NCBI GenBank assembly: GCA_000002445.1 | Contig: CP000067.1 | Span: 1,376,001 to 1,440,000 of the forward strand | Origin: Trypanosoma brucei | Lineage: Eukaryota | Direction of reading: 5' to 3' | Length of the DNA stretch: 64,000 nucleotides | Shown: in pieces, positions 1-64,000 of the stretch | Numbering within the stretch: the first letter of the stretch is position 1 | How the letters are laid out: the number at the start of each line of letters is the position of its first letter | The notes under the pieces: generated by a model | What the model saw: only the letters and a program-made list of their open reading frames with translations | Databases searched by the model: none | Told to the model about the DNA's origin: nothing | Made by a program: the position numbers and the translations under genes

Positions 1-3000
1 CAAATGAACGTTGAAGAGAGTAAGCGCACTTTCAATGCGCTCACGACTCAGCGTATTCCTGATGTATCCATCCCCTCCCCGGTGGTAAGATGGAAAGAGT
101 TTCATGAGATCTTCTTGAAGCTTCCGCACGTGGTCGATAATAGTGATGGGGCTCAGGTTGGACACTTGACTACGTTTGCCCATAGTACTGCGCGCGTTTT
201 GGATAAGTCGACCTGGATTAACAGGGAGGTTAAGCTTCAGTTTATCACGATCCTCGAGGTCAAGCATTTTGCGTGACCACTCGCGGTCCGCCGTAAGCTG
301 TTCATATTCTTCCTGAAGTTTCCGAACATTTTGGGGATCAGCGCGTAGCATCTTCCTAACGTGGGGATCCATATAGTTACCACCAACCTTCCCACTGAAG
401 GTGCCATCCACGTCGTACTCATATTTGTACGTGTCTTCCATCTCCTTATCGTCCCGAAAGGGAAGAGGGAACAGCTGCCCACCCTCTATACGGGCCCCGT
501 CAAGACCGTCTTCACCGTACATAAACTGAATTAGTTCATCGTTTGCATTTCGCACAGTACCGTCGTAGGCTGCGTGGACATCTTCTAGCGCCTTGATAAG
601 CTTACGCTGCAGGTAGCCTGTATCAGAGGTTTTCACCGCAGTATCGATCAAACCCTCACGACCAGCCATGGTGTGGAAAAAAAACTCGTGCGGTTTCAGA
701 CCCTCAACGTAACCACGGTTTGCCATGCCGCGTGACGTCTCACCATAATCGTCAAGCATAAAGTGTGGAAGCGTGCGCCTACGAAAACCGAATGGAATAC
801 GGCTTCCCGCGACGTTTTGTTGCCCAACAAAGACGGCAATTTGACATATGTTCAGATCTGTACCCTTACTGCCCGCTTCAATCATCACCTTGAAGCTGTT
901 AGTGCGACGGACGTTGCTCAGTGCCTTCTTTGCTGCCTCTTCGCGGCACTTGTTCAGTGCGCTGTTGACATCTGCTTCGAATGACTGCAGAAGTGTCATA
1001 CCAGCCTTGCGGTTCAGTGTACGGTTGTTGGCAGCCGCACCAATTTTTTCAACATTCCTCCGTGTTTTCACGAGGACATCATTCATCTGCCGCAAGGTGT
1101 CACTGTCAGCTACGGTGTCTTGAACCCCAACGCTGAAACCGAAGTTAAGTAAGAAAAACGTCGTCACGCGCTGCACGCCGTTGATGAAGCGTGCCACTTC
1201 ATCAGATCCGTGCTCATTAAATATAACGTGAATGAGTGACCCCGGTGCAGCACCAACGATACTCTTAGTGATTGGTCCACATAACAACTGACCACGTCGT
1301 ATCATCACTACGGAATCATTGTGAGGAAAGGGGGGCCGGTCCTGTGGTGTTGCTGGATGGTTAACCTCAGGAAGGATAAGTGAAAATACCTGCTTTCCGG
1401 TCCAGAGGGGTCGGGGTTTCAGAATGGCGGGAATGGGTAACTGCCAAAGATCCAGCCAAAGTGCCACGCTTTGCACAAAGTACTTATCGAGGAATGTGTC
1501 CTTGTCCGTCAACCGGTAACTACCCAGCAGACTGTCTTGCACAATACCCATGCACGGAGCAGACTTATTGGGCGAGACGAAGTTCTTTGGAACCATCATC
1601 ATTTCAATCAGCTCTGCTTTCGTTAAGAGACTCTGCGGCACGTGCAAATTCATTTCGTCACCATCGAAGTCAGCATTGTATGGTGTGGTACAAGAGAGAT
1701 TAAGCCGGAAAGTGTTATAGTTGAGAACCCGAACCCTGTGGCCCATCATACTCATGCGATGCAATGTCGGCTGTCGGTTGAACAAGACGACATCCCCATT
1801 AATCACATGCCTCTCCACAACGTCACCGATGTTTAGCGTCACCTTGGAGCGGTCACGCAAGAGCGCGAGTTTTGTTATGGTGCCATTCGGATGGTGTATG
1901 TAATTCGCCGACGGGTAGACCGTGCGCCGGGCAAACTCCGTCAGTCGCTTCTTATTTACTGTGTTCACTCGCTCGGGGAATGTAAGCGTCATCGCGACAG
2001 AAAAGGGTACACCTACTTCATCCACGTCAATGTTCGGATCGCCTGTGATGACGGTTCGAGCGGAGAAGTCCACCCGCTTCCCCATTAGATTTCCACGCAG
2101 TCTACCGTACTTCCCCTTCAAGCGCTCCGTTAATGACTTTAGCTTCTTTGTGTCATTCACCTTCGTTGGCTTATAGTATGTGGAAGCGTTATTGAAATAT
2201 GTCGCCACATGTTCTTGCAATAACGCCCGGCTCCGGTCAATTGCTGCCTGCACGTCTGACTCCTTATCCCTGCGTAGTTGGTTGTTTCGTTTCACAATGG
2301 ACATGATCTGATGCGTGAGTTCATCATCTGACCTGAGACCGCCGAAGGATATTGCGGGCCGCACCTGCGGGGGTGGAACTGGAAGCACAGTGAGCACAAG
2401 ATCCCGTGGGTGGCAACGTTGAGGGTCGAAGCCCATCAAGCGGGCATCATCATCGGACACGCGGTCAAGTACCTGTCGCACCTTATCAGCGTGCCACTCG
2501 GCGTCTTGTTCCTCATGTACTGCCTTGATAACGAGTGTTGGGTAGATACCATAAAAGCGACTTACGCGGGGTTGAGACGCACCACAACCCCGTGTCGCGC
2601 CTGGCCCCATTCCTGATCCGCCATTGAAAGGGGCACTATCAAAGCCGTCAATCCCCATATCGTCTTCGGTGCTGGTGGAGACGCGGCACTTTGCCTCAGC
2701 CATCTTCGCAACTTGCCGAAGACGGTTGAGGCCTGTCATGTGCTGCAACTTCTTATGTACGTCCTGTTCGCGCGTGTTAAGGAGGAGAGCCCCGCACGTT
2801 TTGCAAACACACTTCAACACCTGCAGTACAAGATCGAAGACGCCAATATTAAAGACAGGCTCTGCGAGCTCGATGTATCCGAAGTGTCCAGGGCACTCTG
2901 GGTGCTTCCTATGGCATGTCTCGCATGCGAATTCGAAGTCAGTGGTACCCATACGCAAATCATTGATGCCTCCCCGGACTGGTCGGCCGCGTTCATACGA

Positions 3001-3129
3001 CTTGGCGTGCTCGACAAGGCACACGGCGTAACTTTTGATTTGCCTTTCCTTAAATATCTCGAACTGTACTTCATTCACCTTCTGCAACTCCATCTGGGAA
3101 ACCGGTAGGGCCGCACCACCTGACATGTT
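1..3129 (-). CDS. RPB1: DNA-directed RNA polymerase II largest subunit, N-terminal ~1043 aa. The gene is partial and continues beyond the window start.
   Basis: My translation of the reverse strand from the ATG at 3127-3129 gives MSGGAALPVSQMELQKVNEVQFEIFKER...GRPVRGGINDLRMG...CETCHRKHPECPGHFGYIELAEPVFNIG, which is the clamp zinc motif. Further downstream it gives FRLNLSCTTPYNADFDGDEMNLHVPQS...CMGIVQDSL...PAILKPRPLWTGKQ (the catalytic NADFDGDEMN motif) and then GYVEGLKPHEFFFHTMAGREGLIDTAVKTSDTGYLQRKLIKALED. The reading frame stays open to position 1. The ORF track does not list it because the frame runs off the window edge. The match to yeast Rpb1 is closer than to the Pol I or Pol III subunits. 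Confidence 0.9.
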
Positions 3130-3708
3130 TGCACTACTTTTTGCCCTCTCCGGTAATCTCTCAGTGCTTCTCTTTATAGGAACGTGAAAGGGTTACCAAC
3201 CTAATTCCTTCCCCCCCTCTTATTGGTTAAGATTGTTTTCCTTCTTTATTGACTCTTTCTTACCTTCCTTCACCGTCACGCTTAGCCTGGGTAATTAATC
3301 GGCGTGACAGGGGGTCTCTTTACTATGATGAATCAAAGTACAGTAAAAGAATTAGGGTAAGATAAACAAACAGTGGACAAAGGGAATGCTTGGACGAGCG
3401 CACCCACCAACACCACCGCGGTGAAGACACAGAGTTGCGTTGGCACCATCAACCACCAAACGGAGGGAAAAGTTATCATTACAAAATCAATAACGTAACA
3501 GTGTGTTAACGGCGCGACGCAAAGTTGCAGTGCCGAAAGCAGGAGGCGGAGACTCAAGTCTCGTTGTTCGCCACCAGTTTGTAGACCAGCTTTCAGCATC
3601 TGATACCCCGATCGACCCATTTCCACAGCCCGCGCCACCGCACCTATACACGAGCGAGGTAGTACATGTGGCTATCATCCCACAACAAGCAGCTTCCACC
3701 ACTTATAC

Positions 3709-3710
3709 AT

Positions 3711-3746
<36 letters not shown>
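3709..3746. repeat. (CA)n(TA)n compound microsatellite in the RPB1–PP1 intergenic region.
   Basis: The sequence is acacacacacacacacatatatatatatatat. Similar (TA)n tracts occur at 45396-45412, 46848-46872 and 48683-48712. Confidence 0.9.
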
Positions 3747-4127
3747 GTCGCACTTGGACGAAACCTTAAACGTATGTTGCGTTATGCAAAAGTCTCCAAT
3801 TTACCTTTAAACACTTCCCTCCTTCACCCACTTTCCATCAGGATCACCGACTTCATTGTTTATTGTTGATTCCCTCCATGCGAGTCCGCGCTGTGCCGCG
3901 AGATGATGGGGGAAAACTGCGCTTACACACACATGGATGAAAAGGGTGGGTAGGAGGAATGTGATGCAGGCAAGTAGGGACACGATGGGTGCTACTTGTG
4001 CGCGGCCTTTCATACTGAAGCTATGCCCCTCTCTCCTCACCTCCGCATGTGCATGTTGGTAGGCCTCCCATATCCCAGAACTCAGGTTAAGGGGCATCCC
4101 GACACCGCATGAGTACCTTCCATAACG

Positions 4128-5168
4128 CTAAAAGAAGTACCTCAACAGCGTGCGTGTGGGCTCAATCCGTATGAAGCTACACATAAAATTTTCATCCACA
4201 CACATAAATGCACCGGCGTTATCAAACTCATCGCAGTAGTTCGGCGCAGAGAAAACTGTCACAAGCTGCCGTGCTGCGAAGAATTCATAACCCGCGTCCA
4301 CCACCTGGTGGGCACGGCAAATGAGGTCGAGGTCAAACTTCTTATTGAAAGACTTCACGACACTCTCACTAAAGGTCCACGACACGCCGCGGTCATTCTC
4401 ACTCCAGTTACTCTCCATATTCGTGCTGGGATCAGACCATAACAAATCGCATATCAGTCCACTATCGGGCACGTCCGTGGGGCGGAGAATGCGACGTATC
4501 TGATCGAGATCAGTGAGTTCAGGACTGAGCCCACCATGCATACAGAGGATACGTCCTTCAACCAATCCAGCCACTGGCATGCAGTTGAAAGTATCGGTGA
4601 ACTGTTTCCACAAGCGGACACTATACCGCCTCTTGCACTCATCGAAGAAACCGTATATACGGTTGATGCTACTACACTCGTGGTTGCCACGTAGGAGGAA
4701 GAAGGTCTCAGGGAAGCTCAACTTATATGCGAGCAAGAGACAGATTGTTTCCAATGACTGGTCGCCACGGTCTACATAGTCCCCGAGAAAAATGTAATTT
4801 GCATCTGGAGGGAAGCCTCCCAAGTCGAAGAGTCGCAGGAGGTCGGTGTACTGTCCGTGCACATCCCCGCAAATTCTCACGGGGGCGGCAATTTCTACTA
4901 GCATCGGCTGCGACATGAACAGCGCCCGGGACTCCATCACTAACCACCGCACCTCAGCCTCCGTTAACCCCTCTGTCGTTGCCCGTCCGGTTCCATTGGT
5001 TTTAGGAGTGCTTTCTTGTGTCTGGGCGCTCTGGAACGCGGCAAGGCGTGAGATGCGAGTGTACGTTCGTTGGTTGCTCTCGCAGTTCTCACCGGCAGGG
5101 CCCCGCGTAGCAGCAGTGTTGTGTACCGGATTGAGCAAGAGTTTCTTTATGATTTCGTCACAGTTCAT
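4128..5168 (-). CDS. PP1: Serine/threonine protein phosphatase PP1 catalytic subunit
   Basis: 346-aa ORF with a true ATG start. It carries the complete PPP-family motif set: GDVHGQ, GDYVDRG, LLRGNHE, SAPNYC, RG and HGG. Its position next to RPB1 matches the known T. brucei RPB1–PP1 linkage (recalled from the literature). Confidence 0.9.
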
Positions 5169-6356
5169 TGAGGTTTCGGTTACTTCACTACTATGACTCG
5201 CTCACGCCGTACCGCCTAGATCGTATGCTAATTCGCAGCCTCTCTTGTCCGAGCTGTTCGCTTAGGTAACGAATGATGCCGACCAGTTGTAAGTGGCGGA
5301 ACAACAGACCCTTTCGCCAAGTGCGAGAACAGGCACGGGGTTCGGGCAATTGAACGGACTGGATGGCACCCCTTTCCCCTACCCCTACAACCTTCTAATC
5401 TTCCCTTCTCTAACTCCACTTCAACCCCTGTCACCTATTATTACACCTTCCTTATTTTTCAGTTCCTTGGGCTTTTTTTTTCAGTTTCTGTTCCTTTCCT
5501 AATGTTCCCCTCTTCGTCGCGGTTCTGCCTCGTGGGACCGCGTCGACTGCAGCACCTGCGGGAATACACCGAAGCACTACGGTGGAAACACTAGAAGCAA
5601 TACCAAAGCACTGATAATGAGGGACAAAGTTTGAGAGAAAGCGGAGCGGCTGAACGAGGAAAAAAAAGTCAGTCAAGCTAAAGCAATCAAAGTAGTTCCA
5701 ACGGCTAAAGGACAGCGCGCCTGCCTACACGTTGGTTAAGATACGACATTTATTTGCGCGTGTGTGTCCGAGAAAAAGTCATGCATAAAGCCCTCACCAT
5801 AGTGAGTACTCAAACATCGGGATACTCCCTTCCCTACACACACGCACATATTTGGATCGTTGCAACGCCCGCACGCAGACGTTTCAAAGTTATATTACAA
5901 TGACGTGCTTCTTTTCCCGTTGCCGTTGATAATGACTGCTTATCGCGCGGAGGATTTCGCCCTCCCCGCGCATTTCAGTCCCGGACACAACGGTATACAG
6001 AACACTGCACGGTATGAAACAAAGCAGAGAGGCGAAAGACAGGTAAAGTAGGGAGTCGATAGGTCTCTCACCTTCGAAGGAAGGAGACGATTGATTATGA
6101 ACTCACTGATAAGAGGGGTGGTAAAAAAGAAGAGAATGGGTGAGGGTGAGGGTGAGAGAAGGGAAGGGATAATACACTGTCCTGGATCTTATGCCCTCAT
6201 GCGATCTGCCTTTGACCAGCGCACAACAGTGCTCTCACATATCCCTTAAACGTATACACATGACGATGGAAGAACTGTAACTGAACATCCAGCAGTCACG
6301 CCATCCGCAATTATAGGCCTTTACGGGGACATGGGCTTGTATCCTTCCACCAACAT

Positions 6357-8174
6357 CTAGCGTCGCTCAATATCCTCGGTTACTTTTAAGCTTTGCCTCA
6401 CTACCGACTGCTCTAACCGGGTGGCTTCTAAATTCCGCTCCATCTCTTTTTGCTCGTGTGTGACCTCCGGCGATGAGGGGGCGCAGTCGCTTGCGTCGGA
6501 GCCGCCGGCTCGGCCGCGGGCACCGTGCGGTGGGCGCCATTCGGTGAGCGTTAGATTTGGCATCGTGTTGGGCTTGATGTTTGACCGGCCGAGAATCATA
6601 CGAATACATTCAACAAACCCTTGTACCACTGCCGGGTACGCTGCTGTCAGCTTCAGCAGTGAGTACACAGAATCTGACTGTCGAATGGCAAGTGACGCGA
6701 CTTCAACTATGCTTCCTGCGTGAGCCCCGACTGCGCGAACGCCTAGAAGCAGTTTCTGCCGGTCGTTTGTTACAATCACCTTACAAAATCCCTGTGCACC
6801 ACCCATTGCGATGGCACGGCTGAGATGGCTGTAGTCGTAACGCGCAACGATGTAACCGAACCCAAGAGCACGGCATTGTTCCTCGTTGAGTCCAACGCAA
6901 GCCACCTCCTCTTCGAGAAAGAGGATGGTGGAAAGGTTTGTGAGAAGAGAAGAATTAACCGGTCGCGCAGGTTTCTCCCCGTAAATGTGCTCAACAGCCC
7001 CTCGGCCTTGTGCCTCACCGAGGTTCACCAAACCCCGGTCAGCGGAAACATCACCAACAGCGTAAATGTGCTTGTAAGGGACACAACGACCAAAAGCATC
7101 CAGTGTAACCTGTCCGCCGGTGACCTTGCACGCAGTGTTCTCGAGGCCAAGGCCAGAGAGGTTTGGTGTGCGACCCAAAGACACCAGTGCTCGTTCTGCC
7201 TCATACGTCTCCACGCTATTTGCATCATTCCTATTATTCGTTGTGTTGTGTCGCACACTGTACACACATCCCCCAACATCGTCACTCTCCTCCCATGACT
7301 CTAGGTCAAACAGGGTACAGGTGTTGAGAATACGTACCCCCCGTCGCGTAAGATGCTCCTCGACAAAGTTTGCGATATCCTCGTCTTCCTTCGGAAGAAT
7401 CCGTTTGGCTTTGTCGATGATTGTCACTTCTGTGCGGCCAAAGTTGGCGTATATGCTGGCGAACTCACATCCCACTGCACCAGCTCCGATAATTACCAAG
7501 CTTGACGGGATGGGTAACTGCATGATGGTGTCCGTCGTCACGACTCGTCGGTGATCCGCTACAACGAATTCGTGTTGCCGTGGTACGGAGCCTGTAGCAA
7601 TAATGAAGTAATCAGCAGTAAGAACGTGATATTCATTTGCACCGGGGCTATGCACATCCAGTTCATGTGGTGAAGAAAACATAGCCCTTCCAAACACTGT
7701 TGTGACCCCGGCAGCCCGCAACAACTCAACAGTCTGAGTTTCCCGCGTTGCACTAACCTCTTGCAAGGTTTGTTGCACTCTTGATAGGTCCAGTTTCTGC
7801 TGAATTTCCCTCACCGTGTCGTCGTCGAAAACCCGCCGAGCTGACGCTCCGGAGAGAGAGGATACATACTTCGACATTTCCCACAACGTTTTTGACTGTA
7901 ATGCACCATCCCACAGATCGCAACCACCAATACGCTTTGCTTCTACAAGACAGACCCGTTTGTTGTAGTCCACAGCTCGTAGGGCTGCCGCAATGCCAGC
8001 GGGGCCGGCACCAATGACACAAACATCGAAACGAGGCAAATTTGAGGGGATATAACTGACGCAAGCTGATCTCAAGGAACATACCCGGCACAGCCGAATC
8101 ATCACTGTGGTAACGGTATTAATTACTAAAACTACGTGTGGGGGCGTTGTCACGTGAAATGTTGCAGAGATCAT
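6357..8174 (-). CDS. Dihydrolipoamide dehydrogenase-like FAD/NAD(P)-binding oxidoreductase, copy 1. Probably non-catalytic.
   Basis: The N-terminus has the FAD motif VCVIGAGPAGIAAALRA. A second Rossmann motif, VIIGAGAVGCEFAS, follows, and then HIYAVGDV. Where DLDH has GGTCLNVGCIPSK, this protein reads GGCDLWDGALQSK, so the C-x4-C redox pair is missing. Where DLDH has HAHPTLSE, it reads AAYPAVVQ, so the catalytic His is missing. The ORF-track start is GTG, so I moved the start to the first ATG (MISATF...). The N-terminal ~45 aa are rich in Arg, Ser and Cys and may be a mitochondrial presequence. Confidence 0.75.
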   Translation of the reverse strand: MISATFHVTTPPHVVLVINTVTTVMIRLCRVCSLRSACVSYIPSNLPRFDVCVIGAGPAGIAAALRAVDYNKRVCLVEAKRIGGCDLWDGALQSKTLWEMSKYVSSLSGASARRVFDDDTVREIQQKLDLSRVQQTLQEVSATRETQTVELLRAAGVTTVFGRAMFSSPHELDVHSPGANEYHVLTADYFIIATGSVPRQHEFVVADHRRVVTTDTIMQLPIPSSLVIIGAGAVGCEFASIYANFGRTEVTIIDKAKRILPKEDEDIANFVEEHLTRRGVRILNTCTLFDLESWEESDDVGGCVYSVRHNTTNNRNDANSVETYEAERALVSLGRTPNLSGLGLENTACKVTGGQVTLDAFGRCVPYKHIYAVGDVSADRGLVNLGEAQGRGAVEHIYGEKPARPVNSSLLTNLSTILFLEEEVACVGLNEEQCRALGFGYIVARYDYSHLSRAIAMGGAQGFCKVIVTNDRQKLLLGVRAVGAHAGSIVEVASLAIRQSDSVYSLLKLTAAYPAVVQGFVECIRMILGRSNIKPNTMPNLTLTEWRPPHGARGRAGGSDASDCAPSSPEVTHEQKEMERNLEATRLEQSVVRQSLKVTEDIERR

Positions 8175-8653
8175 AGGAAACACAGGAGGGCTGTTTATAC
8201 GGGAAAATTAAGGGGTGCTATTGATCAAACTAACGTTCTCTTCCTTCATACGCGATTACAACATATATTTCCCACCAGCTTTTTTAGCGTAAAAGGTACG
8301 TCCGGTTACTGGACTACACGTCACGCAAATAAACAGGGTCCAAGACGGAGGATCGACTCAAAGGAGAAAAATGATGTGTGATTTCATTGAGCGCTCCCTT
8401 GTTGTCTCATGAAAAGAGTAACTCTGGGAAGGGAGTGTACACGTCATTTTTTAAAAAAGGAATAAGTTGCGTTACGCGGAACGCGATTGGGCCATTCACC
8501 TTTCCAGTCAAGCGGACCCTCCTCGCGACCACTTGATGAACAGCAGCCATCCGCCCACCCGAAGGCAAACGGCAGCCCCACTCCAAGAACAGACATGCGT
8601 GTAAACTCCAGCCCACGTGTTCCCGACCTCTTCATGCCCGTCTGTTTTACCAC

Positions 8654-10360
8654 CTATTGTTTGCCACCGCCTTGAGCATTTCCCAGCGAACAATAGCCCC
8701 GACCTCGCTCACAGTCAGACGGAGTCCATGTATTGCAGACGAGACCGGGGAATGTACCAGGTTTTAACATGGATGTGCCCAATATGACGCGCAAGCACTC
8801 TAGAAATGCTTGTGAAACGGATGGGTACGCTGTGAGCATTTCACTCAGCTCGTATGCCGACTGTTTACGTTGAATCGCCGCGGTAGCGAACTCTACGATA
8901 GTACTTGCGCTCCATCCCACTACGTGAACGCCGAGAAGCGTCTTTTTACTGTCATTACTCGCGAGTATTTTTACAAACCCTTCGGTGTTGCTTGCAGCCA
9001 CGTTGCGACTGCAGAGTTCAAACCCATACTTGGCCACTACATACGATACATTTTTTGCTCTGCACTGCTTTTCGTTTTTTCCCACGGAAGCTACGGCACT
9101 GTCTAGGAATACAATTCTGGAATGGTCGGGGTGAAGCGGCTCCGTTATGTGTGAACTGTATATATGATCTACTGCCAACCGCCCCTTCGCTTCGCCCATA
9201 CTCACTGACCTGTCACGACCTGTTGCGTCTCCCACGGCGTAAATGTGTTTTTTGTTTACACACCTGCCAAATTCGTCTAGCACAAGTACCCCGTCGCGCA
9301 CTTCGCAGTTAGTATTACGTAGGCCCAGTCCGAAGTAATTCGGTCGGCGCCCAGTCACGGTGAGGCCCCGCTCCACTTCGTACGTCTGAAGTTCATGTGT
9401 CTTGCGGTGCATGATGGTATAGCGAACTCCATTCCCCGAGGTGCCGTCATTTGGTGTCTCCTGGCCATCACTCTCACTTTTGGTCAGTGATTGTAAGCTG
9501 TACAGCAAGCAATCTTGGTGCACCTCTACGCCATGCTTTTCCATTCCCTTCTGTATCGCTGCTGCCATATCATCATCTTCCTTCGGCATTATGCGCTCCT
9601 TCTTGTCTAGTAGAAACACCTTGGTCTTACCAAGCCTGCCGTATGTCATCGCGGATTCACTGCCAAGCGCGCCGCCACCCACCACTACCATGCTTTTTGG
9701 CAGCGGTAACGTCATAAGGTCATCGGAAGTCACCACGTTCTTGTGGTCCACGGGCACATGTGGCTGCGTGACAGGGGCAGAACCTGTGGCGATGATGAAA
9801 TAATCAGCCGTCACCGTTCGGTACTCCTTTGCCTCGCGGCTACTGACCTCTAACTCATGAGGGCTAGCAAAAGCGGCGCGACCGTAGAGTAACGCCACGT
9901 TAGAGGCGCTGAGGGCAGATAGTACCTGCTTTTCCCGCGTCTCGCTCACCTCTTGCAGTTTCTGCAGCATGCGTTCATCATCGAGTTCCATAAAATTTGA
10001 AATGGTAGTTCCATACACCCGTTCGGCGGAACTTCCCCTCGCGCGCCCCAAAAAGTTTGACATTTCCCACAACGTTTTCGACTGAAGTGTGCCATTCCAC
10101 AGATCGCAACCGCCAGTACGTTTTGCTTCTACAATTCAGACCCGTTTGTTGTAGTCCACAGCTCGTAGGGCTGCTGCAACGCCAGCGGGACCGGCGCCGA
10201 TGACACATACGTCGAAATGTGTTTTGCCGAGCGACTGCCAGTAGACGAGGTGTGGTCGCTGGTGCGTGAAGGAGAAACGTGTGTGCCGTAACACGGTAAT
10301 GATTCGTGCCAAAGTTACCTGATTTACACCCAGGCACCAAACCGAGCAGCGCGGGGTACC
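8654..10360 (-). pseudogene. Tandem second copy of the DLDH-like gene, disabled by an in-frame TGA and lacking any in-frame ATG upstream.
   Basis: The minus strand near 10190-10215 encodes FDVCVIGAGPAGVAAALRAVDYNKRV, followed by a TGA (the + strand reads tca at 10136-10138). Copy 1 has TGT CTT (Cys-Leu) at this position, so the stop is a point mutation. The frame then continues IVEAKRTGGCDLWNGTLQSKTLWEMS... and runs to 8654, covering ~470 aa that are homologous to copy 1 throughout. The upstream frame runs back to a TAG at about 10364 without meeting a Met. Confidence 0.7.
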
Positions 10361-11649
10361 AGACTATGCCAATCACCTCACCCGCAGCCTACATACTGGG
10401 ATTGGGCAATGACTAAAGAGGGAAAAAAATTGTTCATCACCCTCCTCTTCGTCCGTTTTTCAAGGGATGCAGTCACCTTCTGGTGTGTAGTCTCTCTACC
10501 GCCAGTAAAATGGAGTGTCGGGGATGAACTACAGAAGACAAAAAGCAAGAGAGAAAAAAGAAAACTATGTATGTGTGGGTTGTGCGAAAGGGTTAACAAT
10601 TTCAGCACCCGTCACATTGCCCCAAAACACCTGAAGTGACAAACAAAAGCATGTAGACGTTAAAGTTAGAAATAATGCATATGCACATGTTTGACGCTCA
10701 TTTAGTTCTCGGAAAACAAAAATAAAAAAATTGAGCGACGCTCAACCCTGAGCCCCCCCCCCAGTATTGCTTCTATCTGCATTAATGTGTCAGAATACTT
10801 GCAACCAAGGGAATCAACAATGAGGGGGACAACAAGAACAGGAGGGGAGTCGTGGGGAAACAAAGACATCTGACGGCATTTTTCTTTCTCCATTATGCAG
10901 TAAAAGTAACAAGCACATAAAACACAAACACTTGCAAAAAATTGTGGAAAATGGAGAGGTAGAATTAAAAGAAGGTGTTAGGACTCACCTACTTAGACCC
11001 CAATGAAAAACAAGTACTAAAGGTGCCGTGGGTAGATGGCCGACAGCAACATCGTGCGCGGGGCGAGCTACTACCACAAGCGTAATGCATAAATATGACT
11101 ATTTCGGCTTCACCATACCCCGATGAACAAAGCTATGTGTCGCATATTCACATCGTGCACTACGTGGTTACACATGAAATAAAACAAAAATGGGAGTCGT
11201 CCAAGGTGACTCAGGTAATCCTACCGCTGACGGAAACATACATACATATATGGAGAAGCATTAAACAACCCGCTAAAAAACGAAAATGGGAGGCAAACTT
11301 AAAGAGATGAAAAAATAATCACTTATTTGTGAAAACGGGGTCCCATTTGGGATGTAATAAAAATAAGGGAGGTGAGAAAACCACAACTAAAGTAAACACG
11401 GTGGCATTAAAGATAAAACCACGGAAGAACAATTAAACTGAGAAACTTGGCTCAAACAAGGGAGAGCAAAAAATACATATACGAAAAATAAGTGAGTGTT
11501 TGTGGACGGTAACCCCCGCAGCTTACATCCGGTGTGCTTTGCATAGGAAACTTCCCCTGTGCACGTATGAGGTTGGTCAACGCAGTAACGTTTTGCAGGC
11601 CCCCATGCTTTCTCTCGTTACCACTGAATTTATCAACACCACCAGTGTT

Positions 11650-12465
11650 TCACGGTGTTGGTGTACAACGATCCATCGCTGGAGAGAACAAAAAGAGGTC
11701 CGACCCGTCAGATGTTGCGTACGTGTTATTACCGTTAGACTGCAGGCTGTATGAAAAGCCACGAGCTCCACAACTATCCCCACGCAAGGATTTTGTCGAG
11801 GTAGTCTGCAACTCTCGTACCGCCGCCAGGCCCCTCGTCCCACGTCCGCTCAGTGAGACCTGTGTGTTACTGCAGGAAAGTCCATCACTCAGACTGTATG
11901 GCAAAGCACTCGCCGGTTCATCCGCTTTTAGGATAAAATGAGAAACTGGAGTTACCCTCGACGTGTTGAGCCCTTCACTGTCACTCTCAGGTCTGCAACG
12001 ATGAGATGCGCTCAACCTGTGTTGATCATCGGAACCACTACACATCTGCTCCCCACTTGCGATAATCTCCGTACCCACCACTTCTGCGGGTTTTGGGTTA
12101 AAATATGGTGTCAGTGCACCTTCCCTCGGCTCCGATACCCCAAGTGAGTGTACGGGTCGCCGCAAGTGGCGTCGAAAAATCTGTAAGTTGGGTGAAACCA
12201 TTTCCCTTTCATTGTAACTGCTATTGACATTGCCAGTGTCACAGTCGTCTTCGTCGTCATCCGCATCTATATCGTCCTCAGTCACCTCGGTCCCGGTTGG
12301 TACGGAACCTCGGCAAAATTCACCCGGCCGATGTACATTATCGTTGGTGTGGCCTGTCGTCGCATTTAGACCACCGCTGGTGATATCTCCGTTGTTTTCC
12401 CTTGCACGCAATTTCTCCCCACGATCGTGCTTTTTTTCTCCAATCTTTCCCGCAGCAGAACCCAT
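11650..12465 (-). CDS. Hypothetical protein with an acidic stretch (DIDADDDEDDCD) and a Ser-rich C-terminus.
   Basis: The listed ORF is 330 aa, but 12640-12642 is GTG, so I trimmed to the first ATG (MGSAAGKIGEKK...). It lies on the same strand as the rest of the PTU. I did not recognise any domain. Confidence 0.45.
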   Translation of the reverse strand: MGSAAGKIGEKKHDRGEKLRARENNGDITSGGLNATTGHTNDNVHRPGEFCRGSVPTGTEVTEDDIDADDDEDDCDTGNVNSSYNEREMVSPNLQIFRRHLRRPVHSLGVSEPREGALTPYFNPKPAEVVGTEIIASGEQMCSGSDDQHRLSASHRCRPESDSEGLNTSRVTPVSHFILKADEPASALPYSLSDGLSCSNTQVSLSGRGTRGLAAVRELQTTSTKSLRGDSCGARGFSYSLQSNGNNTYATSDGSDLFLFSPAMDRCTPTP

Positions 12466-13309
12466 TGTTATCTGATGACAACAAGCCCGGTAACGGTTAG
12501 CCGCAGCGACGACGGGAGCAAAATCACCAACGACGGTGACAACTGAACAAAGGGGATGATACACGGCAAAAGTGAAGTAGATTTTCCTGCTTAATATTTT
12601 TTCCCGGGAGGGGAAGGGGGTGTACAAACTGTTGTATACCACTCAAACCCTCTGGGCTTCTTTTCCCGTTATACTTGCGTAGGTTACTATTTACACTCCT
12701 CTCGAGCAGAAGGCAATGATACTATTGACTGTTGACCGGTTGCTAGCGCAGCGCAAAAACCTATGAAGTCAAAACGGGAAGGAGGTAGAAAGTAATGACA
12801 ACGTGAGGATGTGGTGCATTGCAAGTGCACGTGTGAAGTGTTACCTATAAAGCATAAAATAAAATGTTATGGCGATGTTAGCCTAACACCGTTGCAGCAA
12901 CCATTTCTGCGTGCAACAAAGCAGTTTAAAGAAATAAGGGAAATGAAAGGCAAACTGTCCATCAGCTTCAGGGATATGATCCCCAATTAACCTCTTCGCT
13001 CCTTAGCGGTATCAACTGCCTGCTTTCACAAGACCCTCTACACCACAAACTGTTGGTTTGCACACCCCATCACGTTCCCGTAGCGGCATCTTTCCCCTTG
13101 TCTGGCGTAGTGGCTACCGCTTTACTCGGATGTTAAAACTCATGCAGCTGGTGGGGTGTGAACTTTTCAAAACAGCTTGCGACCTCCCCCCCCCCCATTA
13201 GGTACGGTGATGGGTAACGAAGCAGTAGAAATGCCAACAGGCTTTCGCTATTGTTTGATGGGGAGTCAACAACATGTTTACGATGGCACATGATCTGCAT
13301 TTCCTCACG

Positions 13310-14647
13310 TTACACATTCATTCCCCAAGGCAAATGTACTGCGGAAAAAGCACCAGCGACGACTGCTATTATTAGTGTTGTGATGTCCTCCCTCAGCACC
13401 CAGTCCCACCATATGAGTGTGACACGGCATACAAAAAACACCGCGGCCAGAAGTATAGCGGCGGCCACGCCAGCTGCTATCTTCACGTAAAAGAGATAAT
13501 GTTTCTCCTCTGCAAGGTGCCTCTTTACCTTCCGGTATTTCTCACGAAAGTAATGACATGTTTGCTCTCCGTCTTTGCAGCATCCTGACATAGACCTCAG
13601 AACTAAATTCCTCTTTATGAGTTCCACCTTTATTATCTCGTCGCGGACAGAACAGTAGTTTCTCATCAGATGGTATTGTTCTTCGGCGTATGATCTGTTG
13701 CCTCTCTCATGCCGGTCGCCGTACTCGTGTCTTGCTTTCGTGATATCACCGAAAGGTTCAGCTTCACCATCTTTGCATTGTAATTGACGCCCCGCGGCCC
13801 TCAGTTGCAATTGCTGCAGCTCCCATTCTTTCACAGTTAAATTATCTTGCTTTATGGCCTTCTGTAACTCACAGAAATGGCACGTCACGGCGTCTGCGAA
13901 CGCACGCCAACGCGCTGGTTCCACAGTATTAAGTTCACCGCCTAGTTCGGTAGGGAGAACCGCTTGGTCGAACCATTGTAGCAGGAAACCTCGGCGTAGT
14001 TCGGCTTCAGACACGACGACAATAGAACCTGATATATCTTTCAACGCTCTGTTAAGCAGCGGCCGAGCTACTACCGCCGCGATTTTGGACATATTCACAA
14101 TAAAGACCCGCTCTATGAGCCCCGGGTAGAACCTGCTAATGCGTGTCGCAACAGTCTTTTGGAAGCATAACTCCATACTCTTTAACACCTCCGCGTTCTG
14201 TTGATCTATTAACAAAATTACACGGCAACTCTTATTTTCTTCACGCAGTCTTGTTGCATACGTCATAACAACATCAAGCATCTTGACGTATTCACTGTGA
14301 TTCTTTACACCTGTTGCGTATCGTGCGGTGCAAACGTACAGACAGACCCGTCCGAGTCGGTCTGACCCAATGATTTGGACAACTCCGCGCGCAAGTTCGC
14401 TATGAATGTCAGTATCGACGTCGGTGTAGTTGCACAACTCAGTTCTCTCCATCGTTTCACGCTCCTCTACGATTCTTATAGTCTCCGGGACGTTAAAATC
14501 CTTACTCTCGAGGAAAGCATATAACCAGCAATCAAAATGTGTGTGTGCAATACCTATGCGATTTTTCAGGTCCTGCAGTTGTTTCCGGTGGGTGGTTGCT
14601 TCGTATCCTAGGTGGGAAAGAAGTACGTCGACTTCATGAGTAGACAT
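13310..14647 (-). CDS. SEC14/CRAL-TRIO lipid-transfer domain protein with a coiled-coil region and a C-terminal transmembrane anchor.
   Basis: 445 aa with an ATG start. It aligns to yeast Sec14 at several points. WLYAFLESKDFNVPETIRIVEER matches RFLRARKFDV. GSDRLGRVCLYV matches DKDGRPVYFE. RFYPGLIERVFIVNMSKI matches YYPERMGKFYIINAPF. LPTELGGE matches LPVKFGGK. The C-terminus contains the hydrophobic run IAAGVAAAILLAAVFFV. Confidence 0.8.
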   Translation of the reverse strand: MSTHEVDVLLSHLGYEATTHRKQLQDLKNRIGIAHTHFDCWLYAFLESKDFNVPETIRIVEERETMERTELCNYTDVDTDIHSELARGVVQIIGSDRLGRVCLYVCTARYATGVKNHSEYVKMLDVVMTYATRLREENKSCRVILLIDQQNAEVLKSMELCFQKTVATRISRFYPGLIERVFIVNMSKIAAVVARPLLNRALKDISGSIVVVSEAELRRGFLLQWFDQAVLPTELGGELNTVEPARWRAFADAVTCHFCELQKAIKQDNLTVKEWELQQLQLRAAGRQLQCKDGEAEPFGDITKARHEYGDRHERGNRSYAEEQYHLMRNYCSVRDEIIKVELIKRNLVLRSMSGCCKDGEQTCHYFREKYRKVKRHLAEEKHYLFYVKIAAGVAAAILLAAVFFVCRVTLIWWDWVLREDITTLIIAVVAGAFSAVHLPWGMNV

Positions 14648-17457
14648 CCTCCAGTCCCCCCCTTTTCCACTCTACAACTTCGTTACGTTCGCATAAAATA
14701 CCAGAAGGACCACCTGCGTGCAACACACTGCGGAAAAATTTCCACTTCTTCCCCACCTCTAAACTAGCGTAAAATAGTAATACAGTAGGGAAAAATATTG
14801 AATACAATAATGATGGAGCCGACAATATTTTCCGCTTCGGCTCCATGAATTTCCACGCTCTAACGGTGATCAAAGGGGGGAAAGTAAAGAAAAGAGAGAG
14901 AGAAGCTACTAAAACAGACACAACTGTGTCGCCACAATATCCCGCATAATCATCCAATGTGCGTTTGGTGTCAATGCAAAACAAAAAAAAAAGAAATGCG
15001 CTCTTCCCTACCCACAGCAAACGGTTCACACTACGTCCCCGTAATCTCACCTCAATATCAAACTAAACAAAAAAAACTAAAAAGACCATCTAAATCATAT
15101 AGTAGTGATACAATTTCAACCAAATTTGTGCACCTCGCAGCATATTTGGCGAAAACAGTGTTGTCACCACGGCTCAAGTTCCCTTCCGGATTAGTTTGGT
15201 TAAACAATATAACCCATAGGATGTAGAAAAGGATATCGTGTATACCACTTCCCCCTCACTCAAAAAGGGCCAAAAATACGACGGTCCCTCCTTTGATTTT
15301 CGTCACAGGGGATTTTGTCCACTGAAAGAGCGGCAAGCAATCGATTAACAGTCCCACTGGCTGTTACTATGAAGATACCCACGAGGTGCAGTATACAATC
15401 TTTTGGCAACCACTTATACTCAGTGAACCTAACAGTCCCGTGCGACAAGAGGTGCGACTGAGGTCTCCATAGGTTAGATTTTATGTTGATTATACATAAA
15501 CAATACAAAAAAATCTCACCAATTTAAGGTTTCTAATAATTTTTTTTGACGCCGGTAAGGTTAAAGTTTATTTTATAGTACTGCGGCGATCCACTGCACT
15601 GGGCCCATTACGGGCAAAGATCTCAGCTGCACGAAAAAAATACACCACTCAAACGCACGTATTCCTCATTTTTTTTTTTGCGACTGAGCAGCTCAAACGG
15701 CGTTAGCGCAAATGGGAGTCATTTTGCACACAGCAACTAAATGCCAGATGACGGTACCGGAACGAGAGGAGAAAGTTAGAAGCAGAGGTTGGTAGACTGA
15801 AAATAGGCACTTATGTATTCGTGTACCGTCACAAAGTTGTACTTTTCAAGATTTCACCAAAACCACTGAAATGGTGTCGGATACATCCCGGAAATCGCTG
15901 AATCCCCCCCCCCCTGTGTGCCAACCCACGAGATGTGTAAAGCCAATAAGGGAGATGCATCCCATTGTGACAAAAACCACAAGCATTCGCAACTCTCAAG
16001 ATACCTAATTTCTTCGCATACGCAAGGTACTACGCCTCCGCACATTTCTCCATGAAAACATCATTGATTCGATGTTATAAACCGCCCCCATGGGGTAACA
16101 CTACCCCCCATAAAAGTCAATAAATAACTATAGATACAAGCAAAAATAAGGGAATATATCTAAGCGTCCGAGTCAACTTCCGACACTGTCAACTTGTCAC
16201 GGTAAGCATGATGCAAATATTGCGCTGCAGTAAACGGATTTGCTTCCCTGCAAACGGAAAGGGCAGCGCAGCGTGATAAACCCGGTCCTTGAAAAATTGA
16301 TACATAGGCTTCCTGTCATCACAGTTAATGACATCTACGGTATATGCCGCCTTCGCAACCCGTCGGGGCAGCGGCGAGTAGGACCATTACCATAACGGGC
16401 ACCATCACGCAGCTTTCATGAAGAAACGTGAAGAGGCATCATATGTTCCCGTGTGTGTCACTAAGAATACCAATAGATATAAGATCCAATGAGTTCCACA
16501 AAACACACATACACATATATGCAACAACAGTAAAATATGAGAATTTATTGACTGATGGAACGTAATACAATTGGGGGCCAGACACCTATGACATGACGGT
16601 TTCTGATAAAGCAGTCAGAGGCCACTACAGACTTGGGTAGTCATGTCCTTCATTTTCCGCATTTGTTACCCTCCATGCTCACAAGAGGTCATGGTCGCTG
16701 TACACCACTGAAAGACACAGTGCCGAGGGGCAACTTGTTTTCACCGCTTAACCAGCATTTGGTTTTTGTTTCTCCACAGCAGTCAAGATTATTTGGTAAT
16801 TTCACACGGTGTGAAGTGGCCGAAAGAGTTAAAAACGATACCACCACCCAAATAGACAACTTTTGTCAGAAGCCACTCCGTCCCCTCCGCGCCACGCGGC
16901 TGTCAGTGTTGCCTTTTGAGCCCAGTCTGTAGAACGAACCCGCACAATATTTATGTATTGGAATTGTGAAAGATGCCAGCAATGGCCTTACGAAAAAGTT
17001 GCTATGACTTTAACTCCTCAATAGACCAGTTTGTGCTCCATCATCACTTTCAGTAAAATGTGGTGGCCGCTACGCCATTACAAAGAGCACCAACGACACG
17101 ACTTAGTTCTGTGACGACGCAAATACTCAACGGAAAGGGCCCTTTCCTCGTGCGTTTGACGCTGATAGTGATACCCCCTTCCTGAAGATAGCTAATACTA
17201 CTTCGGCAATACCTGCCACAGACATTTAAGAATGTAGTTGCGTTGCGATGCGGTGCGTTGTAGGGGGAGGGGGTGGAGATGCCAACTTTGCCCGTGGTGA
17301 CAAAAAATACGGGCTGCCATTAAAAAAGAAATCATAGTAAGTGATTGAAACAAGCGCTCACAAAGCAGTGTAAAAACAGTAACAATATTGCTAACGGTAA
17401 TAAAAGTAGTAGTATCCGTGGGGCAGAGGTAGCCAGTCAGTATGACGCCATATATTG

Positions 17458-17847
17458 CTACCTTTCTTTCTTCTCAAGGGCGTTGTGCAGCCTTGCAAAC
17501 TTCATCACGGCAGCACTCAAAACCGTGGCAAGTGCGTGGATGTACATATTTCGTTCAAGGCGCCACTTCCTTCCCTCCCAGTCGATTTCCATTGTCATTT
17601 CCGCGAAGCTTGGTTTGCCGCCACTGTACTTCCTCCTCCAATCAATTACTTGTAGAACAAAACCAATGAATGTTGTGACTGTCACTATAGTGAGAACCGA
17701 CACTCCGTAAAAATTGACTCGTTCGGCATAGCCCATTGCCCGGCTCATGGCTCTCGACAGCAGCGGTATAGGGATTATGAACAAAACGAAGACGATAAAT
17801 GCAGGCACTATAAGCGCGTTAACCTCCAATGCCAAAAGGCTGACCAT
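17458..17847 (-). CDS. Small hypothetical membrane protein of about 129 aa with 2-3 predicted transmembrane helices.
   Basis: ORF on the PTU strand; I placed the ATG at the second codon. It has the hydrophobic segments LIVPAFIVFVLFIIPIPLL and VSVLTIVTVTTFIGFVLQVI, then a basic stretch. It is the only plausible gene in the 14.6–21 kb gene-poor stretch. I found no family match. Confidence 0.35.
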   Translation of the reverse strand: MVSLLALEVNALIVPAFIVFVLFIIPIPLLSRAMSRAMGYAERVNFYGVSVLTIVTVTTFIGFVLQVIDWRRKYSGGKPSFAEMTMEIDWEGRKWRLERNMYIHALATVLSAAVMKFARLHNALEKKER

Positions 17848-20800
17848 CACTAAAGACTTACCTTCATCGACAAAAGTTAAGTGAAATGATACAGAAACGA
17901 GTGCGCGTCGTACAGTTTCATACCCTCTGAGTCAAAGCCATTATCAACAGCCATATCGACTTAACGAGTATCACAGAATGCATAACACATGTATGCACAT
18001 GTTTGGTATCGCATAGCTTTGTTGATTATTCAAACATCCCCCCTCTCTTGGTGAGAAACTACAATGCTTGTACCATTTGACAAAAAAAAACTTGAGAAAT
18101 ATTTTCACGCGGGGATAGCAGCGCGAATCTTTCTAGAAGGGGGACTAAGACAGTAGGACATTACGCGACATCCAGAGCCGGCACGTCCGTCCCAGTTCAT
18201 CGCTATTCCATGTTGTCGTTTTCCGAGTGGGTTAGAAAAACAGCACAGGTGGGTGAAGCGGTCAAGTCATTTACGAATGACTTTGCTGTTGGCGATTCGC
18301 ACCGTCCCAAAGTTTTTTTTTTCAAAAAAGGGGGAATGCTCCACTCTTTCACCTCGGAGTTGACAGGTGACCGACATGCCATCGACATCGTGTATCCAAA
18401 GCAGCGGCAGCCCGGCCCCAAATGGTTAAACTCCCTGCGCTGAGGTAACGCGCCCCGCATAGGCACATGGAAAATATCCTTACTGATGAGGTTTGAATCA
18501 CCCGCAGCCCTAGTGCTCCCCGCCGACTACCAAAGAAACAACCAACCCTGTTTCCCCCTTCGATAAACAATGCAATGGGGCGACAAACCTTTATCCTACG
18601 GACTGCTGGCCGAAATCCCTGGTGAAACAGCATTTCCGGCTGGTCGTTAAGTGGAGTCAACACGGTACTCACAGCTTACACCGCGCCCGCGCCCACACCC
18701 TCGCCTCGGGGGTCCCTCCCTCCCCCAAGAAACGCCACAGCCGCCGCGGGACGACACCATTCGCTGGTCCCACCGCCCTAGGGAAAATGCGGATGTCAGA
18801 GGATTCTCACCGCGCCATGCTTGGATCCCTTTACCTTCCCTTTTGCCTTTGCCACCGTTGCTTTACACTAAAGTTGGCTCCCACATGCCCGCGGTCGCGT
18901 TCGGACCGTCGTGTTGGGAGCAAAATAATCGCCCTAGCAGTCGACCGGGTGTCTCCCTGTGTGCGCGGGGGCTGTCACCGCTTCGCTGGCAAACCGTTCC
19001 ACGTCGGCTTCCCCAGCAAAAAGTTTGCCACACAACTCGGTGCCGCCCACAGCCACTCCCTGTTCCACGTAGTGAAAGTGCACGTGGGACAGAAGGATTA
19101 ATAATGCACAGCCGAAACACCGGGTATGGCGCCAACGCCTTGTTTGAAAGAAACTGTCCAGGTTGGCCATCAACACAGGAAGACACACAAGTAAACACGA
19201 GAATGCACCAGTTCCATGAGTGAACATGGATTCGAAGGCAAAAAGGGATAAAGGACGAAACAATAATGAAAGCTGTGTCCCCCCCCGCCTTACCTCACCA
19301 ATTGTGGTTAAGAGGCGAACCTGTTGGTTTGGAGGACTTTGGGGCGCACCCGGGTGGAGATGTTTCAGATGCGGAAGGGTTGGAAGAGTTGGAAGGGAGA
19401 TGCGAATCCACCGCCTTACGCGAAGTGGGAGGCACGAAAAGGAAGCACGGCAACTGTAGCAAAAGCAACGTGAATGCCAGTGGTGTGTTTGCGTTGTTTC
19501 CGCGGCGCTGGAAAGTGTGCAAAGACCGGAAAAATAGAGTTGTGGTTCATGTAAAACCGTATGCGTGCAATGCCCGGTGGTGAAGCAGGATTTAAGCAAA
19601 AAAAAAAGAGATAAATACGCGGGAGGGGGGAAAGTTTACGAGTTCAACATGTGAAAGGTGTTTCGTAGCAGGGGCTTCGATAATGCACATCAACCTCGTG
19701 AGTATGCACGGCCCCGTGGCACCGCTAAAGGGACTACGAGCGGTGGAGGGAAAGTGGGGTTAGCCGTAGCCGCGCCGGTGTTGAAACCAAAATAAAAAAA
19801 GGGATGACGTGGAGGTAACAGTTAAAGAAGGAGAGGATAGAGAGATCAGGGTGGGGTTGGAATAAAATGTTCCTAGTAAACTTTTGATGTTCACGGGGCA
19901 CGTGGGGCTCCAGAGAGTAAGGAGAGGTGCGCACTTAAGGCACACACAAGAAAAATGCATACTGAATCCGATTGCGCGCTCCGAGGGGTTTCCTGACGCT
20001 TTTATAAGGAAGTGGAAGGTGTAAAGTGAAACCCACCAGTGCCCCATACTGCGGCTAAACGTAAGCGAGGCGAGTTGGTCTAAAAGGTTTAGTAGGAAGG
20101 TTACACGGCGATGGAAAGAAGGACGTTTACAACAAATTGAAGTTGGGTATCCAAGGATTGCTGAGCCACTTGCCCGAATGCACTGCCGTGGAGAAGCTGA
20201 AGATGAAACATGAACTAATAGGCTTGATGGGGAAAGCGCCTCGCGGGGAGGCAAAAATTGGCGGGGTTCCTTTCCGTTTGACTCCGAAGGGGAGGCCCAA
20301 AAAGAGTACATACCAAAACAGAGGGTAATTCTAAGAGGCAGGACTTGTTTAGTCCCACCAAAATCTGTGGTGAATCATCTTCCAGTTCCTGCGGCAGCTA
20401 CGGTAAGGTTAACGGCGTTGAGCGTAGCAGTGTCACCCCGTCAAAAGCATTAAAAAACGGAATATATGGGACAGTGGTGACATAATTGCAACAGCAAGAC
20501 ATCCCCTTCATTTACGGTAACGGCATGCGCACAGTTGCTCAAATGACGCTCAACCAGCCGATTAAACTTTCCGTGGGATGCAGCTACGACAGTAACCCTG
20601 CGCATACCCTTCCTAACAAGCACCTGCTGGCGTAGAAAATATGAAAAATCATAAGAGACAGCCCGTTACGAGATGTGACCGCAGTGATCCAGCAAGCACA
20701 TGGCTCTATGGTGGAGGTTTTGAATTCCGCAACAACAACAGCTAAAATCATTAAATGATAGAGGGCGCTACACCGTATAGAGCGGTGGGAAGCATGCTCA

Positions 20801-20988
20801 AAACCAAACCCGAAAGAAAGAAAATGTGAACAAGGTTGTCGCGGTTCGTCATCAACTTCGGGAACGGGAGCGATTGAGGTTACAATGAGCCGAGCTTTTT
20901 TTAAAAAAAAAAATCGCCCCTTACCCTTCCCGATTCCTCCACCCCCCCCCCTCCCTACACAAAGGAAAAGAAAAGAAAAAAAGTTACA

Positions 20989-22206
20989 TCAAAACTGCTT
21001 CCCTCTATTCATCTTTATCTGCATCCGCCTGATGCTGTGGAAGAAGAGGGAATCAATAAGGCCAGTTACCGTGTAAACACCGCCGCCTACGGCGCACAGT
21101 TGCAACACCAGATGCACAATGGATGGATATGGGTGTGTACGCTTGACTGAGACGCGAATGGGAGAGAGATCGTATGATATGAACACTCCTGGTACCACAG
21201 ATGGATCATGTTTGGCATTGTTGTTCTCTCCTCCCTTTGGAGTCTCCCAACTTGGGGTGAAGTGATGCGTCACAGAGTATTGGTTAGATTCTACCACGCG
21301 GCCGCCTCCAACTAATGACTCAATACGGTAAACTGTGGGCACCACCTTCACGAAATACGAGAACCGGCCAATTAGAGGCTCGGATGGATCCGTAGCGCCA
21401 CGCACATTTGCCATCCCGTCCATAGGATTACTTTGTCCTGGAAACCGCTCACCAAACTCCAGGGAATGCACGATATGACTAAGATTCAACTTCTGTATAG
21501 TCTCCCCTTTAAAACTATGCAGGTGTTGACCAAAGAAATTAAACATACGACCCGGTATGAAATGAATGTTTCCCGTCACTCGCGGAACACTAAAGGAGGC
21601 GTGCAAGTTACACCCCTCTGTGGACGCACTTGCCGCCGCCATCTTAAGCCGCTCATGCACGCACTGCACAATACTGGCATCGTCTTCGTGGAACTCCCAC
21701 TGGCGCTCCGCAAATGCGCGCCGCACATCATCACAAGTGTGACAACAGTCCCCTGGATTACTCTCGGCACCGTAGCAACTCGGGCACTTTCCATGCTCAG
21801 CTCCGTTCCCATCAGCTGGTTGCTTCTTCATATCCATGAGTGGTCGTGCCTCACCGAGTGGAACCAATGTATCGGGATTCACACGAACCCTGGCAGTGTC
21901 TGTCAGAACATTTTCAACGTGCTCACCAAAGGCGTCAATGGCGTCCGCCGTCATGAGATCACATGGCACCCGTGGGAACGTAATGTTTACTTTCATGTGC
22001 ATGATACCGCCGATATGCGGATCGACGTACATCTCATGTTGTTCCACGGAGGAAAAGAAGTAACGCACCTCACCCACGACGAGAAAAGTGATTATGAAAA
22101 TGGACGCCATGGAGAGAACACCACCAAGCGCCGTACGCTGCCGGGCATCCCGCAAGAAACGCTCGTCAAACTTCGGGAAGACATCAAGGCGGCTGAGGCC
22201 TTTCAT
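20989..22206 (-). CDS. ERGIC3/Erv46 family ER-to-Golgi vesicle transport protein (COPII cargo receptor component).
   Basis: 405 aa with an ATG start. The N-terminus MKGLSRLDVFPKFDERFLRDARQRTALGGVLSMASIFIITFLVV matches ERGIC3 KQFDAYPKTLEDFRVKTCGGATVTIVSG and its transmembrane segment. The luminal Cys cluster CPSCYGAE...CCHTCDDVRRAF is present. FSYFVKVVPTVY is identical to the ERGIC3 motif. A C-terminal transmembrane segment is followed by GLIDSLFFHS. Confidence 0.85.
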   Translation of the reverse strand: MKGLSRLDVFPKFDERFLRDARQRTALGGVLSMASIFIITFLVVGEVRYFFSSVEQHEMYVDPHIGGIMHMKVNITFPRVPCDLMTADAIDAFGEHVENVLTDTARVRVNPDTLVPLGEARPLMDMKKQPADGNGAEHGKCPSCYGAESNPGDCCHTCDDVRRAFAERQWEFHEDDASIVQCVHERLKMAAASASTEGCNLHASFSVPRVTGNIHFIPGRMFNFFGQHLHSFKGETIQKLNLSHIVHSLEFGERFPGQSNPMDGMANVRGATDPSEPLIGRFSYFVKVVPTVYRIESLVGGGRVVESNQYSVTHHFTPSWETPKGGENNNAKHDPSVVPGVFISYDLSPIRVSVKRTHPYPSIVHLVLQLCAVGGGVYTVTGLIDSLFFHSIRRMQIKMNRGKQF

Positions 22207-22839
22207 GGTACCCCACGACTAAAACAAACGGGCGTTACACCCAGCAAATTATATCGATTTCACTACAACAGAAAAAGAAAGTGGGGTGAAAATGCTAAAG
22301 GGTGCCCGCAGGAGGTGTGAGTGTAGTGGTATTAGTGCTGGTGGAAAAATGCAATATGCAGAGTTAGACAAGTTTTGTGCGAGACTCGGTGCTTATCGAT
22401 ACAAGTCATAAAGTACGTGAAACGGGTTAAAGCATACCTGTGGAAGGTTACTTAGCCAAAAAAAAAAATGGAAAAAAGTGCTTGCCCTACGCGCATTCAT
22501 ATACACTATTTTTTCCCTTTCTATTGCTCCCATTTTCTCTTGTCTAAGTGTTTACGCAGTTGATTACCACATCAACGTTCATATATTTCTTTTGCGTCTT
22601 CTTTAATATATACGTGTGTGGTCTCGCGTTCAGGAGGACAGGGAAGCTGAGAGCACAAGCCCGCAATTACATAAAATGTCTACACAATGAACCACAGAAG
22701 TTTGTTCCTTCTGTGCGTGAGGAATAGTGAAAGGGGAGCTCACAGAATATCCCTACACACACATACATATGTATGTGCATATATTTCAGGGCGGCCTTTC
22801 CAGAAAAAAATATATATATCTAGTCTACGGTAACTCTAG

Positions 22840-24039
22840 TCACACGGCAGGCACCACTAGTTGCACACGCTTGGTGTCGTTTAAAGAATACCTCACGCTT
22901 TGCCCAGAAATCCCACATATGTCGTCGCGATCGCAATCCTGCTCACTTTCCTCGTCCTCAGCGCCTGCCGAGTTCCACGACCCTCGCTGTGTTAACCCTG
23001 ATACCGTGTCACCAGTATGTCGGGTACTGCGGGCATAACCGTCATCGTCTCCATCGGAACCGGTGTCAAGAACAATACTCTTCTGCGCGAAGCTAACTCC
23101 ACGAGACATGGAGCGCGAGGACCGCCGTGACCGTTTTATCCCCAAAAGCGGCTCGTTGTTTCGCATTTCCATTAATTGATTTTCCGTTTCCTCCGCTTGA
23201 CTCGCAGCCTCCTCCCCGCGCCGTGACTCCACATCAAAAAGCGCTTCCGACTGAAGCATGCACAACCTTCGACGATTCTCCAAAGTGGCGAACCTCTCCC
23301 GCACGGCACATGTCTCCTTTTTCAGTCTCTCCTTTTCCTCCATAACTGCGTCGTAGCTTTGGTGCTGTCGCTGCAACTCCTCGAGGGAATGTTTAGCCTC
23401 TTCCACACGGCTGGCGAGATGAACGCACTGCACCTCCGCATTCTTAATCTGTGCCGTGTAGTCCACAATGGGTTCCACGTAATATTGTTGTTCTAGTACC
23501 ACCATTTGCATAAGCTCCACAGCGACCTTTTGTGTTTGTTCTTCCAGTTGCTCTCTCATTCTCTCGAGCTCGATAATTTGGGGGCGAAGCTCCTCCTCCT
23601 CCCTCTTCAGCGACTTTTCTTCCTCTTCAAGTGCAGCTAGTTCGGTCATTGGGGGAGGTAACGTGTTTCTCATCAAGTTTGCGGCATACCGAAAGTAATC
23701 ACTTGCCGAGGTTTCCGTTCCGGTCCCAGAGGTACGTGGGGAAGCGCTCACGTACCCATGCAGGTTTGGTGCCTGTGCTGCGGGGAATTGAGTAATGAAA
23801 GGTGCGGGATTCGTTGCGCGGGTGCTCGTTTCTAGAGAGCCAAGTCGAGGAGCAGTTGCAGCCATAACAAACTCTCCTTGTGCCGCAGCTGTTGGGGGCA
23901 TTGCGTGGCTGGTTGCACTCAAGTGCTGAGGGATGCGTAATGTCGGCACATCGGGCATTGCAAGCGGCAGACCCGTGTTATACGAAGGAGCCAAACCCTC
24001 AGGCTGCCTCTGGTACAGCGGTGGCGTTGATGCGCGCAT
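22840..24039 (-). CDS. Hypothetical coiled-coil protein
   Basis: About 399 aa on the PTU strand. The ORF-track start is TTG, so I took the ATG at the second codon. It has a long heptad-rich E/L/R/Q segment, ELAALEEEEKSLKREEEELRPQIIELERMREQLEEQ. I did not recognise any enzymatic domain. Confidence 0.55.
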   Translation of the reverse strand: MRASTPPLYQRQPEGLAPSYNTGLPLAMPDVPTLRIPQHLSATSHAMPPTAAAQGEFVMAATAPRLGSLETSTRATNPAPFITQFPAAQAPNLHGYVSASPRTSGTGTETSASDYFRYAANLMRNTLPPPMTELAALEEEEKSLKREEEELRPQIIELERMREQLEEQTQKVAVELMQMVVLEQQYYVEPIVDYTAQIKNAEVQCVHLASRVEEAKHSLEELQRQHQSYDAVMEEKERLKKETCAVRERFATLENRRRLCMLQSEALFDVESRRGEEAASQAEETENQLMEMRNNEPLLGIKRSRRSSRSMSRGVSFAQKSIVLDTGSDGDDDGYARSTRHTGDTVSGLTQRGSWNSAGAEDEESEQDCDRDDICGISGQSVRYSLNDTKRVQLVVPAV

Positions 24040-24821
24040 CAAACGAATTGCAGCACGGGGGAGCGAGAAAAAAAATCCGCGGAGGAAATACTGGAACAGT
24101 CCGTTAGGTGTATTAGGAATGAAACTGCTCTATTACTGTCCGTGTAAAGGCCTATCGCCCAACTCTAAATGTTTAGGGAGGAAGAAAATGCAAAGGTAGA
24201 ATAGTCGAGGTGCAAGAAAAAAAATAGAACGAAGAAATGTCGCTTTCGTGTGACAACATTGGCAGACGACTTTACCACTACTGCGACGCGACTAGACTAC
24301 AAACAAACGGTGCTGCAGCTCTTACGGGATTACCAAGCGGAAAATAGAAGCACGTACAAAAAATAAAGAATGGAGGCGCGTACCAATACGGGGTTTACTC
24401 TATGAAATATGGTAGTCTATGGGTAAAATTTATGGATGTAAGTGTATGATGCGTCGGCAACAACAACGGTAGTGCTCCACCCCAAGGACAAGCAAAAACA
24501 AGATACGAACGAAAGTCACCAAGAAAAGCGCACGCGTGCGGCAAAAAACAAAACGCGACACTCGTTGCTTCGGAGCACAACCTGTGATTTCTTAACCACA
24601 CAAGTACTTACTTGGTTCACAGCTATTTAATTCAAAAAATGTAGCGATAACGAAAGAAAAGATCTGAAGAAGATCAAACAAAAGAAATCCCGTCAACAAT
24701 GACCGCCTCGATGAGGGGCCTCAAGAGGAGCAGAGGGCAGAACAGGAGAGTTCGCAAACAAGTGCCAAGATAATGTAAAGGTGATAAAGTTGGGGCGTCC
24801 ACGCAGTCCCTCAGTACACTG

Positions 24822-27800
24822 TCATTTCCGGAACACGAACGTCGCCAGGAGACTTTTCTTGAGAACTTCCATTACCTCGCGAATGTTGTTGGCTTTTGTG
24901 CCGTTAACTTCCTCGAGGAACCACACGGGCTTTGACTGATACGTACGCATGAAGGGGTGCAAACGGCGTGGGTCTGAGAGCCTGTACATCGGTAAGGAAC
25001 CGATGGCCAGCGTTTTAACTGTCCAGTCGAACCGCAGGCCAATATCCCACGGAACATCCAAGCTTTGCCGTCGCACTACCAGTCGGTTCTCGTCAAACTT
25101 TTCGATCGCAACACTGCCGTTTGGAAAGATGAGAGCATTGGCAACCAAAGTTGCCTCCGACGGAGAGGAAACGGGTGTGACCGTGGGCAAACCGCTAACT
25201 CTACTCGTGGAAATGAGCGGCACGTCACCAACAGCTTGCGTGACAGCAGCTGCAGTCACATCACCTACCTTACAGACTGGTCTCTGGTTGCGGGCCATCA
25301 CCTGCTTTCTATATCTTTCTAACTTTTTCCTTGCTCTTTCATGTCGCTGCTGTTCAGATAAAGTGCATTCCTGGTTAGACGCAATCCGCGGAGGCCCGTC
25401 ACTGGCACGATTTCCTCCCAACCCCTCCTCTTCCACAACACATCCTTCTTCGTCGGAATTCTTGCGCCCAGCCCCACCCTCAGCCTTCATGCGCTCAGCC
25501 TCTTCCTCAGCCTTCATGCGCTCAGCCTCTTCTTCAGCCTTCATGCGCTTAACCTCTTCTTCAGCCTTCATGCGCTCAGCATCTTCTTCAGCCTTCATGC
25601 GCTCAGCCTCTTCCTCAGCCTTCATGCGCTCAGCCTCTTCCTCAGCCTTCATGCGCTTAACCTCTTCCTCAGCCTTCATGCGCTCAGCCTCTTCTTCAGC
25701 CTTCATGCGCTCAGCCTCTTCCTCAGCCTTCATGCGCTCAGCCTCTTCTTCAGCCTTCATGCGCTCAGCCTCTTCCTCAGCCTTCATGCGCTCAGCCTCT
25801 TCCTCAGCCTCCACGCGCTCAGCATCTTCTTCAGCCTTCATGCGCTCAGCCTCTTCTTCAGCCTTCATGCGCTCAGCCTCTTCTTCAGCCTTCATGCGCT
25901 CAGCATCTTCTTCAGCCTTCATGCGCTCAGCCTCTTCTTCAGCCTTCATGCGCTCAGCCTCTTCTTCAGCCTTCATGCGCTCAGCATCTTCTTCAGCCTT
26001 CATGCGCTCAGCATCTTCTTCAGCCTTCATGCGCTCAGCATCTTCTTCAGCCTTCATGCGCTCAGCCTCTTCCTTCTTTGTCCAAGCATCACTCTGAAGC
26101 TGGTTACGGGAAACCTTTTCTGCCATTCTGCGTGCACCTTTATTCGCTCGCTTCCGCAGAGTTTTTCGTGCTTCAGCAAGTTTTCGGGCTCTCTCAGCCT
26201 TCTTCCTGGCAGCTTCCTCCTCTGCTCTCTTCCTGGCAGCTTCCTCCTCAGCTTTCTTCCTGGCAGCTTCCTCCTCTGCTTTCTTTCTGGCAGCTTCCTC
26301 CTCTGCCTTCTTCCTGGCAGCTTCCTCCTCAGCCTTCTTCCTGGCAGCTTCCTCCTCTGCTTTCTTCCTGGCTGCTTCCTCCTCAGCCTTCTTCCTGGCA
26401 GCTTCCTCCTCTGCCTTCTTCCTGGCTGCTTCCTCCTCAGCCTTCTTCCTGGCAGCTTCCTCCTCAGCTCTCTTCCTGGCAGCTTCCTCCTCTGCTCTCT
26501 TCCTGGCTGCTTCCTCCTCTGCTTTCTTCCTGGCTGCTTCCTCCTCAGCCTTCTTCCTGGCAGCTTCCTCCTCTGCCTTCTTCCTGGCTGCTTCCTCCTC
26601 AGCCTTCTTCCTGGCAGCTTCCTCCTCAGCCTTCTTCCTGGCAGCTTCCTCCTCAGCTCTCTTCCTGGCAGCTTCCTCCTCAGCCTTCTTCCTGGCTGCT
26701 TCCTCCTCTGCTCTCTTCCTGGCTGCTTCCTCCTCAGCCTTCTTCCTGGCTGCTTCCTCCTCTGCTTTCTTCCTGGCAGCTTCCTCCTCAGCTTTCTTCC
26801 TGGCAGCTTCTTCGGCCTTCATGCGTGCCTTTCGTGCTTGAGCGCGTTTTCGCATCTTTTCAGCCTTCTTCCTGGCTGCTTCCTCCTCTGCTTTCTTCCT
26901 GGCAGCTTCCTCCTCTGCCTTCTTCCTGGCTGCTTCCTCCTCAGCTTTCTTCCTGGCAGCTTCCTCCTCTGCTCTCTTCCTGGCAACTTCCTCCTCTGCT
27001 TTCTTCCTGGCAGCTTCCTCCTCAGCCTTCTTCCTGGCTGCTTCCTCCTCAGCCTTCTTCCTGGCAGCTTCCTCCTCTGCTCTCTTCCTGGCAGCTTCCT
27101 CCTCTGCTCTCTTCCTGGCAGCTTCCTCCTCTGCCTTCTTCCTGGCAGCTTCCTCCTCTGCTCTCTTCCTGGCTGCTTCCTCCTCTGCTTTCTTCCTGGC
27201 AGCTTCTTCGGCCTTCATGCGTGCGTTTCGTGCTTGAGCGCGTTTTCGCATTTTTTCAGCTTTCTTCCTGGCAGCTTCCTCCTCTGCTTTCTTCCTGGCT
27301 GCTTCCTCCTCAGCTTTCTTCCTGGCAGCTTCCTCCTCTGCTTTCTTCCTGGCAGCTTCCTCCTCTGCTTTCTTCCTGGCAGCTTCCTCCTCAGCTTTCT
27401 TCCTGGCAGCTTCCTCCTCAGCTTTCTTCCTGGCTGCTTCCTCCTCAGCTTTCTTCCTGGCAGCTTCCTCCTCTGCTCTCTTCCTGGCTGCTTCCTCCTC
27501 AGCTTTCTTCCTGGCAGCTTCCTCCTCAGCTTTCTTCCTGGCTGCTTCCTCCTCAGCTTTCTTCCTGGCAGCTTCCTCCTCTGCTCTCTTCCTGGCAGCT
27601 TCCTCCTCTGCTTTCTTCCTGGCAGCTTCCTCCTCTGCTTTCTTCCTAGCTGCTTCTTCTGCTTTCTTCGCCGTGGTATCTTTCTCTCTCATTCGACTTC
27701 TCGCAGATAATTTCTTAGCGCGTTTCCTTTCCCCATCTGTTTTCGAGCGCTTTTGCCGAGTTTCCAACCTTTCCATCGAAGCCTTCTTCGTTGCTGTGTT

Positions 27801-28958
27801 AAACGCAGTTTCGTCTGTCACTATGTTCATGTTGTTTTTCTGAAATGTTTTTACATCGACAAATGCGGAGAGAATGGGTCTGCTCACGGAGCTGTTGACG
27901 CGCTTCTGTTTTAGCGCATCACCGTTGTTCCGAGCTCTTTCAACTTCACCGGGGGTTTGACACACAAAATCCTTGCTATATACGGGCCCATCCCCATAAT
28001 TTAATCCCTGTGAATGCATTTCGGGGACGTTTCGGGGAAGCACGCTGGAGATGGCGAGATGTGCGGGGGTCGTCACGCTTTGTTTGGTGTGATTGATGCC
28101 GTTTTTCGTGGAAGTCAACTCCACCACTGACGGAGGGAAAGTTGTGTCGCCTTTGGGCTGCCTGGATTCAAATCCTCGTGGGGCGGCATGCGCTTGATGC
28201 CTTGACCCGTTCAAATCGTAGTGGGTCTCAACCTGTGTTCCCTTCGGCCCTTCGACACAATGAGTTGCGCCGATATTTCCCGTAGCCATTGAGAGCGCTG
28301 TACCACCCCTCCAAAGCCGCTGCCGCTCCTCCAGCGCGCTTACAGTCATCTGGACCGCAGTGGTTTGTACGGGAGCAGCCGTCATAGTGGCTGTTTCTGA
28401 AATTCTGGTGTCCACATCAGGTTTTGGAAGTTGGCACTGCGTCCCCTGGTGTTGTTTCATGCTCTTGAATGCCCCCACATCTCCCTGCGCGGTCGGCTCC
28501 GTTTTTTTCTTTGCTTCTGCAACCAACTTGCTGGCATCATCAGAAACCTCTGTTGTGGGCTTACAGTGCATCCCTAGTTGCTGATGTCCCGTTGTCTTGG
28601 TGCCAACTGTCCCCCTTTCCTTATCAGTTACAGACCGTGACTTGGGGTCAATGCCATCGCTAAACTTCGCCACTCCGGGGCGATGTGCCTCGTCAAGCGA
28701 CTTCGGCGGCATCAATGCGGTTTCGAGTTTGAAAGCAGTTGAATTAACAGTCGGAGCAACTCCCGTCGACTGCACTTCTGGTGTGGCAGCGGTTGGGGGG
28801 TTGACGCCGAAGGGCGTGTTCTGATGCTCATACGTGGCCTTACGCCCCTCATGTTGGTGCTGCGCTACTGTCGGTGATAGCGAAGACTTTGGAGTCACAA
28901 GTTTCTGTGCGTGAGCAGCCGTATGGTGGTGGTGACGGCGATGGCGGCGAGCAGCCAT
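24822..28958 (-). CDS. Giant repetitive protein of about 1379 aa. It has a non-repetitive N-terminal domain, about 60 tandem AEEEAARKK 9-mers and about 25 AERMKAEE(E/D) 9-mers, and a ~200-aa C-terminal domain.
   Basis: Single long ORF on the PTU strand. The track start is GTG, so I trimmed to the ATG (MAARRHRRHHHH...). The 27-nt repeats are perfect and visible in the DNA at 25475-26075 and 26190-27660. The antisense ORFs across this region are repeat artefacts. Confidence 0.75.
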   Translation of the reverse strand: MAARRHRRHHHHTAAHAQKLVTPKSSLSPTVAQHQHEGRKATYEHQNTPFGVNPPTAATPEVQSTGVAPTVNSTAFKLETALMPPKSLDEAHRPGVAKFSDGIDPKSRSVTDKERGTVGTKTTGHQQLGMHCKPTTEVSDDASKLVAEAKKKTEPTAQGDVGAFKSMKQHQGTQCQLPKPDVDTRISETATMTAAPVQTTAVQMTVSALEERQRLWRGGTALSMATGNIGATHCVEGPKGTQVETHYDLNGSRHQAHAAPRGFESRQPKGDTTFPPSVVELTSTKNGINHTKQSVTTPAHLAISSVLPRNVPEMHSQGLNYGDGPVYSKDFVCQTPGEVERARNNGDALKQKRVNSSVSRPILSAFVDVKTFQKNNMNIVTDETAFNTATKKASMERLETRQKRSKTDGERKRAKKLSARSRMREKDTTAKKAEEAARKKAEEEAARKKAEEEAARKRAEEEAARKKAEEEAARKKAEEEAARKKAEEEAARKRAEEEAARKKAEEEAARKKAEEEAARKKAEEEAARKKAEEEAARKKAEEEAARKKAEEEAARKKAEEEAARKKAEKMRKRAQARNARMKAEEAARKKAEEEAARKRAEEEAARKKAEEEAARKRAEEEAARKRAEEEAARKKAEEEAARKKAEEEAARKKAEEEVARKRAEEEAARKKAEEEAARKKAEEEAARKKAEEEAARKKAEKMRKRAQARKARMKAEEAARKKAEEEAARKKAEEEAARKKAEEEAARKRAEEEAARKKAEEEAARKRAEEEAARKKAEEEAARKKAEEEAARKKAEEEAARKKAEEEAARKKAEEEAARKRAEEEAARKRAEEEAARKKAEEEAARKKAEEEAARKKAEEEAARKKAEEEAARKKAEEEAARKKAEEEAARKKAEEEAARKKAEEEAARKRAEEEAARKKAERARKLAEARKTLRKRANKGARRMAEKVSRNQLQSDAWTKKEEAERMKAEEDAERMKAEEDAERMKAEEDAERMKAEEEAERMKAEEEAERMKAEEDAERMKAEEEAERMKAEEEAERMKAEEDAERVEAEEEAERMKAEEEAERMKAEEEAERMKAEEEAERMKAEEEAERMKAEEEVKRMKAEEEAERMKAEEEAERMKAEEDAERMKAEEEVKRMKAEEEAERMKAEEEAERMKAEGGAGRKNSDEEGCVVEEEGLGGNRASDGPPRIASNQECTLSEQQRHERARKKLERYRKQVMARNQRPVCKVGDVTAAAVTQAVGDVPLISTSRVSGLPTVTPVSSPSEATLVANALIFPNGSVAIEKFDENRLVVRRQSLDVPWDIGLRFDWTVKTLAIGSLPMYRLSDPRRLHPFMRTYQSKPVWFLEEVNGTKANNIREVMEVLKKSLLATFVFRK
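25475..26075. repeat. Perfect 27-nt tandem repeats encoding AERMKAEE(E/D), in the C-terminal part of the same protein.
   Basis: Repeated cttcatgcgctcagc(c/a)tcttc(c/t)tcagc units. Confidence 0.9.
26190..27660. repeat. Perfect 27-nt tandem repeats encoding AEEEAARK(K/R). Two interrupters (KAEKMRKRAQARNARMKAEE) at about 26810-26870 and 27180-27250 split the run into three blocks.
   Basis: Visible directly in the sequence (gcagcttcctcctc(a/t)gc(c/t)(t/c)tcttcctg). Confidence 0.9.
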
Positions 28959-29977
28959 AAATTCTTGATTCAGGGATGGGATGAAAAGTGAATGGGAAAA
29001 GAGGGATTTCAACTTCAGAAAGTGAGAAGACGCCAAGGAAAGAAGAGGCCTCAAACCAGAGAGGTTAACAAGCGTCTCTAGGCAATGCCCCAACACACAA
29101 CCGCTGGACACCAGTGAATAAGGCGTTCAAAATAGACTTTAACAAACAGTTTAAACTGAAACTCATACATGCATACATTACATGCCAACTCTTGCAGCAA
29201 CCGAACGAACGGAATGACCTCTTGTATTCGGTGGCAGGCGAGTAACGTAGCATTTGGTAAAAGTTCGCTACAACAAACAAATTCACTGTGTGACTGCCCC
29301 TTCTTGTTTCTTTTCAACGTTGCGCATCGGCCTTCTTGACAAATACGTTGCTCACGGGCACACTCCTTCACATATAAGAGTTGAAGGAGAATATATGAAA
29401 GGGTACTGGACAGGAAATGGACACTGACAGGCATCACTTTTTGTGTAGTTTACCGGTGTAATAATTTCCATAGAGAAACCCACAACCCACGTTGCCCAAG
29501 TCTGTGCGGCGGGAAGAAATGCAGGGGGAAAGGAAGTAATAGCATACCTGCGTAAGCTATGCGTCAACGGTGCTTACTGACGTCGATCCCTTTGGCACGC
29601 GGCGGCGGCAGCTTCAACTTCAGATCCAAAAAATATGTTTGACAAAGGACGGTTTGAGTCACTTCCCTGTTGTTATAACATGTCACAGTTCAATAACCAG
29701 CAAAAGATGTTGACTTTTTTTTTGTTGTCCCCAGTAGCCTCAGCCGATACTTTAACCTTCAAACCCGGAAGATTGGTTCACCCCGCACGCTTCAGCACCC
29801 TCGCTTATTTCATTCCCACACAGCACAACCTCCCGTTCCGCAGCTGAGCAGTGCTGAAACACAAAGAAAACAAAAGGAAATGCACATTGTACTGATTGGT
29901 CGACGAAACGCACCAAAAACAAAAAACGGATCGGCAGGGAGTTAATAACTCTTGGAAGCGCTGTTTTGAAAAAAAAA

Positions 29978-30775
29978 TCAAAAACAATTGCATGTCGCTT
30001 TCTTCACCTTAGTTTCCTTCACAGGACGACAAATGCCCACTATCTTTGCCCTCAACTCCGCGGTCGAAACCTCGACAAACTCAATGTTGCTCTCGCGGAG
30101 AAAGTCGGCGACTGCCTTCTTCAACTTTGCACCCTCAGGTCCCGAGTGCCGACCGGCACCGGTAATAATTTGCATTTCAGCCACCTCACCCACGGAGGCC
30201 TCCCGCAGGCGTTCAACACGCGACTTCAACATATTAACTGCCTCTTCTACTCGCAGGCCATGCATGTCAAAGTAGTCCTTCCCTTTACCCTTGTTTTCGT
30301 TGTTGTGCCTTGCAATGGCATTGGCAGCCTCCTGGTTCTTCAAACGCATTTGCTCGCCCGCCTTCTTTGCCTCTTCCAGCGTTAAGCTGACCTCATGCTT
30401 CTTTCCTTCACCGCGTAACCGAGTAACCTCATCAAGTAATTCTGCACGCTTGGTTGCCCACGCTGCTGCATCCTTACGCAGTCGACTCCCCTCAGGTCCC
30501 TCATAATCGGGGTTAATGGCTGCGTTTATGATGTCACGCACACGACTCGTAGCGTCACTCAACTTCTCCTTGTTGTCAGCGGTAATGCAAACCCTGCAGC
30601 CATCGCTTATGGTAATTGTTGCTCCCGTTTCACACTGCAGACTCTTAATGGTGGACCCGCCCTCGCCAATGACGTGACCAATAAACTCCGGTGGCGCTTC
30701 TATCACCTCCTGCAGTGGATTCATTTCCCCATTTGCTCCTCCCTCGCCGCCTTCCCGGCACCCCGTGACATGCAT
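29978..30775 (-). CDS. KH-domain plus Smr-domain protein. Putative RNA-binding endonuclease.
   Basis: About 265 aa; the ATG is at MHVTG. The KH core is PEFIGHVIGEGGSTIKSLQCETGATITI. The C-terminal Smr signature is DMHGLRVEEAVNMLKSRV...MQIITGAGRHSGPEGAKLKKAVADFL. Confidence 0.75.
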   Translation of the reverse strand: MHVTGCREGGEGGANGEMNPLQEVIEAPPEFIGHVIGEGGSTIKSLQCETGATITISDGCRVCITADNKEKLSDATSRVRDIINAAINPDYEGPEGSRLRKDAAAWATKRAELLDEVTRLRGEGKKHEVSLTLEEAKKAGEQMRLKNQEAANAIARHNNENKGKGKDYFDMHGLRVEEAVNMLKSRVERLREASVGEVAEMQIITGAGRHSGPEGAKLKKAVADFLRESNIEFVEVSTAELRAKIVGICRPVKETKVKKATCNCF

Positions 30776-32271
30776 AGTTGTAAAAAACGGTTCCAATATG
30801 ATTGTTTATCCCTTCACTAAACCTACGTTTAAGGGTAGATGCATTACACCGTGGCAGAAGGTGGCAAAGAACGGAAGGTCATTCACCAACAGGCCAAAAC
30901 AACTTTCGACTCACCGCCGTTGGATACAACGAAATATGACCCCCGTGCACACCCCCAATTATTTTTTCCGACGAGGAAAAGGTTCCGTGGTGAGGTGTCC
31001 CCTGTTCCCAAGTGGTTAACGATATCAGTATCGCCTCACCATTATTGCAACCAATTGGCAACGAGAAAGTTTCTTCCCGGCGCACTACACAGCAAAATTA
31101 AGCAGCCGCGCTTCCCCAATCGAATCCCAATAAACAAATATGTCACGTACTCATTCAGGCTGGTCTTTAGCCAGATGCCGGTGGATAACCAATGTTTCCA
31201 CAGCTTAGTGTGCTGTTTCTGTCACCGCAACATTCCATAATTATTTATATTTGAAAATTTAAAATGAAACAGCAGATCGGCTTACAGTCGCATCTGCAAT
31301 CGATTGAAATTCAACTAAAAGATCACACCACAAGTTACCAACGACGTACAGTTGTGAAAGGGAGATGAGACAAAAAAAAAAGGACACATTCCATCGGCGA
31401 GGGGGAAGCGAGTTGCGGCATGCACGAAAAGCTCGAACCTTCGCCTCAGCCAAGAGGTTGTCAACATGATCATACGCACATACTCACGCACATGCACAAT
31501 TCCATAACTTCGTATAAAATCTCAGTAAGCAAACGCAACCGTCAACGGTAATAGCTGCGGCTCCTATAGGCATGGAGGAAAAACAAGCGCTGCGTGCCTT
31601 CCGAAGATGAAACCGACAGCCTTGCATTCAAGTGGTTACGAGCGACCCGCGTTCAAGTATGAAAAGATTCAGGGTAAAACAAAAGAAAGAAAAGGGAAAA
31701 TCCAAAGAGTTGGCGAAGTAAAGCACACAGACCCAAGGCGATCTGTCACGGGTAAAATGATGGTGACTCATTTGAATGTGGAAATTGGTCAACTGTGCAC
31801 ACCCACAGGTATCAATAGCCCTCAAAGAACCCGTGCAGTAGCGTTGCACGGCAAAGTAGGAGGAGAAAAGCAAAATAAAAAAGGTGAAAGTACGTGTGAG
31901 AATAAAAACAGAACCCAAAGGAACGCTGACGGTGGAAGTACGGAAAGAAGAAACTGCGCATGCCGTCGTACAGTTATAGTACACAGGCGCGCACAGACAG
32001 AGGAGGGGGAAAAGAAAAAGTCGCGATCCAAACCATCCATCAAACCCTTCTTTCCGTTCTTGGTGACGAGTTTTCGCCGTTTTGCTATGGACCCAACCCG
32101 CATCTACAGAGGAGATCGGAATTGGTACGTGAGCAGAAAAGATTTGGTGTTTCTTCATTTCGCTTAATAGAACAAATACAGTGCAAGCAACCAGACGCTT
32201 ACGCACCTGCAATCCGCTCCACTATCAATCACATATACACTCCCTTCCATTCGGCCCAAATGTACAGGTGC

Positions 32272-33069
32272 TTACGCACGGCAATAATAATGTACATTCT
32301 TTCCTACCAACACGTGTTCATCATCCTCTGAAGCTCCATCAGGACTACTAAACCAGAGTCGTGAGTGGGTACTGTTGTCATCCGTTTCATAATACAAGCT
32401 ATTCTCTACCATCGCGCCGTCATCACCACGATACAAATTTCCCTCAGCGAAGATAAGCAGCGACACAAGTAGACGCGCTCGTTTGTTGTAAAGGAAGTAA
32501 TGCTGTGAGAAAAGCGCCCGTGACGCCATGGGATCACAACTGGGCGAGGCAAAGCGGAAGTACTCACATCCCTGACTTGCATCAGATGCGTGCTCCGTTA
32601 CGCGGACCCAAAACTGTCCTACAGCCGGACCGCACGATGAGGGAAATGAGCGCAGTGTGTTGTTGACCTCCGCCCGCACATGGGCCTCATCACATGGCAC
32701 AAAATCCTCCTCCGTCAGAACAGAGAAGTCATAACCGTCCTCACCATAAATGCTGTTTAGCGCGGCCACGAGAAACACCAACCGATCGTCGATGTCACTT
32801 GGCTCGACGGGCTCCGTAGGCACTACATGCGCACTGTCATCTGATAAATTCAGCAGCGGCGGAACCGGGGCATTTGCACTGCACAGTGGTCTAAGCGGTG
32901 GAGTTGTTTTGTTCGCGTATTCTGCGATACTGGCGGCGAGCAGCTTCTTCTTGCGGGTACAACGACATGTGAAAGCCTCCAGTCGCACCGTCATGAGACA
33001 TCCTTGTGCCTCCACACCCTGAAGCAAAGAATTCAAAAACTCAAAACTCTCGAGGGGAACGAACTCCAT
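32272..33069 (-). CDS. MAF1: Maf1-like repressor of RNA polymerase III
   Basis: The first ATG gives MEFVPLESFEFLNSLLQGVE...RLEAFTCRCTRKKKLL, compared with human MAF1 MKLLENSSFEAINSQL...[22 protein letters not shown]. The C-terminus has WF..PDGASEDDEHVL and SQHYFLYNKRARLLVSLL, which matches the Maf1 signature (W…NYFFYNKK.KRI). Confidence 0.65.
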   Translation of the reverse strand: MEFVPLESFEFLNSLLQGVEAQGCLMTVRLEAFTCRCTRKKKLLAASIAEYANKTTPPLRPLCSANAPVPPLLNLSDDSAHVVPTEPVEPSDIDDRLVFLVAALNSIYGEDGYDFSVLTEEDFVPCDEAHVRAEVNNTLRSFPSSCGPAVGQFWVRVTEHASDASQGCEYFRFASPSCDPMASRALFSQHYFLYNKRARLLVSLLIFAEGNLYRGDDGAMVENSLYYETDDNSTHSRLWFSSPDGASEDDEHVLVGKNVHYYCRA

Positions 33070-33807
33070 CAGAACGTCCACGAAATGTAAACCAACTCGA
33101 TAACGGTTTTCTGATTTTTTTTTAAAAACTATTGGATACGATTTGGAAATAAAGAAAACGCACTAGCACGCGGAAAAAACTTGCACTGATTTAAACAAGT
33201 GCACACAAGTGAATCGGAAACGCAAACACCTGGACGTGCAGCCAAAGAGATGTGCCGCCCCGCCACTGGCTGATTTCCACAAGCAATCCTTTTGGATGCA
33301 ATATTAAAATACGCTCAAAAGCCAGCTTTTGGCCCCTTTTCGTGTTGGTGTCTCAGAGCTCTACCAAAATATGTGGGTATATATACCTAAAAGCAGTGTA
33401 AATGCTTCTATTCCTGTGTCACGGTGAGCACAGTTATTTGATCTTGTATGACTAAGCGGACGGGATGCCGTCTAGGGGAAGGTTTCTACATATATACACG
33501 AGCCAGATGGAAGGGAAAGATGGAATGAAGAAGAAGTGGAATTGCACACAACGAGTTGGAATAAATCACCTCTGTTCGCATAAATTAGGTTACCCGATGA
33601 GAAGAAAAATAGATGTATGGAAATATGACAAGAAGGTACGTGATGCATGTAACAGGTACGAATGCTTTTCCGCCCCCCGTCCATAAACGCGCGAAGCACG
33701 ATGTCACGTCTTTGTTTCGTTTCGTCGGTTGTTGTCCCCCTTCTCTATCAGTATTCTATGAGTTGCATAACAGTACATTTATGTTACCCCTTTCGGAAGC
33801 AGCCGCC

Positions 33808-34932
33808 TCATTTCTTTTTTACTTTCTTTAGTTTCGCTGCTACAGGGCGTGGGGAGGTTTTTCCTTTCTTCGCTACAACCGGTGCCTTCCCCTTAGCGGT
33901 CTTTTTAACTTGTCCCTTTAGCGGCCGTTCACGCGCGGCGCGACCAGCGGCCCCTTTAGGCTCCTTCTTCGCAACCGGTTCAAATTTCAGGACCTCTACA
34001 ATCTTATCCTCCTTCTTTGATGCTGCAGCTTTGGGCTCTGTTTTGTTCGCTCCTTGCCGTCTTGCCACCGGCTTCTTGGCTACCGAACTAGCCCTACTTT
34101 TACTGACTACAGGTGAACTACGCGTTTTAGCGGAAACCGCCTTTCGCATTTCGTCCCGCACCATCTCCGCTGTCCATTCTTTCGTCTGCTCGCACAACTT
34201 CTCAAAGTAGCTACAGCCGTTACTCATCTTTTTCTTTAACTCTTTTCGTGTCTGCTCGTTACGCCGTGCCGCGATCTCGTAAGGCTTCCGCTGGAGGGTC
34301 GTCAGCACACGCCAGTTACGTTTGCAAGTTGACAAAAAGATAGCGTCCTCCTCCCAACCACTAGTACTGGTTCCATTCTGACGTGTGTAAAATTCTTTCG
34401 CAAACACATCGAGGGCCTTATTTGGTAGTTGTGGAGGTGGAATGGAAGCTAACAGAAGCCACGGCCGTTCAATACACTCGAAGAGGTCGCGAATACGACG
34501 GTTTTGACTACCTTCCGCGTTCTTACGCTGATCCAACACCGCCGGAACCCTTCGCTTTAACGCGGCGATCTTCGAGTCAATGTGACTCAAGAGAAATTTA
34601 TAGTTGTCATCCGATGCGTCACCGCTCGCTTTGCCCTCCTCCCTCTCTGAAGGCGGTAAAGCGCTACGACGTGATGAAGTGGATGATGCACCAGAACCGT
34701 TAGGGGAACTGATTCTGTCTATGATGGAGCGGGGTTCACCCCCTATGAAGCCATTACGACGCGGCAGGACATCGCCTCTCATAAAGCTAGTCGAGGCGCC
34801 GCCGCCTATGCTGCTAGTTGCGTTGCTGGTGCTTCCCGAACCTATGTGGGGCCGTGCTTTCGCCATCACAGCCCGCCGTATGCTCGTGGGCCCATCCTTC
34901 TCAAATAGAAACAACAACGTCTTCCGAAACAT
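33808..34932 (-). CDS. Hypothetical protein with a strongly basic, H1-like Lys/Ala/Pro-rich C-terminal tail.
   Basis: 374 aa with an ATG start on the PTU strand. The C-terminal ~110 aa read KKPVARRQGANKTEPKAAASKKEDK...AKGKAPVVAKKGKTSPRPVAAKLKKVKKK. The middle region has a weak helical motif (LQRKPYEIAARRNEQTRKELKKKM), but I cannot assign a domain with any confidence. Confidence 0.5.
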   Translation of the reverse strand: MFRKTLLFLFEKDGPTSIRRAVMAKARPHIGSGSTSNATSSIGGGASTSFMRGDVLPRRNGFIGGEPRSIIDRISSPNGSGASSTSSRRSALPPSEREEGKASGDASDDNYKFLLSHIDSKIAALKRRVPAVLDQRKNAEGSQNRRIRDLFECIERPWLLLASIPPPQLPNKALDVFAKEFYTRQNGTSTSGWEEDAIFLSTCKRNWRVLTTLQRKPYEIAARRNEQTRKELKKKMSNGCSYFEKLCEQTKEWTAEMVRDEMRKAVSAKTRSSPVVSKSRASSVAKKPVARRQGANKTEPKAAASKKEDKIVEVLKFEPVAKKEPKGAAGRAARERPLKGQVKKTAKGKAPVVAKKGKTSPRPVAAKLKKVKKK

Positions 34933-35912
34933 GGGGGATATGGCGACTCACACCCCCTCCGTTCCTGATCCTCTTAGGCCCTTTGAAGGGGAGGGGAATT
35001 CGTTCTCACGTTTGAACTTCTGATGCGATGATGGTGGCGCCGCGACCACCGGCAGTATTACCGATATTTATTCTTTTTTTTTTTACGCACCGAGATATGA
35101 CGACTCGACGCAAGTGCAGCAGGGAGCTGCAAAGTGAAGAACGCGCCCGTCGGCCTACCTGAGAATGAGCTTGACGGGCTGTTTGATTACCAGCCGTAGG
35201 GTGTGGAGAAAGACAATGGAAGAAAATAATAAGTGTGAAGAGAGTTACATCTAGGAAGGGTTAAAGAAAATGGACATCATACATTTGTTTTTATTACGAA
35301 CAGTATTATACCCACTCCACTCCAGTCTTTGTTCTTTCCCTCACTTCGCTGGATTCACAATCACAACTGTGAAACGACAGCGGCGTCATCAGGGAATGAG
35401 AAGGCCATAAAATGTAAGCGTAAAAAGACGCACAAAAACACAAACACGAGCAAACAATGCCCTCTTCACACCCAGAGTAAAGGGCTTTGCTTTTGTCGTG
35501 CGGTAGTCTGCGCCAAAGCCAAGTCTTTTTGTTGACTCTTACCTTTCTTCTCCCCATCATTCTTCCATTGTCAGGCATATGAAGCATCACTCCCATGTTT
35601 GTCCTTATCCCCTCTCCAACCCTCAAAAAATCGGATGGCACACCAATTAAACAGTAGAGTTGTGGTAGGGAAGGGAAACCGTGCATATACTGTGCACGTG
35701 GGGGGATGATGTCGGAATGTTTTCGTGGCACACACACACACACACAGGTGCGCGCAACTTATTCGCATTCATACTTCCGCATTCCTTGTTCCTTACCCGT
35801 AACTGTAAGCATGTTAGCAGCCAACCCTTGCTCCCGTTTCCTGTTTACTCTTGTACCGCTGGCGCTTCTTTTTCTCTTCCTTTCCCCGCTGCATGTCCGC
35901 AAGTCCTTTGAT

Positions 35913-36737
35913 TTAGGCAAGTGCATCATACCCATGTCTGTCAGATGTGCCAAGTGCCCTGGCTGCTTCAGCAGTTCCCGGCGCAAACACACGATCAACA
36001 TCAATTTCTCCACGAACCAACTGTGTTTCCAGTTGTAGCGCCTCTATGCGCTTTTCAATGCGCATCACACGGTGCGCTAAGTAAAACCCAACAGCAAGTA
36101 AACAAATGGTCACCACCCACGAACCAGCACCAAGAAACGCCGCAACAGCCGTCAGACACATGAAATCGAGACGAAACCACATGAGCTCCAGCCACTGCTT
36201 GCGACTGACTTCACTGTAGGAGGAGCAATGCCACACCCGCCCGGTGTATACGGAGACGGAGGCAACACCTGAGAAGGCTCCAATGTACTGTACGAAATAA
36301 GGGAAGTTGAAGCGGCACCAGCCAAATGCATTTGGAAAAAGCGCCTGGCAAACAGTAGCGAAAGGGCCAACCAAACCACATATAATCACCACAACGTGCA
36401 CCACATTTTCTGAACGACGAGGTGAGGCCGCTATCGACAGGCAGCCGACGTCTACTGTAGTCGGCGGCGCAGGGTCGATTTCTGGAGTCACTGACGAACC
36501 TTTTCCTTCATCCATGCGAAAGCGCCGCCGTTGGTATTCTAACATTTCCACTGCTGTCTGTTGCAGTGAGCTCACAACGAGCACGGGATCCAAATCGGGT
36601 GACTCTTCTGGGGAGCACTCATCCAACTCGAGATGGTCTTGCTTGAGTACGTTGAGGAGCCGCGCAAAGAAAAAATCCACCGCATAGAACACTATGAGCA
36701 CAACAGTTGACAGTAGAAAGGCGAACGAAAGTTCCAT
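35913..36737 (-). CDS. Hypothetical multi-pass membrane protein
   Basis: 274 aa with an ATG start. It has at least four hydrophobic helices (FAFLLSTVVLIVFYAV, VVHVVVIICGLVGPFATV, FMCLTAVAAFLGAGSWVVTICLLAVGFYL). I did not recognise a family. Confidence 0.5.
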   Translation of the reverse strand: MELSFAFLLSTVVLIVFYAVDFFFARLLNVLKQDHLELDECSPEESPDLDPVLVVSSLQQTAVEMLEYQRRRFRMDEGKGSSVTPEIDPAPPTTVDVGCLSIAASPRRSENVVHVVVIICGLVGPFATVCQALFPNAFGWCRFNFPYFVQYIGAFSGVASVSVYTGRVWHCSSYSEVSRKQWLELMWFRLDFMCLTAVAAFLGAGSWVVTICLLAVGFYLAHRVMRIEKRIEALQLETQLVRGEIDVDRVFAPGTAEAARALGTSDRHGYDALA

Positions 36738-37204
36738 ATGTCGTATCTTTTGTTATGCAGTCTGTGGCGAAAGCCCTCCGTCCGTTTATGTGTGTGCACA
36801 GGATTGCACTAACTGCCTCTCCACCTTTCGTGTGGTGTGACAGCTTTGTGCTTGTATCTGTGCACCCTACAGCCAAGACTGAGAGTACTGGTGCTGCTTT
36901 CCTTTGTATTTTTTTCTTTGAAAATCCTCAATTCGCTTTCCTGCACTTACACTTCGTAGCAACGTCCGACCGCCTAGTCTTCCGTTGTGACAACACAAAC
37001 CCCCACCTACTACCAAGGGCAAAAGTAACAGGTTAGAAGGAAAGGGAAAACATTACCAAAAAGCGTACGAAAGGGGGGGTGCCTTAAACAATGGGCAGTC
37101 CCCCATCATAACTATAACCAGGTCATGCTTGGTTGCACTCAAAGTCCGTTTCGTTACCGTCCTCCTGGCACTCAAAGCTTCATACGTTGCTCCCCCCTTT
37201 CTAT

Positions 37205-37846
37205 TCACAACAGTTCAACTTCGGCACCGTGGCCTTCCAGCAACACCTTCAGTTTTTCGGCATCTCCCCGGGGTAAAGCCGTGGCTACCATCCCTGGACA
37301 CCGCTCGACAGCCGCCTTTGCCTCCTGTAAAGCCAAACCTGTTACCGCCCGCAGCTCCTTAATAAGTTTTACCTTGCTTCCTGCGGGGTATCCCTTTAGG
37401 CTAACATCCACAGTGGCTTTCTCTACGACTTTCTTTACAACCGTGGCATCGGCAGTGGAACCATTACCGGCAGAACCATCAGCAGCGTCAGGAACTGTTG
37501 GAGTAGCCCCAACGACCCGTCCGCCTCCGCACGTGCCGGGTGCCAATCCCTGAAGCATCATTTCTTCACACGACACGGGAGCGGTGCCGGGTGGCCACGG
37601 CATGCTGTTGGATACTAGGTCATGAAATTTGCGCATTGTTTGCAAGTCCATGTTGACGTAAGCATCAGCTATAGCTTCAACAGTTTCAGCACTCTCCCGA
37701 AGCGGCATCAACGCCGTACCCCGAGGGGTAACACCACTGGGAACACCAATGCTAAATGAGCGACACACGCACGGGATTCCGTTGGTGACGCGCAAATTAC
37801 CCGAAACTCCCCTCATTGGAAACAAGATGGAGTGAAATCGCCGCAT
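37205..37846 (-). CDS. Mitochondrial ribosomal protein bL12 (L7/L12)
   Basis: 213 aa with an ATG start. The C-terminal domain KVKLIKELRAVTGLALQEAKAAVERCPGMVATALPRGDAEKLKVLLEGHGAEVELL aligns with bacterial L7/L12 [28 protein letters not shown]...AEEIKKKLEEAGAEVELK. The N-terminus is rich in Arg and Ser, as expected for a presequence. Confidence 0.8.
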   Translation of the reverse strand: MRRFHSILFPMRGVSGNLRVTNGIPCVCRSFSIGVPSGVTPRGTALMPLRESAETVEAIADAYVNMDLQTMRKFHDLVSNSMPWPPGTAPVSCEEMMLQGLAPGTCGGGRVVGATPTVPDAADGSAGNGSTADATVVKKVVEKATVDVSLKGYPAGSKVKLIKELRAVTGLALQEAKAAVERCPGMVATALPRGDAEKLKVLLEGHGAEVELL

Positions 37847-38370
37847 CCGACAGTCAGCTAAGCCTTCATACAGTGGTGCAGGTCACATGAGTGGGAGTAG
37901 AATTTGAAAACGACACAGCATCCCTTCCAGAAAAGGTAGGACACAAAAAATACTTGGAGGAAGTGAAATAACATAAAATAATTTTTTAAATTCTAGGCAT
38001 CAGCGAACTTTACACCCCCACGTGCGTACTGAACTTGTGGACAGTGAAAATGGAGGGTAGCAAACGGCTAAGCACCAATAGCCGTGAGCATACCACTAGC
38101 CACTCAAAAACAAACAATGTGTAAGGACGACGCCCCTTCAAAGTACCCCAAAGATGTGCAGTTGCCAAGGTGAAGGCCGGAAATGCATGGCACGGAAGGA
38201 GAACGGAGGCGCTCGTCCTGTTAATCACTATATATTTTCTAACCTTCCCATCCGGATGCTGTTAGAACGTTTACCTTCGTTTTTGGTTCTTCCTCACCCA
38301 CCACTGTTGGCCTCTCCAACTCGTCCTTTGCCGTTTCTCGCGGGTGAAATTCACGTGATGCCCACGCCGC

Positions 38371-40314
38371 TCAGGAGAGATTGCTCAACTTCTCCTCAAC
38401 GGAACTTGTCAGTGGCATCCCGTGGGCCATTACCGGTGCTGTCGCTGCAGAGTGCTGCGCTCCTGCGGGAAGCGCTCGATCTGCACGTGCTGACCGCCGC
38501 GTATTGCGCTGCAGGTACGGGTCCTGACTGAGTTGCATCACGTCGTAGCGGTCCGCAGGGTGGTATTCGAGGCACTTTTGTATTAAATCTTTTGCCTCCT
38601 GCGAGACACGCGGGGTGTCGGGAAACGTTAAGGTGTGTGCAGAAGAAACAATGAGTTTGTTTTGCCATATTTGTTGCTGTGACTCGCCCTCGGCGAATGG
38701 ACGGCGACCAAATAGCATCTGATAGAATATAACACCGCACGACCACACGTCAACTTTGTTACTGATCCGAGGAGTTGCTGTGGTATCGAAGCATTCGGGC
38801 GGAAGATACCAATATGTTCCCGCCCCCTGTGACGTCAGTTCTATGGTTGGATTGTCGTTTGTCCCGTCTCGCTTCGGGATGAGCTTACTGAGACCAAAGT
38901 CCGTTATTTTGATTAGCAAACTGCTTTGGTTACTAGAATGGAAAAGGATATTCGCTGGCTTAAGATCGTAGTGGATGACCGGCTGATCCTGTGCTGCGAA
39001 ATAGCGCAACGCACTGACTACTTGCATAATGATTAACCGCGCCTCCACCTCACGGAGGGTGCCACAACGCTTCAGATGCGTGTCAAGATCGGTCCCCGCG
39101 CTAAATTCCATGACCGATACGAACGTTGCCGTGCCGTGGTCGAAGGCATCGAAGAGCCGTGTAAGGTGCGGGTGTTCCAGCATTCGCATAATTTTTAGCT
39201 CACGAACCGCACGGTCCCGGTAGTGTTGTCGCACCTGTTGTGACCATTCCCTCTGTACGCGATGGACTTTGCACGCAACGTACCGCGCCTCCTGCAAGTC
39301 AAAGGCTTTCCACACCTCAGAGAAGCCTCCTTTGCCGAGCAGATGCATCATTACATATCGACCATTGTGACCGAGAGCTGGCACAGCCACGAAGGCAGAG
39401 GCATCTTCGTCATTTACGCGACGGATCTCCTTAAGAAACACTTTTTTCTCGTGATTTAAGTCTTGTTGCTGCTGTTTTAGCGACTGGATGGCGCTACCCA
39501 AGGCTGCAAACTCTGCGGTGTACAGCAGAGCTGCCTCCTGCGCCTCCATCAGTGCCGCTTGAACTTCCGGTGCCATCGAGTCCTCGTCGTTGCTCCTCAG
39601 TATCTGCCGCGCCCGCCTTTCAGCCGTTTTTTTGAGCTCCTCCACTTCATCACGGCGTACACTAAGCTCCTCAAGCTGCATGGTGAGCTGCCTCATCTTG
39701 TTGCCCTCGACCCACACTTCGCGCCCGTTACTATGCCACACTGCTATCTGTCCAAGCTCAAAATGCTTCAAATGTAAGGCACGTCTGGCATCGCATCTCC
39801 CTTGACGGGCCGCTCGCAACATTTCCTGACGAAGAACAACCTGGTAGCGGTTATTACGGTCCATTACCTCCTGTAGTTGTGCCTGCGTGTTGATAAGAGT
39901 TGTCTCCCTTTCGGACATCCGCGTCTCCACGGCTGCCAGTTTCTCGCGAAGCTCATCGATCTGCGCGTCTCTGTCAGCGAGCTCTTTGCGGAATACCGCA
40001 GTGTCGTTCACCAATCCATATGAAGGTAGCGTCGCCTGCTTTAATTTACGTTCAGACGGGTGAGTGCCTCCGGGACTGTTTCCGCTGTTGCCACCGCTGA
40101 TGCTAACAGCAGTTGGACCACTCACATATTCGTACATGCACGCGCTGTCACCTGGGATCTCAGGAGATAACCTCGATGCTGAGTTGGATCTCGCACCTTT
40201 CGACTCCCAGTACGACTCACTCAGTCGCTGCTCTTCGACTGACTCCGCGGCTTCGGCACCCGGAGGCGCCTCGCGTGACCGCTTGCGTTGGGGGTTAACC
40301 TCAATGTTTTTCAT
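38371..40314 (-). CDS. TLK: Tousled-like protein kinase (TLK)
   Basis: About 648 aa. The ATG (MKNIEV) is the first Met after the GTG track start. A coiled-coil N-terminal half is followed by a kinase domain that tracks human TLK closely. [32 protein letters not shown] matches [93 protein letters not shown] and [17 protein letters not shown] all match as well. Confidence 0.85.
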   Translation of the reverse strand: [647 protein letters not shown]

Positions 40315-40710
40315 GTTTGTTGATCGGTCGTCACACACCTGTGTGTTATGACGTAAAGGAAAAGCTACGAAGAATCAGAAGAGTAGTGCAGAACCACGAA
40401 TACAGCACAAAAATAAATGCAGATGGGGTTGTAACAGAGGTAAAGCAGTTTACCCTGGTTACATCAGCTACAGATTTAGTTGTCGATGATATATGTATTT
40501 TTGCACAAGTGTAAACTATGGGAAAAGGTATGTTCGGTGGAAAAAAAAATAAGTCGTATTATAGTAAAACGATAAAAAACCTTCTGTGCAATTGACTAAC
40601 AGACCTATATACTCCGTCAGAGCGTTTGCCTATCCTGTGGATAGAAAGGTCCTTCTCCTATCTGGAGACGGGGGATAAGGGAAATCATAAATCATGTCGT
40701 GGTCGTTTAA

Positions 40711-41160
40711 TTACTTTAGCACACGCTCCACCACCCAGCTCCCCTCATCGTAAAATAATACAAGGATGAACGGGTCCACCAGTGGTAAAACGTTACTCTG
40801 CACACACACCATACAGTTCTGCAGAACCAACAGTTTCTCTACCGGGGAATAAAAGGAGTAATTCCCCTTGCAGGAACACAATACCCAGTCTGTCATCTCC
40901 CGCACTGCTATCTCTTCCATACATGGGATAGGTTCCGTGAACTCTAGAGTAACCTTGAAGACACATTCATTGTTGAAGTTCACCCGATCCATCGTCCGGC
41001 CCCGCACCAATTGAGGGTCGTCGATAAACGCTAAAGAGTCGACTGGAACAAGGCGCCGTTCCCCATCTTTGGTATGGATAAGCATGTTTAGGTGCCCGCG
41101 CTTTATGAAGGCAAGATCCGGTGAAGTCTCCACTCCGCGTCCGCTATGTCTTTTTGTCAT
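40711..41160 (-). CDS. Conserved hypothetical protein of about 149 aa
   Basis: The ORF-track start is TTG, and the first ATG gives MTKRHSGRGVETSPDLAFIKRGHLNMLIHTKDGERRLVPVD.... It lies on the PTU strand between the TLK and the nucleoporin. I could not assign a family; I considered Mago nashi, sedlin and roadblock, and none fit. Confidence 0.4.
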   Translation of the reverse strand: MTKRHSGRGVETSPDLAFIKRGHLNMLIHTKDGERRLVPVDSLAFIDDPQLVRGRTMDRVNFNNECVFKVTLEFTEPIPCMEEIAVREMTDWVLCSCKGNYSFYSPVEKLLVLQNCMVCVQSNVLPLVDPFILVLFYDEGSWVVERVLK

Positions 41161-42432
41161 AGCTCGTTGCTTATTATATATTTTGCCTCTACCTTTCTTT
41201 CTTATGCGTATCTGATGCGCCACCCAACAGCTGCTGACTCCCTCCTCCGGTGCTAAGAGAAAATAAAATTTGTCTGAAGCAAAAGATATACTTTCTCTCT
41301 CCGGGACACCTCCCCCAGACTCAGCAGGAAAAAAAAGTGACCCGGTACAAGTAGCAAACAAACTTAACAAAGTGTCGAGGCCCGAAATCAAGTGAAAAAC
41401 GAAGTATCAGGGAACGGAAGTAATGCATGAACAATCATATTAGCAACAGTGAAAGTACCACCTGGATAGCACACGGATAGCAAGCAATGAGGTTCAGTTC
41501 CAACTGATGTTGTCATACTTGAAGGGCAGCATGATATTCATCTTTGGCAGACCCATGCATATGCTCTTGCCTCCATTGACCCGGGCACGTTCGCGAAAGA
41601 CAAATTTTTATACCGGATGAGGGCAAGAGGTTTGGCCCTTTCCCCAGCAGAAGGAACGCAAACCCAAATATCCGCTGGTGTTGCACTTCCTACAACCCAG
41701 CATCAATGGACACAGAAACGGCCCTGATGTTTGTTGTTGGAGCGCACCGCTCTACATCCCGTTGTCCAATGGACGTAAAAGGGGCTATGACTCTGAAACC
41801 GAAAATTACACGTAGAGGAACTCGTTCTTGTGAAGGTGCATCCTCTGAACTAAACATCTGGTGATCACTACAAAGTGGTGACAATAACCACACACACGCA
41901 CACCACAATTGCCTCAAGGAAATCTACACGTGTTCCCTTCGTCTTCGCTATTAGTAGTAATCAATACACCCCGAAGTTGCAGGAGTTTCATGTAGAGTGT
42001 GATAATTGCTTTTGACGAACTCCCACGGCACGCGTTCACTGTTGCTTCTACAGCCAACGCTTCGCACGAGACCTCATGGCGTTCCTGATCAAAACCGAAC
42101 ATTTATGGTGACAGCAGCACACCGCCTCCACGTTGCAGAAGGAAGTCACCAGAAACCGTGCATCCAAGAACTTGAAGTTTCACAAGGTGGGAGGCATATC
42201 TGTGTTTAGTTCTTCAAAAAATACGTAAGAGAAAGGGACAAACAAGAAGAGCCAATTGTGGGAAATAGTGCTACAACAGTTTAGACCATTTGGAAACTGA
42301 GGCACCAACAGAACCACCCTAGAACAGATGAGAAGGGGGCAATATGGATATTAATGCGCACCACCACACACAAAAAAGGGGAGGATGCCTTCACACGCAT
42401 GCCACCGTATTCGCCTTCTCTATCACCACCTC

Positions 42433-44358
42433 TCAGGAGGAAGCGACGCGTTGGTAGATGGCCCGCATATCTGCTGCATCACGTTCCAACAATTCGCTTA
42501 GACCCTCCACACACTGTTGTATGCGCTCTGCAAATCGCGCCCAGTCCCTCAACAGGGCCTGATCTACACGGTTATTCCGCAGGGTACCAACACCTTCTGA
42601 AGGTGTGCAAATGGCGCCCTCTGATCCACCCACCGAATTCCTGCGAAGGAAAGATGTGATAGTTGAAGACTCCGCGTCCAGGAACGGCTGCAATTCTGTC
42701 AACGCCGTCTTGTACATACCTGGTGCCGAGAGTTGGGCACTAAGGGTACTAGCTATGCCGCCCATGCGACTTTCTTCTGCAAGTGGCAGACCCAACTGTC
42801 GCAGAGTCTCTACCTTCATTAACAACGAGTACCAACGGCGCTGAAGCATTGCTTGCTCCTGCTGCAGTTCACGATACTGCGCTGCATTAGCTTCATCAAG
42901 TTCACGGAAGTGGTCAGCTTTCGTTGCAAGCGAATCCACATGCCTTGACATCGCTTCCAGTATCTCTTTCTGCTTCTCTACGCGGTTCTTCAGCTCCTGC
43001 ATGAAGTGCACTCTCGTTGGGTACAAGTGGACGGGATCGGGGTTACGCTGTTGAGCCCGTAGGAGGTCCTCTTCCTTACATTCGCCACCAGCCGCCGCAT
43101 AAATAAGCCGTTCCCGCTCAACCGCCATGATGGATTGCCCAGGTGCACAGACATTGTAAAGAAAGGACCGAAAGCGGCAATTAGGATGCATGGCATTGTA
43201 AGCATGATCAATTTCCAACAGGTAGCGACCCACGGCACTTTGGCAATTGATAACCTGTTGTTGAGAGGCGCCTACCGCATTGGGGCGGGACTCAGCACCA
43301 GCCGCTGTTGAACCAAAAAATGAAACACTTGCGGTTCCAAACCCACCTGCAGTGTTCGGACCAGCTCCGAACCCCCCAGATCCCAAACCACCGGCGGTGT
43401 TGAACCCACTACCAAATCCTCCAGTTGTGGCGGTATTGGCTCCTGCACCAAATCCTCCAGTTGTGACAGTGTTGGCTCCTGCACCAAATCCTCCAGTTGT
43501 GGCGGTGTTGGCTCCTGCACCAAATCCTCCAGTTGTGGCGGTATTGGCTCCTGCACCAAATCCTCCAGTTGTGGCGGTGTTGGCTCCTGCACCAAATCCT
43601 CCAGTTGTGGCGGTATTGGCTCCTGCACCAAATCCTCCAGTTGTGACAGTGTTGGCTCCTGCACCAAATCCTCCAGTTGTGGCGGTGTTGGCTCCTGCAC
43701 CAAATCCTCCAGTTGTGACAGTGTTGGCTCCTGCACCAAATCCTCCAGTTGTGGCGGTATTGGCTCCTGCACCAAATCCTCCAGTTGTGGCGGTGTTGGC
43801 TCCTGCACCAAATCCTCCAGTTGTGACAGTGTTGGCTCCTGCACCAAATCCTCCAGTTGTGGCGGTGTTGGCTCCTGCACCAAATCCTCCAGTTGTGGCG
43901 GTGTTGGCTCCTGCACCAAATCCTCCAGTTGTGGCGGTATTGGCTCCTGCACCAAATCCTCCAGTTGTGGCGGTGTTGGCTCCTGCACCAAATCCTCCAG
44001 TTGTGGCGGTGTTGGCTCCTGCACCAAATCCTCCAGTTGTGGCGGTATTGGCTCCTGCACCAAATCCTCCAGTTGTGACAGTGTTGGCTCCTGCACCAAA
44101 TCCTCCAGTTGTGGCGGTGTTGGCTCCTGCACCAAATCCTCCAGTTGTGACAGTGTTGGCTCCTGCACCAAATCCTCCAGTTGTGGCGGTATTGGCTCCT
44201 GCACCAAATCCTCCAGTTGTGGCGGTGTTGGCTCCTGCACCAAATCCTCCAGTTGTGGCGGTGTTGAATCCACTACCGAACCCTCCTGCCGTTGAGCAGG
44301 CCGGAGCGCCAAAACCACCAGGCGCACCACGACCAAAGCCTGATCCCAGCACACTCAT
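42433..44358 (-). CDS. NUP62: FG-repeat nucleoporin with an Nsp1/Nup62-type C-terminal coiled-coil domain
   Basis: About 641 aa starting at the ATG MSVLGSGFGRG. Roughly 25 perfect 12-aa repeats GGFGAGANT(A/V)TT (36 nt) follow. The C-terminal ~270 aa is a heptad-rich domain (LLRAQQRNPDPV...ELKNRVEKQKEILEAMSRHVDSLATKADHFRELDE...). Its position next to a TLK matches my recollection that T. brucei TbNup62 sits beside TLK1, but I could not verify this. Confidence 0.8.
   Translation of the reverse strand: MSVLGSGFGRGAPGGFGAPACSTAGGFGSGFNTATTGGFGAGANTATTGGFGAGANTATTGGFGAGANTVTTGGFGAGANTATTGGFGAGANTVTTGGFGAGANTATTGGFGAGANTATTGGFGAGANTATTGGFGAGANTATTGGFGAGANTATTGGFGAGANTATTGGFGAGANTVTTGGFGAGANTATTGGFGAGANTATTGGFGAGANTVTTGGFGAGANTATTGGFGAGANTVTTGGFGAGANTATTGGFGAGANTATTGGFGAGANTATTGGFGAGANTATTGGFGAGANTVTTGGFGAGANTATTGGFGSGFNTAGGLGSGGFGAGPNTAGGFGTASVSFFGSTAAGAESRPNAVGASQQQVINCQSAVGRYLLEIDHAYNAMHPNCRFRSFLYNVCAPGQSIMAVERERLIYAAAGGECKEEDLLRAQQRNPDPVHLYPTRVHFMQELKNRVEKQKEILEAMSRHVDSLATKADHFRELDEANAAQYRELQQEQAMLQRRWYSLLMKVETLRQLGLPLAEESRMGGIASTLSAQLSAPGMYKTALTELQPFLDAESSTITSFLRRNSVGGSEGAICTPSEGVGTLRNNRVDQALLRDWARFAERIQQCVEGLSELLERDAADMRAIYQRVASS
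43380..44260. repeat. 36-nt tandem repeats, about 25 copies, encoding the FG motif GGFGAGANT(A/V)TT of the nucleoporin.
   Basis: Repeated ccaaatcctccagttgtg(g/a)c(g/a)gt(a/g)ttggctcctgca units. Long antisense ORFs at 43272-44354 (-) and 43280-44467 (+) are repeat artefacts. Confidence 0.9.
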
Positions 44359-44656
44359 AGACTTTCCTTTCCTTTTTTCCTTAACTTTAAACCATACAAA
44401 TAACAATAGAGAAAGAGTTCTTCACAGCGATAATAGCAATACCCATTTGATCCGTCGCATGATCTAGTATTCTAGGGAAAACACAAGTTTCTGCCACCTC
44501 ACAACTTTCATGCCAACTGAGAACAGCAAAATTCACAAATTTCGAACATAGGTAACATCGCAGTCGTCGCTTTCCTCCCGCCGTCTTTTTATCAGCTCTT
44601 GTATCCAGGAGTCGGGCTGTCATACGACACTAAAGTGGCCTTTCCTTGCTTCGCGC

Positions 44657-44911
44657 TCACTCTTCCTTTTTCAGAAGCTGCGCTCTACGCGCCGGTGGCT
44701 GGCGGTCAATGGCATATTCCTGTATGGCCGCGAGGGGATCCTCAGGCTTGTGAATGAGCAGGTGTTGCAGTATGTCGTGTAGGACCAATGTTATCTCGGG
44801 ATGTCTAGAGATGTACTGCTTGTTGTTGGTGTTAAGTTGTTGTGCGTGCTTCTCAATCCGCACGCGGCTCTCGTAGTCGAAAAATTCCTTCTTGCGAACA
44901 GAGTCACTCAT
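44657..44911 (-). CDS. DPY-30/RIIa-like dimerisation-docking motif protein of about 84 aa
   Basis: The ATG is at MSDSVRKK; the track start is GTG. The C-terminal part reads KQYISRHPEITLVLHDILQHLLIHKPEDPLAAIQEYAI. This matches the Dpy-30 motif (YL...V.PiL..GL..L...RP.DPi.fLA.YL). Confidence 0.5.
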   Translation of the reverse strand: MSDSVRKKEFFDYESRVRIEKHAQQLNTNNKQYISRHPEITLVLHDILQHLLIHKPEDPLAAIQEYAIDRQPPARRAQLLKKEE

Positions 44912-45558
44912 TTTCTCTCTATTTTGGTACCGAACACGAAGTGGGTATACGAGCACCGCTAACAGCACACGGAAGAGTCCAGAAAAAGGAAGGACTCGGG
45001 TCTACTTTTTGGAGCCGCTTTGAAAAATTTCTTCCGCAAAGAAAGGATAAGGGTTGATTTGTCCGAAATATCAGTGGTTTAGAAACTGGGGGAGGGGTCG
45101 CTAAGGCAGGAGTGGGAGTGGGAGTGTGGAGGAGAGTAGGGAGTAAACGAATAGCACCAAGAGGCGCCCTCGCGCAGATGTGTTCTTCAACAAATATGCG
45201 ATGAACACATACTTAAACACAATGCAGTGAACAATAATCTGAAGATTTCGAGGAAACTCTAAAATATTCTCCGCATCCCCTAAAAATTACCCACCGTGTG
45301 GTGACCAAATTATCTCATTTCTTCCGACATCAGTTTACACTCCGAAGCTAAGCACGCACGTGCGTCCCCCCCTCGTATAGAAAAAAAACCTAAATATATA
45401 TATATATATATATGTCTGTTGGCCCCTCCCCGGTATATTCCCCAGCTTTACCACTTTTCAGAAATCTTCGCTTGTATTTCCTTCCCCTTATCAATGACAG
45501 TAAGAGACCGAAAGATCAGGGGTTCAGAAACCATTTGAGCGTCTCAAACGGCGGAAAG

Positions 45559-46521
45559 TTACCCTGTGTTGATCGCCGCGTCCCTCGCCAAGCCGCTACC
45601 TCCGACCTCGCTCTTCGTATCATCTGTAGGTTGATCCTTCACGCCCTCCCTCCATAGATTCATTATTTCCTGATGCGTCTGTTTTTCCAAGAAAACTTTC
45701 CAGGTGTCGAGCATGTCTTCATACGCGGATTTGTAAGACTGAAGGTTGCTCCACGACTGACTGGCAAGGTTGCTGCCACGCCACGGCAAGTACTTCTGGA
45801 CGAAGTGTGGTATTGCGACCAATGCTGCTTTTAACAAGGGAGGTTTGTCGTTGAACTGCTTTAACACCGCATCCACAATGTACCAATAGTGCATTAGAAG
45901 CTGAGGCTGCTGGTTCTGCACGGATTCATTGAAGCACTGGTCCATCACCTCCATTACTTTCACAACGGCCACAGGATTCACACATAGCGTGTCGCATATA
46001 GTGGTGACCACAGTAATAGAGCGCTGCGTGCACCGTTCGCTGAACTCCAGGTCAATAATACGCCGTAGAAGCTTCTGCAGATCTTTGTACTTCTCCTTTT
46101 CACTAGTATCCACACCTTTGTCAATCTCGGCCCTAGACGTCACAGCTCTGGTACCCTCACTTTTTTCACTAATGGAACCGGTGCAGGCATTAGTATCAAC
46201 ACCGGTTTCAACCGTAGCCCGTGAGCTGCCATTCTGTTTAGCAGCGTTTCCATGTGTGTTAGTGATAACAGATTCGCAGTTGACGTCGTTTGGTGGTGCT
46301 GCAACGACAATGAAATTTTCATTGAGGCCATAACTTCCCGTTACCGATGGCACATCCGTTGCCGTATATGGTGGTGGATCACGGTCGTAGGTACGGCGGG
46401 GGTGACGTGTATAAGATGTGTTCCAATTGCGTGTGTGTTTGTTCGCTCGTTGATACCCACCACTGTACCCTTCCCGTATGTGTGGAGTTCGTGCCACTGG
46501 GTAGTGTGCATTGGGAAACAT
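45559..46521 (-). CDS. Hypothetical protein with a C-terminal all-helical domain, possibly CID/RPR-like.
   Basis: 320 aa with an ATG start on the PTU strand. The segment SITVVTTICDTLCVNPVAVVKVMEVMDQC...QPQLLMHYWYIVDAVLKQFNDKPP loosely resembles CTD-interaction domains (LYLaNDViQ). I have not verified this. Confidence 0.45.
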   Translation of the reverse strand: MFPNAHYPVARTPHIREGYSGGYQRANKHTRNWNTSYTRHPRRTYDRDPPPYTATDVPSVTGSYGLNENFIVVAAPPNDVNCESVITNTHGNAAKQNGSSRATVETGVDTNACTGSISEKSEGTRAVTSRAEIDKGVDTSEKEKYKDLQKLLRRIIDLEFSERCTQRSITVVTTICDTLCVNPVAVVKVMEVMDQCFNESVQNQQPQLLMHYWYIVDAVLKQFNDKPPLLKAALVAIPHFVQKYLPWRGSNLASQSWSNLQSYKSAYEDMLDTWKVFLEKQTHQEIMNLWREGVKDQPTDDTKSEVGGSGLARDAAINTG

Positions 46522-46970
46522 AACACTCCGTCGTGTTTTCCTTTTCCCCTTACCCCCTTCCCCTTTTTCTTTTTTTTGTTTCCTGTGCCGAGACGGTTGC
46601 CCACTTACACCTCAGTGAGTCTCTGGGAACGGATGTCGATGCGTGAAGAGGGGCAGAAGACGAAAAAAGAGCAAAACCAAAGAAAAGTAATAGTAGTAAA
46701 AGTAATAATAATAATAGTAATTGAAAAACACCAATCCATATATTAAATAAATCAATTACACGTGACTGACGGTATGGGACACATCGATGTGACTCCAACA
46801 CGAGTGCGTGCAATATATGGAGGAGAAAAGAAACGTAAACAAATATGTACTTATATATATATATATATATATATCATAAACAGATGTTTTTTCCACTGCA
46901 AACTCTCGAACAAAAGGAAGAATGAATAAGTAATAGGTGCACAGAGATGTGAGCACACCACATCTTATCA

Positions 46971-47666
46971 CTACACGTCATCTTCCGAGAATATGGAATC
47001 AACATCTGATGGTGCTGCCACACGCACTTCCCCTAGCAACAGTAACTCATTTCTGTCCTCCGAATGGCGGCGTGGAGAACAGAGCCGTCGAACCGGTAAC
47101 CCGCGGCCATAATTGTCAACGTCATCCCGTACGTTGCCTCGGTGGCCTCCACTGTTGTCATTCTCGCTACCTTCTGTATTGGCAGCATTACTTCTGTTGT
47201 TTGGTGAACCGTTTGAGCGCTTCCGCCTCCGGTTCAAACTGCGTGAGGCGCTGTTGAGAGCATCATGACGCTTCAGTGTATCATGTATGAACCAGAGGAG
47301 CTGCTTGACGTCCAATAATTGTGACGACTGCGTTACCCAGCGCATGGAGGAGGTAACTGACGGAACTTCAGAGGTGCTGAAGTCGCTAATGTTCGTGCGG
47401 TTACTGAAACCGCCACCTCCACCAACAAAGTCACGATTTCTACCACCGTCAACATTATTGTCTCTGTTGTTGGGACCAAAGAGGTTATATGAGGTGACTT
47501 CCTCACGTGCGGCAATAAGGGCATAGCGCTGTACCAACAAAAGTGCATCGCGATACCCAGCGTCATATGAATAAGTCGCATCACGGTACAACTCAGACAC
47601 ACTTTTTGCCGCTTCTGAAAAGCGTTGGCGCAAACCCTCCCGACCGTTATTCGGGGGTATCGGCAT
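46971..47666 (-). CDS. Hypothetical protein
   Basis: The ORF-track start is TTG, and the first ATG gives MPIPPNNGREGLRQRFSEAAKSVSELYRD.... It is on the PTU strand. The CQQCGKG motif lies upstream of the first ATG, so the true start is uncertain. Confidence 0.35.
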   Translation of the reverse strand: MPIPPNNGREGLRQRFSEAAKSVSELYRDATYSYDAGYRDALLLVQRYALIAAREEVTSYNLFGPNNRDNNVDGGRNRDFVGGGGGFSNRTNISDFSTSEVPSVTSSMRWVTQSSQLLDVKQLLWFIHDTLKRHDALNSASRSLNRRRKRSNGSPNNRSNAANTEGSENDNSGGHRGNVRDDVDNYGRGLPVRRLCSPRRHSEDRNELLLLGEVRVAAPSDVDSIFSEDDV

Positions 47667-49329
47667 TCGTTGGTTCCTCTCGTCTACTCTTTCCTCTGCA
47701 AAGGTCCCCTTCCCACACTGTTGACAAGGTGCAGAGACGATAACTATCTTAACAGAGGGTTTCAAATATGTAATAGTTACGTTGAAAAAGCAAAAAAAAA
47801 AACAATATCGATTTGAGTGAAATAAAATATTAAAAACAGAAAAAAAAGGAGGCAGAGACTAATACTAAAAAGAAAAAAAATACGCAAGGAAGATTACGAA
47901 TATATACACGCGTGACTTCAAGTTCATACCGCCGGCACGCCCCCTTTCACATTGAGTGTACGATGCTTGAATAAAAAATAATACGATTCAAGAAAAAACA
48001 AAAAAAACTGTTGGCGGCAACCGTGCGGGCATCACATGGCGTCTCCACAACAGCGAGAAGAAACGCTTAGGGTTCACCTCATATATGCGAAGAACGTTTA
48101 CATGCCGCGTTGTTTCCTTCCTGTAAAGCACCTTGAGGTGTGGCAGCATAAAGGAAATAAACAGAGAACAACGGTAATGGATACGTCGCTACATTTAAGC
48201 ACACATTTTTTTTTGTGTGTGTGTGGGGGCCGAGGTGGGTCGTTTGGTCCGTAATATACCAGAGGTGTATGCCTTAGGACACGTCTACAGAGTGATTAAT
48301 TCCCTTTAAACTCCTACCGACTGTTTGCGTACTTTCACCAACGATCACACACATAAAATAATAATCAAAGGAATCCTTCACCGAAGAGAATTCACATTGC
48401 ACTGCATGCGATGCCACGAGCCATCAAAAGGGTTGTATGAAGAAACTAACTCATCATTACTAAACCTCCTACCGGCACCAACTGTCATTGAAGTATATCT
48501 GTTGATTCAGCCACAAGATGTCAATCGTCTCTGACTCTTCCACACACGTGCGCACACATGCTTCAAACTAACGCAACCGCACATGCAGAAAAAGAAAGAT
48601 CATGGAGACTATAGGCGTTTCACAGGTAGTTAATAACAAAGCAAACGCATTAGAAATATAATAGCAATACACAACAGAGGGGAAATATATATATATATAT
48701 ATATATATATTCTTTTTGCTTCTGGTTACTCATAAAGTTCCGCTCTCAAGTTTACATTACTCCGCACTCATCACATAAAACAATCACGTACGTTACCATC
48801 AAATATATATCAACACCATCTCGTGTAACCGAATGGCGCAGCCACAAATATTACCCACAAGTTCGGTAGACATCAACATCGGAAAGCATCATAAATCAGA
48901 TGGTTTCTTCTACATCATACGGGCGCTCTTCCTCCAACGACAAAAACAAAATGAAAAGAACAAGGGAACAAAAAAGTATGGAGCCACTACAGATTGCAGC
49001 AGTGTAAAAATTTTTAAAAAAAGCAGCAAGGGATATCTAAGAGAAACACTTTCTGAATTAAGCCAAGTGTAGGAAACATAATTATACTACCGCTCCAGCA
49101 CAAATGTGTGCAAAAAAAAAATAAATAAGTAATACAACCATCAAGAAAACTCGTATCCGCTCCGTGGCGCACCAAAACGTTAAAAAAATAAAGGAAGTGG
49201 CAAGACAACCGATCGTAAGTACACAGAAAAGCGTACAATTCACTAATGACCCCCCCCAAAAAAAATAAAACAAAAACAGCCCATTACATGGGTTAGTTAA
49301 AAAATAAAAACAAATGTAATCATCACAAA

Positions 49330-50478
49330 TCAATGCTGAAAACAAGGTAGCGTGCCGCTACCGGGATACAACCATCGAACCGCCGACGGTTTATCTCCTC
49401 CTTCCCCAACAGGAAAGATATCGAACAACTCATTGTAATGTTCCTCACTAACATGGTGTATCACAACAGATTTATTTGAAATGTATTTTCTAACGCTACC
49501 AGGACCCGCATTGTGAAACCGGCACGCTTTCGTATCCACACTTATTAGGTTTCTGTACACTACCTTTTCTCTCAGTATCATTCCAACCATCACATCTTCA
49601 TAGAACATGCCAAGATCAAGAAAGTCAAAATAGTCCCACATAGAAAAGGGCATGTTCACTAGACGCTCAAGAGGTTTATACGAAATGATGGCTTGTGCAG
49701 TGTCCCTGGAGAGAGTAATGCAATATCCGTTCACATATGTAAGTTGGTTACGCCGCCATATCCGGTTATAGTAGTTGTAACGACCCATATACAAACCATG
49801 ACGAGGCATTACACGAAGGTCCGCAAGGTATTTTGGAACACGAATAAATATGTCATCATCACCCTTCACAATGTAACTTACGTTAGGAAACATGTGAAGA
49901 GCAAATCGAAGCCACAAATATGTTTTCCGGCTCATCGCAACCTCAGCCTCAATTCCCCAGTTTCCATTCTCACCAATCTTCTTCCGTGTGGATGGAGAGA
50001 CATCATTTGTTGGTAGTGTAATAATGTCATGTGTACGTGCGGCCTCTTCCTTTAGTGAGTGTGAAATCAAATAACTGTTTGACTGATGTGGTGCGAGAAG
50101 ATATAATGGCAGGAGACTCCCACTAAAGTTGTTTGATCGTGTGGCCACGCCACTATACTTCCAGCATGTCTGTCGCTGCAAGTCACGCCGCCTGCTTCTC
50201 TCACTGTTGTCCACAGAAGGAATTCCAAGGACGGCTAGGAATCTTTGTGCCTTCCACACGGCAGCAACATTAGACGGAACGAACATCAAATATTCATCCT
50301 CGTCTATCGGTTGTGAAACTCCAGCCTGATTTTCATCTAAAAAAGTAGATACCACATGAATTCTATGTAAGTTGCAGCAGATAATCAAGAGTGACATCAC
50401 AAGTAGAAGTATCACTGCTATGTCTGCTGTACGTGGCCTCCTCCTCGCTTGTGTTGGTCGCATCTTCAGCGGTGACAT
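49330..50478 (-). CDS. UDP-Gal/UDP-GlcNAc-dependent glycosyltransferase (GT67/beta3GT-like), array copy 1, with a divergent C-terminus.
   Basis: This copy matches the array consensus from the ATG (MSPLKMRPTQARRRPRTADIAVILLLVMSLLIICC) through the DxD motif YIVKGDDDIFIRV and the EDVMVGMIL motif. The last ~70 aa differ (…ISVDTKACRFHNAGPGSVRKYISNKSVVIHHVSEEHYNELFDIFPVGEGGDKPSAVRWLYPGSGTLPCFQH). DNA identity to the other units breaks at about 49545. Confidence 0.8.
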   Translation of the reverse strand: MSPLKMRPTQARRRPRTADIAVILLLVMSLLIICCNLHRIHVVSTFLDENQAGVSQPIDEDEYLMFVPSNVAAVWKAQRFLAVLGIPSVDNSERSRRRDLQRQTCWKYSGVATRSNNFSGSLLPLYLLAPHQSNSYLISHSLKEEAARTHDIITLPTNDVSPSTRKKIGENGNWGIEAEVAMSRKTYLWLRFALHMFPNVSYIVKGDDDIFIRVPKYLADLRVMPRHGLYMGRYNYYNRIWRRNQLTYVNGYCITLSRDTAQAIISYKPLERLVNMPFSMWDYFDFLDLGMFYEDVMVGMILREKVVYRNLISVDTKACRFHNAGPGSVRKYISNKSVVIHHVSEEHYNELFDIFPVGEGGDKPSAVRWLYPGSGTLPCFQH

Positions 50479-51034
50479 GTCTACAAAGAAGTTATCGAGG
50501 GAAAAACAATTTAAATTGGCAAATGCGAGAATTCGCGCAGTCGTTAGCAACACAATTAGCTGACAAATTCATGTTCATCACAATTCAATGTAGACCGCTA
50601 TGAAAGAACTCATAAAGGTCGTATGAGGCATGAGGATATACGTCCACGAGGGAGACATTTGAAATCATGAATATCTCAACAGTTATTAAACTTTACAACT
50701 TAAGTAGGACATCCACTCCCAAACTAGGCAATATTTTAAAAGTTACATTTGGGGGAAAGGGACCGTTAATCACGGTTTCGAACGATACCCAAAAACTGTT
50801 CATAACCAAACCTCCCAGTTTTGACCGAAACGAAACGGCGTAACTGTCATGTGATCAACAAATGAGTTCCAAGGAAAAATAATCAACGAACGGTATAGTA
50901 TGCCGTCGGTTATTACACACAGACACACACACACAGAAAGTAACTAAAGTGTTTCAGGAATAGGAGTGACGCTAATACAATCCTAACAAACTATAGGGTG
51001 AGGGATCTCATAGTTCCCAAGCAACCTCAATAAT

Positions 51035-52237
51035 TCAGGCCCTCTTACGCCAAAAGGGAAAAGAAGGTAGGATTTCTCTTTTCCGTCCAAGTCGGAATTC
51101 ACACTGCATCGCCGCCCAATTGCTATTCAACCACATTAGCTTTGAGGGTGCCGGTGGTATTACACCTTCAGGAAAGTAGTCCATTAACATTTCGTAATCG
51201 GCTTCCTGTATGTGGTGTATCACAACAGACATGTTCCTAACGCTCTTCTTCACACCAAACTTGCCCGCATTGTGAAAGTGACAACGACCCATCTCCACAC
51301 TTATTAGGTTTCTGTACACTACCTTTTCTCTCAGTATCATTCCAACCATCACATCTTCATAGAACATGCCAAGATCAAGAAAGTCAAAATAGTCCCACAT
51401 AGAAAAGGGCATGTTCACTAGACGCTCAAGAGGTTTATACGAGATGATGGCTTGTGCAGTGTCCCTGGAGAGAGTAATGCAATATCCGTTCACATATGTA
51501 AGTTGGTTACGCCGCCATATCCGGTTATAGTAGTTGTAACGACCCATATACAAACCATGACGAGGCATTACACGAAGGTCCGCAAGGTATTTTGGAACAC
51601 GAATAAATATGTCATCATCACCCTTCACAATGTAACTTACGTTAGGAAACATGTGAAGAGCAAACCGAAGCCACAAATATGTTTTCCGACTCATCGCAAC
51701 CTCAGCCTCAATTCCCCAGTTTCCATTCTCACCAATCTTCTTCCGTGTGGATGGAGAGACATCATTTGTTGGTAGTGTAATAATGTCATGTGTACGTGCG
51801 GCCTCTTCCTTTAGTGAGTGTGAAATCAAATAACTGTTTGACTGATGTGGTGCGAGAAGATATAATGGCAGGAGACTCCCACTAAAGTTGTTTGATCGTG
51901 TGGCCACGCCACTATACTTCCAGCATGTCTGTCGCTGCAAGTCACGCCGCCTGCTTCTCTCACTGTTGTCCACAGAAGGAATTCCAAGGACGGCTAGGAA
52001 TCTTTGTGCCTTCCACACGGCAGCAACATTAGACGGAACGAACATCAAATATTCATCTTCGTCTATCGGTTGTGAAACTCCAGCCTGATTTTCATCTAAA
52101 AAAGTAGATACCACATGAATTCTATGTAAGTTGCAGCAGATAATCAAGAGTGACATCACAAGTAGAAGTATCACTGCTATGTCTGCTGTACGTGGCCTCC
52201 TCCTCGCTTGTGTTGGTCGCATCTTCAGCGGTGACAT
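51035..52237 (-). CDS. UDP-Gal/UDP-GlcNAc-dependent glycosyltransferase (GT67/beta3GT-like), array copy 2.
   Basis: About 400 aa from the first ATG; the track start at 52310-52312 is GTG. It has type II topology, with a short basic cytoplasmic tail and a single transmembrane segment. The DxD motif is GDDD, and the beta3GT ED(V)xxG motif is YEDVMVGMIL. This is one unit of the 1759-bp tandem repeat. Confidence 0.85.
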   Translation of the reverse strand: MSPLKMRPTQARRRPRTADIAVILLLVMSLLIICCNLHRIHVVSTFLDENQAGVSQPIDEDEYLMFVPSNVAAVWKAQRFLAVLGIPSVDNSERSRRRDLQRQTCWKYSGVATRSNNFSGSLLPLYLLAPHQSNSYLISHSLKEEAARTHDIITLPTNDVSPSTRKKIGENGNWGIEAEVAMSRKTYLWLRFALHMFPNVSYIVKGDDDIFIRVPKYLADLRVMPRHGLYMGRYNYYNRIWRRNQLTYVNGYCITLSRDTAQAIISYKPLERLVNMPFSMWDYFDFLDLGMFYEDVMVGMILREKVVYRNLISVEMGRCHFHNAGKFGVKKSVRNMSVVIHHIQEADYEMLMDYFPEGVIPPAPSKLMWLNSNWAAMQCEFRLGRKREILPSFPFWRKRA

Positions 52238-52793
52238 GTCTACAAAGAAGTTATCGAGGGAAAAACAATTTAAATTGGCAAATGCGAGAATTCGCGCAGT
52301 TGTTAGAAACACAATTAGCTGACAAATTCATGTTCATCACAATTCAATGTAGACCGCTATGAAAGAACTCATAAAGGTCGTATGAGGCATGAGGATATAC
52401 GTCCACGAGGGAGACATTTGAAATCATGAATATCTCAACAGTTATTAAACTTTACAACTTAAGTAGGACATCCACTCCCAAACTAGGCAATATTTTAAAA
52501 GTTACATTTGGGGGAAAGGGACCGTTAATCACGGTTTCGAACGATACCCAAAAACTGTTCATAACCAAACCTCCCAGTTTTGACCGAAACGAAACGGCGT
52601 AACTGTCATGTGATCAACAAATGAGTTCCAAGGAAAAATAATCAACGAACGGTATAGTATGCCGTCGGTTATTACACACAGACACACACACACAGAAAGT
52701 AACTAAAGTGTTTCAGGAATAGGAGTGACGCTAATACAATCCTAACAAACTATAGGGTGAGGGATCTCATAGTTCCCAAGCAACCTCAATAAT

Positions 52794-53996
52794 TCAGGCC
52801 CTCTTACGCCAAAAGGGAAAAGAAGGTAGGATTTCTCTTTTCCGTCCAAGTCGGAATTCACACTGCATCGCCGCCCAATTGCTATTCAACCACATTAGCT
52901 TTGAGGGTGCCGGTGGTATTACACCTTCAGGAAAGTAGTCCATTAACATTTCGTAATCGGCTTCCTGTATGTGGTGTATCACAACAGACATGTTCCTAAC
53001 GCTCTTCTTCACACCAAACTTGCCCGCATTGTGAAAGTGACAACGACCCATCTCCACACTTATTAGGTTTCTGTACACTACCTTTTCTCTCAGTATCATT
53101 CCAACCATCACATCTTCATAGAACATGCCAAGATCAAGAAAGTCAAAATAGTCCCACATAGAAAAGGGCATGTTCACTAGACGCTCAAGAGGTTTATACG
53201 AAATGATGGCTTGTGCAGTGTCCCTGGAGAGAGTAATGCAATATCCGTTCACATATGTAAGTTGGTTACGCCGCCATATCCGGTTATAGTAGTTGTAACG
53301 ACCCATATACAAACCATGACGAGGCATTACACGAAGGTCCGCAAGGTATTTTGGAACACGAATAAATATGTCATCATCACCCTTCACAATGTAACTTACG
53401 TTAGGAAACATGTGAAGAGCAAACCGAAGCCACAAATATGTTTTCCGACTCATCGCAACCTCAGCCTCAATTCCCCAGTTTCCATTCTCACCAATCTTCT
53501 TCCGTGTGGATGGAGAGACATCATTTGTTGGTAGTGTAATAATGTCATGTGTACGTGCGGCCTCTTCCTTTAGTGAGTGTGAAATCAAATAACTGTTTGA
53601 CTGATGTGGTGCGAGAAGACATAATGGCAGGAGACTCCCACTAAAGTTGTTTGATCGTGTGGCCACGCCACTATACTTCCAGCATGTCTGTCGCTGCAAG
53701 TCACGCCGCCTGCTTCTCTCACTGTTGTCCACAGAAGGAATTCCAAGGACGGCTAGGAACCTTTGTGCCTTCCACACGGCAGCAACATTAGACGGAACGA
53801 ACATCAAATATTCACCTTCGTCTATCGGTTGTGAAACTCCAGCCTGATTTTCATCTAAAAAAGTAGATACCTCATGAATTCTATGTAAGTTGCAGCAGAT
53901 AATCAAGAGTGACATCACAAGTAGAAGTATCACTGCTATGTCTGCTGTACGTGGCCTCCTCCTCGCTTGTGTTGGTCGCATCTTCAGCGGTGACAT
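52794..53996 (-). CDS. UDP-Gal/UDP-GlcNAc-dependent glycosyltransferase, array copy 3.
   Basis: Same as copy 2, with HRIHEVSTF / EGEY / LPLCLL / YSPSS substitutions. Confidence 0.85.
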   Translation of the reverse strand: MSPLKMRPTQARRRPRTADIAVILLLVMSLLIICCNLHRIHEVSTFLDENQAGVSQPIDEGEYLMFVPSNVAAVWKAQRFLAVLGIPSVDNSERSRRRDLQRQTCWKYSGVATRSNNFSGSLLPLCLLAPHQSNSYLISHSLKEEAARTHDIITLPTNDVSPSTRKKIGENGNWGIEAEVAMSRKTYLWLRFALHMFPNVSYIVKGDDDIFIRVPKYLADLRVMPRHGLYMGRYNYYNRIWRRNQLTYVNGYCITLSRDTAQAIISYKPLERLVNMPFSMWDYFDFLDLGMFYEDVMVGMILREKVVYRNLISVEMGRCHFHNAGKFGVKKSVRNMSVVIHHIQEADYEMLMDYFPEGVIPPAPSKLMWLNSNWAAMQCEFRLGRKREILPSFPFWRKRA

Positions 53997-54552
53997 GTCT
54001 ACAAAGAAGTTATCGAGGGAAAAACAATTTAAATTGGCAAATGCGAGAATTCGCGCAGTTGTTAGAAACACAATTAGCTGACAAATTCATGTTCATCACA
54101 ATTCAATGTAGACCGCTATGAAAGAACTCATAAAGGTCGTATGAGGCATGAGGATATACGTCCACGAGGGAGACATTTGAAATCATGAATATCTCAACAG
54201 TTATTAAACTTTACAACTTAAGTAGGACATCCACTCCCAAACTAGGCAATATTTTAAAAGTTACATTTGGGGGAAAGGGACCGTTAATCACGGTTTCGAA
54301 CGATACCCAAAAACTGTTCATAACCAAACCTCCCAGTTTTGACCGAAACGAAACGGCGTAACTGTCATGTGATCAACAAATGAGTTCCAAGGAAAAATAA
54401 TCAACGAACGGTATAGTATGCCGTCGGTTATTACACACAGACACACACACACAGAAAGTAACTAAAGTGTTTCAGGAATAGGAGTGACGCTAATACAATC
54501 CTAACAAACTATAGGGTGAGGGATCTCATAGTTCCCAAGCAACCTCAATAAT

Positions 54553-55755
54553 TCAGGCCCTCTTACGCCAAAAGGGAAAAGAAGGTAGGATTTCTCTTTT
54601 CCGTCCAAGTCGGAATTCACACTGCATCGCTGCCCAATTGCTATTCAACCACATTAGCTTTGAGGGTGCCGGTGGTATTACACCTTCAGGAAAGTAGTCC
54701 ATTAACATTTCGTAATCGGCTTCCTGTATGTGGTGTATCACAACAGACATGTTCCTAACGCTCTTCTTCACACCAAACTTGCCCGCATTGTGAAAGTGAC
54801 AACGACCCATCTCCACACTTATTAGGTTTCTGTACACTACCTTTTCTCTCAGTATCATTCCAACCATCACATCTTCATAGAACATGCCAAGATCAAGAAA
54901 GTCAAAATAGTCCCACATAGAAAAGGGCATGTTCACTAGACGCTCAAGAGGTTTATACGAAATGATGGCTTGTGCAGTGTCCCTGGAGAGAGTAATGCAA
55001 TATCCGTTCACATATGTAAGTTGGTTACGCCGCCATATCCGGTTATAGTAGTTGTAACGACCCATATACAAACCATGACGAGGCATTACACGAAGGTCCG
55101 CAAGGTATTTTGGAACACGAATAAATATGTCATCATCACCCTTCACAATGTAACTTACGTTAGGAAACATGTGAAGAGCAAACCGAAGCCACAAATATGT
55201 TTTCCGACTCATCGCAACCTCAGCCTCAATTCCCCAGTTTCCATTCTCACCAATCTTCTTCCGTGTGGATGGAGAGACATCATTTGTTGGTAGTGTAATA
55301 ATGTCATGTGTACGTGCGGCCTCTTCCTTTAGTGAGTGTGAAATCAAATAACTGTTTGACTGATGTGGTGCGAGAAGACATAATGGCAGGAGACTCCCAC
55401 TAAAGTTGTTTGATCGTGTGGCCACGCCACTATACTTCCAGCATGTCTGTCGCTGCAAGTCACGCCGCCTGCTTCTCTCACTGTTGTCCACAGAAGGAAT
55501 TCCAAGGACGGCTAGGAACCTTTGTGCCTTCCACACGGCAGCAACATTAGACGGAACGAACATCAAATATTCACCTTCGTCTATCGGTTGTGAAACTCCA
55601 GCCTGATTTTCATCTAAAAAAGTAGATACCTCATGAATTCTATGTAAGTTGCAGCAGATAATCAAGAGTGACATCACAAGTAGAAGTATCACTGCTATGT
55701 CTGCTGTACGTGGCCTCCTCCTCGCTTGTGTTGGTCGCATCTTCAGCGGTGACAT
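54553..55755 (-). CDS. UDP-Gal/UDP-GlcNAc-dependent glycosyltransferase, array copy 4.
   Basis: Same variant type as copy 3, plus NCFSV in the 5' leader and a Thr in the antisense overlap. The unit is full length. Confidence 0.85.
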   Translation of the reverse strand: MSPLKMRPTQARRRPRTADIAVILLLVMSLLIICCNLHRIHEVSTFLDENQAGVSQPIDEGEYLMFVPSNVAAVWKAQRFLAVLGIPSVDNSERSRRRDLQRQTCWKYSGVATRSNNFSGSLLPLCLLAPHQSNSYLISHSLKEEAARTHDIITLPTNDVSPSTRKKIGENGNWGIEAEVAMSRKTYLWLRFALHMFPNVSYIVKGDDDIFIRVPKYLADLRVMPRHGLYMGRYNYYNRIWRRNQLTYVNGYCITLSRDTAQAIISYKPLERLVNMPFSMWDYFDFLDLGMFYEDVMVGMILREKVVYRNLISVEMGRCHFHNAGKFGVKKSVRNMSVVIHHIQEADYEMLMDYFPEGVIPPAPSKLMWLNSNWAAMQCEFRLGRKREILPSFPFWRKRA

Positions 55756-56311
55756 GTCTACAAAGAAGTTATCGACGGAAAAACAATTTAAATTGGCAAA
55801 TGCGAGAATTCGCGCAGTTGTTAGAAACACAATTAGCTGACAAATTCATGTTCATCACAATTCAATGTAGACCGCTATGAAAGAACTCATAAAGGTCGTA
55901 TGAGGCATGAGGATATACGTCCACGAGGGAGACATTTGAAATCATGAATATCTCAACAGTTATTAAACTTTACAACTTAAGTAGGACATCCACTCCCAAA
56001 CTAGGCAATATTTTAAAAGTTACATTTGGGGGAAAGGGACCGTTAATCACGGTTTCGAACGATACCCAAAAACTGTTCATAACCAAACCTCCCAGTTTTG
56101 ACCGAAACGAAACGGCGTAACTGTCATGTGATCAACAAATGAGTTCCAAGGAAAAATAATCAACGAACGGTATAGTATGCCGTCGGTTATTACACACAGA
56201 CACACACAAACAGAAAGTAACTAAAGTGTTTCAGGAATAGGAGTGACGCTAATACAATCCTAACAAACTATAGGGTGAGGGATCTCATAGTTCCCAAGCA
56301 ACCTCAATAAT

Positions 56312-57514
56312 TCAGGCCCTCTTACGCCAAAAGGGAAAAGAAGGTAGGATTTCTCTTTTCCGTCCAAGTCGGAATTCACACTGCATCGCTGCCCAATTGC
56401 TATTCAACCACATTAGCTTTGAGGGTGCCGGTGGTATTACACCTTCAGGAAAGTAGTCCATTAACATTTCGTAATCGGCTTCCTGTATGTGGTGTATCAC
56501 AACAGACATGTTCCTAACGCTCTTCTTCACACCAAACTTGCCCGCATTGTGAAAGTGACAACGACCCATCTCCACACTTATTAGGTTTCTGTACACTACC
56601 TTTTCTCTCAGTATCATTCCAACCATCACATCTTCATAGAACATGCCAAGATCAAGAAAGTCAAAATAGTCCCACATAGAAAAGGGCATGTTCACTAGAC
56701 GCTCAAGAGGTTTATACGAAATGATGGCTTGTGCAGTGTCCCTGGAGAGAGTAATGCAATATCCGTTCACATATGTAAGTTGGTTACGCCGCCATATCCG
56801 GTTATAGTAGTTGTAACGACCCATATACAAACCATGACGAGGCATTACACGAAGGTCCGCAAGGTATTTTGGAACACGAATAAATATGTCATCATCACCC
56901 TTCACAATGTAACTTACGTTAGGAAACATGTAAAGAGCAAACCGAAGCCACAAATATGTTTTCCGACTCATCGCAACCTCAGCCTCAATTCCCCAGTTTC
57001 CATTCTCACCAATCTTCTTCCGTGTGGATGGAGAGACATCATTTGTTGGTAGTGTAATAATGTCATGTGTACGTGCGGCCTCTTCCTTTAGTGAATGTGA
57101 AATCAAATAACTGTTTGACTGATGTGGTGCGAGAAGATATAATGGCAGGAGACTCCCACTAAAGTTGTTTGATCGTGTGGCCACGCCACTATACTTCCAG
57201 CATGTCTGTCGCTGCAAGTCACGCCGCCTGCTTCTCTCACTGTTGTCCACAGAAGGAATTCCAAGGACGGCTAGGAATCTTTGTGCCTTCCACACGGCAG
57301 CAACATTAGACGGAACGAACATCAAATATTCATCTTCGTCTATCGGTTGTGAAACTCCAGCCTGATTTTCATCTAAAAAAGTAGATACCACATGAATTCT
57401 ATGTAAGTTGCAGCAGATAATCAAGAGTGACATCACAAGTAGAAGTATCACTGCTATGTCTGCTGTACGTGGCCTCCTCCTCGCTTGTGTTGGTCGCATC
57501 TTCAGCGGTGACAT
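56312..57514 (-). CDS. UDP-Gal/UDP-GlcNAc-dependent glycosyltransferase, array copy 5.
   Basis: Same variant type as copy 2, with a single H-to-Y change (FALYMFPN). Confidence 0.85.
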   Translation of the reverse strand: MSPLKMRPTQARRRPRTADIAVILLLVMSLLIICCNLHRIHVVSTFLDENQAGVSQPIDEDEYLMFVPSNVAAVWKAQRFLAVLGIPSVDNSERSRRRDLQRQTCWKYSGVATRSNNFSGSLLPLYLLAPHQSNSYLISHSLKEEAARTHDIITLPTNDVSPSTRKKIGENGNWGIEAEVAMSRKTYLWLRFALYMFPNVSYIVKGDDDIFIRVPKYLADLRVMPRHGLYMGRYNYYNRIWRRNQLTYVNGYCITLSRDTAQAIISYKPLERLVNMPFSMWDYFDFLDLGMFYEDVMVGMILREKVVYRNLISVEMGRCHFHNAGKFGVKKSVRNMSVVIHHIQEADYEMLMDYFPEGVIPPAPSKLMWLNSNWAAMQCEFRLGRKREILPSFPFWRKRA

Positions 57515-58070
57515 GTCTACAAAGAAGTTATCGAGGGAAAAACAATTTAAATTGGCAAATGCGAGAATTCGCGCAGTTGTTAGAAACACAATTAGCTGAC
57601 AAATTCATGTTCATCACAATTCAATGTAGACCGCTATGAAAGAACTCATAAAGGTCGTATGAGGCATGAGGATATACGTCCACGAGGGAGACATTTGAAA
57701 TCATGAATATCTCAACAGTTATTAAACTTTACAACTTAAGTAGGACATCCACTCCCAAACTAGGCAATATTTTAAAAGTTACATTTGGGGGAAAGGGACC
57801 GTTAATCACGGTTTCGAACGATACCCAAAAACTGTTCATAACCAAACCTCCCAGTTTTGACCGAAACGAAACGGCGTAACTGTCATGTGATCAACAAATG
57901 AGTTCCAAGGAAAAATAATCAACGAACGGTATAGTATGCCGTCGGTTATTACACACAGACACACACAAACAGAAAGTAACTAAAGTGTTTCAGGAATAGG
58001 AGTGACGCTAATACAATCCTAACAAACTATAGGGTGAGGGATCTCATAGTTCCCAAGCAACCTCAATAAT

Positions 58071-59273
58071 TCAGGCCCTCTTACGCCAAAAGGGAAAAGA
58101 AGGTAGGATTTCTCTTTTCCGTCCAAGTCGGAATTCACACTGCATCGCTGCCCAATTGCTATTCAACCACATTAGCTTTGAGGGTGCCGGTGGTATTACA
58201 CCTTCAGGAAAGTAGTCCATTAACATTTCGTAATCGGCTTCCTGTATGTGGTGTATCACAACAGACATGTTCCTAACGCTCTTCTTCACACCAAACTTGC
58301 CCGCATTGTGAAAGTGACAACGACCCATCTCCACACTTATTAGGTTTCTGTACACTACCTTTTCTCTCAGTATCATTCCAACCATCACATCTTCATAGAA
58401 CATGCCAAGATCAAGAAAGTCAAAATAGTCCCACATAGAAAAGGGCATGTTCACTAGACGCTCAAGAGGTTTATACGAAATGATGGCTTGTGCAGTGTCC
58501 CTGGAGAGAGTAATGCAATATCCGTTCACATATGTAAGTTGGTTACGCCGCCATATCCGGTTATAGTAGTTGTAACGACCCATATACAAACCATGACGAG
58601 GCATTACACGAAGGTCCGCAAGGTATTTTGGAACACGAATAAATATGTCATCATCACCCTTCACAATGTAACTTACGTTAGGAAACATGTGAAGAGCAAA
58701 CCGAAGCCACAAATATGTTTTCCGACTCATCGCAACCTCAGCCTCAATTCCCCAGTTTCCATTCTCACCAATCTTCTTCCGTGTGGATGGAGAGACATCA
58801 TTTGTTGGTAGTGTAATAATGTCATGTGTACGTGCGGCCTCTTCCTTTAGTGAGTGTGAAATCAAATAACTGTTTGACTGATGTGGTGCGAGAAGATATA
58901 ATGGCAGGAGACTCCCACTAAAGTTGTTTGATCGTGTGGCCACGCCACTATACTTCCAGCATGTCTGTCGCTGCAAGTCACGCCGCCTGCTTCTCTCACT
59001 GTTGTCCACAGAAGGAATTCCAAGGACGGCTAGGAACCTTTGTGCCTTCCACACGGCAGCAACATTAGACGGAACGAACATCAAATATTCATCTTCGTCT
59101 ATCGGTTGTGAAACTCCAGCCTGATTTTCATCTAAAAAAGTAGATACCACATGAATTCTATGTAAGTTGCAGCAGATAATCAAGAGTGACATCACAAGTA
59201 GAAGTATCACTGCTATGTCTGCTGTACGTGGCCTCCTCCTCGCTTGTGTTGGTCGCATCTTCAGCGGTGACAT
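58071..59273 (-). CDS. UDP-Gal/UDP-GlcNAc-dependent glycosyltransferase, array copy 6.
   Basis: Identical to copy 2 at the protein level. Confidence 0.85.
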   Translation of the reverse strand: MSPLKMRPTQARRRPRTADIAVILLLVMSLLIICCNLHRIHVVSTFLDENQAGVSQPIDEDEYLMFVPSNVAAVWKAQRFLAVLGIPSVDNSERSRRRDLQRQTCWKYSGVATRSNNFSGSLLPLYLLAPHQSNSYLISHSLKEEAARTHDIITLPTNDVSPSTRKKIGENGNWGIEAEVAMSRKTYLWLRFALHMFPNVSYIVKGDDDIFIRVPKYLADLRVMPRHGLYMGRYNYYNRIWRRNQLTYVNGYCITLSRDTAQAIISYKPLERLVNMPFSMWDYFDFLDLGMFYEDVMVGMILREKVVYRNLISVEMGRCHFHNAGKFGVKKSVRNMSVVIHHIQEADYEMLMDYFPEGVIPPAPSKLMWLNSNWAAMQCEFRLGRKREILPSFPFWRKRA

Positions 59274-59829
59274 GTCTACAAAGAAGTTATCGAGGGAAAA
59301 ACAATTTAAATTGGCAAATGCGAGAATTCGCGCAGTTGTTAGAAACACAATTAGCTGACAAATTCATGTTCATCACAATTCAATGTAGACCGCTATGAAA
59401 GAACTCATAAAGGTCGTATGAGGCATGAGGATATACGTCCACGAGGGAGACATTTGAAATCATGAATATCTCAACAGTTATTAAACTTTACAACTTAAGT
59501 AGGACATCCACTCCCAAACTAGGCAATATTTTAAAAGTTACATTTGGGGGAAAGGGACCGTTAATCACGGTTTCGAACGATACCCAAAAACTGTTCATAA
59601 CCAAACCTCCCAGTTTTGACCGAAACGAAACGGCGTAACTGTCATGTGATCAACAAATGAGTTCCAAGGAAAAATAATCAACGAACGGTATAGTATGCCG
59701 TCGGTTATTACACACAGACACACACAAACAGAAAGTAACTAAAGTGTTTCAGGAATAGGAGTGACGCTAATACAATCCTAACAAACTATAGGGTGAGGGA
59801 TCTCATAGTTCCCAAGCAACCTCAATAAT

Positions 59830-60843
59830 TCAGGCCCTCTTACGCCAAAAGGGAAAAGAAGGTAGGATTTCTCTTTTCCGTCCAAGTCGGAATTCACACT
59901 GCATCGCTGCCCAATTGCTATTCAACCACATTAGCTTTGAGGGTGCCGGTGGTATTACACCTTCAGGAAAGTAGTCCATTAACATTTCGTAATCGGCTTC
60001 CTGTATGTGGTGTATCACAACAGACATGTTCCTAACGCTCTTCTTCACACCAAACTTGCCCGCATTGTGAAAGTGACAACGACCCATCTCCACACTTATT
60101 AGGTTTCTGTACACTACCTTTTCTCTCAGTATCATTCCAACCATCACATCTTCATAGAACATGCCAAGATCAAGAAAGTCAAAATAGTCCCACATAGAAA
60201 AGGGCATGTTCACTAGACGCTCAAGAGGTTTATACGAAATGATGGCTTGTGCAGTGTCCCTGGAGAGAGTAATGCAATATCCGTTCACATATGTAAGTTG
60301 GTTACGCCGCCATATCCGGTTATAGTAGTTGTAACGACCCATATACAAACCATGACGAGGCATTACACGAAGGTCCGCAAGGTATTTTGGAACACGAATA
60401 AATATGTCATCATCACCCTTCACAATGTAACTTACGTTAGGAAACATGTGAAGAGCAAACCGAAGCCACAAATATGTTTTCCGACTCATCGCAACCTCAG
60501 CCTCAATTCCCCAGTTTCCATTCTCACCAATCTTCTTCCGTGTGGATGGAGAGACATCATTTGTTGGTAGTGTAATAATGTCATGTGTACGTGCGGCCTC
60601 TTCCTTTAGTGAGTGTGAAATCAAATAACTGTTTGACTGATGTGGTGCGAGAAGATATAATGGCAGGAGACTCCCACTAAAGTTGTTTGATCGTGTGGCC
60701 ACGCCACTATACTTCCAGCATGTCTGTCGCTGCAAGTCACGCCGCCTGCTTCTCTCACTGTTGTCCACAGAAGGAATTCCAAGGACGGCTAGGAATCTTT
60801 GTGCCTTCCACACGGCAGCAACATTAGACGGAACGAACATCAA
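59830..60843 (-). pseudogene. 5'-truncated glycosyltransferase copy at the array boundary. It lacks the cytoplasmic tail, the transmembrane signal anchor and the first ~88 aa.
   Basis: Homology to the repeat unit stops abruptly at about 60853, inside the coding sequence (consensus ...catcaaatattcatcttcgtctatcgg versus here ...catcaaatattcatccttttattaaaaaatg). The remaining frame, MFVPSNVAAVW..., is intact for 336 aa but has no N-terminal anchor. Confidence 0.6.
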
Positions 60844-62049
60844 ATATTCATCCTTTTATTAAAAAATGTGTTTGTCCTTTGAGTTTCATGTAAAAAAAAA
60901 AAGAAAGACGATGACACCGTTTTTCGTAGTTGATTGTAGTGCTCCGCCATTTTCTGCAGTCTTTATTTTTGCGAAAGGGCCTTGACGGTGCCGCCTTGTT
61001 ACGTAACGCTTTTATAAAGTTCGATGTGTAAGTTTCGTTTGTGCCTACTGTTGTTTTTAGTTAAAAAAAAAAGTTATGAGAGTTGAGTGGTAACTGGTAC
61101 GACCCCTTTATTATTAGCAGGTAAAGAAAAGGCATGTTTTTTTCTTCTATTTTTTTTGTTAAACAAACCCGAACATGGTGTTAATTATGACAAATTTTCA
61201 CATATGCGGTGTGGTCGCACGATCGATCCCACAACTACCAGGCCGTGAAGGAGAAGGAGACGTTAACATCGTAAGAATATGTGTTGTTGCATTATTTATT
61301 TTTCAAAGAAATAATGGCGATTCCCCCCATAGTTACAGTTGGCTTTTGTGATTCACCCCTCACATTCACTTTTATGTACCCGATGTGCCATAAAGGTGGG
61401 ACGAATATTCATTAATTTGAAAAGTTTGTGCATGGCATATTCGACATCAAACCCTTCTTTTTTTTAAAAAAAAAACAACATCTTCCGATATGTTAATGTT
61501 AATGCTAATTTTCATTTTCATATTTTATTTTTTAAGTTGAGATGCGTTCGACGTGAATTGTTCCTCCCTCCTGCGCTAACTTTGGAGAATGTTTTGAGTA
61601 CTTTTGGAGTGTTCAGCACTTCACTGACATTCGCGGAGCATATATATATATATATTTTTTTTTTTTTATAAGAAAAAAAAAGCGCCAACTGTGGACCCCG
61701 CACTGTTTTTGCACTTCGTTCATCCGCTTTTCCATTTAAAATTCACTAATTAGAAATTTCACATAAGTCACCGGCTCTCCTTCACACGATGTAAATTTCG
61801 GTATGGCGTGGCGTGGCGTGCAGGCGTAATATTTTTTTTCCTCATTCAGTAATACATACATGAGTGCACACAAGCAAACGTATATTTTATTTTATTTTAT
61901 ATGCGAACTGTAACTCGAGACTATCTCAAGCACGAGAATATGAGGAACCTCGGTGCCTTCGCTTCCTTTTTTTTTTTATTCCCCAATAATTCTTTTGCTA
62001 TATCATGTTGTGTCACTTCCTCCTTATCTTTTTACATATGGTCGCATGG

Positions 62050-63700
62050 TGACAAAAAGTTTTGTAGGGAACGAATTTTTTTTTTTTTAAACAGAAGAAA
62101 AGAAAAGGAAAAAAGAAAAAGAAAAGAATGGGAAGTGACACAAGCGTCAGTTTGTACATAAAAGTTCCACGGAGGTGCGGGGGCGATATGTTAACATCAG
62201 TTCATACATTTCATAAGTGTTTTTTTTTTAGCATCGGTCCATTCATTCAATCCAGTATCAGAAAGCGAGGTAAAGATAAAGATGAAGATGAAGAAAGAAA
62301 AAAAAAGAAAAAAAAAAGAAAAAAGAATAGGGGAAGGTGGGAAGAAAAGCGGCAGCAAACTGGCGAATGGCGCGTCACTTCATTCAAGCGGATAAAATTC
62401 TCTTTTCTTATTTTGTTTTGTGTTTTTTGTTTTTGTTTTTAAAACTGTTATTAATACTTTTTCTTTACTTTACTCTTCTTTTTTACTTTATTTTATTTTG
62501 GTTCTGCTCCCCACAATATTCACCACAGTGAAGAGAAGAACACACACAAACACAAAAGAAAAAAGAAAAGAAAAGGAGACAAGAGGAGGCATTTATTTTC
62601 CTCTTTCCCTTCAGTTACGTACCGGAGGTGCAAACAAGGCGAAAAAGAAATGAAAAAAAGTATCACAATTGGCATGAAGGAACAACAACAACAAAAAAAA
62701 TTTTTAAAAAAAAGAAGAAGAAAAGGCGAATGAAAGTTTTTTTTTAAAAAAAAAGAAGAAAAAAAAGAAAAAAAAAGAGGAGGGGACAATCCACTGGGGA
62801 ATAAACAACAAAACTTACGATAGGAGAGTAAAAATAAAAAAATGAAAAAAAAGCAGAGGGTGGACATGGACAAGAGAGCGATGAATAAATTTTTTTTTAA
62901 AGAAAAAACGTGTAGAGACAATAATAATAATAATAACAATAATAGTGATTAATAACAGTATGGGGCGGGAAGAGAACCGACGGCCAAAAAGAAAAAAAAA
63001 CAAAAAACAAAAACACATGGAAACAAAAAGAAAAAAAAAGGAAAAAAGAAAAGCGAACAATCGTTTGCATAAGTTGACGTTGCATTTCATTATGCGTTCA
63101 CTACTTTTATCGTTTGCAACACTTACGCACGTCCCTGTTTCTTTTAGTCTCTTTTTTTTTAAAAAAAAAAAGAAAGAAGCGTTGCTGAGAAATATTTAAT
63201 TTACACTTCAGTAAGCAAGCGAACAAACAAAAGAAAAAAAATAACAGTAAAAGTACCATTAAATGATATCAATAATAATAATAACAATAACAATCTGATA
63301 TGATATGATATGATAACATACCAATGATAATAGCAATGATAATAAATATAAACAAAAAAATTTAAAAAGAAATTCATTGTCACCCCACTTATTTTCTTTC
63401 TATATCGTTCAATTTCTTATCACTTTCTTTTTTTTTGTTTCGTTTCTGTTGCCGCTTTCTTTTGTTTTCTTTTTTTTTTTGTTATTTCAGATCCTCCGAC
63501 GCAACTGCCAGTCTGGCGCTACATTTTCTTCAATTCCTCATCCTTTTTTGGTGTCAGACCTCGCTACTTTTTAACTTCGCCTCGCAAACTCCCACTAGCT
63601 ATTCATCTTTATTTATTTTTATTTTATTTATTTTATTTTCTTTTCGCCTCAAACGTCTCTTCGGGTTTCCACTCCTTCCTCTTCTATAAATAAATATAAA
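62050..63700. promoter_or_regulatory. Candidate strand-switch or transcription-start region. A poly-purine block (62050-63100) sits next to a poly-pyrimidine block (63370-63660) on the + strand.
   Basis: 60.9–64 kb contains no ORF of 100 aa or more. From 62050 to 63100 the + strand is A/G-rich, which puts a poly-pyrimidine tract on the minus strand upstream of the first minus-strand gene. From 63370 to 63660 the + strand becomes T/C-rich, as expected upstream of a + strand gene lying beyond the window. This rests on composition alone. Confidence 0.3.
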
Positions 63701-64000
63701 TATAAATAAAAATATATAAATATATAAATATATAAATTCTCTTCAGTGGAATAACCAAGCAGCAGATATTGAAGTTAATACATACCCTGACGGCCCCCAT
63801 ATACCCGCACACATATAAATATAAATAAATAAATAAATAATATAAATATAATGATGGAACAAGTGAAGTAAAGAAACAAACAAACAAACAAGAAAAGAAA
63901 CGACAGCTAAACGCACAATAAAAATCGCAACAAAAAAAAAAAGAAGAAAAGAGACGTCCATTTGCTTCACCACTTCGTTTCCCCTCCTTTCTTTTCTTTT

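What the first reader, a model, noticed from the sequence alone, without database searches (positions are those of the whole stretch)
6357..10360. Tandem pair of DLDH-like flavoproteins that have lost the catalytic residues; copy 2 (8654..10360) is also a pseudogene
Copy 1 (6357..8174) keeps both Rossmann folds (GAGPAG…, GAGAVGCEFAS) and the HIYAVGDV motif. The redox-active CLNVGC disulfide is missing: it reads CDLWDGA in copy 1 and CDLWNGT in copy 2. The C-terminal HAHPT…E dyad is also missing: it reads AAYPAVVQ in copy 1 and TAYPSVSQ in copy 2. Copy 1 therefore looks like a dead pyridine-nucleotide-disulfide oxidoreductase that has been kept as a binding protein or scaffold. Copy 2 carries an in-frame TGA where copy 1 has Cys (TGT to TGA at 10136-10138), and it has no in-frame ATG upstream.
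Basis: partly seen in the sequence, partly recalled or inferred. Interest (0 to 1): 0.6.

Follow-up and report, generated by a model that had tools for sequence, protein, structure and literature searches.

The report
Disulfide-less LipDH-like gene plus decaying duplicate
This is the annotated Trypanosoma brucei chromosome 4 pair Tb927.4.5040 and Tb927.4.5050: an expressed mitochondrial flavoprotein from an old family that never had the lipoamide dehydrogenase active-site cysteines, beside a redundant duplicate already published as a decaying pseudogene, so the finding is real but ordinary.

Summary
Two tandem minus-strand LipDH-like genes keep the FAD and NAD motifs. Both lack the CxxxxC disulfide and the His-Glu dyad. 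Copy 2 has an in-frame TGA at 10136-10138 and no ATG.

The pseudogene call is right and was published by Jackson (2007, BMC Genomics 8:432). The tandem pair predates the chromosome 4/8 duplication. Chromosome 8 deleted copy 1 and kept an intact copy 2 (Tb927.8.7380). Chromosome 4 kept copy 1 (Tb927.4.5040) and is losing copy 2 (Tb927.4.5050). ATG-to-GTG is shared by three strains. The TGA is private to this strain, and another strain has a different stop.

The "dead scaffold" reading of copy 1 is not supported. No CxxxxC occurs in 59 family proteins or in 78 bacterial loci, so its absence characterises a widespread bacterial and kinetoplastid subfamily. The cofactor motifs are invariant, and dN/dS is about 0.04. 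The protein is detected in cells and depends on mitochondrial import. Known disulfide-less relatives (SthA, Mtb LpdA) are named as active enzymes, and activity is reported for the Leishmania paralogue GCVL-1. Copy 1 is most likely an NAD(P)H flavoenzyme with an unknown acceptor that is not a disulfide. Novelty is low.

The parts
6357..8174 (-). Copy 1, an intact gene equal to Tb927.4.5040 ('dihydrolipoamide dehydrogenase, putative'). It encodes 605 aa from the annotated ATG at 8174. Orthologues suggest Met25 at 8102 as the real start.
   Evidence: ORF. Reported as 100% identical (rounded BLASTP value) to P0001. The mass of 66,008 Da equals that of Q584K1/Tb927.4.5040 in the Peikert 2017 supplement. 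Pfam Pyr_redox_2, Pyr_redox and Pyr_redox_dim. AF2 model has pLDDT 88.
7890..7928 (-). GGCDLWDGALQSK, the segment that replaces the LipDH redox-active GGxCLNxGCIPSK. Asp and Ala sit in the two Cys columns.
   Evidence: Alignments. Family-wide motif table.
6621..6644 (-). AAYPAVVQ, the segment that replaces HAHPT..E. Tyr is in the His column and Gln in the Glu column. E. coli SthA also has Tyr there (FNYPTMAE).
7455..7487 (-). NAD(P)-binding GxGxxGxE motif (GAGAVGCEFAS). It is followed by ...VTIID, with an acidic residue at the end of the second strand.
   Evidence: G203, G205, G208 and E210 are invariant (G206, G208, G211, E213). Sequence shown.
6510..6578 (-). Family-specific C-terminal tail (..KPxxxPxLxxxxWxPxxxxRGR) beyond the canonical LipDH end. 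A long helix specific to copy 1 follows it.
   Evidence: Consensus. Motif table. Secondary structure.
8654..10294 (-). Copy 2, a pseudogene equal to Tb927.4.5050. It runs from the former start codon to the stop codon. It is 98% identical in nucleotides to the intact chromosome 8 gene Tb927.8.7380.
10292..10294 (-). GTG where the chromosome 8 paralogue and six other Trypanosoma species have the ATG start. The change is shared by all three chromosome 4 alleles examined.
10136..10138 (-). In-frame TGA in the second strand of the FAD Rossmann fold (RV*IV). The other two strains have TGC or TGT here, so the TGA is private to this strain.
9647..9679 (-). Damaged NAD-binding motif in copy 2, GGGALGSESAM. 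The Phe of GxGxxGxEF has become Ser in all chromosome 4 alleles. Phe is invariant in chromosome 8 and in six other species.
7870..8031 (-). N-terminal tract of copy 1 that is 88-94% identical in nucleotides to copy 2 (10059-10217). The rest of the two genes is about 50% identical at protein level, so this is probably a gene-conversion tract between the tandem paralogues.
8638..10314 (-). Extent of the 98%-identity tract shared with chromosome 8. It starts about 20 nt upstream of the former ATG and ends 16 nt past the stop. The flanks are unalignable.
   Evidence: The upstream neighbour genes are only 35% identical in protein.
6413..8637 (-). The roughly 2.2 kb segment missing from chromosome 8. 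It comprises the intergenic spacer and all of copy 1 except its last 56 nt or so.
4128..5168 (-). PP1-type Ser/Thr phosphatase gene. It is the conserved downstream neighbour and serves as the synteny anchor.

Best explanation
The locus is the Trypanosoma brucei chromosome 4 pair Tb927.4.5050 (pseudogene) and Tb927.4.5040. They are two ancient tandem paralogues of a distinct subfamily of lipoamide-dehydrogenase-like flavoproteins that has no redox-active disulfide. The subfamily is shared with many bacteria.

Copy 1 is a functional, expressed, mitochondrially imported protein. It keeps every FAD-binding and NAD(P)H-binding element. By inference it works as an NAD(P)H-dependent flavoenzyme that passes reducing equivalents from the flavin directly to an acceptor that is not a disulfide. 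That is the same logic as in soluble transhydrogenase and M. tuberculosis LpdA. It is unlikely to be an inert scaffold. The acceptor is unknown.

Copy 2 on chromosome 4 is a redundant duplicate in decay. After the chromosome 4/8 segmental duplication, chromosome 8 deleted copy 1 and kept copy 2 (Tb927.8.7380). Chromosome 4 kept copy 1 and lost the start codon of copy 2. Different strains have since added different stop codons.

Shown: gene identities, synteny, the lesions, selection, expression, and absence of the Cys pair in every family sequence examined. Inferred: catalytic competence and the type of reaction.
For: Identity and history:
- Copy 1 is reported as 100% identical (rounded) to P0001.
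- The locus lies on T. b. gambiense chromosome 4 (FN554967.1). The intact copy 2 paralogue P0033 lies on chromosome 8 (FN554971.1), followed directly by PP1.
- Chromosome 8 has a clean 2.2 kb deletion of copy 1.
- Jackson 2007 describes exactly this history.
- The tandem pair next to PP1 is also found in T. congolense, T. cruzi and L. major.

Pseudogene:
- ATG-to-GTG occurs in three alleles.
- The TGA is private to this strain, and L001 has its own CAA-to-TAA stop.
- Derived changes M1V, T112K, F214S, A310G and I312T fall at sites invariant in six species. Five such changes arose on chromosome 4 against one on chromosome 8.
- Between strains, copy 2 shows 6-11 nonsynonymous and 6-7 synonymous differences, while copy 1 shows 0 and 5-6. 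For the pair window versus L001 the Fisher test gives p=0.016.

Copy 1 is not dead:
- 0 of 59 family proteins and 0 of 78 bacterial loci have CxxxxC, yet the substitute motif is conserved.
- GxGxxG, the acidic FAD-ribose ligand, SK, GxGxxGxE and GD are invariant, including in E. coli Lpd and SthA.
- SthA also has Tyr in the His column.
- dN/dS between T. brucei and T. congolense is about 0.04.
- The AF2 model has pLDDT 88 and a full LipDH fold, with TM 0.94 to 6uzi.
- The Peikert 2017 supplement reports 16-18 peptides and 32-43% coverage, and lists the protein among proteins reduced after ATOM40 knock-down (ratio 0.43).
- The paralogue GCVL-1 is reported to act on the LipDH substrate with lower activity, and is described as 'not a classical class-I' enzyme (with references).
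Against: There is no biochemical or genetic data for Tb927.4.5040 itself or its direct orthologues. The only main-text paper naming Tb927.4.5040 was an in silico drug-target list.

Kinetoplastid members have also lost the His-Glu pair that the bacterial members keep. A further loss of chemistry in the eukaryotic branch therefore cannot be excluded.

Bacterial gene neighbourhoods give no consistent functional clue.

The between-strain dN/dS of copy 2 (0.3-0.5) is below 1, so strict neutrality is not demonstrated. Counts are small, and gene conversion from functional copies may contribute.

The dS between T. brucei and T. congolense is saturated (2.4), so 0.04 is approximate.
Confidence: 0.72

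Rival explanations
1. One reading: copy 1 is a catalytically dead pyridine-nucleotide-disulfide oxidoreductase, a pseudoenzyme retained as a nucleotide-binding protein, regulator or scaffold.
For: All four LipDH catalytic residues are absent: both Cys, the His and the Glu. The kinetoplastid branch lost the His-Glu pair that bacterial relatives retain. No activity data exist for this clade. From general knowledge, trypanosomes do use pseudoenzyme partners, such as the AdoMetDC and DHS prozymes.
Against: Absence of the disulfide is shared by the whole bacterial and kinetoplastid family, and a new conserved motif stands in its place. The cofactor-binding residues are invariant. SthA lacks the full Cys pair and has Tyr in the His column. 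SthA and Rv3303c LpdA are named as enzymes in NCBIfam and PDB. The paralogue GCVL-1 is reported active. Strong purifying selection acts along the whole protein.
Confidence: 0.2
2. Copy 1 is still a genuine, if weak, lipoamide dehydrogenase (E3). It would use an unconventional thiol such as the shifted Cys in GGC.
For: The Leishmania GCVL-1 paralogue is said to act on the same substrate as true LipDH. Copy 1 has a Cys one column before the first catalytic Cys.
Against: That Cys is Ala, Val, Thr or other residues in orthologues and paralogues, so it is not conserved. The TIGR01350 score is 292.5 against a cut-off of 408.8. No second Cys and no His-Glu are present. The bacterial homologues examined do not sit next to 2-oxoacid dehydrogenase E1 or E2 genes.
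Confidence: 0.06
3. Copy 2 is a functional gene. The TGA would be a selenocysteine or read-through codon, or a sequencing error, and translation would start at a non-ATG codon.
For: The TGA aligns with a Cys codon in paralogues, which is the classic Sec signature. Copy 2 is 98% identical to a functional gene. The T. b. gambiense allele has no internal stop.
Against: No SECIS or any other Rfam family is found anywhere in the window. The Cys is a non-catalytic residue in a Rossmann strand. Other strains have TGT or TGC there. The ATG is lost in all three assemblies. The next in-frame ATG would remove the FAD-binding fold. L001 has an independent stop. Invariant residues, including the NAD-motif Phe, are replaced.
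Confidence: 0.02

Closest known systems
Dihydrolipoyl (lipoamide) dehydrogenase, the E3 component (TIGR01350; for example T. cruzi LipDH 2qae, E. coli Lpd, T. brucei Tb927.11.16730)
   Same: It has the same three-domain fold (Foldseek TM 0.94 to 6uzi and to 2qae; rmsd 2.2 and 2.0 A) and the same FAD and NAD Rossmann motifs, conserved Lys and GD motif. This is the best-scoring curated family.
   Different: Identity is only about 25%. The score is below the family cut-off. There is no CxxxxC and no His-Glu dyad. A conserved C-terminal tail is added. The bacterial members examined do not sit next to E1/E2 genes.
Soluble pyridine nucleotide transhydrogenase SthA/UdhA (NF003585; PDB 9n4y)
   Same: It is a LipDH-like flavoprotein without the full redox-active disulfide (GGGCTHWGTIPSK). 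It has Tyr in the catalytic His column (FNYPTMAE), as the trypanosome proteins do. It is the second-best NCBIfam hit.
   Different: The score is 236 against a cut-off of 465. SthA keeps the first Cys and the Glu. The NAD-domain strand ends in Asn-Thr-Arg in SthA and in Asp-Lys in this family. SthA lacks the C-terminal tail.
M. tuberculosis LpdA Rv3303c-type NAD(P)H-quinone dehydrogenase (NF005883; PDB 1xdi)
   Same: It is a flavoprotein-disulfide-reductase homologue that NCBIfam names as an NAD(P)H-quinone dehydrogenase, and it is the third-best curated hit. From memory of Argyrou et al. 2004, which I did not check here, it lacks one catalytic Cys and the His-Glu pair yet reduces quinones.
   Different: The score is 213 against a cut-off of 479. 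It is not a member, only an analogue in logic.
Kinetoplastid paralogues of the same subfamily: Tb927.3.4390 / Leishmania GCVL-1 (LdBPK291950.1), and Tb927.8.7380 / LmjF.31.2650 ('acetoin dehydrogenase E3 component-like')
   Same: They are 46-50% identical to copy 1 and share the GG[ACV]D[LF]W[ND]G..QSK and AYP..Q motifs and the C-terminal tail. Tb927.8.7380 is the intact counterpart of copy 2. GCVL-1 has been studied and is called non-classical.
   Different: Copy 1 and its Trypanosoma orthologues carry a longer, partly helical C-terminal extension. No functional study of this clade was found.

Membership tests
Dihydrolipoyl dehydrogenase (E3, TIGR01350) | Whole-protein score at or above the curated cut-off | tested here: not met
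   292.5 bits against a cut-off of 408.8 for copy 1. P0033 scores 280.5, and bacterial relatives score 336-365.
Dihydrolipoyl dehydrogenase (E3, TIGR01350) | Redox-active CxxxxC next to the flavin | tested here: not met
   Asp and Ala occupy the two Cys columns. The motif is absent in 59 of 59 family proteins and 78 of 78 bacterial loci.
Dihydrolipoyl dehydrogenase (E3, TIGR01350) | His-Glu dyad (HxHPxxxE) in the interface domain | tested here: not met
   Copy 1 has AAYPAVVQ and copy 2 has TAYPSVSQ.
Dihydrolipoyl dehydrogenase (E3, TIGR01350) | FAD and NAD Rossmann folds and the overall three-domain fold | tested here: met
   Pfam domains, invariant motifs, AF2 model and Foldseek TM 0.94.
Dihydrolipoyl dehydrogenase (E3, TIGR01350) | Binding to the E2 or E3BP subunit-binding domain, and NADH:lipoamide activity | not testable with these tools
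   This needs biochemistry. The bacterial homologues examined are not next to E1/E2 genes.
Soluble transhydrogenase SthA (NF003585) | Score at or above the curated cut-off | tested here: not met
   235.6 against 465.
Soluble transhydrogenase SthA (NF003585) | No full Cys pair, and Tyr in place of the catalytic His | tested here: met
   Alignment A1. This is a resemblance in logic and not proof of membership.
LpdA-type NAD(P)H-quinone dehydrogenase (NF005883) | Score at or above the curated cut-off | tested here: not met
   212.6 against 479.
Trypanothione reductase (TIGR01423) | Score at or above the curated cut-off, and a Cys pair | tested here: not met
   62 against 738.1. There is no Cys pair.
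Pyridine nucleotide-disulphide oxidoreductase superfamily (Pfam PF07992, PF00070, PF02852) | All three domains score above the gathering thresholds | tested here: met
   152.5, 69.4 and 60.1 bits.
Pseudogene (copy 2) | Loss of the start codon and/or premature stops | tested here: met
   GTG in three alleles, TGA in this strain and TAA in L001.
Pseudogene (copy 2) | Relaxed constraint compared with functional paralogues or orthologues | tested here: met
   Five derived changes at invariant sites on chromosome 4 against one on chromosome 8. Nonsynonymous/synonymous counts are 11/7 for copy 2 and 0/6 for copy 1, p=0.016. dN/dS stays below 1.
Pseudogene (copy 2) | No protein product from this allele | not testable with these tools
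   The proteomics data group Tb927.8.7380 and Tb927.4.5050 together because their peptides are shared.
Selenoprotein gene (copy 2 TGA) | SECIS element, and a conserved in-frame TGA | tested here: not met
   No Rfam hit in the window. The TGA is absent from the other strains.

The most novel reading that the evidence does not exclude
The three kinetoplastid disulfide-less LipDH-like proteins (Tb927.4.5040, Tb927.8.7380 and Tb927.3.4390) may descend from a widespread but uncharacterised bacterial family (motif GGAG[IVL][FHYW][ND]GALSSK; found in Myxococcota, Bacteroidota, Burkholderiales and SAR324), possibly by lateral transfer. In that case they would form a new class of mitochondrial NAD(P)H flavoenzymes with a reaction not yet described. 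One possibility is a soluble transhydrogenase that balances mitochondrial NADH and NADPH. Another is a quinone or other small-molecule reductase. The usual annotation as a redundant E3 would then be wrong.
Probability: 0.35. Interest if true: 0.55.

Novelty: already known. Interest (0 to 1): 0.25.

Why it matters
The practical value is a correction of annotation. Genes labelled "dihydrolipoamide dehydrogenase", "acetoin dehydrogenase E3" or "GCVL-1" in trypanosomatid genomes cannot work as classical E3 enzymes. They should not be counted as back-ups for the true LipDH in metabolic models or drug-target lists, as one in silico target list does and as a Leishmania DLD knock-out discussion suggests.

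The locus is also a clean textbook case of reciprocal gene loss after a segmental duplication. Different strains carry different disabling mutations, and there are signs of gene conversion.

The real open question is what chemistry this conserved disulfide-less subfamily performs in the mitochondrion and in many bacteria. That question can be tested directly with recombinant protein.

Tried and rejected
- Selenocysteine or read-through at the TGA. An Rfam gathering scan of the whole window found nothing. The TGA is strain-private and the start codon is missing. Rejected.
- A solved structure of a close relative. Single-sequence and profile searches of the PDB return only canonical LipDH, MerA, STH and GR at about 25% identity. 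No family member has been solved.
- Functional clues from bacterial gene neighbourhoods. Three metagenomic contigs and 80 genome loci show no universal neighbour. Only lineage-specific contexts appear.
- Literature on Tb927.4.5040. Only an in silico target list names it in a main text. The Roldan 2011 LipDH paper and the two Chiranjivi papers are not held. Their content is cited only through PMC11949353 and its reference list.
- Organism names for metagenomic eukaryote-type members. The cluster look-up gave no names.
- dN/dS of copy 2 against T. congolense. The values are invalid because the T. congolense contig has a frameshift near L010 4655-4667. Amino-acid polarisation with six outgroup species was used in its place.
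- Identity of the window strain. It is neither DAL972 nor GCA_003543875.1, from which it differs by 5-6 nt in copy 1 and 13-20 nt in copy 2. TREU927 is plausible but was not verified.

Full report
**Observation.** The region holds two head-to-tail genes on the minus strand. Copy 1 is an uninterrupted frame at 6357..8183, with the annotated ATG at 8174 (605 aa). Copy 2 reads in one frame from 10360 to its stop at 8654-8656. It contains one TGA at 10136-10138, and no ATG lies between the upstream in-frame stops and that TGA. Both copies match Pyr_redox_2, Pyr_redox and Pyr_redox_dim; copy 1 scores E=2e-44. Copy 1 hits solved lipoamide dehydrogenases at E=2e-46. HMMER alignments to Thermus, Elizabethkingia and M. 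tuberculosis LipDH, and a MAFFT alignment with E. coli Lpd and SthA, give the same picture. Asp and Ala fall in the two catalytic Cys columns. The single Cys of GGCDLW lies one column too early. Tyr and Gln fall in the His and Glu columns.

**Identity of the locus.** Copy 1 is reported as 100% identical (rounded) to a T. brucei gambiense protein named "dihydrolipoamide dehydrogenase, putative" (P0001). It lies on chromosome 4 (FN554967.1). Its mass of 66,008 Da equals that listed for Tb927.4.5040 / Q584K1. The window is a T. brucei strain close to, but not the same as, DAL972 and GCA_003543875.1. A protein almost identical to copy 2 but intact (P0033, 546 aa, "acetoin dehydrogenase e3 component, putative") is encoded on chromosome 8 (FN554971.1). 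There it is followed directly by the PP1 phosphatase and RPB1 genes that also follow copy 1 in the window.

**History of the duplicates.** Jackson (2007) describes this case. The locus was a tandem duplicate before the 0.5 Mb chromosome 4/8 duplication. [quoted passage not shown]

The tandem pair next to PP1 is also present in other species:
- T. congolense has copy 2-type, then copy 1-type, then PP1.
- L. major has LmjF.31.2650, then P0039 ("2-oxoglutarate dehydrogenase E3 component, LipDH-like"), then PP1.
- T. cruzi has the two paralogues in swapped order.

**Copy 2 is a pseudogene.**
- Start codon: all three chromosome 4 alleles read GTG where chromosome 8 and six other Trypanosoma species have ATG.
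- Stop codons: the TGA is private to this strain, since the others have TGC or TGT. Allele L001 carries a different stop (CAA to TAA, codon 199 of the frame read from 10360; window 9766). The gambiense allele has no internal stop.
- Shared derived replacements: T112K, F214S in the GxGxxGxEF NAD motif, A310G and I312T all hit residues invariant in six species. Counting M1V, five such changes arose on chromosome 4 and one on chromosome 8. This agrees with Jackson's relative-rate test.
- Between strains: copy 2 shows 6-11 nonsynonymous and 6-7 synonymous differences, while adjacent copy 1 shows 0 and 5-6. For window versus L001 the Fisher test gives p=0.016.
- No Rfam family, including SECIS, is found in the window, so selenocysteine is rejected.

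**Deletion and gene conversion.** Chromosome 8 lacks window 8637..6413. This is a clean deletion that runs from 16 nt after the copy 2 stop to about 56 nt before the copy 1 stop. The copy 2 coding sequences on chromosomes 4 and 8 are 98% identical (dS 0.035). By contrast, the PP1 paralogues have dS 0.17, the flanks are unalignable, and the upstream neighbour proteins are 35% identical. This points to recent gene conversion confined to the coding sequence, so the decay is young. The between-strain dN/dS of 0.3-0.5 does not by itself prove neutrality.

**Copy 1 is not a decayed enzyme.** The homology search shows three kinetoplastid paralogue groups: the copy 1 type, the copy 2 or "acetoin E3" type, and the GCVL-1 / Tb927.3.4390 type. 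It also shows bacterial proteins at about 40% identity. True LipDH is only about 25% identical.

- None of 59 aligned members has CxxxxC. Eukaryotic members have GG[ACV]D[LF]W[ND]G[AT]LQSK and AYP..Q. Bacterial members have GGAGVHNGALSSK and keep HPHP..E.
- A scan of bacterial genomes found the family in Myxococcota (including cultured Enhygromyxa salina), Bacteroidota, Burkholderiales (Limnohabitans), SAR324 and others. None of the 78 loci examined has a Cys pair.
- Lack of the Cys pair is therefore a trait of the whole subfamily, and a different conserved motif occupies that position.
- The FAD GxGxxG, the acidic ribose ligand, Ser-Lys, the NAD GxGxxGxE and the GD motif are invariant, including in E. 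coli Lpd and SthA.
- SthA also has Tyr in the His column.
- Against curated NCBIfam models, copy 1 scores below the cut-off for LipDH (292/409), STH (236/465), LpdA-type quinone dehydrogenase (213/479), MerA, GR and TR. It is a member of none of them.
- An AlphaFold model built on the family alignment is confident (pLDDT 88, pTM 0.84). It superposes on LipDHs with TM 0.94. A conserved C-terminal strand and tail and a long helix specific to copy 1 are added.
- No family member is in the PDB.

**Selection, expression and location.**
- dN/dS for copy 1 between T. brucei and T. congolense is about 0.04. Since dS is saturated, this value is approximate.
- In the Peikert et al. 2017 supplements, Tb927.4.5040 is identified with 16-18 peptides and 32-43% coverage.
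- It is listed among the new mitochondrial candidates that drop after ATOM40 knock-down (ratio 0.43), as is Tb927.3.4390.
- Tb927.8.7380 is in the mitochondrial reference set.
- Orthologues start with MLRR-type N-termini, which resemble mitochondrial presequences. That resemblance is my inference.

**Related literature.** A 2025 Leishmania DLD paper cites Chiranjivi and Dubey (2018). According to that citation, GCVL-1 acts on the same substrate as true DLD with lower activity. The same reference list contains Chiranjivi et al. [quoted passage not shown] I could not read those two papers. LmjF.31.2650 / Tb927.8.7380 appears in the gene table of a study of lateral gene transfer in Leishmania.

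**Mechanism.** It is shown that copy 1 is conserved, expressed, dependent on mitochondrial import and structurally complete, and that it keeps both nucleotide sites. I infer that it binds FAD, is reduced by NAD(P)H, and transfers electrons from the flavin directly to an acceptor that is not a disulfide. The Asp at the end of the NAD-domain strand suggests a preference for NADH. This matches the logic of SthA and of M. tuberculosis LpdA (enzyme names; biochemical detail from memory). The acceptor is unknown. I give the pseudoenzyme/scaffold alternative about 0.2. Its main support is that the kinetoplastid branch also lost the His-Glu pair that the bacterial members keep.

**Verdict.** The pseudogene interpretation is correct but already published. 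The "dead enzyme" interpretation is probably wrong. Novelty is low, because the genes are annotated, the duplication history is described and the non-classical nature of a paralogue has been reported. The chemistry of this disulfide-less subfamily remains open, which is the only part of moderate interest.

Noticed in passing
window 7870-8031 and 10059-10217: The first 160 nt or so that encode the FAD-binding fold are 88-94% identical between the two tandem paralogues, while the rest of the two genes is about 50% identical at protein level. T. vivax paralogues P0003 and P0028 share 49 of 50 residues here, including species-specific ones. This suggests recurrent gene conversion of the N-terminus between the tandem copies.
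   Followed up: partly
window 10116-10180: Five substitutions private to this strain cluster within 65 nt of copy 2, and one of them creates the TGA. They match neither copy 1, nor chromosome 8, nor the other chromosome 4 alleles. The other two alleles carry three copy 1-like bases at 10175, 10112 and 10096. The origin of the cluster (micro-conversion, mutation burst or assembly error) is unresolved.
   Followed up: partly
window 8638-10314 versus L003 9981-11657: Copy 2 on chromosomes 4 and 8 is 98% identical (dS 0.035), with sharp borders about 20 nt before the start and 16 nt after the stop. The neighbouring PP1 paralogues have dS 0.17, and the upstream neighbour proteins are 35% identical. 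This implies recent inter-chromosomal gene conversion between a pseudogene and its functional paralogue.
   Followed up: partly
L010 4655-4667 (T. congolense IL3000 contig CAEQ01001367.1): The copy 2 orthologue in this T. congolense assembly changes reading frame mid-gene, and its UniProt name carries the label 'point mutation'. This could be a sequencing error or an independent pseudogenisation.
   Followed up: no
L011 6001-10600 (T. cruzi): The order of the two paralogues relative to the PP1 gene is swapped (copy 1-type, copy 2-type, PP1) compared with T. brucei, T. congolense and L. major.
   Followed up: no
L035, L040, L042, L047, L058 and related Burkholderiales loci: In seven Burkholderiales genomes the bacterial family member sits between a 5-hydroxyisourate hydrolase (transthyretin family) gene and the xanthine dehydrogenase genes xdhA and xdhB, with a GntR/FCD regulator upstream. 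This is a purine-catabolism cluster and a possible functional lead for the bacterial enzymes. In seven Flavobacteriales loci the neighbour is a di-haem cytochrome c peroxidase.
   Followed up: partly
window 24822-29111 (-): A 1429-aa ORF contains two long arrays of 27-nt (9-aa) tandem repeats, at 25459-26072 (23 copies) and 26193-27656 (55 copies). It has a C-terminal DUF7759 domain. The repeats cause the strong GC and AT skew at 26-28 kb.
   Followed up: partly
window 42433-44406 (-): An ORF with a Nup54 domain, probably an FG-nucleoporin, carries a 36-nt repeat in 24 copies at 43411-44266.
   Followed up: partly
window 49330-60843 (-): A tandem array of at least five 425-aa ORFs repeats with a period of 1759 bp, flanked by shorter related ORFs. 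The ORFs give a weak galactosyltransferase (PF01762) match.
   Followed up: partly
window 8102-8174: The annotated N-terminal 24 residues of copy 1 have no counterpart in orthologues, which begin at the position of Met25. The annotated start may be too far upstream.
   Followed up: no

What the first reader, a model, noticed from the sequence alone, without database searches (positions are those of the whole stretch)
24822..28958. A 1379-aa protein whose central ~800 residues are perfect E/A/R/K 9-mers, predicted to form a very long single alpha-helix or rod
Over 2.2 kb the gene is built from two families of perfect 27-nt repeats: AEEEAARKK, about 60 copies, and AERMKAEEE, about 25 copies. Two 20-aa interrupters (KAEKMRKRAQARNARMKAEE) recur identically, giving the region a higher-order block structure. 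Sequences built this way, with alternating E and R/K spaced i to i+4, typically form stable single alpha-helix domains that act as rigid spacers. A helix of this length would span more than 100 nm. In trypanosomes, large charged repeat proteins are usually cytoskeletal components (flagellum attachment zone (FAZ), bilobe, subpellicular array) and immunodominant antigens. The DNA-level perfection means repeat number is likely polymorphic between alleles and strains. The non-repetitive N- and C-terminal domains (the C-terminal ~200 aa, …PVWFLEEVNGTKANNIREVMEVLKK) are candidate attachment modules.
Basis: partly seen in the sequence, partly recalled or inferred. Interest (0 to 1): 0.55.

Follow-up and report, generated by a model that had tools for sequence, protein, structure and literature searches.

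The report
Long charged-helix tether with PDZ-like end
This trypanosome gene encodes a 1378-residue protein whose central 730 residues are near-identical charged 9-residue repeats predicted to form one very long helix, ending in a conserved PDZ-like binding domain; it belongs to an annotated but unstudied "kinetoplast-associated protein" family, so it is a real and tidy find but not a new kind of thing.

Summary
The minus-strand ORF 24822-28958 encodes 1378 aa. Residues 433-1162 (730 aa, not about 800) hold 51 AEEEAARK[K/R] units and 22 AERMKAEE[E/D] units, not about 60 and 25. The DNA is not perfect (86% and 94% match). The two interrupters differ at one residue.

The spacer reading is supported by prediction. 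Hydrophobic residues are 1%, there is no Pro or Gly, no hydrophobic seam is possible, and AlphaFold2 draws one unbroken helix across aa 541-1159. The 33% alanine content leaves self-association open.

The gene is most likely the chromosome-4 paralogue (Tb927.4.5120 type) of T. brucei Tb927.8.7260, "kinetoplast-associated protein, putative". That assignment is inferred, not shown directly.

Repeat units are 8, 9 or 10 aa in different Trypanosoma lineages. Syntenic Leishmaniinae orthologues have no such repeats. The array is therefore a lineage-specific, length-variable spacer between conserved ends.

The cytoskeletal (flagellum attachment zone) guess has no support. The family's name points to the kinetoplast or mitochondrion, but the location of this protein is unproven.

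The parts
24822..28958 (-). Complete coding sequence, 1378 aa plus stop. 155 kDa, pI 8.8. No transmembrane segment (max Kyte-Doolittle 19-residue mean 1.17).
28961..29065 (-). Pyrimidine-rich 5' flank with AG dinucleotides just upstream of the first ATG. Candidate trans-splice acceptor region (inferred by eye only).
28851..28958 (-). Arg/His-rich leader, aa 1-36, with no acidic residue (MAARRHRRHHHHTAAHAQKL...). The same kind of basic, acid-free start is seen in the chr-8 paralogue and in most Leishmaniinae orthologues. It could be an organelle-targeting or nucleic-acid-binding signal (inference).
27663..28850 (-). Rest of the N-terminal region, aa 37-432. For aa 1-432 as a whole: basic (pI 9.9, net +22), low complexity, no Pfam domain. 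No homologue was found among 5.8 billion proteins. Only 28% identity over 109 aa to the paralogue, around the motif VSALEE[RQ][QR]RL.
26199..27662 (-). Repeat family 1, aa 433-920. 51 units of AEEEAARK[K/R] in three blocks of 15, 13 and 23 units (20, 17 and 31 nm as helix). Each block opens with an 8-mer AEEAARKK. Net charge about 0 per block.
27213..27260 (-). Interrupter 1, aa 567-582, AEKMRKRAQARNARMK. Net +6. Predicted to stay helical.
26817..26864 (-). Interrupter 2, aa 699-714, AEKMRKRAQARKARMK. Net +7. Differs from interrupter 1 at one residue.
26067..26198 (-). Non-repeat basic linker, aa 921-964 (AERARKLAEARKTLRKRANKGARRMAEKVSRNQLQSDAWTKKEE). Net +9. Helical in the model, with the lowest pLDDT within the helix (about 57).
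25473..26066 (-). Repeat family 2, aa 965-1162. 22 units of AERMKAEE[E/D]. Acidic (net -40, pI 4.5). 30 nm as helix.
25344..25472 (-). Gly/Glu/Ser-rich hinge, aa 1163-1205. No predicted structure (pLDDT below 50).
25284..25343 (-). Conserved basic helix, aa 1206-1225 (HERARKKLERYRKQVMARNQ). K, K, E, R, K and Q are invariant across Trypanosoma. A KKRIKKHAKLAA.RLK counterpart occurs in Leishmaniinae.
25212..25232 (-). Conserved short motif [VT]D[VI]PL[VI] (aa 1243-1249) inside a linker of otherwise low confidence.
24828..25145 (-). C-terminal domain, aa 1272-1377. Pfam DUF7759 (116.5 bits, cut-off 27). Predicted PDZ-like fold. The invariant W-D-[IV]-G-L-R-[FY] sits where PDZ domains carry the GLGF carboxylate-binding loop.

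Best explanation
This is most likely the chromosome-4 paralogue (Tb927.4.5120 type) of the T. brucei-group gene pair Tb927.4.5120 / Tb927.8.7260. It belongs to the trypanosomatid DUF7759 family, which databases label 'kinetoplast(-DNA)-associated protein(-like)'.

The protein is a modular tether, in this order:
- a basic, probably disordered N-terminal region of about 430 aa, starting with an Arg-rich, acid-free leader;
- a 730-aa charged helical spacer of the E/R/K single-alpha-helix type: three neutral AEEEAARKK blocks separated by short basic inserts, a basic linker, then an acidic AERMKAEEE block;
- a flexible hinge;
- a conserved basic helix;
- a PDZ-like C-terminal domain that probably binds a partner protein.

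The spacer keeps the two ends apart. Its contour length is about 110 nm. As a semi-flexible chain it would span about 50 nm. Its length is set by repeat copy number.

What is shown here:
- the ORF and its repeat anatomy;
- DUF7759 membership;
- synteny with orthologues.

What rests on prediction only:
- the PDZ-like fold of the C-terminal domain;
- the helical state of the repeats.

What is inferred:
- the helix is monomeric in solution;
- the spacer or tether function;
- the PDZ-like domain binds a partner;
- the subcellular site is at or near the kinetoplast or mitochondrion.
For: Identity and family:
- The C-terminal 215 aa are 100% identical to T. equiperdum TEOVI_000367000. They are 54-69% identical to proteins named kinetoplast(-DNA)-associated protein in T. 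equiperdum, T. congolense, T. grayi, T. rangeli and T. conorhini, and to a T. vivax protein annotated only as hypothetical.
- The 69% relative clusters with XP_847555.1. This is 1028 aa, 'kinetoplast-associated protein, putative [T. brucei TREU927]', on a 2.48-Mb contig.
- PMC2212663 lists Tb927.4.5120 / Tb927.8.7260 as the paralogue pair, with the chr-8 copy the shorter one.
- Neighbours fit the chr 4/8 duplicon: KH-Smr, Maf1, a kinase, a Nup54-like gene and a glycosyltransferase array.
- Pfam DUF7759 scores E=6e-34.

Synteny:
- The Leishmaniinae and T. rangeli loci carry DUF7759 gene, then a coiled-coil gene, then an ERGIC/ERV gene, in the same order and orientation as here. The T. vivax locus has the DUF7759 gene directly followed by ERGIC/ERV as called.
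- The two neighbours in the Leishmaniinae locus match at E=2e-25 and 2e-167.

Helical spacer:
- AlphaFold2 gives one helix over aa 541-1159.
- Designed AEEEKKK and AEEEKRK repeats are experimentally monomeric SAHs (PMC5347031).
- A strictly 8-, 9- or 10-periodic sequence has no Fourier component at 3.5-3.7 residues per turn, so no residue class can form a seam (direct inference; the measured moment is 0.013).

Spacer logic:
- Unit length is 9 aa here and 8 aa in Tb927.8.7260.
- It is 10 aa in T. rangeli and T. conorhini.
- T. vivax has only a degenerate E/R/K-rich stretch of about 95 aa.
- Leishmaniinae orthologues have an A/T/S/P-rich middle instead.
- The C-terminal module is conserved throughout.
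- The same pattern is published for the kinetoplast-segregation spacer p197: conserved ends and a replaceable helical middle (PMC9546609).

PDZ-like end:
- The model has pLDDT 70-92 over the domain.
Against: - No experiment on this protein was found. Tb927.4.5120 appears in only one paper's text, and neither paralogue ID was found in the TrypTag supplements that are held.
- The SAH call rests on my own heuristic scores and on a single-sequence AlphaFold2 run with only moderate confidence (mean pLDDT 69.6). AlphaFold2 cannot tell a monomer from an oligomer.
- Family 1 is 33% Ala. A designed AEEAKKA polypeptide (43% Ala) was helical but dimerised, and AAEAAKA oligomerised (PMC5347031).
- Family 2 carries like-charge i+3/i+4 pairs and net -40.
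- Circular dichroism of a recombinant repeat fragment of Leishmania LinKAP, a protein with the same database name, gave only 26% helix (PMC12108087). I could not establish that LinKAP is a true relative.
- The 'kinetoplast' label is an annotation transferred by similarity, not a localisation of this protein. LinKAP localised throughout the mitochondrion, not specifically to kDNA.
- The exact protein and its N-terminal 432 aa are absent from the protein collections searched. The assignment to Tb927.4.5120 is therefore by elimination and synteny, not by direct match.
Confidence: 0.55

Rival explanations
1. The repeat region is a helical rod that self-associates, as a dimer or bundle held by alanine patches and inter-chain salt bridges, rather than a monomeric single helix. 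The protein would then be a filament-forming structural element.
For: - Family 1 is 33% Ala.
- Designed AEEAKKA repeats dimerised and AAEAAKA repeats oligomerised (PMC5347031).
- p197's helical repeats are thought to form multi-helix filaments (PMC9546609).
- The basic interrupters and linker (+6, +7, +9) and the acidic family 2 (-40) could pair between chains.
Against: - There is no heptad or hendecad seam. Best a/d occupancy by hydrophobic residues is 2% in family 1 and 14% in family 2. With Ala included it is only 36%, which equals the composition.
- The helical moment is 0.013 against 0.198 for a heptad control.
- Periods of 8, 9 and 10 aa in different lineages cannot place any residue class on one helix face.
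Confidence: 0.15
2. The repeat region is a largely disordered polyampholyte, acting as an entropic spacer or phase-separating region. The helix is a predictor artefact.
For: - CD of the Leishmania LinKAP repeat fragment gave 26% helix and 41% 'other' (PMC12108087).
- The pLDDT of the predicted helix is only 57-83.
- The repeat-only search hits low-complexity linkers in unrelated proteins from all domains of life.
Against: - The 730 residues hold almost no Pro or Gly (one Gly in the linker, the Gly run closing family 2), they are rich in the strongest helix formers, and charge spacing is ideal.
- The closest designed sequences (AEEEKRK, AEEEKKK) are highly helical in solution.
The syntenic Leishmaniinae orthologues found here have no such repeats, so LinKAP may be a different gene.
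Confidence: 0.15
3. The protein is chiefly a nucleic-acid (kDNA or RNA) binding protein. The basic N-terminal region, the basic inserts and the basic pre-PDZ helix contact DNA, and the charged helix itself acts as a DNA-binding ruler.
For: - The family name is 'kinetoplast DNA-associated protein'.
- The N-terminal region has net +22, the interrupters and linker +6 to +9, and the C-terminal 216 aa have pI 9.6.
- A K/E/R-rich single alpha-helix in CAF-1 binds DNA and acts as a spacer (PMC10335832 abstract).
- An akinetoplastic T. evansi strain carries a truncating deletion in the paralogue Tb927.8.7260 (PMC4288722).
Against: - No HMG box or other DNA-binding domain was found.
- Family 1 is net neutral and family 2 strongly acidic.
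- The name is transferred annotation.
- This reading does not exclude the tether model.
Confidence: 0.1
4. The array matters mainly as an immunodominant repetitive B-cell antigen or decoy. Copy number would be driven by host immune pressure rather than by any mechanical role.
For: - LinKAP was discovered as an immunodominant antigen (PMC12108087).
- Tandem charged repeats are classic trypanosomatid antigens (general knowledge).
Against: - There is no signal peptide or membrane segment, so the protein is intracellular.
- Variation between units is almost all synonymous, with a conserved charge pattern.
- Conservation of E/R/K character across 8-, 9- and 10-aa units points to a structural constraint.
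- Antigenicity can be a by-product.
Confidence: 0.05

Closest known systems
Tb927.8.7260 (XP_847555.1), 'kinetoplast-associated protein, putative', T. brucei chromosome 8
   Same: - Same architecture: Arg-rich start, divergent N-terminal region, A/E/R/K repeat array, basic helix and DUF7759 C-terminal domain.
- 69% identity over the C-terminal region.
- Paralogue from the chr 4/8 duplication.
   Different: - 1028 aa against 1378 aa.
- The repeat unit is the 8-mer AEEAARKK rather than the 9-mer.
- It has no acidic AERMKAEEE family.
- The N-terminal regions are barely alignable (28% over 109 aa).
E/R/K-type single alpha-helix (SAH) domains, such as the myosin-6 and myosin-10 SAHs and the designed AEEEKKK / AEEEKRK polypeptides
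   Same: - An AEEE...RKK charge pattern with dense i to i+3 and i to i+4 opposite-charge pairs.
- No hydrophobic seam.
- A helix that links two functional ends (PMC5347031).
   Different: - The period is 9 aa, not 7.
- Two extra Ala per unit give 33% Ala.
- The length of 620-730 residues compares with the 40 to about 200 residues stated as typical.
- The monomeric state is untested. Ala-richer designs self-associated.
p197 (Tb927.10.15750), spacer of the tripartite attachment complex (TAC) that links the basal body to kDNA
   Same: - A trypanosome protein with conserved end domains and a long alpha-helical tandem-repeat middle.
- The middle is not conserved between species and sets a distance (PMC9546609).
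- Repeats are often collapsed in assemblies.
   Different: - There is no sequence relationship.
- p197 has about 26 repeats of 175 aa and is about 660 kDa.
- Its location and spacer role are shown by experiment, whereas here they are inferred.
PDZ domains
   Same: - The invariant WD[IV]GLRF lies at the position of the GLGF loop and strand beta-2.
   Different: - No Pfam PDZ model is matched.
- Identity to PDZ domains is 6-19%.
- An extra N-terminal strand is present.
- Ligand binding is untested.
LinKAP (LINF_270007500), Leishmania 'kinetoplast-associated protein-like protein'
   Same: - Same database name.
- Repetitive, charged (it gives TPH/TolA-type hits) and antigenic.
- Reported to have Trypanosoma relatives (PMC12108087).
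   Different: - 660 aa, on chromosome 27.
- The syntenic Leishmaniinae orthologues of the window gene are 1095-1317 aa, A/T/S/P-rich and repeat-free.
- LinKAP may therefore share only low-complexity similarity.
- It localised throughout the mitochondrion, and its repeat fragment was 26% helical by CD.
Classical kinetoplast-associated proteins KAP1-4 and KAP6 (small basic histone-like or HMG-box kDNA-condensing proteins)
   Same: Only the name 'kinetoplast-associated', plus basic segments.
   Different: - No HMG box or other shared domain.
- About ten times larger.
- Built around a long charged helix.

Membership tests
DUF7759 (PF24945) family of trypanosomatid 'kinetoplast-associated protein(-like)' proteins | C-terminal DUF7759 domain scoring above Pfam's gathering threshold | tested here: met
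   116.5 bits against a cut-off of 27, E=6e-34, covering profile positions 3-109 of 109.
DUF7759 (PF24945) family of trypanosomatid 'kinetoplast-associated protein(-like)' proteins | Positional orthology (conserved gene order) with other family members | tested here: met
   The Leishmaniinae and T. rangeli loci carry DUF7759 gene, coiled-coil gene, then ERGIC/ERV gene in the same order and orientation. T. vivax has DUF7759 directly followed by ERGIC/ERV. The two Leishmaniinae neighbours match at E=2e-25 and 2e-167.
Tb927.4.5120 (chromosome-4 paralogue) identity | Direct sequence match to the annotated Tb927.4.5120 product | not testable with these tools
   The exact protein and its N-terminal region are absent from the collections searched. 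The assignment is by elimination: the chr-8 copy is a different sequence, and only two paralogues are listed in PMC2212663.
E/R/K single alpha-helix (SAH) domain | High E+K+R content with dense opposite-charge i to i+3 and i to i+4 pairs and few like-charge pairs | tested here: met
   Family 1 is 31% E/D and 34% K/R. It has 0.51 opposite-charge i+4 pairs per residue and 0.01 like-charge pairs. The score is 0.56 against 0.10 for a shuffle. Family 2 is weaker (0.33 i+4 pairs, 0.10 like-charge). This is my own heuristic, not Waggawagga or SCAN4CSAH.
E/R/K single alpha-helix (SAH) domain | No hydrophobic seam (distinguishes it from a coiled coil) | tested here: met
   Hydrophobic a/d occupancy is 2% (family 1) and 14% (family 2). 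The helical moment is 0.013 against 0.198 for a heptad control. A 9-periodic sequence has no component at 3.5-3.7 residues per turn.
E/R/K single alpha-helix (SAH) domain | Predicted continuous alpha-helix | tested here: met
   AlphaFold2, single sequence: helix over segment residues 2-620, which is aa 541-1159, at pLDDT 57-83.
E/R/K single alpha-helix (SAH) domain | Monomeric, highly helical in solution, with a non-cooperative melt (CD, AUC) | not testable with these tools
   This needs recombinant protein. Caveats are the 33% Ala content and the dimerisation of designed AEEAKKA.
Coiled coil | Heptad (or hendecad) repeat with hydrophobic a/d positions | tested here: not met
   The repeat periods are 9 aa here and 8 or 10 aa in relatives.
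PDZ domain | PDZ fold | tested here: met
   [not shown]
PDZ domain | Sequence match to PDZ profile models | tested here: not met
   No PDZ family was reported by Pfam at E up to 1.
PDZ domain | GLGF-type carboxylate-binding loop and peptide binding | tested here: inconclusive
   The invariant WD[IV]GLRF aligns with the beta1-beta2 loop and strand beta-2 of the model. Binding is untested.
Classical KAPs (KAP1-4, KAP6) | Small basic protein with an HMG box or histone H1-like composition | tested here: not met
   1378 aa with no HMG-box hit.
   No such homologue was found. Localisation cannot be tested here.

The most novel reading that the evidence does not exclude
The DUF7759 proteins could be PDZ-anchored single-helix molecular tethers of the kinetoplast or mitochondrial genome-maintenance apparatus. 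They would be analogous to p197 but built from the longest natural E/R/K single helix yet described (about 620-730 residues). Their reach would be tuned by copy number of 8-, 9- or 10-aa units. The chr-4 and chr-8 paralogues would then provide two different lengths, and would lose their function when kDNA is lost, as in T. evansi.
Probability: 0.15. Interest if true: 0.7.

Novelty: new member of a known kind. Interest (0 to 1): 0.4.

Why it matters
If the repeat array is a genuine monomeric single alpha-helix, it would be three to four times longer than the 40 to about 200 residues quoted as typical for such domains. It would also be a natural example of length tuning by very short repeat units. 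Together with a PDZ-like end domain that is conserved across trypanosomatids, this gives a concrete, testable model for an unstudied protein family that carries a 'kinetoplast-associated' label without direct evidence: a tether whose middle can be swapped and whose ends carry the specificity. It is also a practical warning. The gene is broken or collapsed in several public assemblies, and similarity through the repeats is compositional, so annotation transferred through them is unreliable.

Tried and rejected
1. The N-terminal 432 aa were searched against 5.8 billion proteins. No hit reached E<=0.001.
2. A repeat-only search gave 206 hits, all to low-complexity A/E/K/R linkers of unrelated proteins such as TolA-like and SH3 proteins, from bacteria to fungi. 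This is uninformative for homology.
3. PDB sequence searches with the C-terminal region and with both repeat families gave nothing useful.
4. Literature searches for the repeat peptide and for DUF7759 found no papers. The two gene IDs occur in only two papers, and neither was found in the TrypTag supplements that are held. The MitoTag paper is not held.
5. I tried to link LinKAP to this gene through its paper and supplement. No sequence or gene list was available. I therefore do not transfer its localisation or CD data with any confidence.
6. The Jackson 2007 description of a 'Hint domain', a GPI signal and a membrane protein is not supported here. There is no such Pfam hit and no hydrophobic segment.
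7. The AlphaFold-database fold library was unavailable.
8. The original 1990 T. cruzi KAP paper (PMID 1694571) is not held. That this paper is the source of the family name is my recollection only.
9. The upstream GTG-extended ORF (to 29111) was rejected as the start. The first ATG is preceded by a pyrimidine tract and AG dinucleotides.

Full report
**Observation.**
The minus strand of the window carries one open frame from the first ATG at 28958 to the stop at 24822. It encodes 1378 aa. A pyrimidine-rich tract with AG dinucleotides lies just upstream of that ATG, which fits a trypanosomatid trans-splice acceptor (inference by eye).

Tandem Repeats Finder reports two 27-nt arrays:
- 54.9 copies at 86% match, at 26193-27656.
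- 22.7 copies at 94% match, at 25459-26072.

A unit-by-unit parse gives the following.
- Family 1 has 51 units. These are 48 nine-mers AEEE[A/V]ARK[K/R] and three eight-mers AEEAARKK.
- The units sit in blocks of 15, 13 and 23, and an eight-mer opens each block.
- Two 16-aa basic inserts separate the blocks: AEKMRKRAQAR[N/K]ARMK.
- A 44-aa basic non-repeat linker follows (aa 921-964).
- Family 2 has 22 units of AERMKAEE[E/D].

The repeat region is aa 433-1162, which is 730 aa. There are 15 and 7 distinct DNA variants. The interrupters differ at 4 of 78 nt and one residue.

A more interesting point is that variation among the 48 nine-mers is concentrated at three synonymous third-codon positions, at intermediate frequencies, plus a K/R site. 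The peptide, not the DNA, is what is nearly invariant. The long + strand ORFs over the array are antisense read-through of the repeats.

**What the gene is.**
The C-terminal 106 residues match Pfam DUF7759 at E=6e-34.

The C-terminal 215 aa found only seven proteins among 5.8 billion, all from Trypanosoma.
- One is a 100% identical fragment from T. equiperdum.
- Five, at 58-69% identity, are named 'kinetoplast-associated' or 'kinetoplast DNA-associated' protein.
- The T. vivax hit (54%) is annotated only as hypothetical.

The 69% relative clusters with XP_847555.1. This is a 1028-aa 'kinetoplast-associated protein, putative' of T. brucei TREU927 on a 2.48-Mb contig. It corresponds to Tb927.8.7260.

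PMC2212663 lists Tb927.4.5120 and Tb927.8.7260 as a paralogue pair from the chromosome 4/8 duplication, with the chr-8 copy 'substantially shortened'. The window's neighbours fit that duplicon: KH-Smr, Maf1, a kinase, a Nup54-type nucleoporin and an array of glycosyltransferase genes. I therefore assign the window gene to the chromosome-4 type (Tb927.4.5120).

This assignment is by elimination. The exact protein and its N-terminal 432 aa are absent from the collections I could search.

**The family beyond Trypanosoma.**
A profile of the C-terminal region, scored against 1.84 billion representatives, found only 20 proteins. The full-length ones are 985-1317 aa. They come from Lotmaria, Porcisia, Leptomonas and Leishmania martiniquensis, with Phytomonas shorter at 553 aa. 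Several are again named 'kinetoplast-associated protein-like protein'.

One of them lies in a locus with the same downstream genes, in the same order, as the window.
- The coiled-coil neighbour is 31% identical (E=2e-25).
- The ERGIC/ERV neighbour is 53% identical (E=2e-167).

These are therefore positional orthologues. Their middles are A/T/S/P-rich (28-33% T+S+P, 10-13% each of acidic and basic residues) and have no E/A/R/K repeats. Two things are conserved across all of them:
- the C-terminal module, made of a basic helix, a [VT]D[VI]PLV motif and the DUF7759 domain;
- in most of them, a basic, acid-free N-terminal start.

Within Trypanosoma the charged array is present but built differently.
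- 9-aa units here.
- 8-aa AEEAARKK units in Tb927.8.7260.
- 10-aa AEEEAER[KR]R[AV] units in T. rangeli and T. conorhini.
- Only a degenerate E/R/K-rich stretch of about 95 aa in T. vivax.

The array is thus a Trypanosoma feature that has been amplified independently, with different unit lengths, between conserved ends.

**The repeat region as structure.**
Family 1 is 31% E/D, 34% K/R and 33% Ala. It has 1% hydrophobic residues and no Pro or Gly.
- Opposite-charge i to i+4 pairs occur about 0.5 times per residue, and like-charge pairs almost never.
- In the best heptad register, only 2% of a/d positions are hydrophobic in family 1 and 14% in family 2.
- The helical hydrophobic moment, scanned from 95 to 110 degrees per residue, peaks at 0.013, against 0.198 for a heptad control.

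There is also a simple general argument. A sequence that is periodic in 8, 9 or 10 residues has no Fourier component at 3.5-3.7 residues per turn. No residue class can therefore line up along one face of an alpha-helix. That three lineages use three such unit lengths fits a requirement for charge pattern and helicity, not for an interface.

AlphaFold2 on aa 540-1215, run without an alignment, gives a single helix over aa 541-1159. The helix passes through both interrupters and the 44-aa linker. Block-mean pLDDT along the helix runs from about 57 to 83, lowest at the linker. It ends at the Gly-rich AEGGAGRK, after which confidence falls below 50.

Experimentally, designed AEEEKKK and AEEEKRK polypeptides are monomeric single alpha-helices (PMC5347031). 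The window's unit is AEEE-AA-RKK.

Two caveats matter.
- In the same study the Ala-richer AEEAKKA was helical but dimerised, and AAEAAKA oligomerised. That was in heptad register, which is not the case here.
- Family 2 is strongly acidic (net -40) and has some like-charge contacts.

I therefore rate 'helical' as likely and 'monomeric single helix' as probable but unproven.

As a continuous helix the region is 110 nm long. Natural SAHs are quoted at 40 to about 200 residues, with a persistence length of about 15 nm. This would then be a semi-flexible chain with an rms end-to-end distance near 53 nm, not a rigid 100-nm rod.

**The C-terminal module.**
AlphaFold2 with the seven-sequence alignment gives pLDDT 70-92 for the last 100 or so residues. 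The order of elements is beta-beta-beta-beta-alpha-beta-alpha-beta.

**Where it acts.**
I found no experiment on this protein. The family name appears to be transferred annotation. From memory, it goes back to a 1990 T. cruzi 'KAP' paper (PMID 1694571), which is cited in PMC2700280 but is not readable here.

Three pieces of indirect evidence exist.
- An akinetoplastic T. evansi strain carries a truncating internal deletion in Tb927.8.7260. The authors flagged this as interesting (PMC4288722).
- Leishmania LinKAP has the same database name. It is repetitive and antigenic and localises throughout the mitochondrion rather than to kDNA. Its repeat fragment was only 26% helical by CD in water (PMC12108087).
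- LinKAP is, however, 660 aa and on chromosome 27. The syntenic orthologues I recovered are twice that size and repeat-free, so LinKAP may be related only through composition.

The repeat-only search shows how easily such similarity arises. It hit TolA-like and other linkers across all domains of life. There is no membrane segment, and nothing links the protein to the flagellum attachment zone or other cytoskeletal structures.

**Mechanism proposed.**
The protein is a tether. An N-terminal basic region and a C-terminal PDZ-like domain each bind something. A charged helical spacer holds them tens of nanometres apart, and its length is set by repeat number.

The evolutionary pattern is conserved ends and a replaceable middle. 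The same pattern is shown experimentally for p197, the helical-repeat spacer of the kinetoplast segregation machinery. In p197 the repeat domain could be replaced by a non-repetitive helical region, and its length set a cellular distance (PMC9546609).

Status of each step:
- Shown here: the gene, its repeat anatomy, family membership and synteny.
- From prediction only: the PDZ-like fold and the helical state of the repeats.
- Inferred: monomeric state, spacer function, partner binding and location.

**Verdict.**
The feature is real, and the reading as a charged helical spacer with an attachment domain is largely right in kind. The details were overstated and the cytoskeletal context is unsupported.

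It is an unstudied member of an already annotated family, combining two known building blocks: an E/R/K-type helix and a PDZ-like domain. Its main points of interest are the extreme predicted helix length, the 8-, 9- and 10-residue unit variation between lineages, and the testable analogy to p197.

Noticed in passing
window 43411-44266 (inside ORF 42433-44406, minus strand): A 36-nt tandem repeat with 23.8 copies at 95% match lies inside a protein with a Nup54 domain. It is probably the FG-repeat region of a nucleoporin.
   Followed up: no
window 49330-60843, minus strand: Five head-to-tail 425-aa ORFs with a 1759-nt period (51035-59348) give a weak galactosyltransferase-family hit. Shorter or diverged copies flank them at 49330-50553 and 59830-60843. 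This fits the UDP-GlcNAc-dependent glycosyltransferase genes listed for the chr 4/8 duplicon in PMC2212663.
   Followed up: partly
window 6357-8183 and 8654-10072, minus strand: Two adjacent paralogous pyridine-nucleotide disulphide oxidoreductase genes (Pyr_redox_2 plus dimerisation domain).
   Followed up: no
window 62001-64000: GC content drops to 0.31 at the end of the window, against 0.47 overall.
   Followed up: no
window 24949-26097, 26078-27649, 26838-27710, plus strand: Long ORFs of 290-523 aa lie antisense to the repeat array. They encode Ser/Ala/Phe- or Leu/Pro/Ser-rich nonsense repeats and are artefacts of the stop-free repeat. The array also gives the window's strongest strand skews (GC skew -0.39, AT skew -0.66 at 26-28 kb).
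   Followed up: yes
L004 (T. rangeli GCA_003719475.1) 11-2551; L003 (T. vivax GCA_021307395.1) 8397-10810: The orthologues are mis-modelled in public assemblies. The T. rangeli gene has a run of N inside the repeat array and was called as two genes. The T. vivax gene is split into two overlapping frames (8397-9911 and 9881-10810). Short 'kinetoplast DNA-associated protein' entries of 169-288 aa are C-terminal fragments.
   Followed up: partly
P0014 / P0016 (hits of the C-terminal profile): Two 'unnamed protein products' from a bird assembly (Coccothraustes coccothraustes) carry 18-25 tandem copies of a unit that matches profile positions 38-87 (…ALTFP.G.VT…). E-values are 1e-26 to 1e-33. This is probably chance similarity multiplied by copy number. 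It is unexplained.
   Followed up: no
P0018, P0020, P0022, P0024 (weaker hits of the C-terminal profile): Four weaker hits of the C-terminal profile are 302-1029 aa. Two clusters were named: one T. brucei (XP_846155.1, hypothetical) and one T. vivax (hypothetical). They end in a related PDZ-like module (WG[FL]xLE…) and seem to contain further internal copies. The window protein's weak Pfam DUF7762 match suggests these belong to that family, but they were not scanned against Pfam.
   Followed up: no
Leishmaniinae orthologues P0008-P0012, P0015: In place of charged repeats, their middles carry one to three dispersed copies of a short basic motif [KR][KR]..FF..[LM].[DE] (for example KKRKFFAELDD), often preceded by RRATISR.PKK. 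The motif is absent from the two T. brucei paralogues.
   Followed up: partly

What the first reader, a model, noticed from the sequence alone, without database searches (positions are those of the whole stretch)
29978..30775. KH–Smr domain architecture suggests an RNA-directed endonuclease
An N-terminal type-I KH core (IGHVIGEGGSTIKSL) is fused to a C-terminal Smr domain with the canonical DxHGL…TGxGxHS motifs. Smr domains are nucleases. In yeast and human, Cue2 and N4BP2 are Smr domains that cleave mRNA at collided ribosomes, and in those proteins targeting comes from ubiquitin-binding domains. Here a KH domain would supply direct RNA binding instead. In a parasite that regulates almost everything post-transcriptionally, a KH-guided Smr nuclease is a plausible RNA-decay or quality-control factor that has not been characterised.
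Basis: partly seen in the sequence, partly recalled or inferred. Interest (0 to 1): 0.5.

Follow-up and report, generated by a model that had tools for sequence, protein, structure and literature searches.

The report
Predicted lipid-anchored KH–Smr RNA nuclease
This Trypanosoma brucei gene encodes a small, uncharacterised protein that joins an RNA-binding KH domain to an intact Smr nuclease domain, and it belongs to a widespread protist family whose members usually also carry a predicted lipid membrane anchor, suggesting an RNA-cutting enzyme tethered to membranes.

Summary
Window 29978-30775 (minus strand) encodes a 265-aa protein identical to T. b. brucei TREU927 Q584J3/XP_844661. Pfam scores KH_1, DUF1771 and Smr above their curated cut-offs. 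AlphaFold gives a confident model (pLDDT 92): a type-I KH fold, a helical hairpin and a Smr fold. The catalytic DxH, the GxG loop and the KH GXXG loop are present and near-invariant in the family.

This is not a new discovery. A public source already names the protein 'KH domain/DUF1771/Smr domain containing protein, putative'. The architecture is not parasite-specific either: it occurs in kinetoplastids, Heterolobosea, red and green algae and Amoebozoa. Kinetoplastids also keep a Cue2-like Smr nuclease with ubiquitin-binding domains (CSBP/ZC3H27), so KH does not simply replace ubiquitin targeting.

One is the DUF1771 extension typical of N4BP2/NONU-1-type Smr domains. The other is a lipid-anchor signal: 37 of 79 Smr-containing relatives carry a C-terminal CaaX box (mostly CCaaM) or an N-terminal myristoylation/palmitoylation motif, against 3 of 72 KH-only controls. 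T. brucei has a polybasic tail ending in CNCF.

Best reading: a membrane-tethered, metal-independent endoribonuclease. No function has been tested.

The parts
29978..30775 (-). Complete CDS (265 codons plus TGA stop) of the KH-DUF1771-Smr protein. It is identical to T. b. brucei TREU927 Q584J3 / XP_844661.1 / AAZ11102.1.
30722..30724 (-). Alternative start codon, Met18. It aligns with Met1 of the T. congolense orthologue. Residues 1-20 are disordered in the model.
   Evidence: inference
30515..30715 (-). Type-I KH domain, aa 21-87 (beta-alpha-alpha-beta-beta-alpha). The Pfam KH_1 match covers aa 23-80.
30656..30667 (-). GXXG loop of the KH domain (G37-E38-G39-G40). G37 is invariant and G40 is at least 90% conserved in the family.
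30497..30514 (-). Conserved linker motif NPDYEG (aa 88-93) between the KH domain and the helical hairpin. KH-less relatives begin at this motif.
30299..30499 (-). DUF1771, the 'N-ext' of family-2 Smr domains. It is modelled as a charged two-helix hairpin, aa 93-159.
30038..30274 (-). [quoted passage not shown] The Pfam Smr match covers aa 170-229.
30257..30268 (-). Catalytic-type DxHG motif (D170-M-H172-G173). D, H and G are invariant in the family.
30143..30163 (-). TGxGxHS motif (T205-G-A-G-R-H-S211), the substrate-binding loop. G206, G208 and H210 are invariant and S211 is at least 90% conserved.
29993..30037 (-). Disordered basic tail, aa 247-261 (GICRPVKETKVKKAT). The 20 residues before the terminal CNCF (aa 242-261) contain 7 Lys/Arg.
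29981..29992 (-). C-terminal CaaX-like tetrapeptide CNCF, a predicted prenylation and/or S-acylation site. Orthologues end in CCCF, CCATM, LCAVM, CCSIM, CCVCM and CCVVM.

Best explanation
The gene encodes a small cytosolic protein built as KH - NPDYEG linker - DUF1771 helical hairpin - Smr - flexible basic tail - Cys-rich CaaX-like end.

Shown by computation: all three domains are real and confidently folded. The Smr domain is of the eukaryotic N4BP2/NONU-1/Cue2 ('family 2', DUF1771-associated) type. It keeps the DxH and GxG elements that are needed for RNA cleavage in characterised relatives. The protein belongs to an old, widely scattered protist family. About half of its Smr-containing relatives carry a two-signal lipid anchor at one end or the other, on a variable linker. 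The C-terminal type is Cys-Cys-a-a-Met, often with a basic stretch. The N-terminal type is Met-Gly plus Cys or a basic stretch.

Inferred mechanism: the protein is held on the cytosolic face of a membrane by lipid modification of its tail. In T. brucei the signal is a polybasic stretch plus C-x-C-F, which is a weaker signal than in other kinetoplastids. The KH domain grips single-stranded RNA. The Smr domain with its N-extension cuts that RNA by metal-independent DxH catalysis, as Cue2, NONU-1 and SmrB do on ribosome-bound mRNA. It has no ubiquitin-binding domain. Recruitment would therefore rest on membrane location and direct RNA or ribosome contact rather than on ubiquitin marks. The ubiquitin-dependent role more likely belongs to the separate paralogue ZC3H27/CSBP. 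Which RNAs it cuts, which membrane it sits on, and whether collided ribosomes are the substrate all remain unknown.
For: Domains and fold.

Family-2 Smr identity: (N4BP2 with its N-extension, E=3.8e-24). Adjacency of DUF1771 is described as typical of family-2 Smr and called the 'N-ext' of NONU-1.

Active-site conservation: D170, H172, G173, G206, G208 and H210 are invariant, and S211 is at least 90% conserved, in 36 sequences. S211 is also invariant in the 15-sequence sub-alignment.

Functional meaning of DxH and GxG: the Cue2 D348/H350 mutant loses cleavage. The NONU-1 DxH>AxA mutant is null and D579N is functional, which points to a metal-independent mechanism. In the SmrB-disome structure DXH and GXG lie next to the mRNA.

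Precedents for 'RNA-binding domain + Smr = RNA endonuclease': LdCSBP (CCCH) and PPR-SMR SOT1.

Family breadth: 1768 hits at E<=1e-3. In the best 152, 79 contain Smr and most of those also contain 1-3 KH domains. All 36 aligned members score Pfam KH_1 and DUF1771, and 31 score Smr.

Lipid anchors: a CaaX-like end in 22/79 Smr-containing hits vs 1/72 KH-only hits (p=1.9e-6). A myristoylation consensus in 15/79 vs 2/72. Either signal in 37/79 vs 3/72 (p=6e-10). X=Met in 17 of 23 and Cys at -5 in 16 of 23. The tails are 20-134 aa long and not conserved, yet the terminal box is kept. Nine of 15 Met-Gly forms have an extra Cys at positions 3-6, and at least two others (P0036, P0111) have a strongly basic stretch. 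Angomonas ends in ...KKKKEKSKCCVVM. The T. brucei farnesyltransferase prefers X=Met or Gln.
Against: No experiment on this protein or any orthologue was found.

The T. brucei terminal box CNCF (and T. congolense CCCF) is not a good match to the reported preference of T. brucei farnesyltransferase (X = Met or Gln). T. brucei also lacks geranylgeranyltransferase I. Lipidation of the T. brucei protein itself is therefore less certain than for Leishmania, Angomonas, T. vivax, T. rangeli or T. theileri.

About half of the Smr-containing relatives show neither signal. Some of these may be fragments.

The GXXG loop is GEGG, with one acidic residue, which may weaken nucleic-acid binding.

The middle residue of the GxG loop is Ala where N4BP2 has Arg (TGRG vs TGAG). 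Cue2 R402A reduces activity, but R402 could not be mapped onto this protein because no Cue2 sequence was available.

Isolated Smr domains of N4BP2 and LdCSBP also cut DNA in vitro.

The lipid-signal statistics count 50%-identity cluster representatives, which are phylogenetically related, so the p-values overstate independence.
Confidence: 0.5

Rival explanations
1. A soluble, KH-guided cytosolic endoribonuclease. KH selects particular mRNAs or sequence motifs, Smr cuts them, and the Cys-rich end of the T. brucei protein is not lipidated or has no role in targeting.
For: The KH and Smr domains are intact. CNCF is a poor match to the reported T. brucei farnesyltransferase preference, and the organism lacks geranylgeranyltransferase I. 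About half of the relatives lack any lipid signal. LdCSBP shows that an RNA-binding domain can give an Smr nuclease sequence-specific RNA cleavage.
Against: The terminal C-x-C-F is kept between T. brucei and T. congolense although the rest of the tail diverges. Every other named kinetoplastid orthologue ends in a canonical CaaM box. KH-less DUF1771-Smr-CaaX forms exist, so the anchor is linked more tightly to Smr than KH is.
Confidence: 0.25
2. A non-catalytic RNA- or ribosome-binding adaptor. The Smr domain serves as a ribosome or RNA docking module, as reported for B. subtilis MutS2, which splits stalled ribosomes without cutting mRNA. On this reading the protein recruits or anchors ribosomes or mRNPs at a membrane.
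For: [quoted passage not shown] The Ala in the GxG loop and the acidic residue in the GXXG loop could mean weak catalysis or weak binding. The lipid anchor plus an RNA-binding domain would suit a tether.
Against: DxH is invariant across a very divergent family, which is hard to explain without catalysis. The domain is much closer to the N4BP2/NONU-1 type than to MutS2.
Confidence: 0.12
3. A DNA-nicking enzyme acting in repair, recombination or kinetoplast DNA metabolism, with KH binding single-stranded DNA.
For: Smr domains of MutS2, N4BP2/B3BP and YdaL nick DNA in vitro, and the isolated LdCSBP Smr domain cuts both DNA and RNA. Automatic annotation calls several relatives 'DNA-nicking Smr family endonuclease'. 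Some KH domains bind ssDNA (hnRNP K and FUBP structures among the fold hits).
Against: The protein has no MutS core. Orthologues start directly at the KH domain with no organellar presequence. Lipid-anchor signals do not fit a chromatin or kDNA enzyme. In vivo evidence for family-2 Smr proteins (Cue2, NONU-1) points to mRNA. Full-length LdCSBP cuts only RNA.
Confidence: 0.06

Closest known systems
[quoted passage not shown]
   Same: Same Smr subtype: the profile matches N4BP2 at E=3.8e-24, including part of the N-extension. Same DUF1771 'N-ext' next to Smr. Same DxH and GxG(x)HS motifs.
   Different: No CUE, UBA or UIM ubiquitin-binding domains and no P-loop kinase domain. The whole 265 aa is accounted for by KH, DUF1771, Smr and the tail. 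It has a KH domain and a predicted lipid anchor instead. The GxG middle residue is Ala rather than the Arg of N4BP2.
LdCSBP / ZC3H27 (kinetoplastid cycling-sequence binding protein)
   Same: A kinetoplastid protein that combines an RNA-binding module with a family-2 Smr domain. RNA endonuclease activity has been reported for it.
   Different: LdCSBP uses two CCCH fingers and has UBA and CUE domains, and its activity is modulated by ubiquitination. The protein in the window has KH, no ubiquitin-binding domain and a Cys-rich tail. They are paralogues, not orthologues.
PPR-SMR proteins of plastids (e.g. SOT1)
   Same: The same design logic: a sequence-reading RNA-binding array joined to a Smr nuclease.
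   Different: These have PPR repeats instead of KH, are targeted to organelles, and have no DUF1771 or lipid anchor.
Bacterial SmrB and MutS2
   Different: Sequence similarity is only marginal (MutS2 E of about 0.03-0.07, SmrB not detected). They belong to a different Smr clade and have no KH, DUF1771 or lipid anchor.
KH-plus-RNA-enzyme proteins: N4BP1 (KH + NYN RNase), ASCC1 (KH + 2H phosphoesterase), PNPase and Rrp4 (KH feeding an exonuclease)
   Different: The catalytic domains are unrelated. The likeness is architectural only. The functions of N4BP1 and ASCC1 are cited from general knowledge and were not tested here.
Ras-type CaaX anchors (polybasic or Cys + CaaX) and Src-type Met-Gly-Cys anchors
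   Same: The family's ends match the classic two-signal patterns: CC-a-a-M with or without a basic stretch, or MGC / MG plus a basic stretch.
   Different: These anchors are known on GTPases, kinases and flagellar proteins. No paper in the searchable library mentions both an Smr domain and myristoylation or prenylation. The T. brucei box CNCF is atypical.

Membership tests
KH domain, type I (Pfam PF00013) | Profile score above the curated threshold | tested here: met
   39 bits vs cut-off 21.5, E=6.7e-10. All 36 family members score KH_1.
KH domain, type I (Pfam PF00013) | beta-alpha-alpha-beta-beta-alpha topology with a GXXG loop between helices 1 and 2 | tested here: met
   AF2 model: E21-26, H29-36, H38-50, E53-57, E61-66, H69-87. 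GXXG = G37-E-G-G40. TM 0.82-0.90 to FUBP1 KH2 and Nova-2 KH3.
KH domain, type I (Pfam PF00013) | Binds single-stranded RNA or DNA | not testable with these tools
   Needs a binding assay or CLIP. The Glu in the GXXG loop is a caveat.
Smr domain (Pfam PF01713) | [quoted passage not shown] | tested here: met
Family-2 (eukaryotic N4BP2/NONU-1-type) Smr | LDXH motif at the end of strand 1 and a central TGXG motif | tested here: met
   F-D-M-H (aa 169-172; Leu is replaced by Phe in trypanosomatids and is Leu, Ile, Met or Val in most relatives) and T-G-A-G (aa 205-208).
Family-2 (eukaryotic N4BP2/NONU-1-type) Smr | DUF1771 / N-ext helical extension immediately upstream of Smr | tested here: met
   DUF1771 scores 37.3 bits vs cut-off 28.7. 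36 of 36 family members score it. It is described as typical of family 2 and of NONU-1.
Cue2/NONU-1/N4BP2 no-go-decay endonuclease (functional class) | Ubiquitin-binding domains (CUE/UBA/UIM) that recruit the nuclease to ubiquitinated collided ribosomes | tested here: not met
   Pfam finds only KH, DUF1771 and Smr down to E=1. The model leaves no unassigned folded region.
Cue2/NONU-1/N4BP2 no-go-decay endonuclease (functional class) | DxH-dependent cleavage of mRNA on collided ribosomes | not testable with these tools
   The DxH residues are present. The activity needs biochemistry or genetics.
LdCSBP / ZC3H27 | Two CCCH zinc fingers plus UBA and CUE domains upstream of Smr | tested here: not met
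   No zf-CCCH, UBA or CUE hits.
CaaX prenylation substrate | Cys at position -4 from the C-terminus | tested here: met
   C262 in ...TCNCF. Conserved in 22 of 79 Smr-containing relatives vs 1 of 72 controls.
CaaX prenylation substrate | X residue preferred by the organism's farnesyltransferase (Met or Gln for T. brucei) | tested here: not met
   X is Phe in T. brucei and T. congolense. It is Met in 17 of 23 CaaX-bearing relatives, including T. vivax, T. rangeli, T. theileri, Leishmania and Angomonas.
CaaX prenylation substrate | Actual attachment of farnesyl and/or palmitate | not testable with these tools
   The published T. brucei CaaX list covers only named proteins. The palmitoylome paper is not held.

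The most novel reading that the evidence does not exclude
KH-DUF1771-Smr proteins form a previously unrecognised, ancient family of lipid-anchored endoribonucleases. They would carry out ubiquitin-independent RNA cleavage at membrane surfaces. Possible roles are surveillance of mRNAs translated next to a membrane, or destruction of membrane-associated foreign RNA such as viral replication complexes. The membrane anchor has been moved repeatedly between the N-terminus (myristoyl/palmitoyl) and the C-terminus (farnesyl/palmitoyl) during evolution. In trypanosomatids this enzyme would work alongside the ubiquitin-guided paralogue ZC3H27.
Probability: 0.3. Interest if true: 0.7.

Novelty: new variant of a known kind. 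Interest (0 to 1): 0.5.

Why it matters
Smr nucleases have recently become central to how cells deal with stalled and collided ribosomes. The characterised eukaryotic examples discussed here (Cue2, NONU-1, LdCSBP) carry ubiquitin-binding domains.

A conserved subfamily with no ubiquitin-binding domain, a KH domain and a lipid anchor would point to a spatially restricted branch of RNA cleavage at membranes. Nothing of this kind was found in the searchable literature.

Trypanosomes control gene expression almost entirely after transcription, so an uncharacterised, apparently active endonuclease is a sensible target for study. The prediction is cheap to test: N-terminal versus C-terminal tagging, Cys-to-Ser tail mutants and DxH mutants.

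If the protein proves to be soluble and its KH domain merely supplies generic RNA affinity, it is an ordinary additional member of the Smr family.

Tried and rejected
(1) Finding the TriTrypDB gene ID, in order to look up localisation, RNAi fitness, the mRNA-bound proteome and the palmitoylome. Searches through the neighbouring Maf1 gene and through 'Smr domain' + Tb927 gave no ID. Only the accessions Q584J3 / XP_844661.1 / AAZ11102.1 were obtained.

(2) The published T. brucei CaaX list contains only proteins with putative names. The absence of this 'hypothetical' protein is therefore uninformative.

(3) The T. brucei palmitoylome paper (PMC3067466) and the SOT1 paper (PMC5338415) are not held.

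(4) The AFDB fold library was unavailable. Taxon labels for full-length structural matches could not be obtained that way.

(5) The two profile searches with the word-indexed protein database were of limited use. The full-length profile was swamped by KH-only proteins such as FUBP, BTR1 and vigilin-like proteins. The DUF1771-Smr profile returned only 10 hits. The exhaustive HMMER search was the informative one, but it carries no names. Only about 30 representatives could be labelled, and most are unnamed metagenome or transcriptome sequences.

(6) Mapping Cue2 R402 onto this protein was not possible because no Cue2 sequence was available. It may correspond to A207 (the GxG middle residue, Arg in N4BP2) or to R209.

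(7) An organellar (kinetoplast) role was considered and rejected, because orthologues start directly at the KH domain with no presequence.

(8) The longer TTG-initiated ORF (to 30796) and the antisense ORFs were rejected as mechanical.
Full report
1. WHAT IS IN THE SEQUENCE

The finding's coordinates frame an open reading frame on the minus strand. The ATG is at 30775, the TGA stop is at 29978-29980, and the protein is 265 aa. The 272-aa TTG-initiated version and the three plus-strand ORFs that overlap it are mechanical products of ORF listing.

All large ORFs in the 64-kb window lie on the minus strand, as expected for one trypanosomatid polycistronic unit. A pyrimidine-rich stretch followed by AG dinucleotides at -49, -43 and -38 precedes the ATG. 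Met1 is therefore probably the first AUG of the spliced mRNA (inference). Met18 aligns with the start of the T. congolense orthologue, and residues 1-20 are disordered in the model, so a 248-aa product is also possible.

The protein is identical to T. brucei brucei TREU927 Q584J3 / XP_844661.1 / AAZ11102.1. It differs by one residue (S45C) from the T. b. gambiense DAL972 copy.

2. DOMAINS AND FOLD

Pfam scores three domains above their curated cut-offs:
- KH_1, aa 23-80, 39 bits
- DUF1771, aa 98-159, 37.3 bits
- Smr, aa 170-229, 35.2 bits

AlphaFold2, run with a 36-sequence alignment, gives mean pLDDT 92.1 and pTM 0.81:
- aa 21-87: a beta-alpha-alpha-beta-beta-alpha type-I KH fold
- aa 93-158: a long two-helix hairpin
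- aa 247-265: a low-confidence tail with no secondary structure

3. ACTIVE-SITE AND BINDING MOTIFS

In an alignment of 36 full-length relatives, the invariant positions are G37 (first Gly of GXXG), D170, H172, G173 (DxHG), A179, G206, G208 (GxG) and H210. G40 and S211 are at least 90% conserved. S211 is also invariant in the 15-sequence DUF1771-Smr sub-alignment.

That criterion is not met.

The literature supports the weight placed on these residues.
- Combined D348/H350 mutation abolishes Cue2 cleavage in vivo.
- NONU-1 DxH>AxA behaves as a null, while D579N is functional, which argues for a metal-independent mechanism.
- In the SmrB-disome structure the DXH and GXG motifs lie against the mRNA.

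Two caveats apply.
- The T. brucei GXXG loop reads GEGG. Relatives have GKGG, GRGG, GPGG, GERG or GKGA.
- The middle residue of GxG is Ala where N4BP2 has Arg (TGRGNHS vs TGAGRHS). Cue2 R402A weakens activity and R402K does not. I could not map R402 onto this protein.

4. WHICH KIND OF SMR

A profile of the DUF1771-Smr part of the family hits N4BP2 at E=3.8e-24, and the match includes part of the helical extension. MutS2 scores only E of about 0.03-0.07 and SmrB is not hit.

Together with the LDXH/TGXG motifs and the adjacent DUF1771, this puts the domain in eukaryotic 'family 2'. The 2011 review describes DUF1771 as typical of family 2, and the NONU-1 study calls it the 'N-ext' of the Smr domain. 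Family 2 is the lineage of N4BP2, NONU-1, Cue2 and Ypl199c.

5. DISTRIBUTION

An exhaustive HMMER search of 1.84 billion representatives gave 1768 hits at E<=1e-3 and 17 at E<=1e-30. Among the best 152, 79 contain the Smr region, and most of those also have one to three KH domains. All 36 aligned members score Pfam KH_1 and DUF1771, and 31 score Smr.

Named sources include:
- T. brucei, T. congolense, T. vivax, T. rangeli, T. theileri, Leishmania martiniquensis and Angomonas deanei (kinetoplastids)
- Acrasis kona (Heterolobosea)
- Rhodella and Porphyridium (red algae)
- Tetraselmis (green alga)
- Protostelium (Amoebozoa)

The architecture is therefore old and widely scattered among protists. 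It is not an adaptation of a parasite that relies on post-transcriptional control.

It is also already in public annotation: one source names this very protein 'KH domain/Domain of unknown function (DUF1771)/Smr domain containing protein, putative'.

6. THE KINETOPLASTID CONTEXT

Kinetoplastids have another Smr protein, LdCSBP/ZC3H27. It has two CCCH fingers plus UBA and CUE ubiquitin-binding domains. Its Smr domain has reported RNA endonuclease activity that is modulated by ubiquitination. The full-length protein cuts RNA sequence-specifically, whereas the isolated Smr domain cuts both RNA and DNA.

That protein, not the one in the window, has the Cue2-like combination of ubiquitin binding and Smr. 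The KH-Smr protein is a second, differently targeted paralogue.

7. AN UNEXPECTED FEATURE: PREDICTED LIPID ANCHORS

The four kinetoplastid orthologues first retrieved all end in a Cys-rich tetrapeptide, in three of them close to basic residues:
- T. brucei: ...KETKVKKATCNCF
- T. congolense: ...KKVEETKFCCCF
- Leishmania: ...RRSTLKSCCVCM
- An unnamed relative: ...KKKKEKKEEAQKSCCAVM

Further named orthologues follow the same pattern:
- Angomonas: ...KKKKEKSKCCVVM
- T. vivax: ...CCATM
- T. rangeli: ...LCAVM
- T. theileri: ...CCSIM

Across the best 152 hits, the counts are:

| Signal | Smr-containing (n=79) | KH-only controls (n=72) | Fisher p |
|---|---|---|---|
| CaaX-like end | 22 | 1 | 1.9e-6 |
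| N-terminal myristoylation consensus (MG{EDRKHPFYW}xx[STAGCN]{P}) | 15 | 2 | 1.6e-3 |
| Either signal | 37 | 3 | 6e-10 |

Details:
- Of 23 CaaX-like ends (the 22 above plus Angomonas P0153), 17 have X=Met and 16 have a further Cys at -5.
- These ends close tails of 20-134 residues that are otherwise not conserved.
- Two of the 23 (P0127 and P0091) are probably chance matches.
- Of the 15 Met-Gly forms, nine have a Cys at positions 3-6, and at least two others (P0036, P0111) have a strongly basic stretch.

These are the classic two-signal membrane anchors: farnesyl + palmitoyl or basic, and myristoyl + palmitoyl or basic.

In a rough neighbour-joining tree of the DUF1771-Smr region the two anchor types are interleaved, which suggests repeated exchange. 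Some relatives, including the T. theileri gene model, lack KH but keep DUF1771-Smr-CaaX and begin at the conserved NPDYEG motif.

The representatives are related to one another, so the p-values overstate independence. The stronger argument is that the terminal box is retained on divergent tails.

I found no paper that mentions both 'Smr domain' and myristoylation or prenylation.

For T. brucei itself the signal is weaker. Its farnesyltransferase is reported to prefer X=Met or Gln, and the organism lacks geranylgeranyltransferase I. CNCF is therefore non-optimal, although there are 7 Lys/Arg in the 20 residues before it. The shared C-x-C-F of T. brucei and T. congolense still suggests selection.

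8. MOST LIKELY MECHANISM

Shown: three intact domains, family-2 Smr identity, conserved catalytic-type residues, a wide family, and enrichment of lipid-anchor signals.

Inferred: the protein sits on the cytosolic face of a membrane through its lipidated, basic tail. KH holds single-stranded RNA. The Smr domain with its N-extension cleaves that RNA by the metal-independent DxH mechanism. Recruitment does not depend on ubiquitin.

Still open: whether the substrate is mRNA on stalled or collided ribosomes, as for Cue2, NONU-1 and SmrB, or free RNA; and which membrane is involved.

I put about 0.5 on this composite statement. The components are roughly:
- That it is a KH-DUF1771-Smr protein: about 0.99
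- That it is an active RNA endonuclease: about 0.6
- That most family members are lipid-anchored: about 0.8
- That the T. brucei protein is: about 0.5

9. RIVALS

- A non-catalytic tether or ribosome-binding adaptor: about 0.12. It is disfavoured by the invariant DxH.
- A DNA nickase: about 0.06. It is disfavoured by the family-2 identity, the lack of a targeting presequence and the anchor signals. It cannot be excluded from sequence alone, because isolated Smr domains cut DNA in vitro.

10. NOVELTY AND SCORE

The domain architecture is real but already annotated. The idea of 'RNA-binding domain + Smr = targeted RNase' has precedents in LdCSBP and PPR-SMR proteins.

What appears new is twofold. 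KH-DUF1771-Smr proteins form a broad protist family, and many of them carry lipid anchors at alternative ends. That makes this a new variant of a known kind.

Interest is 0.5. The prediction is moderately surprising for specialists in translation quality control and is directly testable, but it rests entirely on sequence inference and is weakest for the T. brucei member itself.

Noticed in passing
window 29981-30037 (-); P0002-P0005, P0007, P0009, P0012, P0018, P0023, P0153: The C-terminal CaaX-like box follows a basic tail in the T. brucei protein. A canonical CC-a-a-M box is present in nearly all other kinetoplastid-type relatives. Other lineages carry N-terminal MGC or MG-plus-basic motifs instead. 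Together these predict a lipid-anchored Smr family.
   Followed up: yes
P0011, P0014 (T. theileri XP_028878566), P0019, P0047, P0054, P0063, P0070, P0078, P0097: These relatives lack the KH domain but keep DUF1771, Smr and the CaaX box. Their sequences begin at, or within about 12 residues of, the conserved (N)PDYEG motif. I could not tell whether they are real KH-less forms or truncated gene models.
   Followed up: partly
P0015, P0017, P0026, P0031, P0036, P0048, P0093: These relatives, several with 2-3 KH domains, end exactly at the last Smr strand with ...(I/V)(H/Y/C)C, so that a cysteine is the final residue. Five of them cluster together in the rough tree. This is not a CaaX box, and its meaning is unknown.
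   Followed up: no
window 30497-30514 (-): The motif NPDYEG(P)EG between the KH domain and DUF1771 is highly conserved in the kinetoplastid and algal branches. It lies upstream of the stretch matched by the Pfam DUF1771 model (aa 98-159). Its function is unknown.
   Followed up: partly
P0006 (Logan contig, 346 aa): In a close relative of the Leishmania/Angomonas group, ...KS-EPAVVFH... continues for about 50 residues at the point where its relatives have ...KS-CCAVM-stop. Either the CaaX box and stop codon have been lost, or this is an assembly error.
   Followed up: no
window 30641-30643 (-), codon 45: There is a single amino-acid difference inside the KH domain: Ser45 in the window/TREU927 and Cys in T. 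b. gambiense DAL972.
   Followed up: no
window 24822-29111 (-): The next gene downstream in the transcription unit encodes a protein of about 1400 aa. Most of it consists of long runs of two 9-residue repeat units, AEEEAARKK and AEE(E/D)AERMK. It has a C-terminal DUF7759 domain (E=2.6e-35).
   Followed up: partly
window 51035-59348 (-), with related ORFs at 49330-50553 and 59830-60843: A tandem array of five 425-aa galactosyltransferase-like genes that are 99-100% identical, with a period of 1759 bp. The array is flanked by ORFs of 407 and 337 aa that were not compared with the array copies.
   Followed up: partly
window 32272-33081, 37205-37846, 38371-40338, 20989-22206 (all -): Neighbouring genes: a Maf1 RNA polymerase III repressor directly upstream, a ribosomal L7/L12-type protein, a protein kinase, and an ERGIC/ERV-family vesicle protein. 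None has an evident functional link to the KH-Smr gene.
   Followed up: partly
window 30722-30775 (-): The first 17 codons (MHVTGCREGGEGGANGE) have no counterpart in the orthologues and are disordered in the model. Met18 aligns with the T. congolense start codon. The annotated start may therefore be too far upstream, or the extension may be specific to T. brucei.
   Followed up: partly

What the first reader, a model, noticed from the sequence alone, without database searches (positions are those of the whole stretch)
49330..60853. Seven-member head-to-tail array of near-identical glycosyltransferase genes, with two interleaved allele types
Six full 1759-bp units, plus a divergent copy at the 3' end and a truncated copy at the 5' end, encode a type II membrane glycosyltransferase. 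Its DxD motif is GDDD and its beta3GT motif is EDVMVG, as in the trypanosome GT67 family that elaborates N-glycans and GPI side chains. The copies fall into two variant classes. Class A (starts 51035, 56312, 58071) has HVVSTF…DEDEY…LPLYLL…YSSSS. Class B (starts 52794, 54553) has HEVSTF…DEGEY…LPLCLL…YSPSS. The order along the array is A-B-B-A-A. Silent and spacer differences follow the same classes. This pattern fits ongoing unequal crossing-over or gene conversion, and short-read assemblies would be likely to collapse such a locus. Most described family members are dispersed single genes, so amplifying one glycosyltransferase to this dosage is unusual.
Basis: partly seen in the sequence, partly recalled or inferred. 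Interest (0 to 1): 0.6.

Follow-up and report, generated by a model that had tools for sequence, protein, structure and literature searches.

The report
Known trypanosome glycosyltransferase tandem gene array
This is the already annotated and published seven-gene tandem array of GT67 glycosyltransferase genes (Tb927.4.5240 to Tb927.4.5300) on chromosome 4 of the Trypanosoma brucei reference genome, and it is a typical trypanosome gene-dosage array rather than a new feature.

Summary
The array is real. Seven head-to-tail genes lie on the minus strand with an exact 1759-bp period, homogenised from 60852 to 49535. There are five full-length 400-aa genes. The downstream terminal gene (382 aa) has an old, divergent C-terminal tail and an unrelated 3' flank. 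The upstream gene (336 aa) lacks the membrane anchor.

The proteins are 100% identical to T. brucei TREU927 chromosome 4 entries XP_844672-78. Veitch 2010 already described "7 tandemly repeated copies" with a differently regulated last gene. Duncan & Ferguson 2022 describe what is most likely this array as the "TbGT2 sub-family (seven closely related genes)" of GT67 lineage 7.

The family assignment holds: Pfam Galactosyl_T, GT31-like predicted fold, invariant DDD and ED motifs, and homology to proteins annotated as phosphoglycan β1,3-galactosyltransferases.

Several details are wrong.
- "Class B" is two adjacent units that differ from each other at one base. It is defined by three missense changes.
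- "YSSSS/YSPSS" is the antisense reading of one of those changes.
- Silent and spacer variants do not follow the classes.
- Tandem arrays of this lineage also occur on chromosome 8 and in T. congolense.

Copy number in other strains could not be tested. Verdict: already known, low interest.

The parts
49330..50478 (-). U7, the terminal (most downstream) gene, 382 aa; equals Tb927.4.5240 / XP_844672. Codons 1-314 are identical at the protein level to the internal copies. Codons 315-382 are an old, divergent tail.
   Evidence: ORF and translation. Exact match to AAZ11113/XP_844672. Junction alignment. Tail 42% versus core 100% amino-acid identity.
49330..49534 (-). Divergent C-terminal tail of U7. 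Roughly half of the bases match the internal units at lag 1759, and the reading frame is kept.
47766..49329 (-). Unique downstream flank of U7, about 1.56 kb and U-rich, presumed to hold its 3'UTR. It is unrelated to the internal spacers.
   Evidence: No similarity after the stop codon. Veitch 2010 (PMC2837033) reports a different 3'UTR and procyclic up-regulation for this gene only.
51035..52237 (-). U6, full-length 400-aa gene, class A. Private variants at unit positions 795, 1690 and 1696.
   Evidence: Its sequence is P0001, held under AAZ11114/AAZ11118.
52794..53996 (-). U5, full-length 400-aa gene, class B (V42E, D61G, Y126C).
   Evidence: The class B sequence is P0026, held under AAZ11115/AAZ11116.
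54553..55755 (-). U4, full-length 400-aa gene, class B. It differs from U5 at one base (unit position 1125).
56312..57514 (-). U3, full-length 400-aa gene, class A with private H195Y. Its sequence is P0025 (AAZ11117).
58071..59273 (-). U2, full-length 400-aa gene, class A.
59830..60840 (-). U1, the upstream edge copy, 336 aa from Met65; equals XP_844678. It lacks the cytoplasmic tail, the membrane anchor and the start of the stem, so it is probably non-functional as a Golgi enzyme.
   Evidence: ORF. Homology starts at 60852, and one search lists the ORF from TTG 60843, so no longer in-frame start exists. Its sequence is P0028 (AAZ11119). The membrane segment is residues 17-37.
52238..52793 (-). 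Example of the 556-bp intergenic spacer. It recurs at 50479-51034, 53997-54552, 55756-56311, 57515-58070 and 59274-59829. It must carry the polyadenylation and trans-splicing signals of each unit (inferred).
   Evidence: Only 4 variable sites were found in the spacers.
49535..60852 (-). The homogenised block: 11,318 bp, 6.43 units of 1759 bp, with at most 0.5% difference between units.
60853..64000 (-). AT-rich, low-complexity, non-coding flank upstream of the array (31-40% GC). It is not part of the repeat.

Best explanation
Shown: the window is Trypanosoma brucei brucei TREU927 chromosome 4. [quoted passage not shown] The literature names these Tb927.4.5240 (downstream end) to Tb927.4.5300 (upstream end). 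Each full gene encodes a 400-aa protein with three parts: a short basic N-terminus, one membrane helix (residues 17-37), and a GT-A catalytic domain most similar in predicted fold to GT31 β3-glycosyltransferases. The D207-D208-D209 and E294-D295 motifs are invariant.

Inferred from the literature: this is the 'TbGT2 sub-family' of GT67 lineage 7. It is a Golgi-lumen enzyme that adds Gal or GlcNAc to GPI side chains and/or N-glycans. Duncan & Ferguson postulate a procyclic-stage β1-4 galactosyltransferase, but no activity has been measured.

Inferred mechanism of the array: trypanosome genes are transcribed polycistronically, with no control at each gene's promoter. Output is therefore set by gene copy number and by 3'UTR-dependent mRNA fate. 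Five identical units, each with its own 556-bp spacer, multiply the dose of one isoform. The last gene keeps a different C-terminal 68 residues and an unrelated 3' flank, and it is regulated differently (procyclic up-regulation, Veitch 2010).

The array is kept uniform by unequal sister-chromatid exchange and gene conversion, which stop sharply at codon 314/315. An internal unit has the structure expected from a crossover between the truncated upstream copy (tail A plus spacer) and the terminal copy (full N-terminus). 'Class B' is a recently duplicated adjacent pair that carries three derived missense changes. One of them (Y126C) falls on a residue invariant in 22 homologues, so these two copies may be impaired.
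For: Identity:
- The proteins are 100% identical to TREU927 proteins on a contig of 1,590,432 bp.
- Neighbouring genes (Nup54-domain protein, protein kinase, a pair of dihydrolipoamide dehydrogenase-like ORFs) fit the chromosome 4 duplicon of Jackson 2007.

Anatomy.

Family:
- Pfam PF01762 scores 28.2 bits against a cut-off of 23.
- A profile search of PDB sequences aligns KGDDD with the KGDDD of human B3GNT2, E = 0.002.
- The AlphaFold model has mean pLDDT 77. The top 30 Foldseek hits in the PDB are all B3GNT2, B3GalT5 or B3GalT6, with E down to 2e-12.
- The profile finds proteins annotated as 'phosphoglycan beta-1,3-galactosyltransferase' at E = 1e-45 to 1e-50.
- A membrane helix is supported by hydropathy of 2.68 over residues 17-35 and by a model helix at 17-49.

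Concerted evolution:
- Five site pairs fail the four-gamete test.
- Silent differences at codons 70 and 154 are fixed between strains but shared by all copies within a strain.
- Residues 1-314 are 100% identical between the terminal and internal isoforms, while the tail is only 42% identical. That is as diverged as the comparison with the chromosome 8 paralogue (51%) or with T. congolense (38-42%).

Literature:
- PMC2837033 reports seven tandem copies and a different 3'UTR and regulation for the last gene.
- PMC5853035 reports that Tb927.4.5240-5290 are preferentially expressed in procyclics by proteomics.
- PMC9472816 describes the TbGT2 sub-family as seven closely related genes.
- A 2026 bioRxiv preprint lists Tb927.4.5240 among the labelled proteins of an ER/Golgi-lumen TurboID data set.
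Against: - No enzymatic activity or localisation has been shown for these genes specifically.
- mRNA and protein data disagree on stage. Veitch 2010 found the internal copies about threefold up in bloodstream forms (not significant), whereas proteomics shows a procyclic preference.
- The equation TbGT2 = Tb927.4.5240-5300 is my inference, based on 'seven closely related genes, lineage 7, procyclic-high'. I did not see a table of gene IDs.
- The T. b. gambiense DAL972 and T. equiperdum IVM-t1 assemblies show only the truncated and terminal genes. If that is real, the five-copy amplification is strain-specific and dosage is dispensable.
- Selection for dosage is assumed from general trypanosome biology. 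It was not tested here.
Confidence: 0.88

Rival explanations
1. The copy number, and the A/B 'classes', are partly an assembly product. One route is that the two homologous chromosomes of the diploid TREU927 clone were threaded into one array. Another is that the number of near-identical units was mis-estimated, so the true array is shorter or longer.
For: - The units are at least 99.5% identical over 1759 bp, which is longer than a Sanger read.
- Two other assemblies of the same species hold only 1.43 units.
- The A/B differences number only three and could be allelic.
Against: - Each of the five full units has its own SNP signature, which is what a resolved assembly would show.
- The two short assemblies are themselves suspect. 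IVM-t1 had about 64 Mb of PacBio reads for a 27-Mb genome (7,508 reads averaging 8,523 bp), and its chromosomes were built on the TREU927 reference.
- I also recall that DAL972 is a reference-guided shotgun assembly. That rests on my own knowledge and was not checked here.
Confidence: 0.15
2. The array is a neutral by-product of recombination in a repeat-prone, sub-telomere-proximal region. It is not selected for dosage, and some members are decaying.
For: - The upstream copy lacks its membrane anchor.
- Class B carries Y126C at a residue invariant in 22 homologues, and D61G at a position where most of the aligned salivarian homologues have Asp.
- Four of the eight coding differences among the full copies are missense.
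- PMC5853035 suggests that lineage 7 expanded into possibly redundant isoforms.
Against: - Three full copies (U2, U6 and the N-terminal 314 codons of U7) are identical in protein sequence, and the spacers are conserved.
- The products are detected by proteomics.
- Tandem arrays at the syntenic locus persist in T. congolense and on chromosome 8.
Confidence: 0.2
3. Classes A and B are functionally distinct isoforms kept by selection.
For: All three class-specific changes are missense.
Against: - The two B units are adjacent and differ by one base, which points to a single recent duplication.
- B alleles are absent from the gambiense, equiperdum and Logan copies wherever those positions are covered.
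- Y126 is invariant in the family.
- No silent or spacer variant is class-specific.
Confidence: 0.05

Closest known systems
Tb927.4.5240-Tb927.4.5300 array (inferred to be the 'TbGT2 sub-family') of T. brucei TREU927 chromosome 4
   Same: It is this locus. All seven proteins are identical to XP_844672-XP_844678. Seven tandem copies with a distinct last 3'UTR were described by Veitch 2010.
   Different: Nothing differs.
TbGT3 (Tb927.2.3370), the characterised GT67 lineage 7 UDP-Gal:βGlcNAc-GPI β1-3 galactosyltransferase
   Same: Same GT67 lineage according to PMC5853035 and PMC9472816. Both are procyclic-associated.
   Different: TbGT3 lies elsewhere, on chromosome 2, and the review treats it as one lineage 7 member. 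Its activity has been measured, whereas the array's activity has not. I did not retrieve or align its sequence here.
Human GT31 enzymes B3GNT2, B3GalT5 and B3GalT6
   Same: GT-A fold, a DDD metal and nucleotide-sugar motif at the aligned position, and type II topology.
   Different: Only 15-18% identity. The Pfam match covers just 38 residues. CAZy places the kinetoplastid proteins in a separate family, GT67. Linkage specificity cannot be transferred, because characterised GT67 members make β1-2, β1-3 and β1-6 linkages.
Trypanosome tandem arrays with a differently regulated edge copy (phosphoglycerate kinase PGKA/B/C, hexose transporters THT1/THT2)
   Same: Head-to-tail copies in one polycistron, homogenised by gene conversion, with isoforms that differ in 3'UTR and stage regulation (PMC1855330, PMC2837033).
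   Different: In those arrays, functional differences between the isoforms are documented. Here they are only inferred.
Leishmania SCG/SCGR phosphoglycan β1,3-galactosyltransferase arrays
   Same: Proteins annotated with that name are homologous at E = 1e-45 to 1e-50. The SCGR genes also form a tandem array.
   Different: The matched proteins with that name are much longer (913-1466 aa). The expansion is independent and the acceptor (lipophosphoglycan) is different.

Membership tests
Identity with T. brucei TREU927 genes Tb927.4.5240-5300 | Exact protein sequence match to the deposited gene products | tested here: met
   All distinct products were found as AAZ11113-AAZ11119 / XP_844672-XP_844678 on a 1,590,432-bp contig. 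Mapping the accessions to Tb927 gene IDs rests on the literature.
β3GT superfamily / GT31-like GT-A fold | Match to Pfam Galactosyl_T (PF01762) above the gathering score | tested here: met
   28.2 bits against a cut-off of 23, but only residues 183-220 are matched.
β3GT superfamily / GT31-like GT-A fold | DxD motif at the position of the GT31 metal and UDP-sugar site | tested here: met
   KGDDD aligns with KGDDD of B3GNT2. D207, D208 and D209 are invariant in 22 homologues.
β3GT superfamily / GT31-like GT-A fold | Overall fold similarity to solved GT31 structures | tested here: met
   The model has mean pLDDT 77. The top 30 Foldseek PDB hits are all B3GNT2, B3GalT5 or B3GalT6, with E from 2e-12 to 2e-9 and target-normalised TM-score 0.53-0.66.
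β3GT superfamily / GT31-like GT-A fold | The ED(V) motif supplies the catalytic base | tested here: inconclusive
   E294 and D295 are invariant. Residue-level equivalence to the GT31 catalytic Asp was not checked.
CAZy GT67 (kinetoplastid UDP-Gal/UDP-GlcNAc transferases) | Sequence homology to the family's characterised members (Leishmania SCG phosphoglycan β1,3-GalT; TbGT3, 8, 10, 11, 15) | tested here: met
   The profile hits proteins annotated as phosphoglycan β-1,3-galactosyltransferase at E = 1e-45 to 1e-50. Those names are annotations, not assays. PMC5853035 places Tb927.4.5240-5290 in lineage 7 together with TbGT3. Direct alignment to TbGT3 or TbGT8 was not done.
CAZy GT67 | Inverting transfer of Gal or GlcNAc from a UDP-sugar | not testable with these tools
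   This needs an enzyme assay. None is reported for these genes.
Type II Golgi membrane protein | Short basic N-terminus, a single N-terminal membrane helix and a lumenal catalytic domain | tested here: met
   RRRPR precedes a hydrophobic stretch at residues 17-37 (Kyte-Doolittle 2.68), and there is no other hydrophobic segment. The model has a helix at 17-49. Golgi residence itself was not tested; Tb927.4.5240 appears among the labelled proteins of an ER/Golgi-lumen TurboID data set.
Tandem gene array under concerted evolution (sense of Jackson 2007) | Head-to-tail copies whose spacers are as conserved as the coding sequence | tested here: met
   Exact 1759-bp period. Four variable sites in the 556-bp spacers, against eight among the five full 1203-bp coding sequences (eleven if U7's private variants are counted).
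Tandem gene array under concerted evolution (sense of Jackson 2007) | Copies within a genome more alike than orthologous copies between genomes; mosaic variant patterns | tested here: met
   Silent differences at codons 70 and 154 are shared by both gambiense copies and by none of the seven TREU927 copies. Five site pairs fail the four-gamete test. Caveat: the gambiense copies may be a collapsed consensus.

The most novel reading that the evidence does not exclude
The array, and independently its chromosome 8 paralogue, may maintain two anciently diverged 3' modules (the C-terminal ~68 residues of the catalytic domain plus the 3'UTR) behind a sharp gene-conversion boundary at codon 314/315, while everything upstream is homogenised. 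If selection holds that boundary, the locus encodes two enzymes with a shared donor-binding half but different acceptor-side subdomains and different stage regulation. The amplified one would be a chimera created by crossover between a dead edge copy and the terminal gene.
Probability: 0.25. Interest if true: 0.35.

Novelty: already known. Interest (0 to 1): 0.1.

Why it matters
The finding adds little. The genes, their number, their family and the odd last copy are all in the reference annotation and in papers from 2007 to 2022.

The locus does matter to trypanosome glycobiology. The TbGT2 genes are candidates for the still unidentified β1-4 galactosyltransferase of procyclin GPI side chains (PMC9472816), and a seven-copy array is awkward to knock out.

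The fine map made here could help design reagents that are specific to one unit or one isoform, or a whole-array deletion. It gives the exact homogenised block, the unit-specific SNPs, a probably impaired B pair, an anchor-less edge copy and an old divergent tail on the last gene.

Tried and rejected
- Tandem Repeats Finder did not report the array because its longest period is 500. The period came from the repeat finder and a lag-identity scan.
- Exact-sequence look-ups of the 400-aa products (P0001, P0026) found no contig on record. TREU927 DNA could therefore not be fetched independently, and no further strains could be compared.
- The word-indexed homologue search, even with a profile, reached only Trypanosoma proteins and one weak unnamed ENA protein (P0047, E 2.5e-28). 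Only the exhaustive HMMER search reached the Leishmaniinae-type enzymes.
- Supplement look-ups for a TbGT2 gene-ID table found nothing held.
- Rfam and tRNA scans of the window were empty.
- My first attempt to read the TREU927 variable sites in the gambiense and equiperdum upstream copy used a 1759-bp offset. The period there is about 1757 bp, so I discarded that read-out and used only the codon-by-codon gene comparisons.
- Logan contig L003 joins a GT unit to 1.9 kb of unrelated DNA. It could be a dispersed copy or a chimeric contig, and I did not pursue it.
- I considered and rejected a strand-switch or centromere reading of the AT-rich upstream flank. The upstream genes in the related loci are on the same strand, and no long repeat is present.


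Full report
**1. The observation**

All ORFs of 150 aa or more between 46971 and 60843 lie on the minus strand. Seven of them are paralogues spaced exactly 1759 bp apart. A scan of identity at lag 1759 gives 100% per 50-bp window from about 49550 to about 60850 and about 25% elsewhere, so chance is not an issue. Tandem Repeats Finder missed the array only because its period limit is 500.

I number the units in gene orientation, which runs from high to low window coordinates.
- U1 (59830-60840) is truncated.
- U2-U6 are full 1203-nt coding sequences with ATGs at 59273, 57514, 55755, 53996 and 52237. Each is followed by a 556-bp spacer.
- U7 (49330-50478) is the last gene.

Base-by-base alignment puts the upstream edge of homology at 60852, about codon 60. 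One search lists that ORF from TTG 60843, so no longer in-frame start exists, and the first in-frame Met is Met65 of the full protein. The downstream edge of perfect homology is 49535, at codon 314/315. After it, roughly half of the bases match as far as the stop codon, and beyond the stop there is no similarity at all. The homogenised block is therefore 11,318 bp, or 6.43 units. The count is five full genes plus one chimeric and one truncated gene, not 'six full units' plus two.

**2. Variation between units**

Only 15 sites vary among the seven units, and the largest pairwise difference is 9 of 1759.

Class B (U4 and U5, the ORFs starting at 54553 and 52794) is defined by three changes, all missense: V42E, D61G and Y126C. 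U4 and U5 are adjacent and differ from each other at one base.

It sits on the D61G SNP, so it is the antisense reading of the same change.

The silent and spacer variants do not follow the classes. Position 237 is shared by U2, U4 and U5. Position 1125 is shared by U5 and U6. Position 1306 is shared by U4, U5 and U6. Five site pairs show all four allele combinations, which requires exchange between units or recurrent mutation.

Y126 is invariant in an alignment of 22 homologues from five Trypanosoma species, and most of the aligned salivarian homologues have Asp at the position of D61. The B alleles are not seen in the gambiense, equiperdum or Logan copies wherever those positions are covered. 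The simplest reading is one recent single-unit duplication of a copy that carries derived, possibly damaging changes. It is not two interleaved allele types.

**3. What it is**

The 400-aa product is 100% identical to a T. brucei brucei TREU927 protein on a contig of 1,590,432 bp. [quoted passage not shown]

The neighbouring genes fit the chromosome 4 duplicon described by Jackson 2007. These include a Nup54-domain protein, a protein kinase, a repeat-rich 1429-aa protein and a pair of dihydrolipoamide dehydrogenase-like ORFs of which one is truncated. Jackson 2007 pairs Tb927.4.5240/5300 with Tb927.8.7140 (PMC2212663).

The published record on this array is as follows.
- Veitch et al. [quoted passage not shown]
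- Pereira et al. 2018 (PMC5853035) place Tb927.4.5240-5290 in UGT lineage 7 with TbGT3 and report preferential procyclic expression by proteomics.
[quoted passage not shown] Equating TbGT2 with this array is my inference, because I could not see the gene-ID table.
- Jackson 2007 (PMC1855330) lists a UDP-GlcNAc-dependent glycosyltransferase array among the T. brucei tandem arrays tested for concerted evolution.

**4. Family tests**

- Pfam Galactosyl_T (the GT31 family model) scores 28.2 bits against a cut-off of 23, over 38 residues around the DxD motif.
- A profile of 22 homologues hits human B3GNT2, B3GalT6 and B3GalT5 in the PDB at E = 0.002-0.03, with KGDDD aligned to KGDDD.
- An AlphaFold model (mean pLDDT 77, pTM 0.76) finds the same three GT31 enzymes as its top 30 Foldseek hits, with E from 2e-12 to 2e-9.
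- D207-D209 and E294-D295 are invariant.
- Residues 17-37 are the only hydrophobic segment and follow RRRPR, which is type II topology.
- An exhaustive HMMER search finds 345 cluster representatives at E ≤ 0.001. Three of them carry the name phosphoglycan β-1,3-galactosyltransferase, at E = 1e-45 to 1e-50. That is the founding GT67 activity.

GT31/GT67 homology is therefore confirmed. The donor sugar, the acceptor and the linkage remain unknown. They cannot be inferred from family membership, because characterised GT67 enzymes make β1-2, β1-3 and β1-6 linkages.

**5. How the array is built and kept**

The terminal and internal isoforms are 100% identical over residues 1-314 but only 42% identical over residues 315-379. 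The internal tail is 51% identical to the chromosome 8 paralogue and 38-42% identical to T. congolense homologues. The two tails are therefore old, and the rest of the gene has been homogenised up to a sharp boundary.

The same mosaic is seen in two other places.
- In the chromosome 8 array of T. b. gambiense (three tandem genes), the core is 98% identical between copies, the tail 49% and the N-terminus 15%.
- The T. congolense locus has at least four tandem genes and is syntenic through to the Nup54 gene.

An internal unit equals the N-terminus and core of the terminal gene joined to the tail and spacer of the truncated gene. That is exactly the product of an unequal crossover between U1 and U7, so the array can grow from, or shrink to, a two-gene state.

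This two-gene state, with a period of about 1757 bp, is what the T. b. gambiense DAL972 and T. equiperdum IVM-t1 assemblies show. I cannot tell whether it is real or a collapse. IVM-t1 had about 64 Mb of PacBio reads for a 27-Mb genome, and its chromosomes were built on the TREU927 reference.

Silent changes at codons 70 and 154 are shared by both gambiense copies and by none of the seven TREU927 copies. That is the signature of concerted evolution, with the same caveat about collapse.

**6. How it most likely works**

*Shown:* a polycistronic, same-strand arrangement; identical coding units with conserved spacers; and a last gene with a different tail and a different 3' flank.

*Inferred from established trypanosome biology:* transcription initiation is not gene-specific, so copy number and 3'UTR-dependent mRNA fate set the output. 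The five identical units raise the dose of the 400-aa isoform, while the 382-aa isoform is regulated separately. The anchor-less U1 is probably inert.

The C-terminal part that differs between the isoforms is well folded in the model (block-mean pLDDT 77-89 over residues 311-380). It belongs to the half of GT-A enzymes that usually forms the acceptor site, so the isoforms may differ in acceptor. That is speculation.

**7. Rivals**

- An assembly or haplotype-merging artefact cannot be excluded without long reads. Each full unit does, however, have its own SNP signature.
- Neutral expansion with decaying members is compatible with U1 and with class B.
- Selected A/B diversification is unlikely, for the reasons given in section 2.

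**8. Verdict**

Tandem amplification is the norm for this GT67 lineage and for trypanosome genes in general. Novelty: already known. Interest: low.

Noticed in passing
window 6357-10072 (minus strand): A tandem pair of dihydrolipoamide dehydrogenase-like ORFs. The 608-aa copy matches Pyr_redox_2 from profile position 1. In the 472-aa copy the match starts at profile position 58, so it is N-terminally truncated. This fits Jackson 2007's remark that one chromosome 4 copy is being lost.
   Followed up: partly
window 24822-29111 (minus strand): A 1429-aa ORF with two blocks of 27-bp (9-aa) tandem repeats, at 25459-26072 (about 23 copies) and 26193-27656 (about 55 copies), and a C-terminal DUF7759. 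It causes the extreme GC and AT skew at 26-28 kb. It is probably the 'kinetoplast-associated protein' Tb927.4.5120 of the duplicon paper.
   Followed up: partly
window 42433-44406 (minus strand); repeat 43411-44266: A Nup54-domain nucleoporin with about 24 copies of a 36-bp repeat. The called gene lengths in the gambiense and equiperdum loci (725 and 718 aa, against 657 aa here) suggest that the repeat number varies between strains.
   Followed up: no
window 60853-64000: About 3 kb of AT-rich (31-40% GC), low-complexity, ORF-poor DNA lies upstream of the array. In the related loci it extends about 5 kb to a protein kinase gene on the same strand. No Rfam or tRNA hit was found.
   Followed up: partly
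L002 8436-11149 and L001 about 8421-11149: The T. b. gambiense DAL972 and T. equiperdum IVM-t1 assemblies carry only the truncated gene plus the terminal gene, with a period of about 1757 bp. The five full internal units are missing. Whether this is a real contraction or an assembly collapse is undecided.
   Followed up: partly
L004 8317-12759 (T. b. gambiense chr 8) and L005 742-7930 (T. congolense): Paralogous and orthologous loci also hold tandem GT67 genes (three copies, and at least four). Their central tracts are homogenised (about 88-99.8% identical), while the N-termini and tails are divergent. This is the same partial concerted evolution seen in the window. In both loci an inositol-phosphatase-family gene follows the array, and that gene is absent from chromosome 4.
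   Followed up: partly
L003 1-3543 (Logan contig, run ERR7929157): A short-read contig joins a GT unit (unit positions 8-1647, internal-type tail with the gambiense-like 'IPPSFPFWRKRT' ending) to 1.9 kb of DNA that is not in the window. That DNA carries a 534-aa ORF on the other strand. It is either a dispersed copy elsewhere in that genome or a chimeric contig.
   Followed up: no
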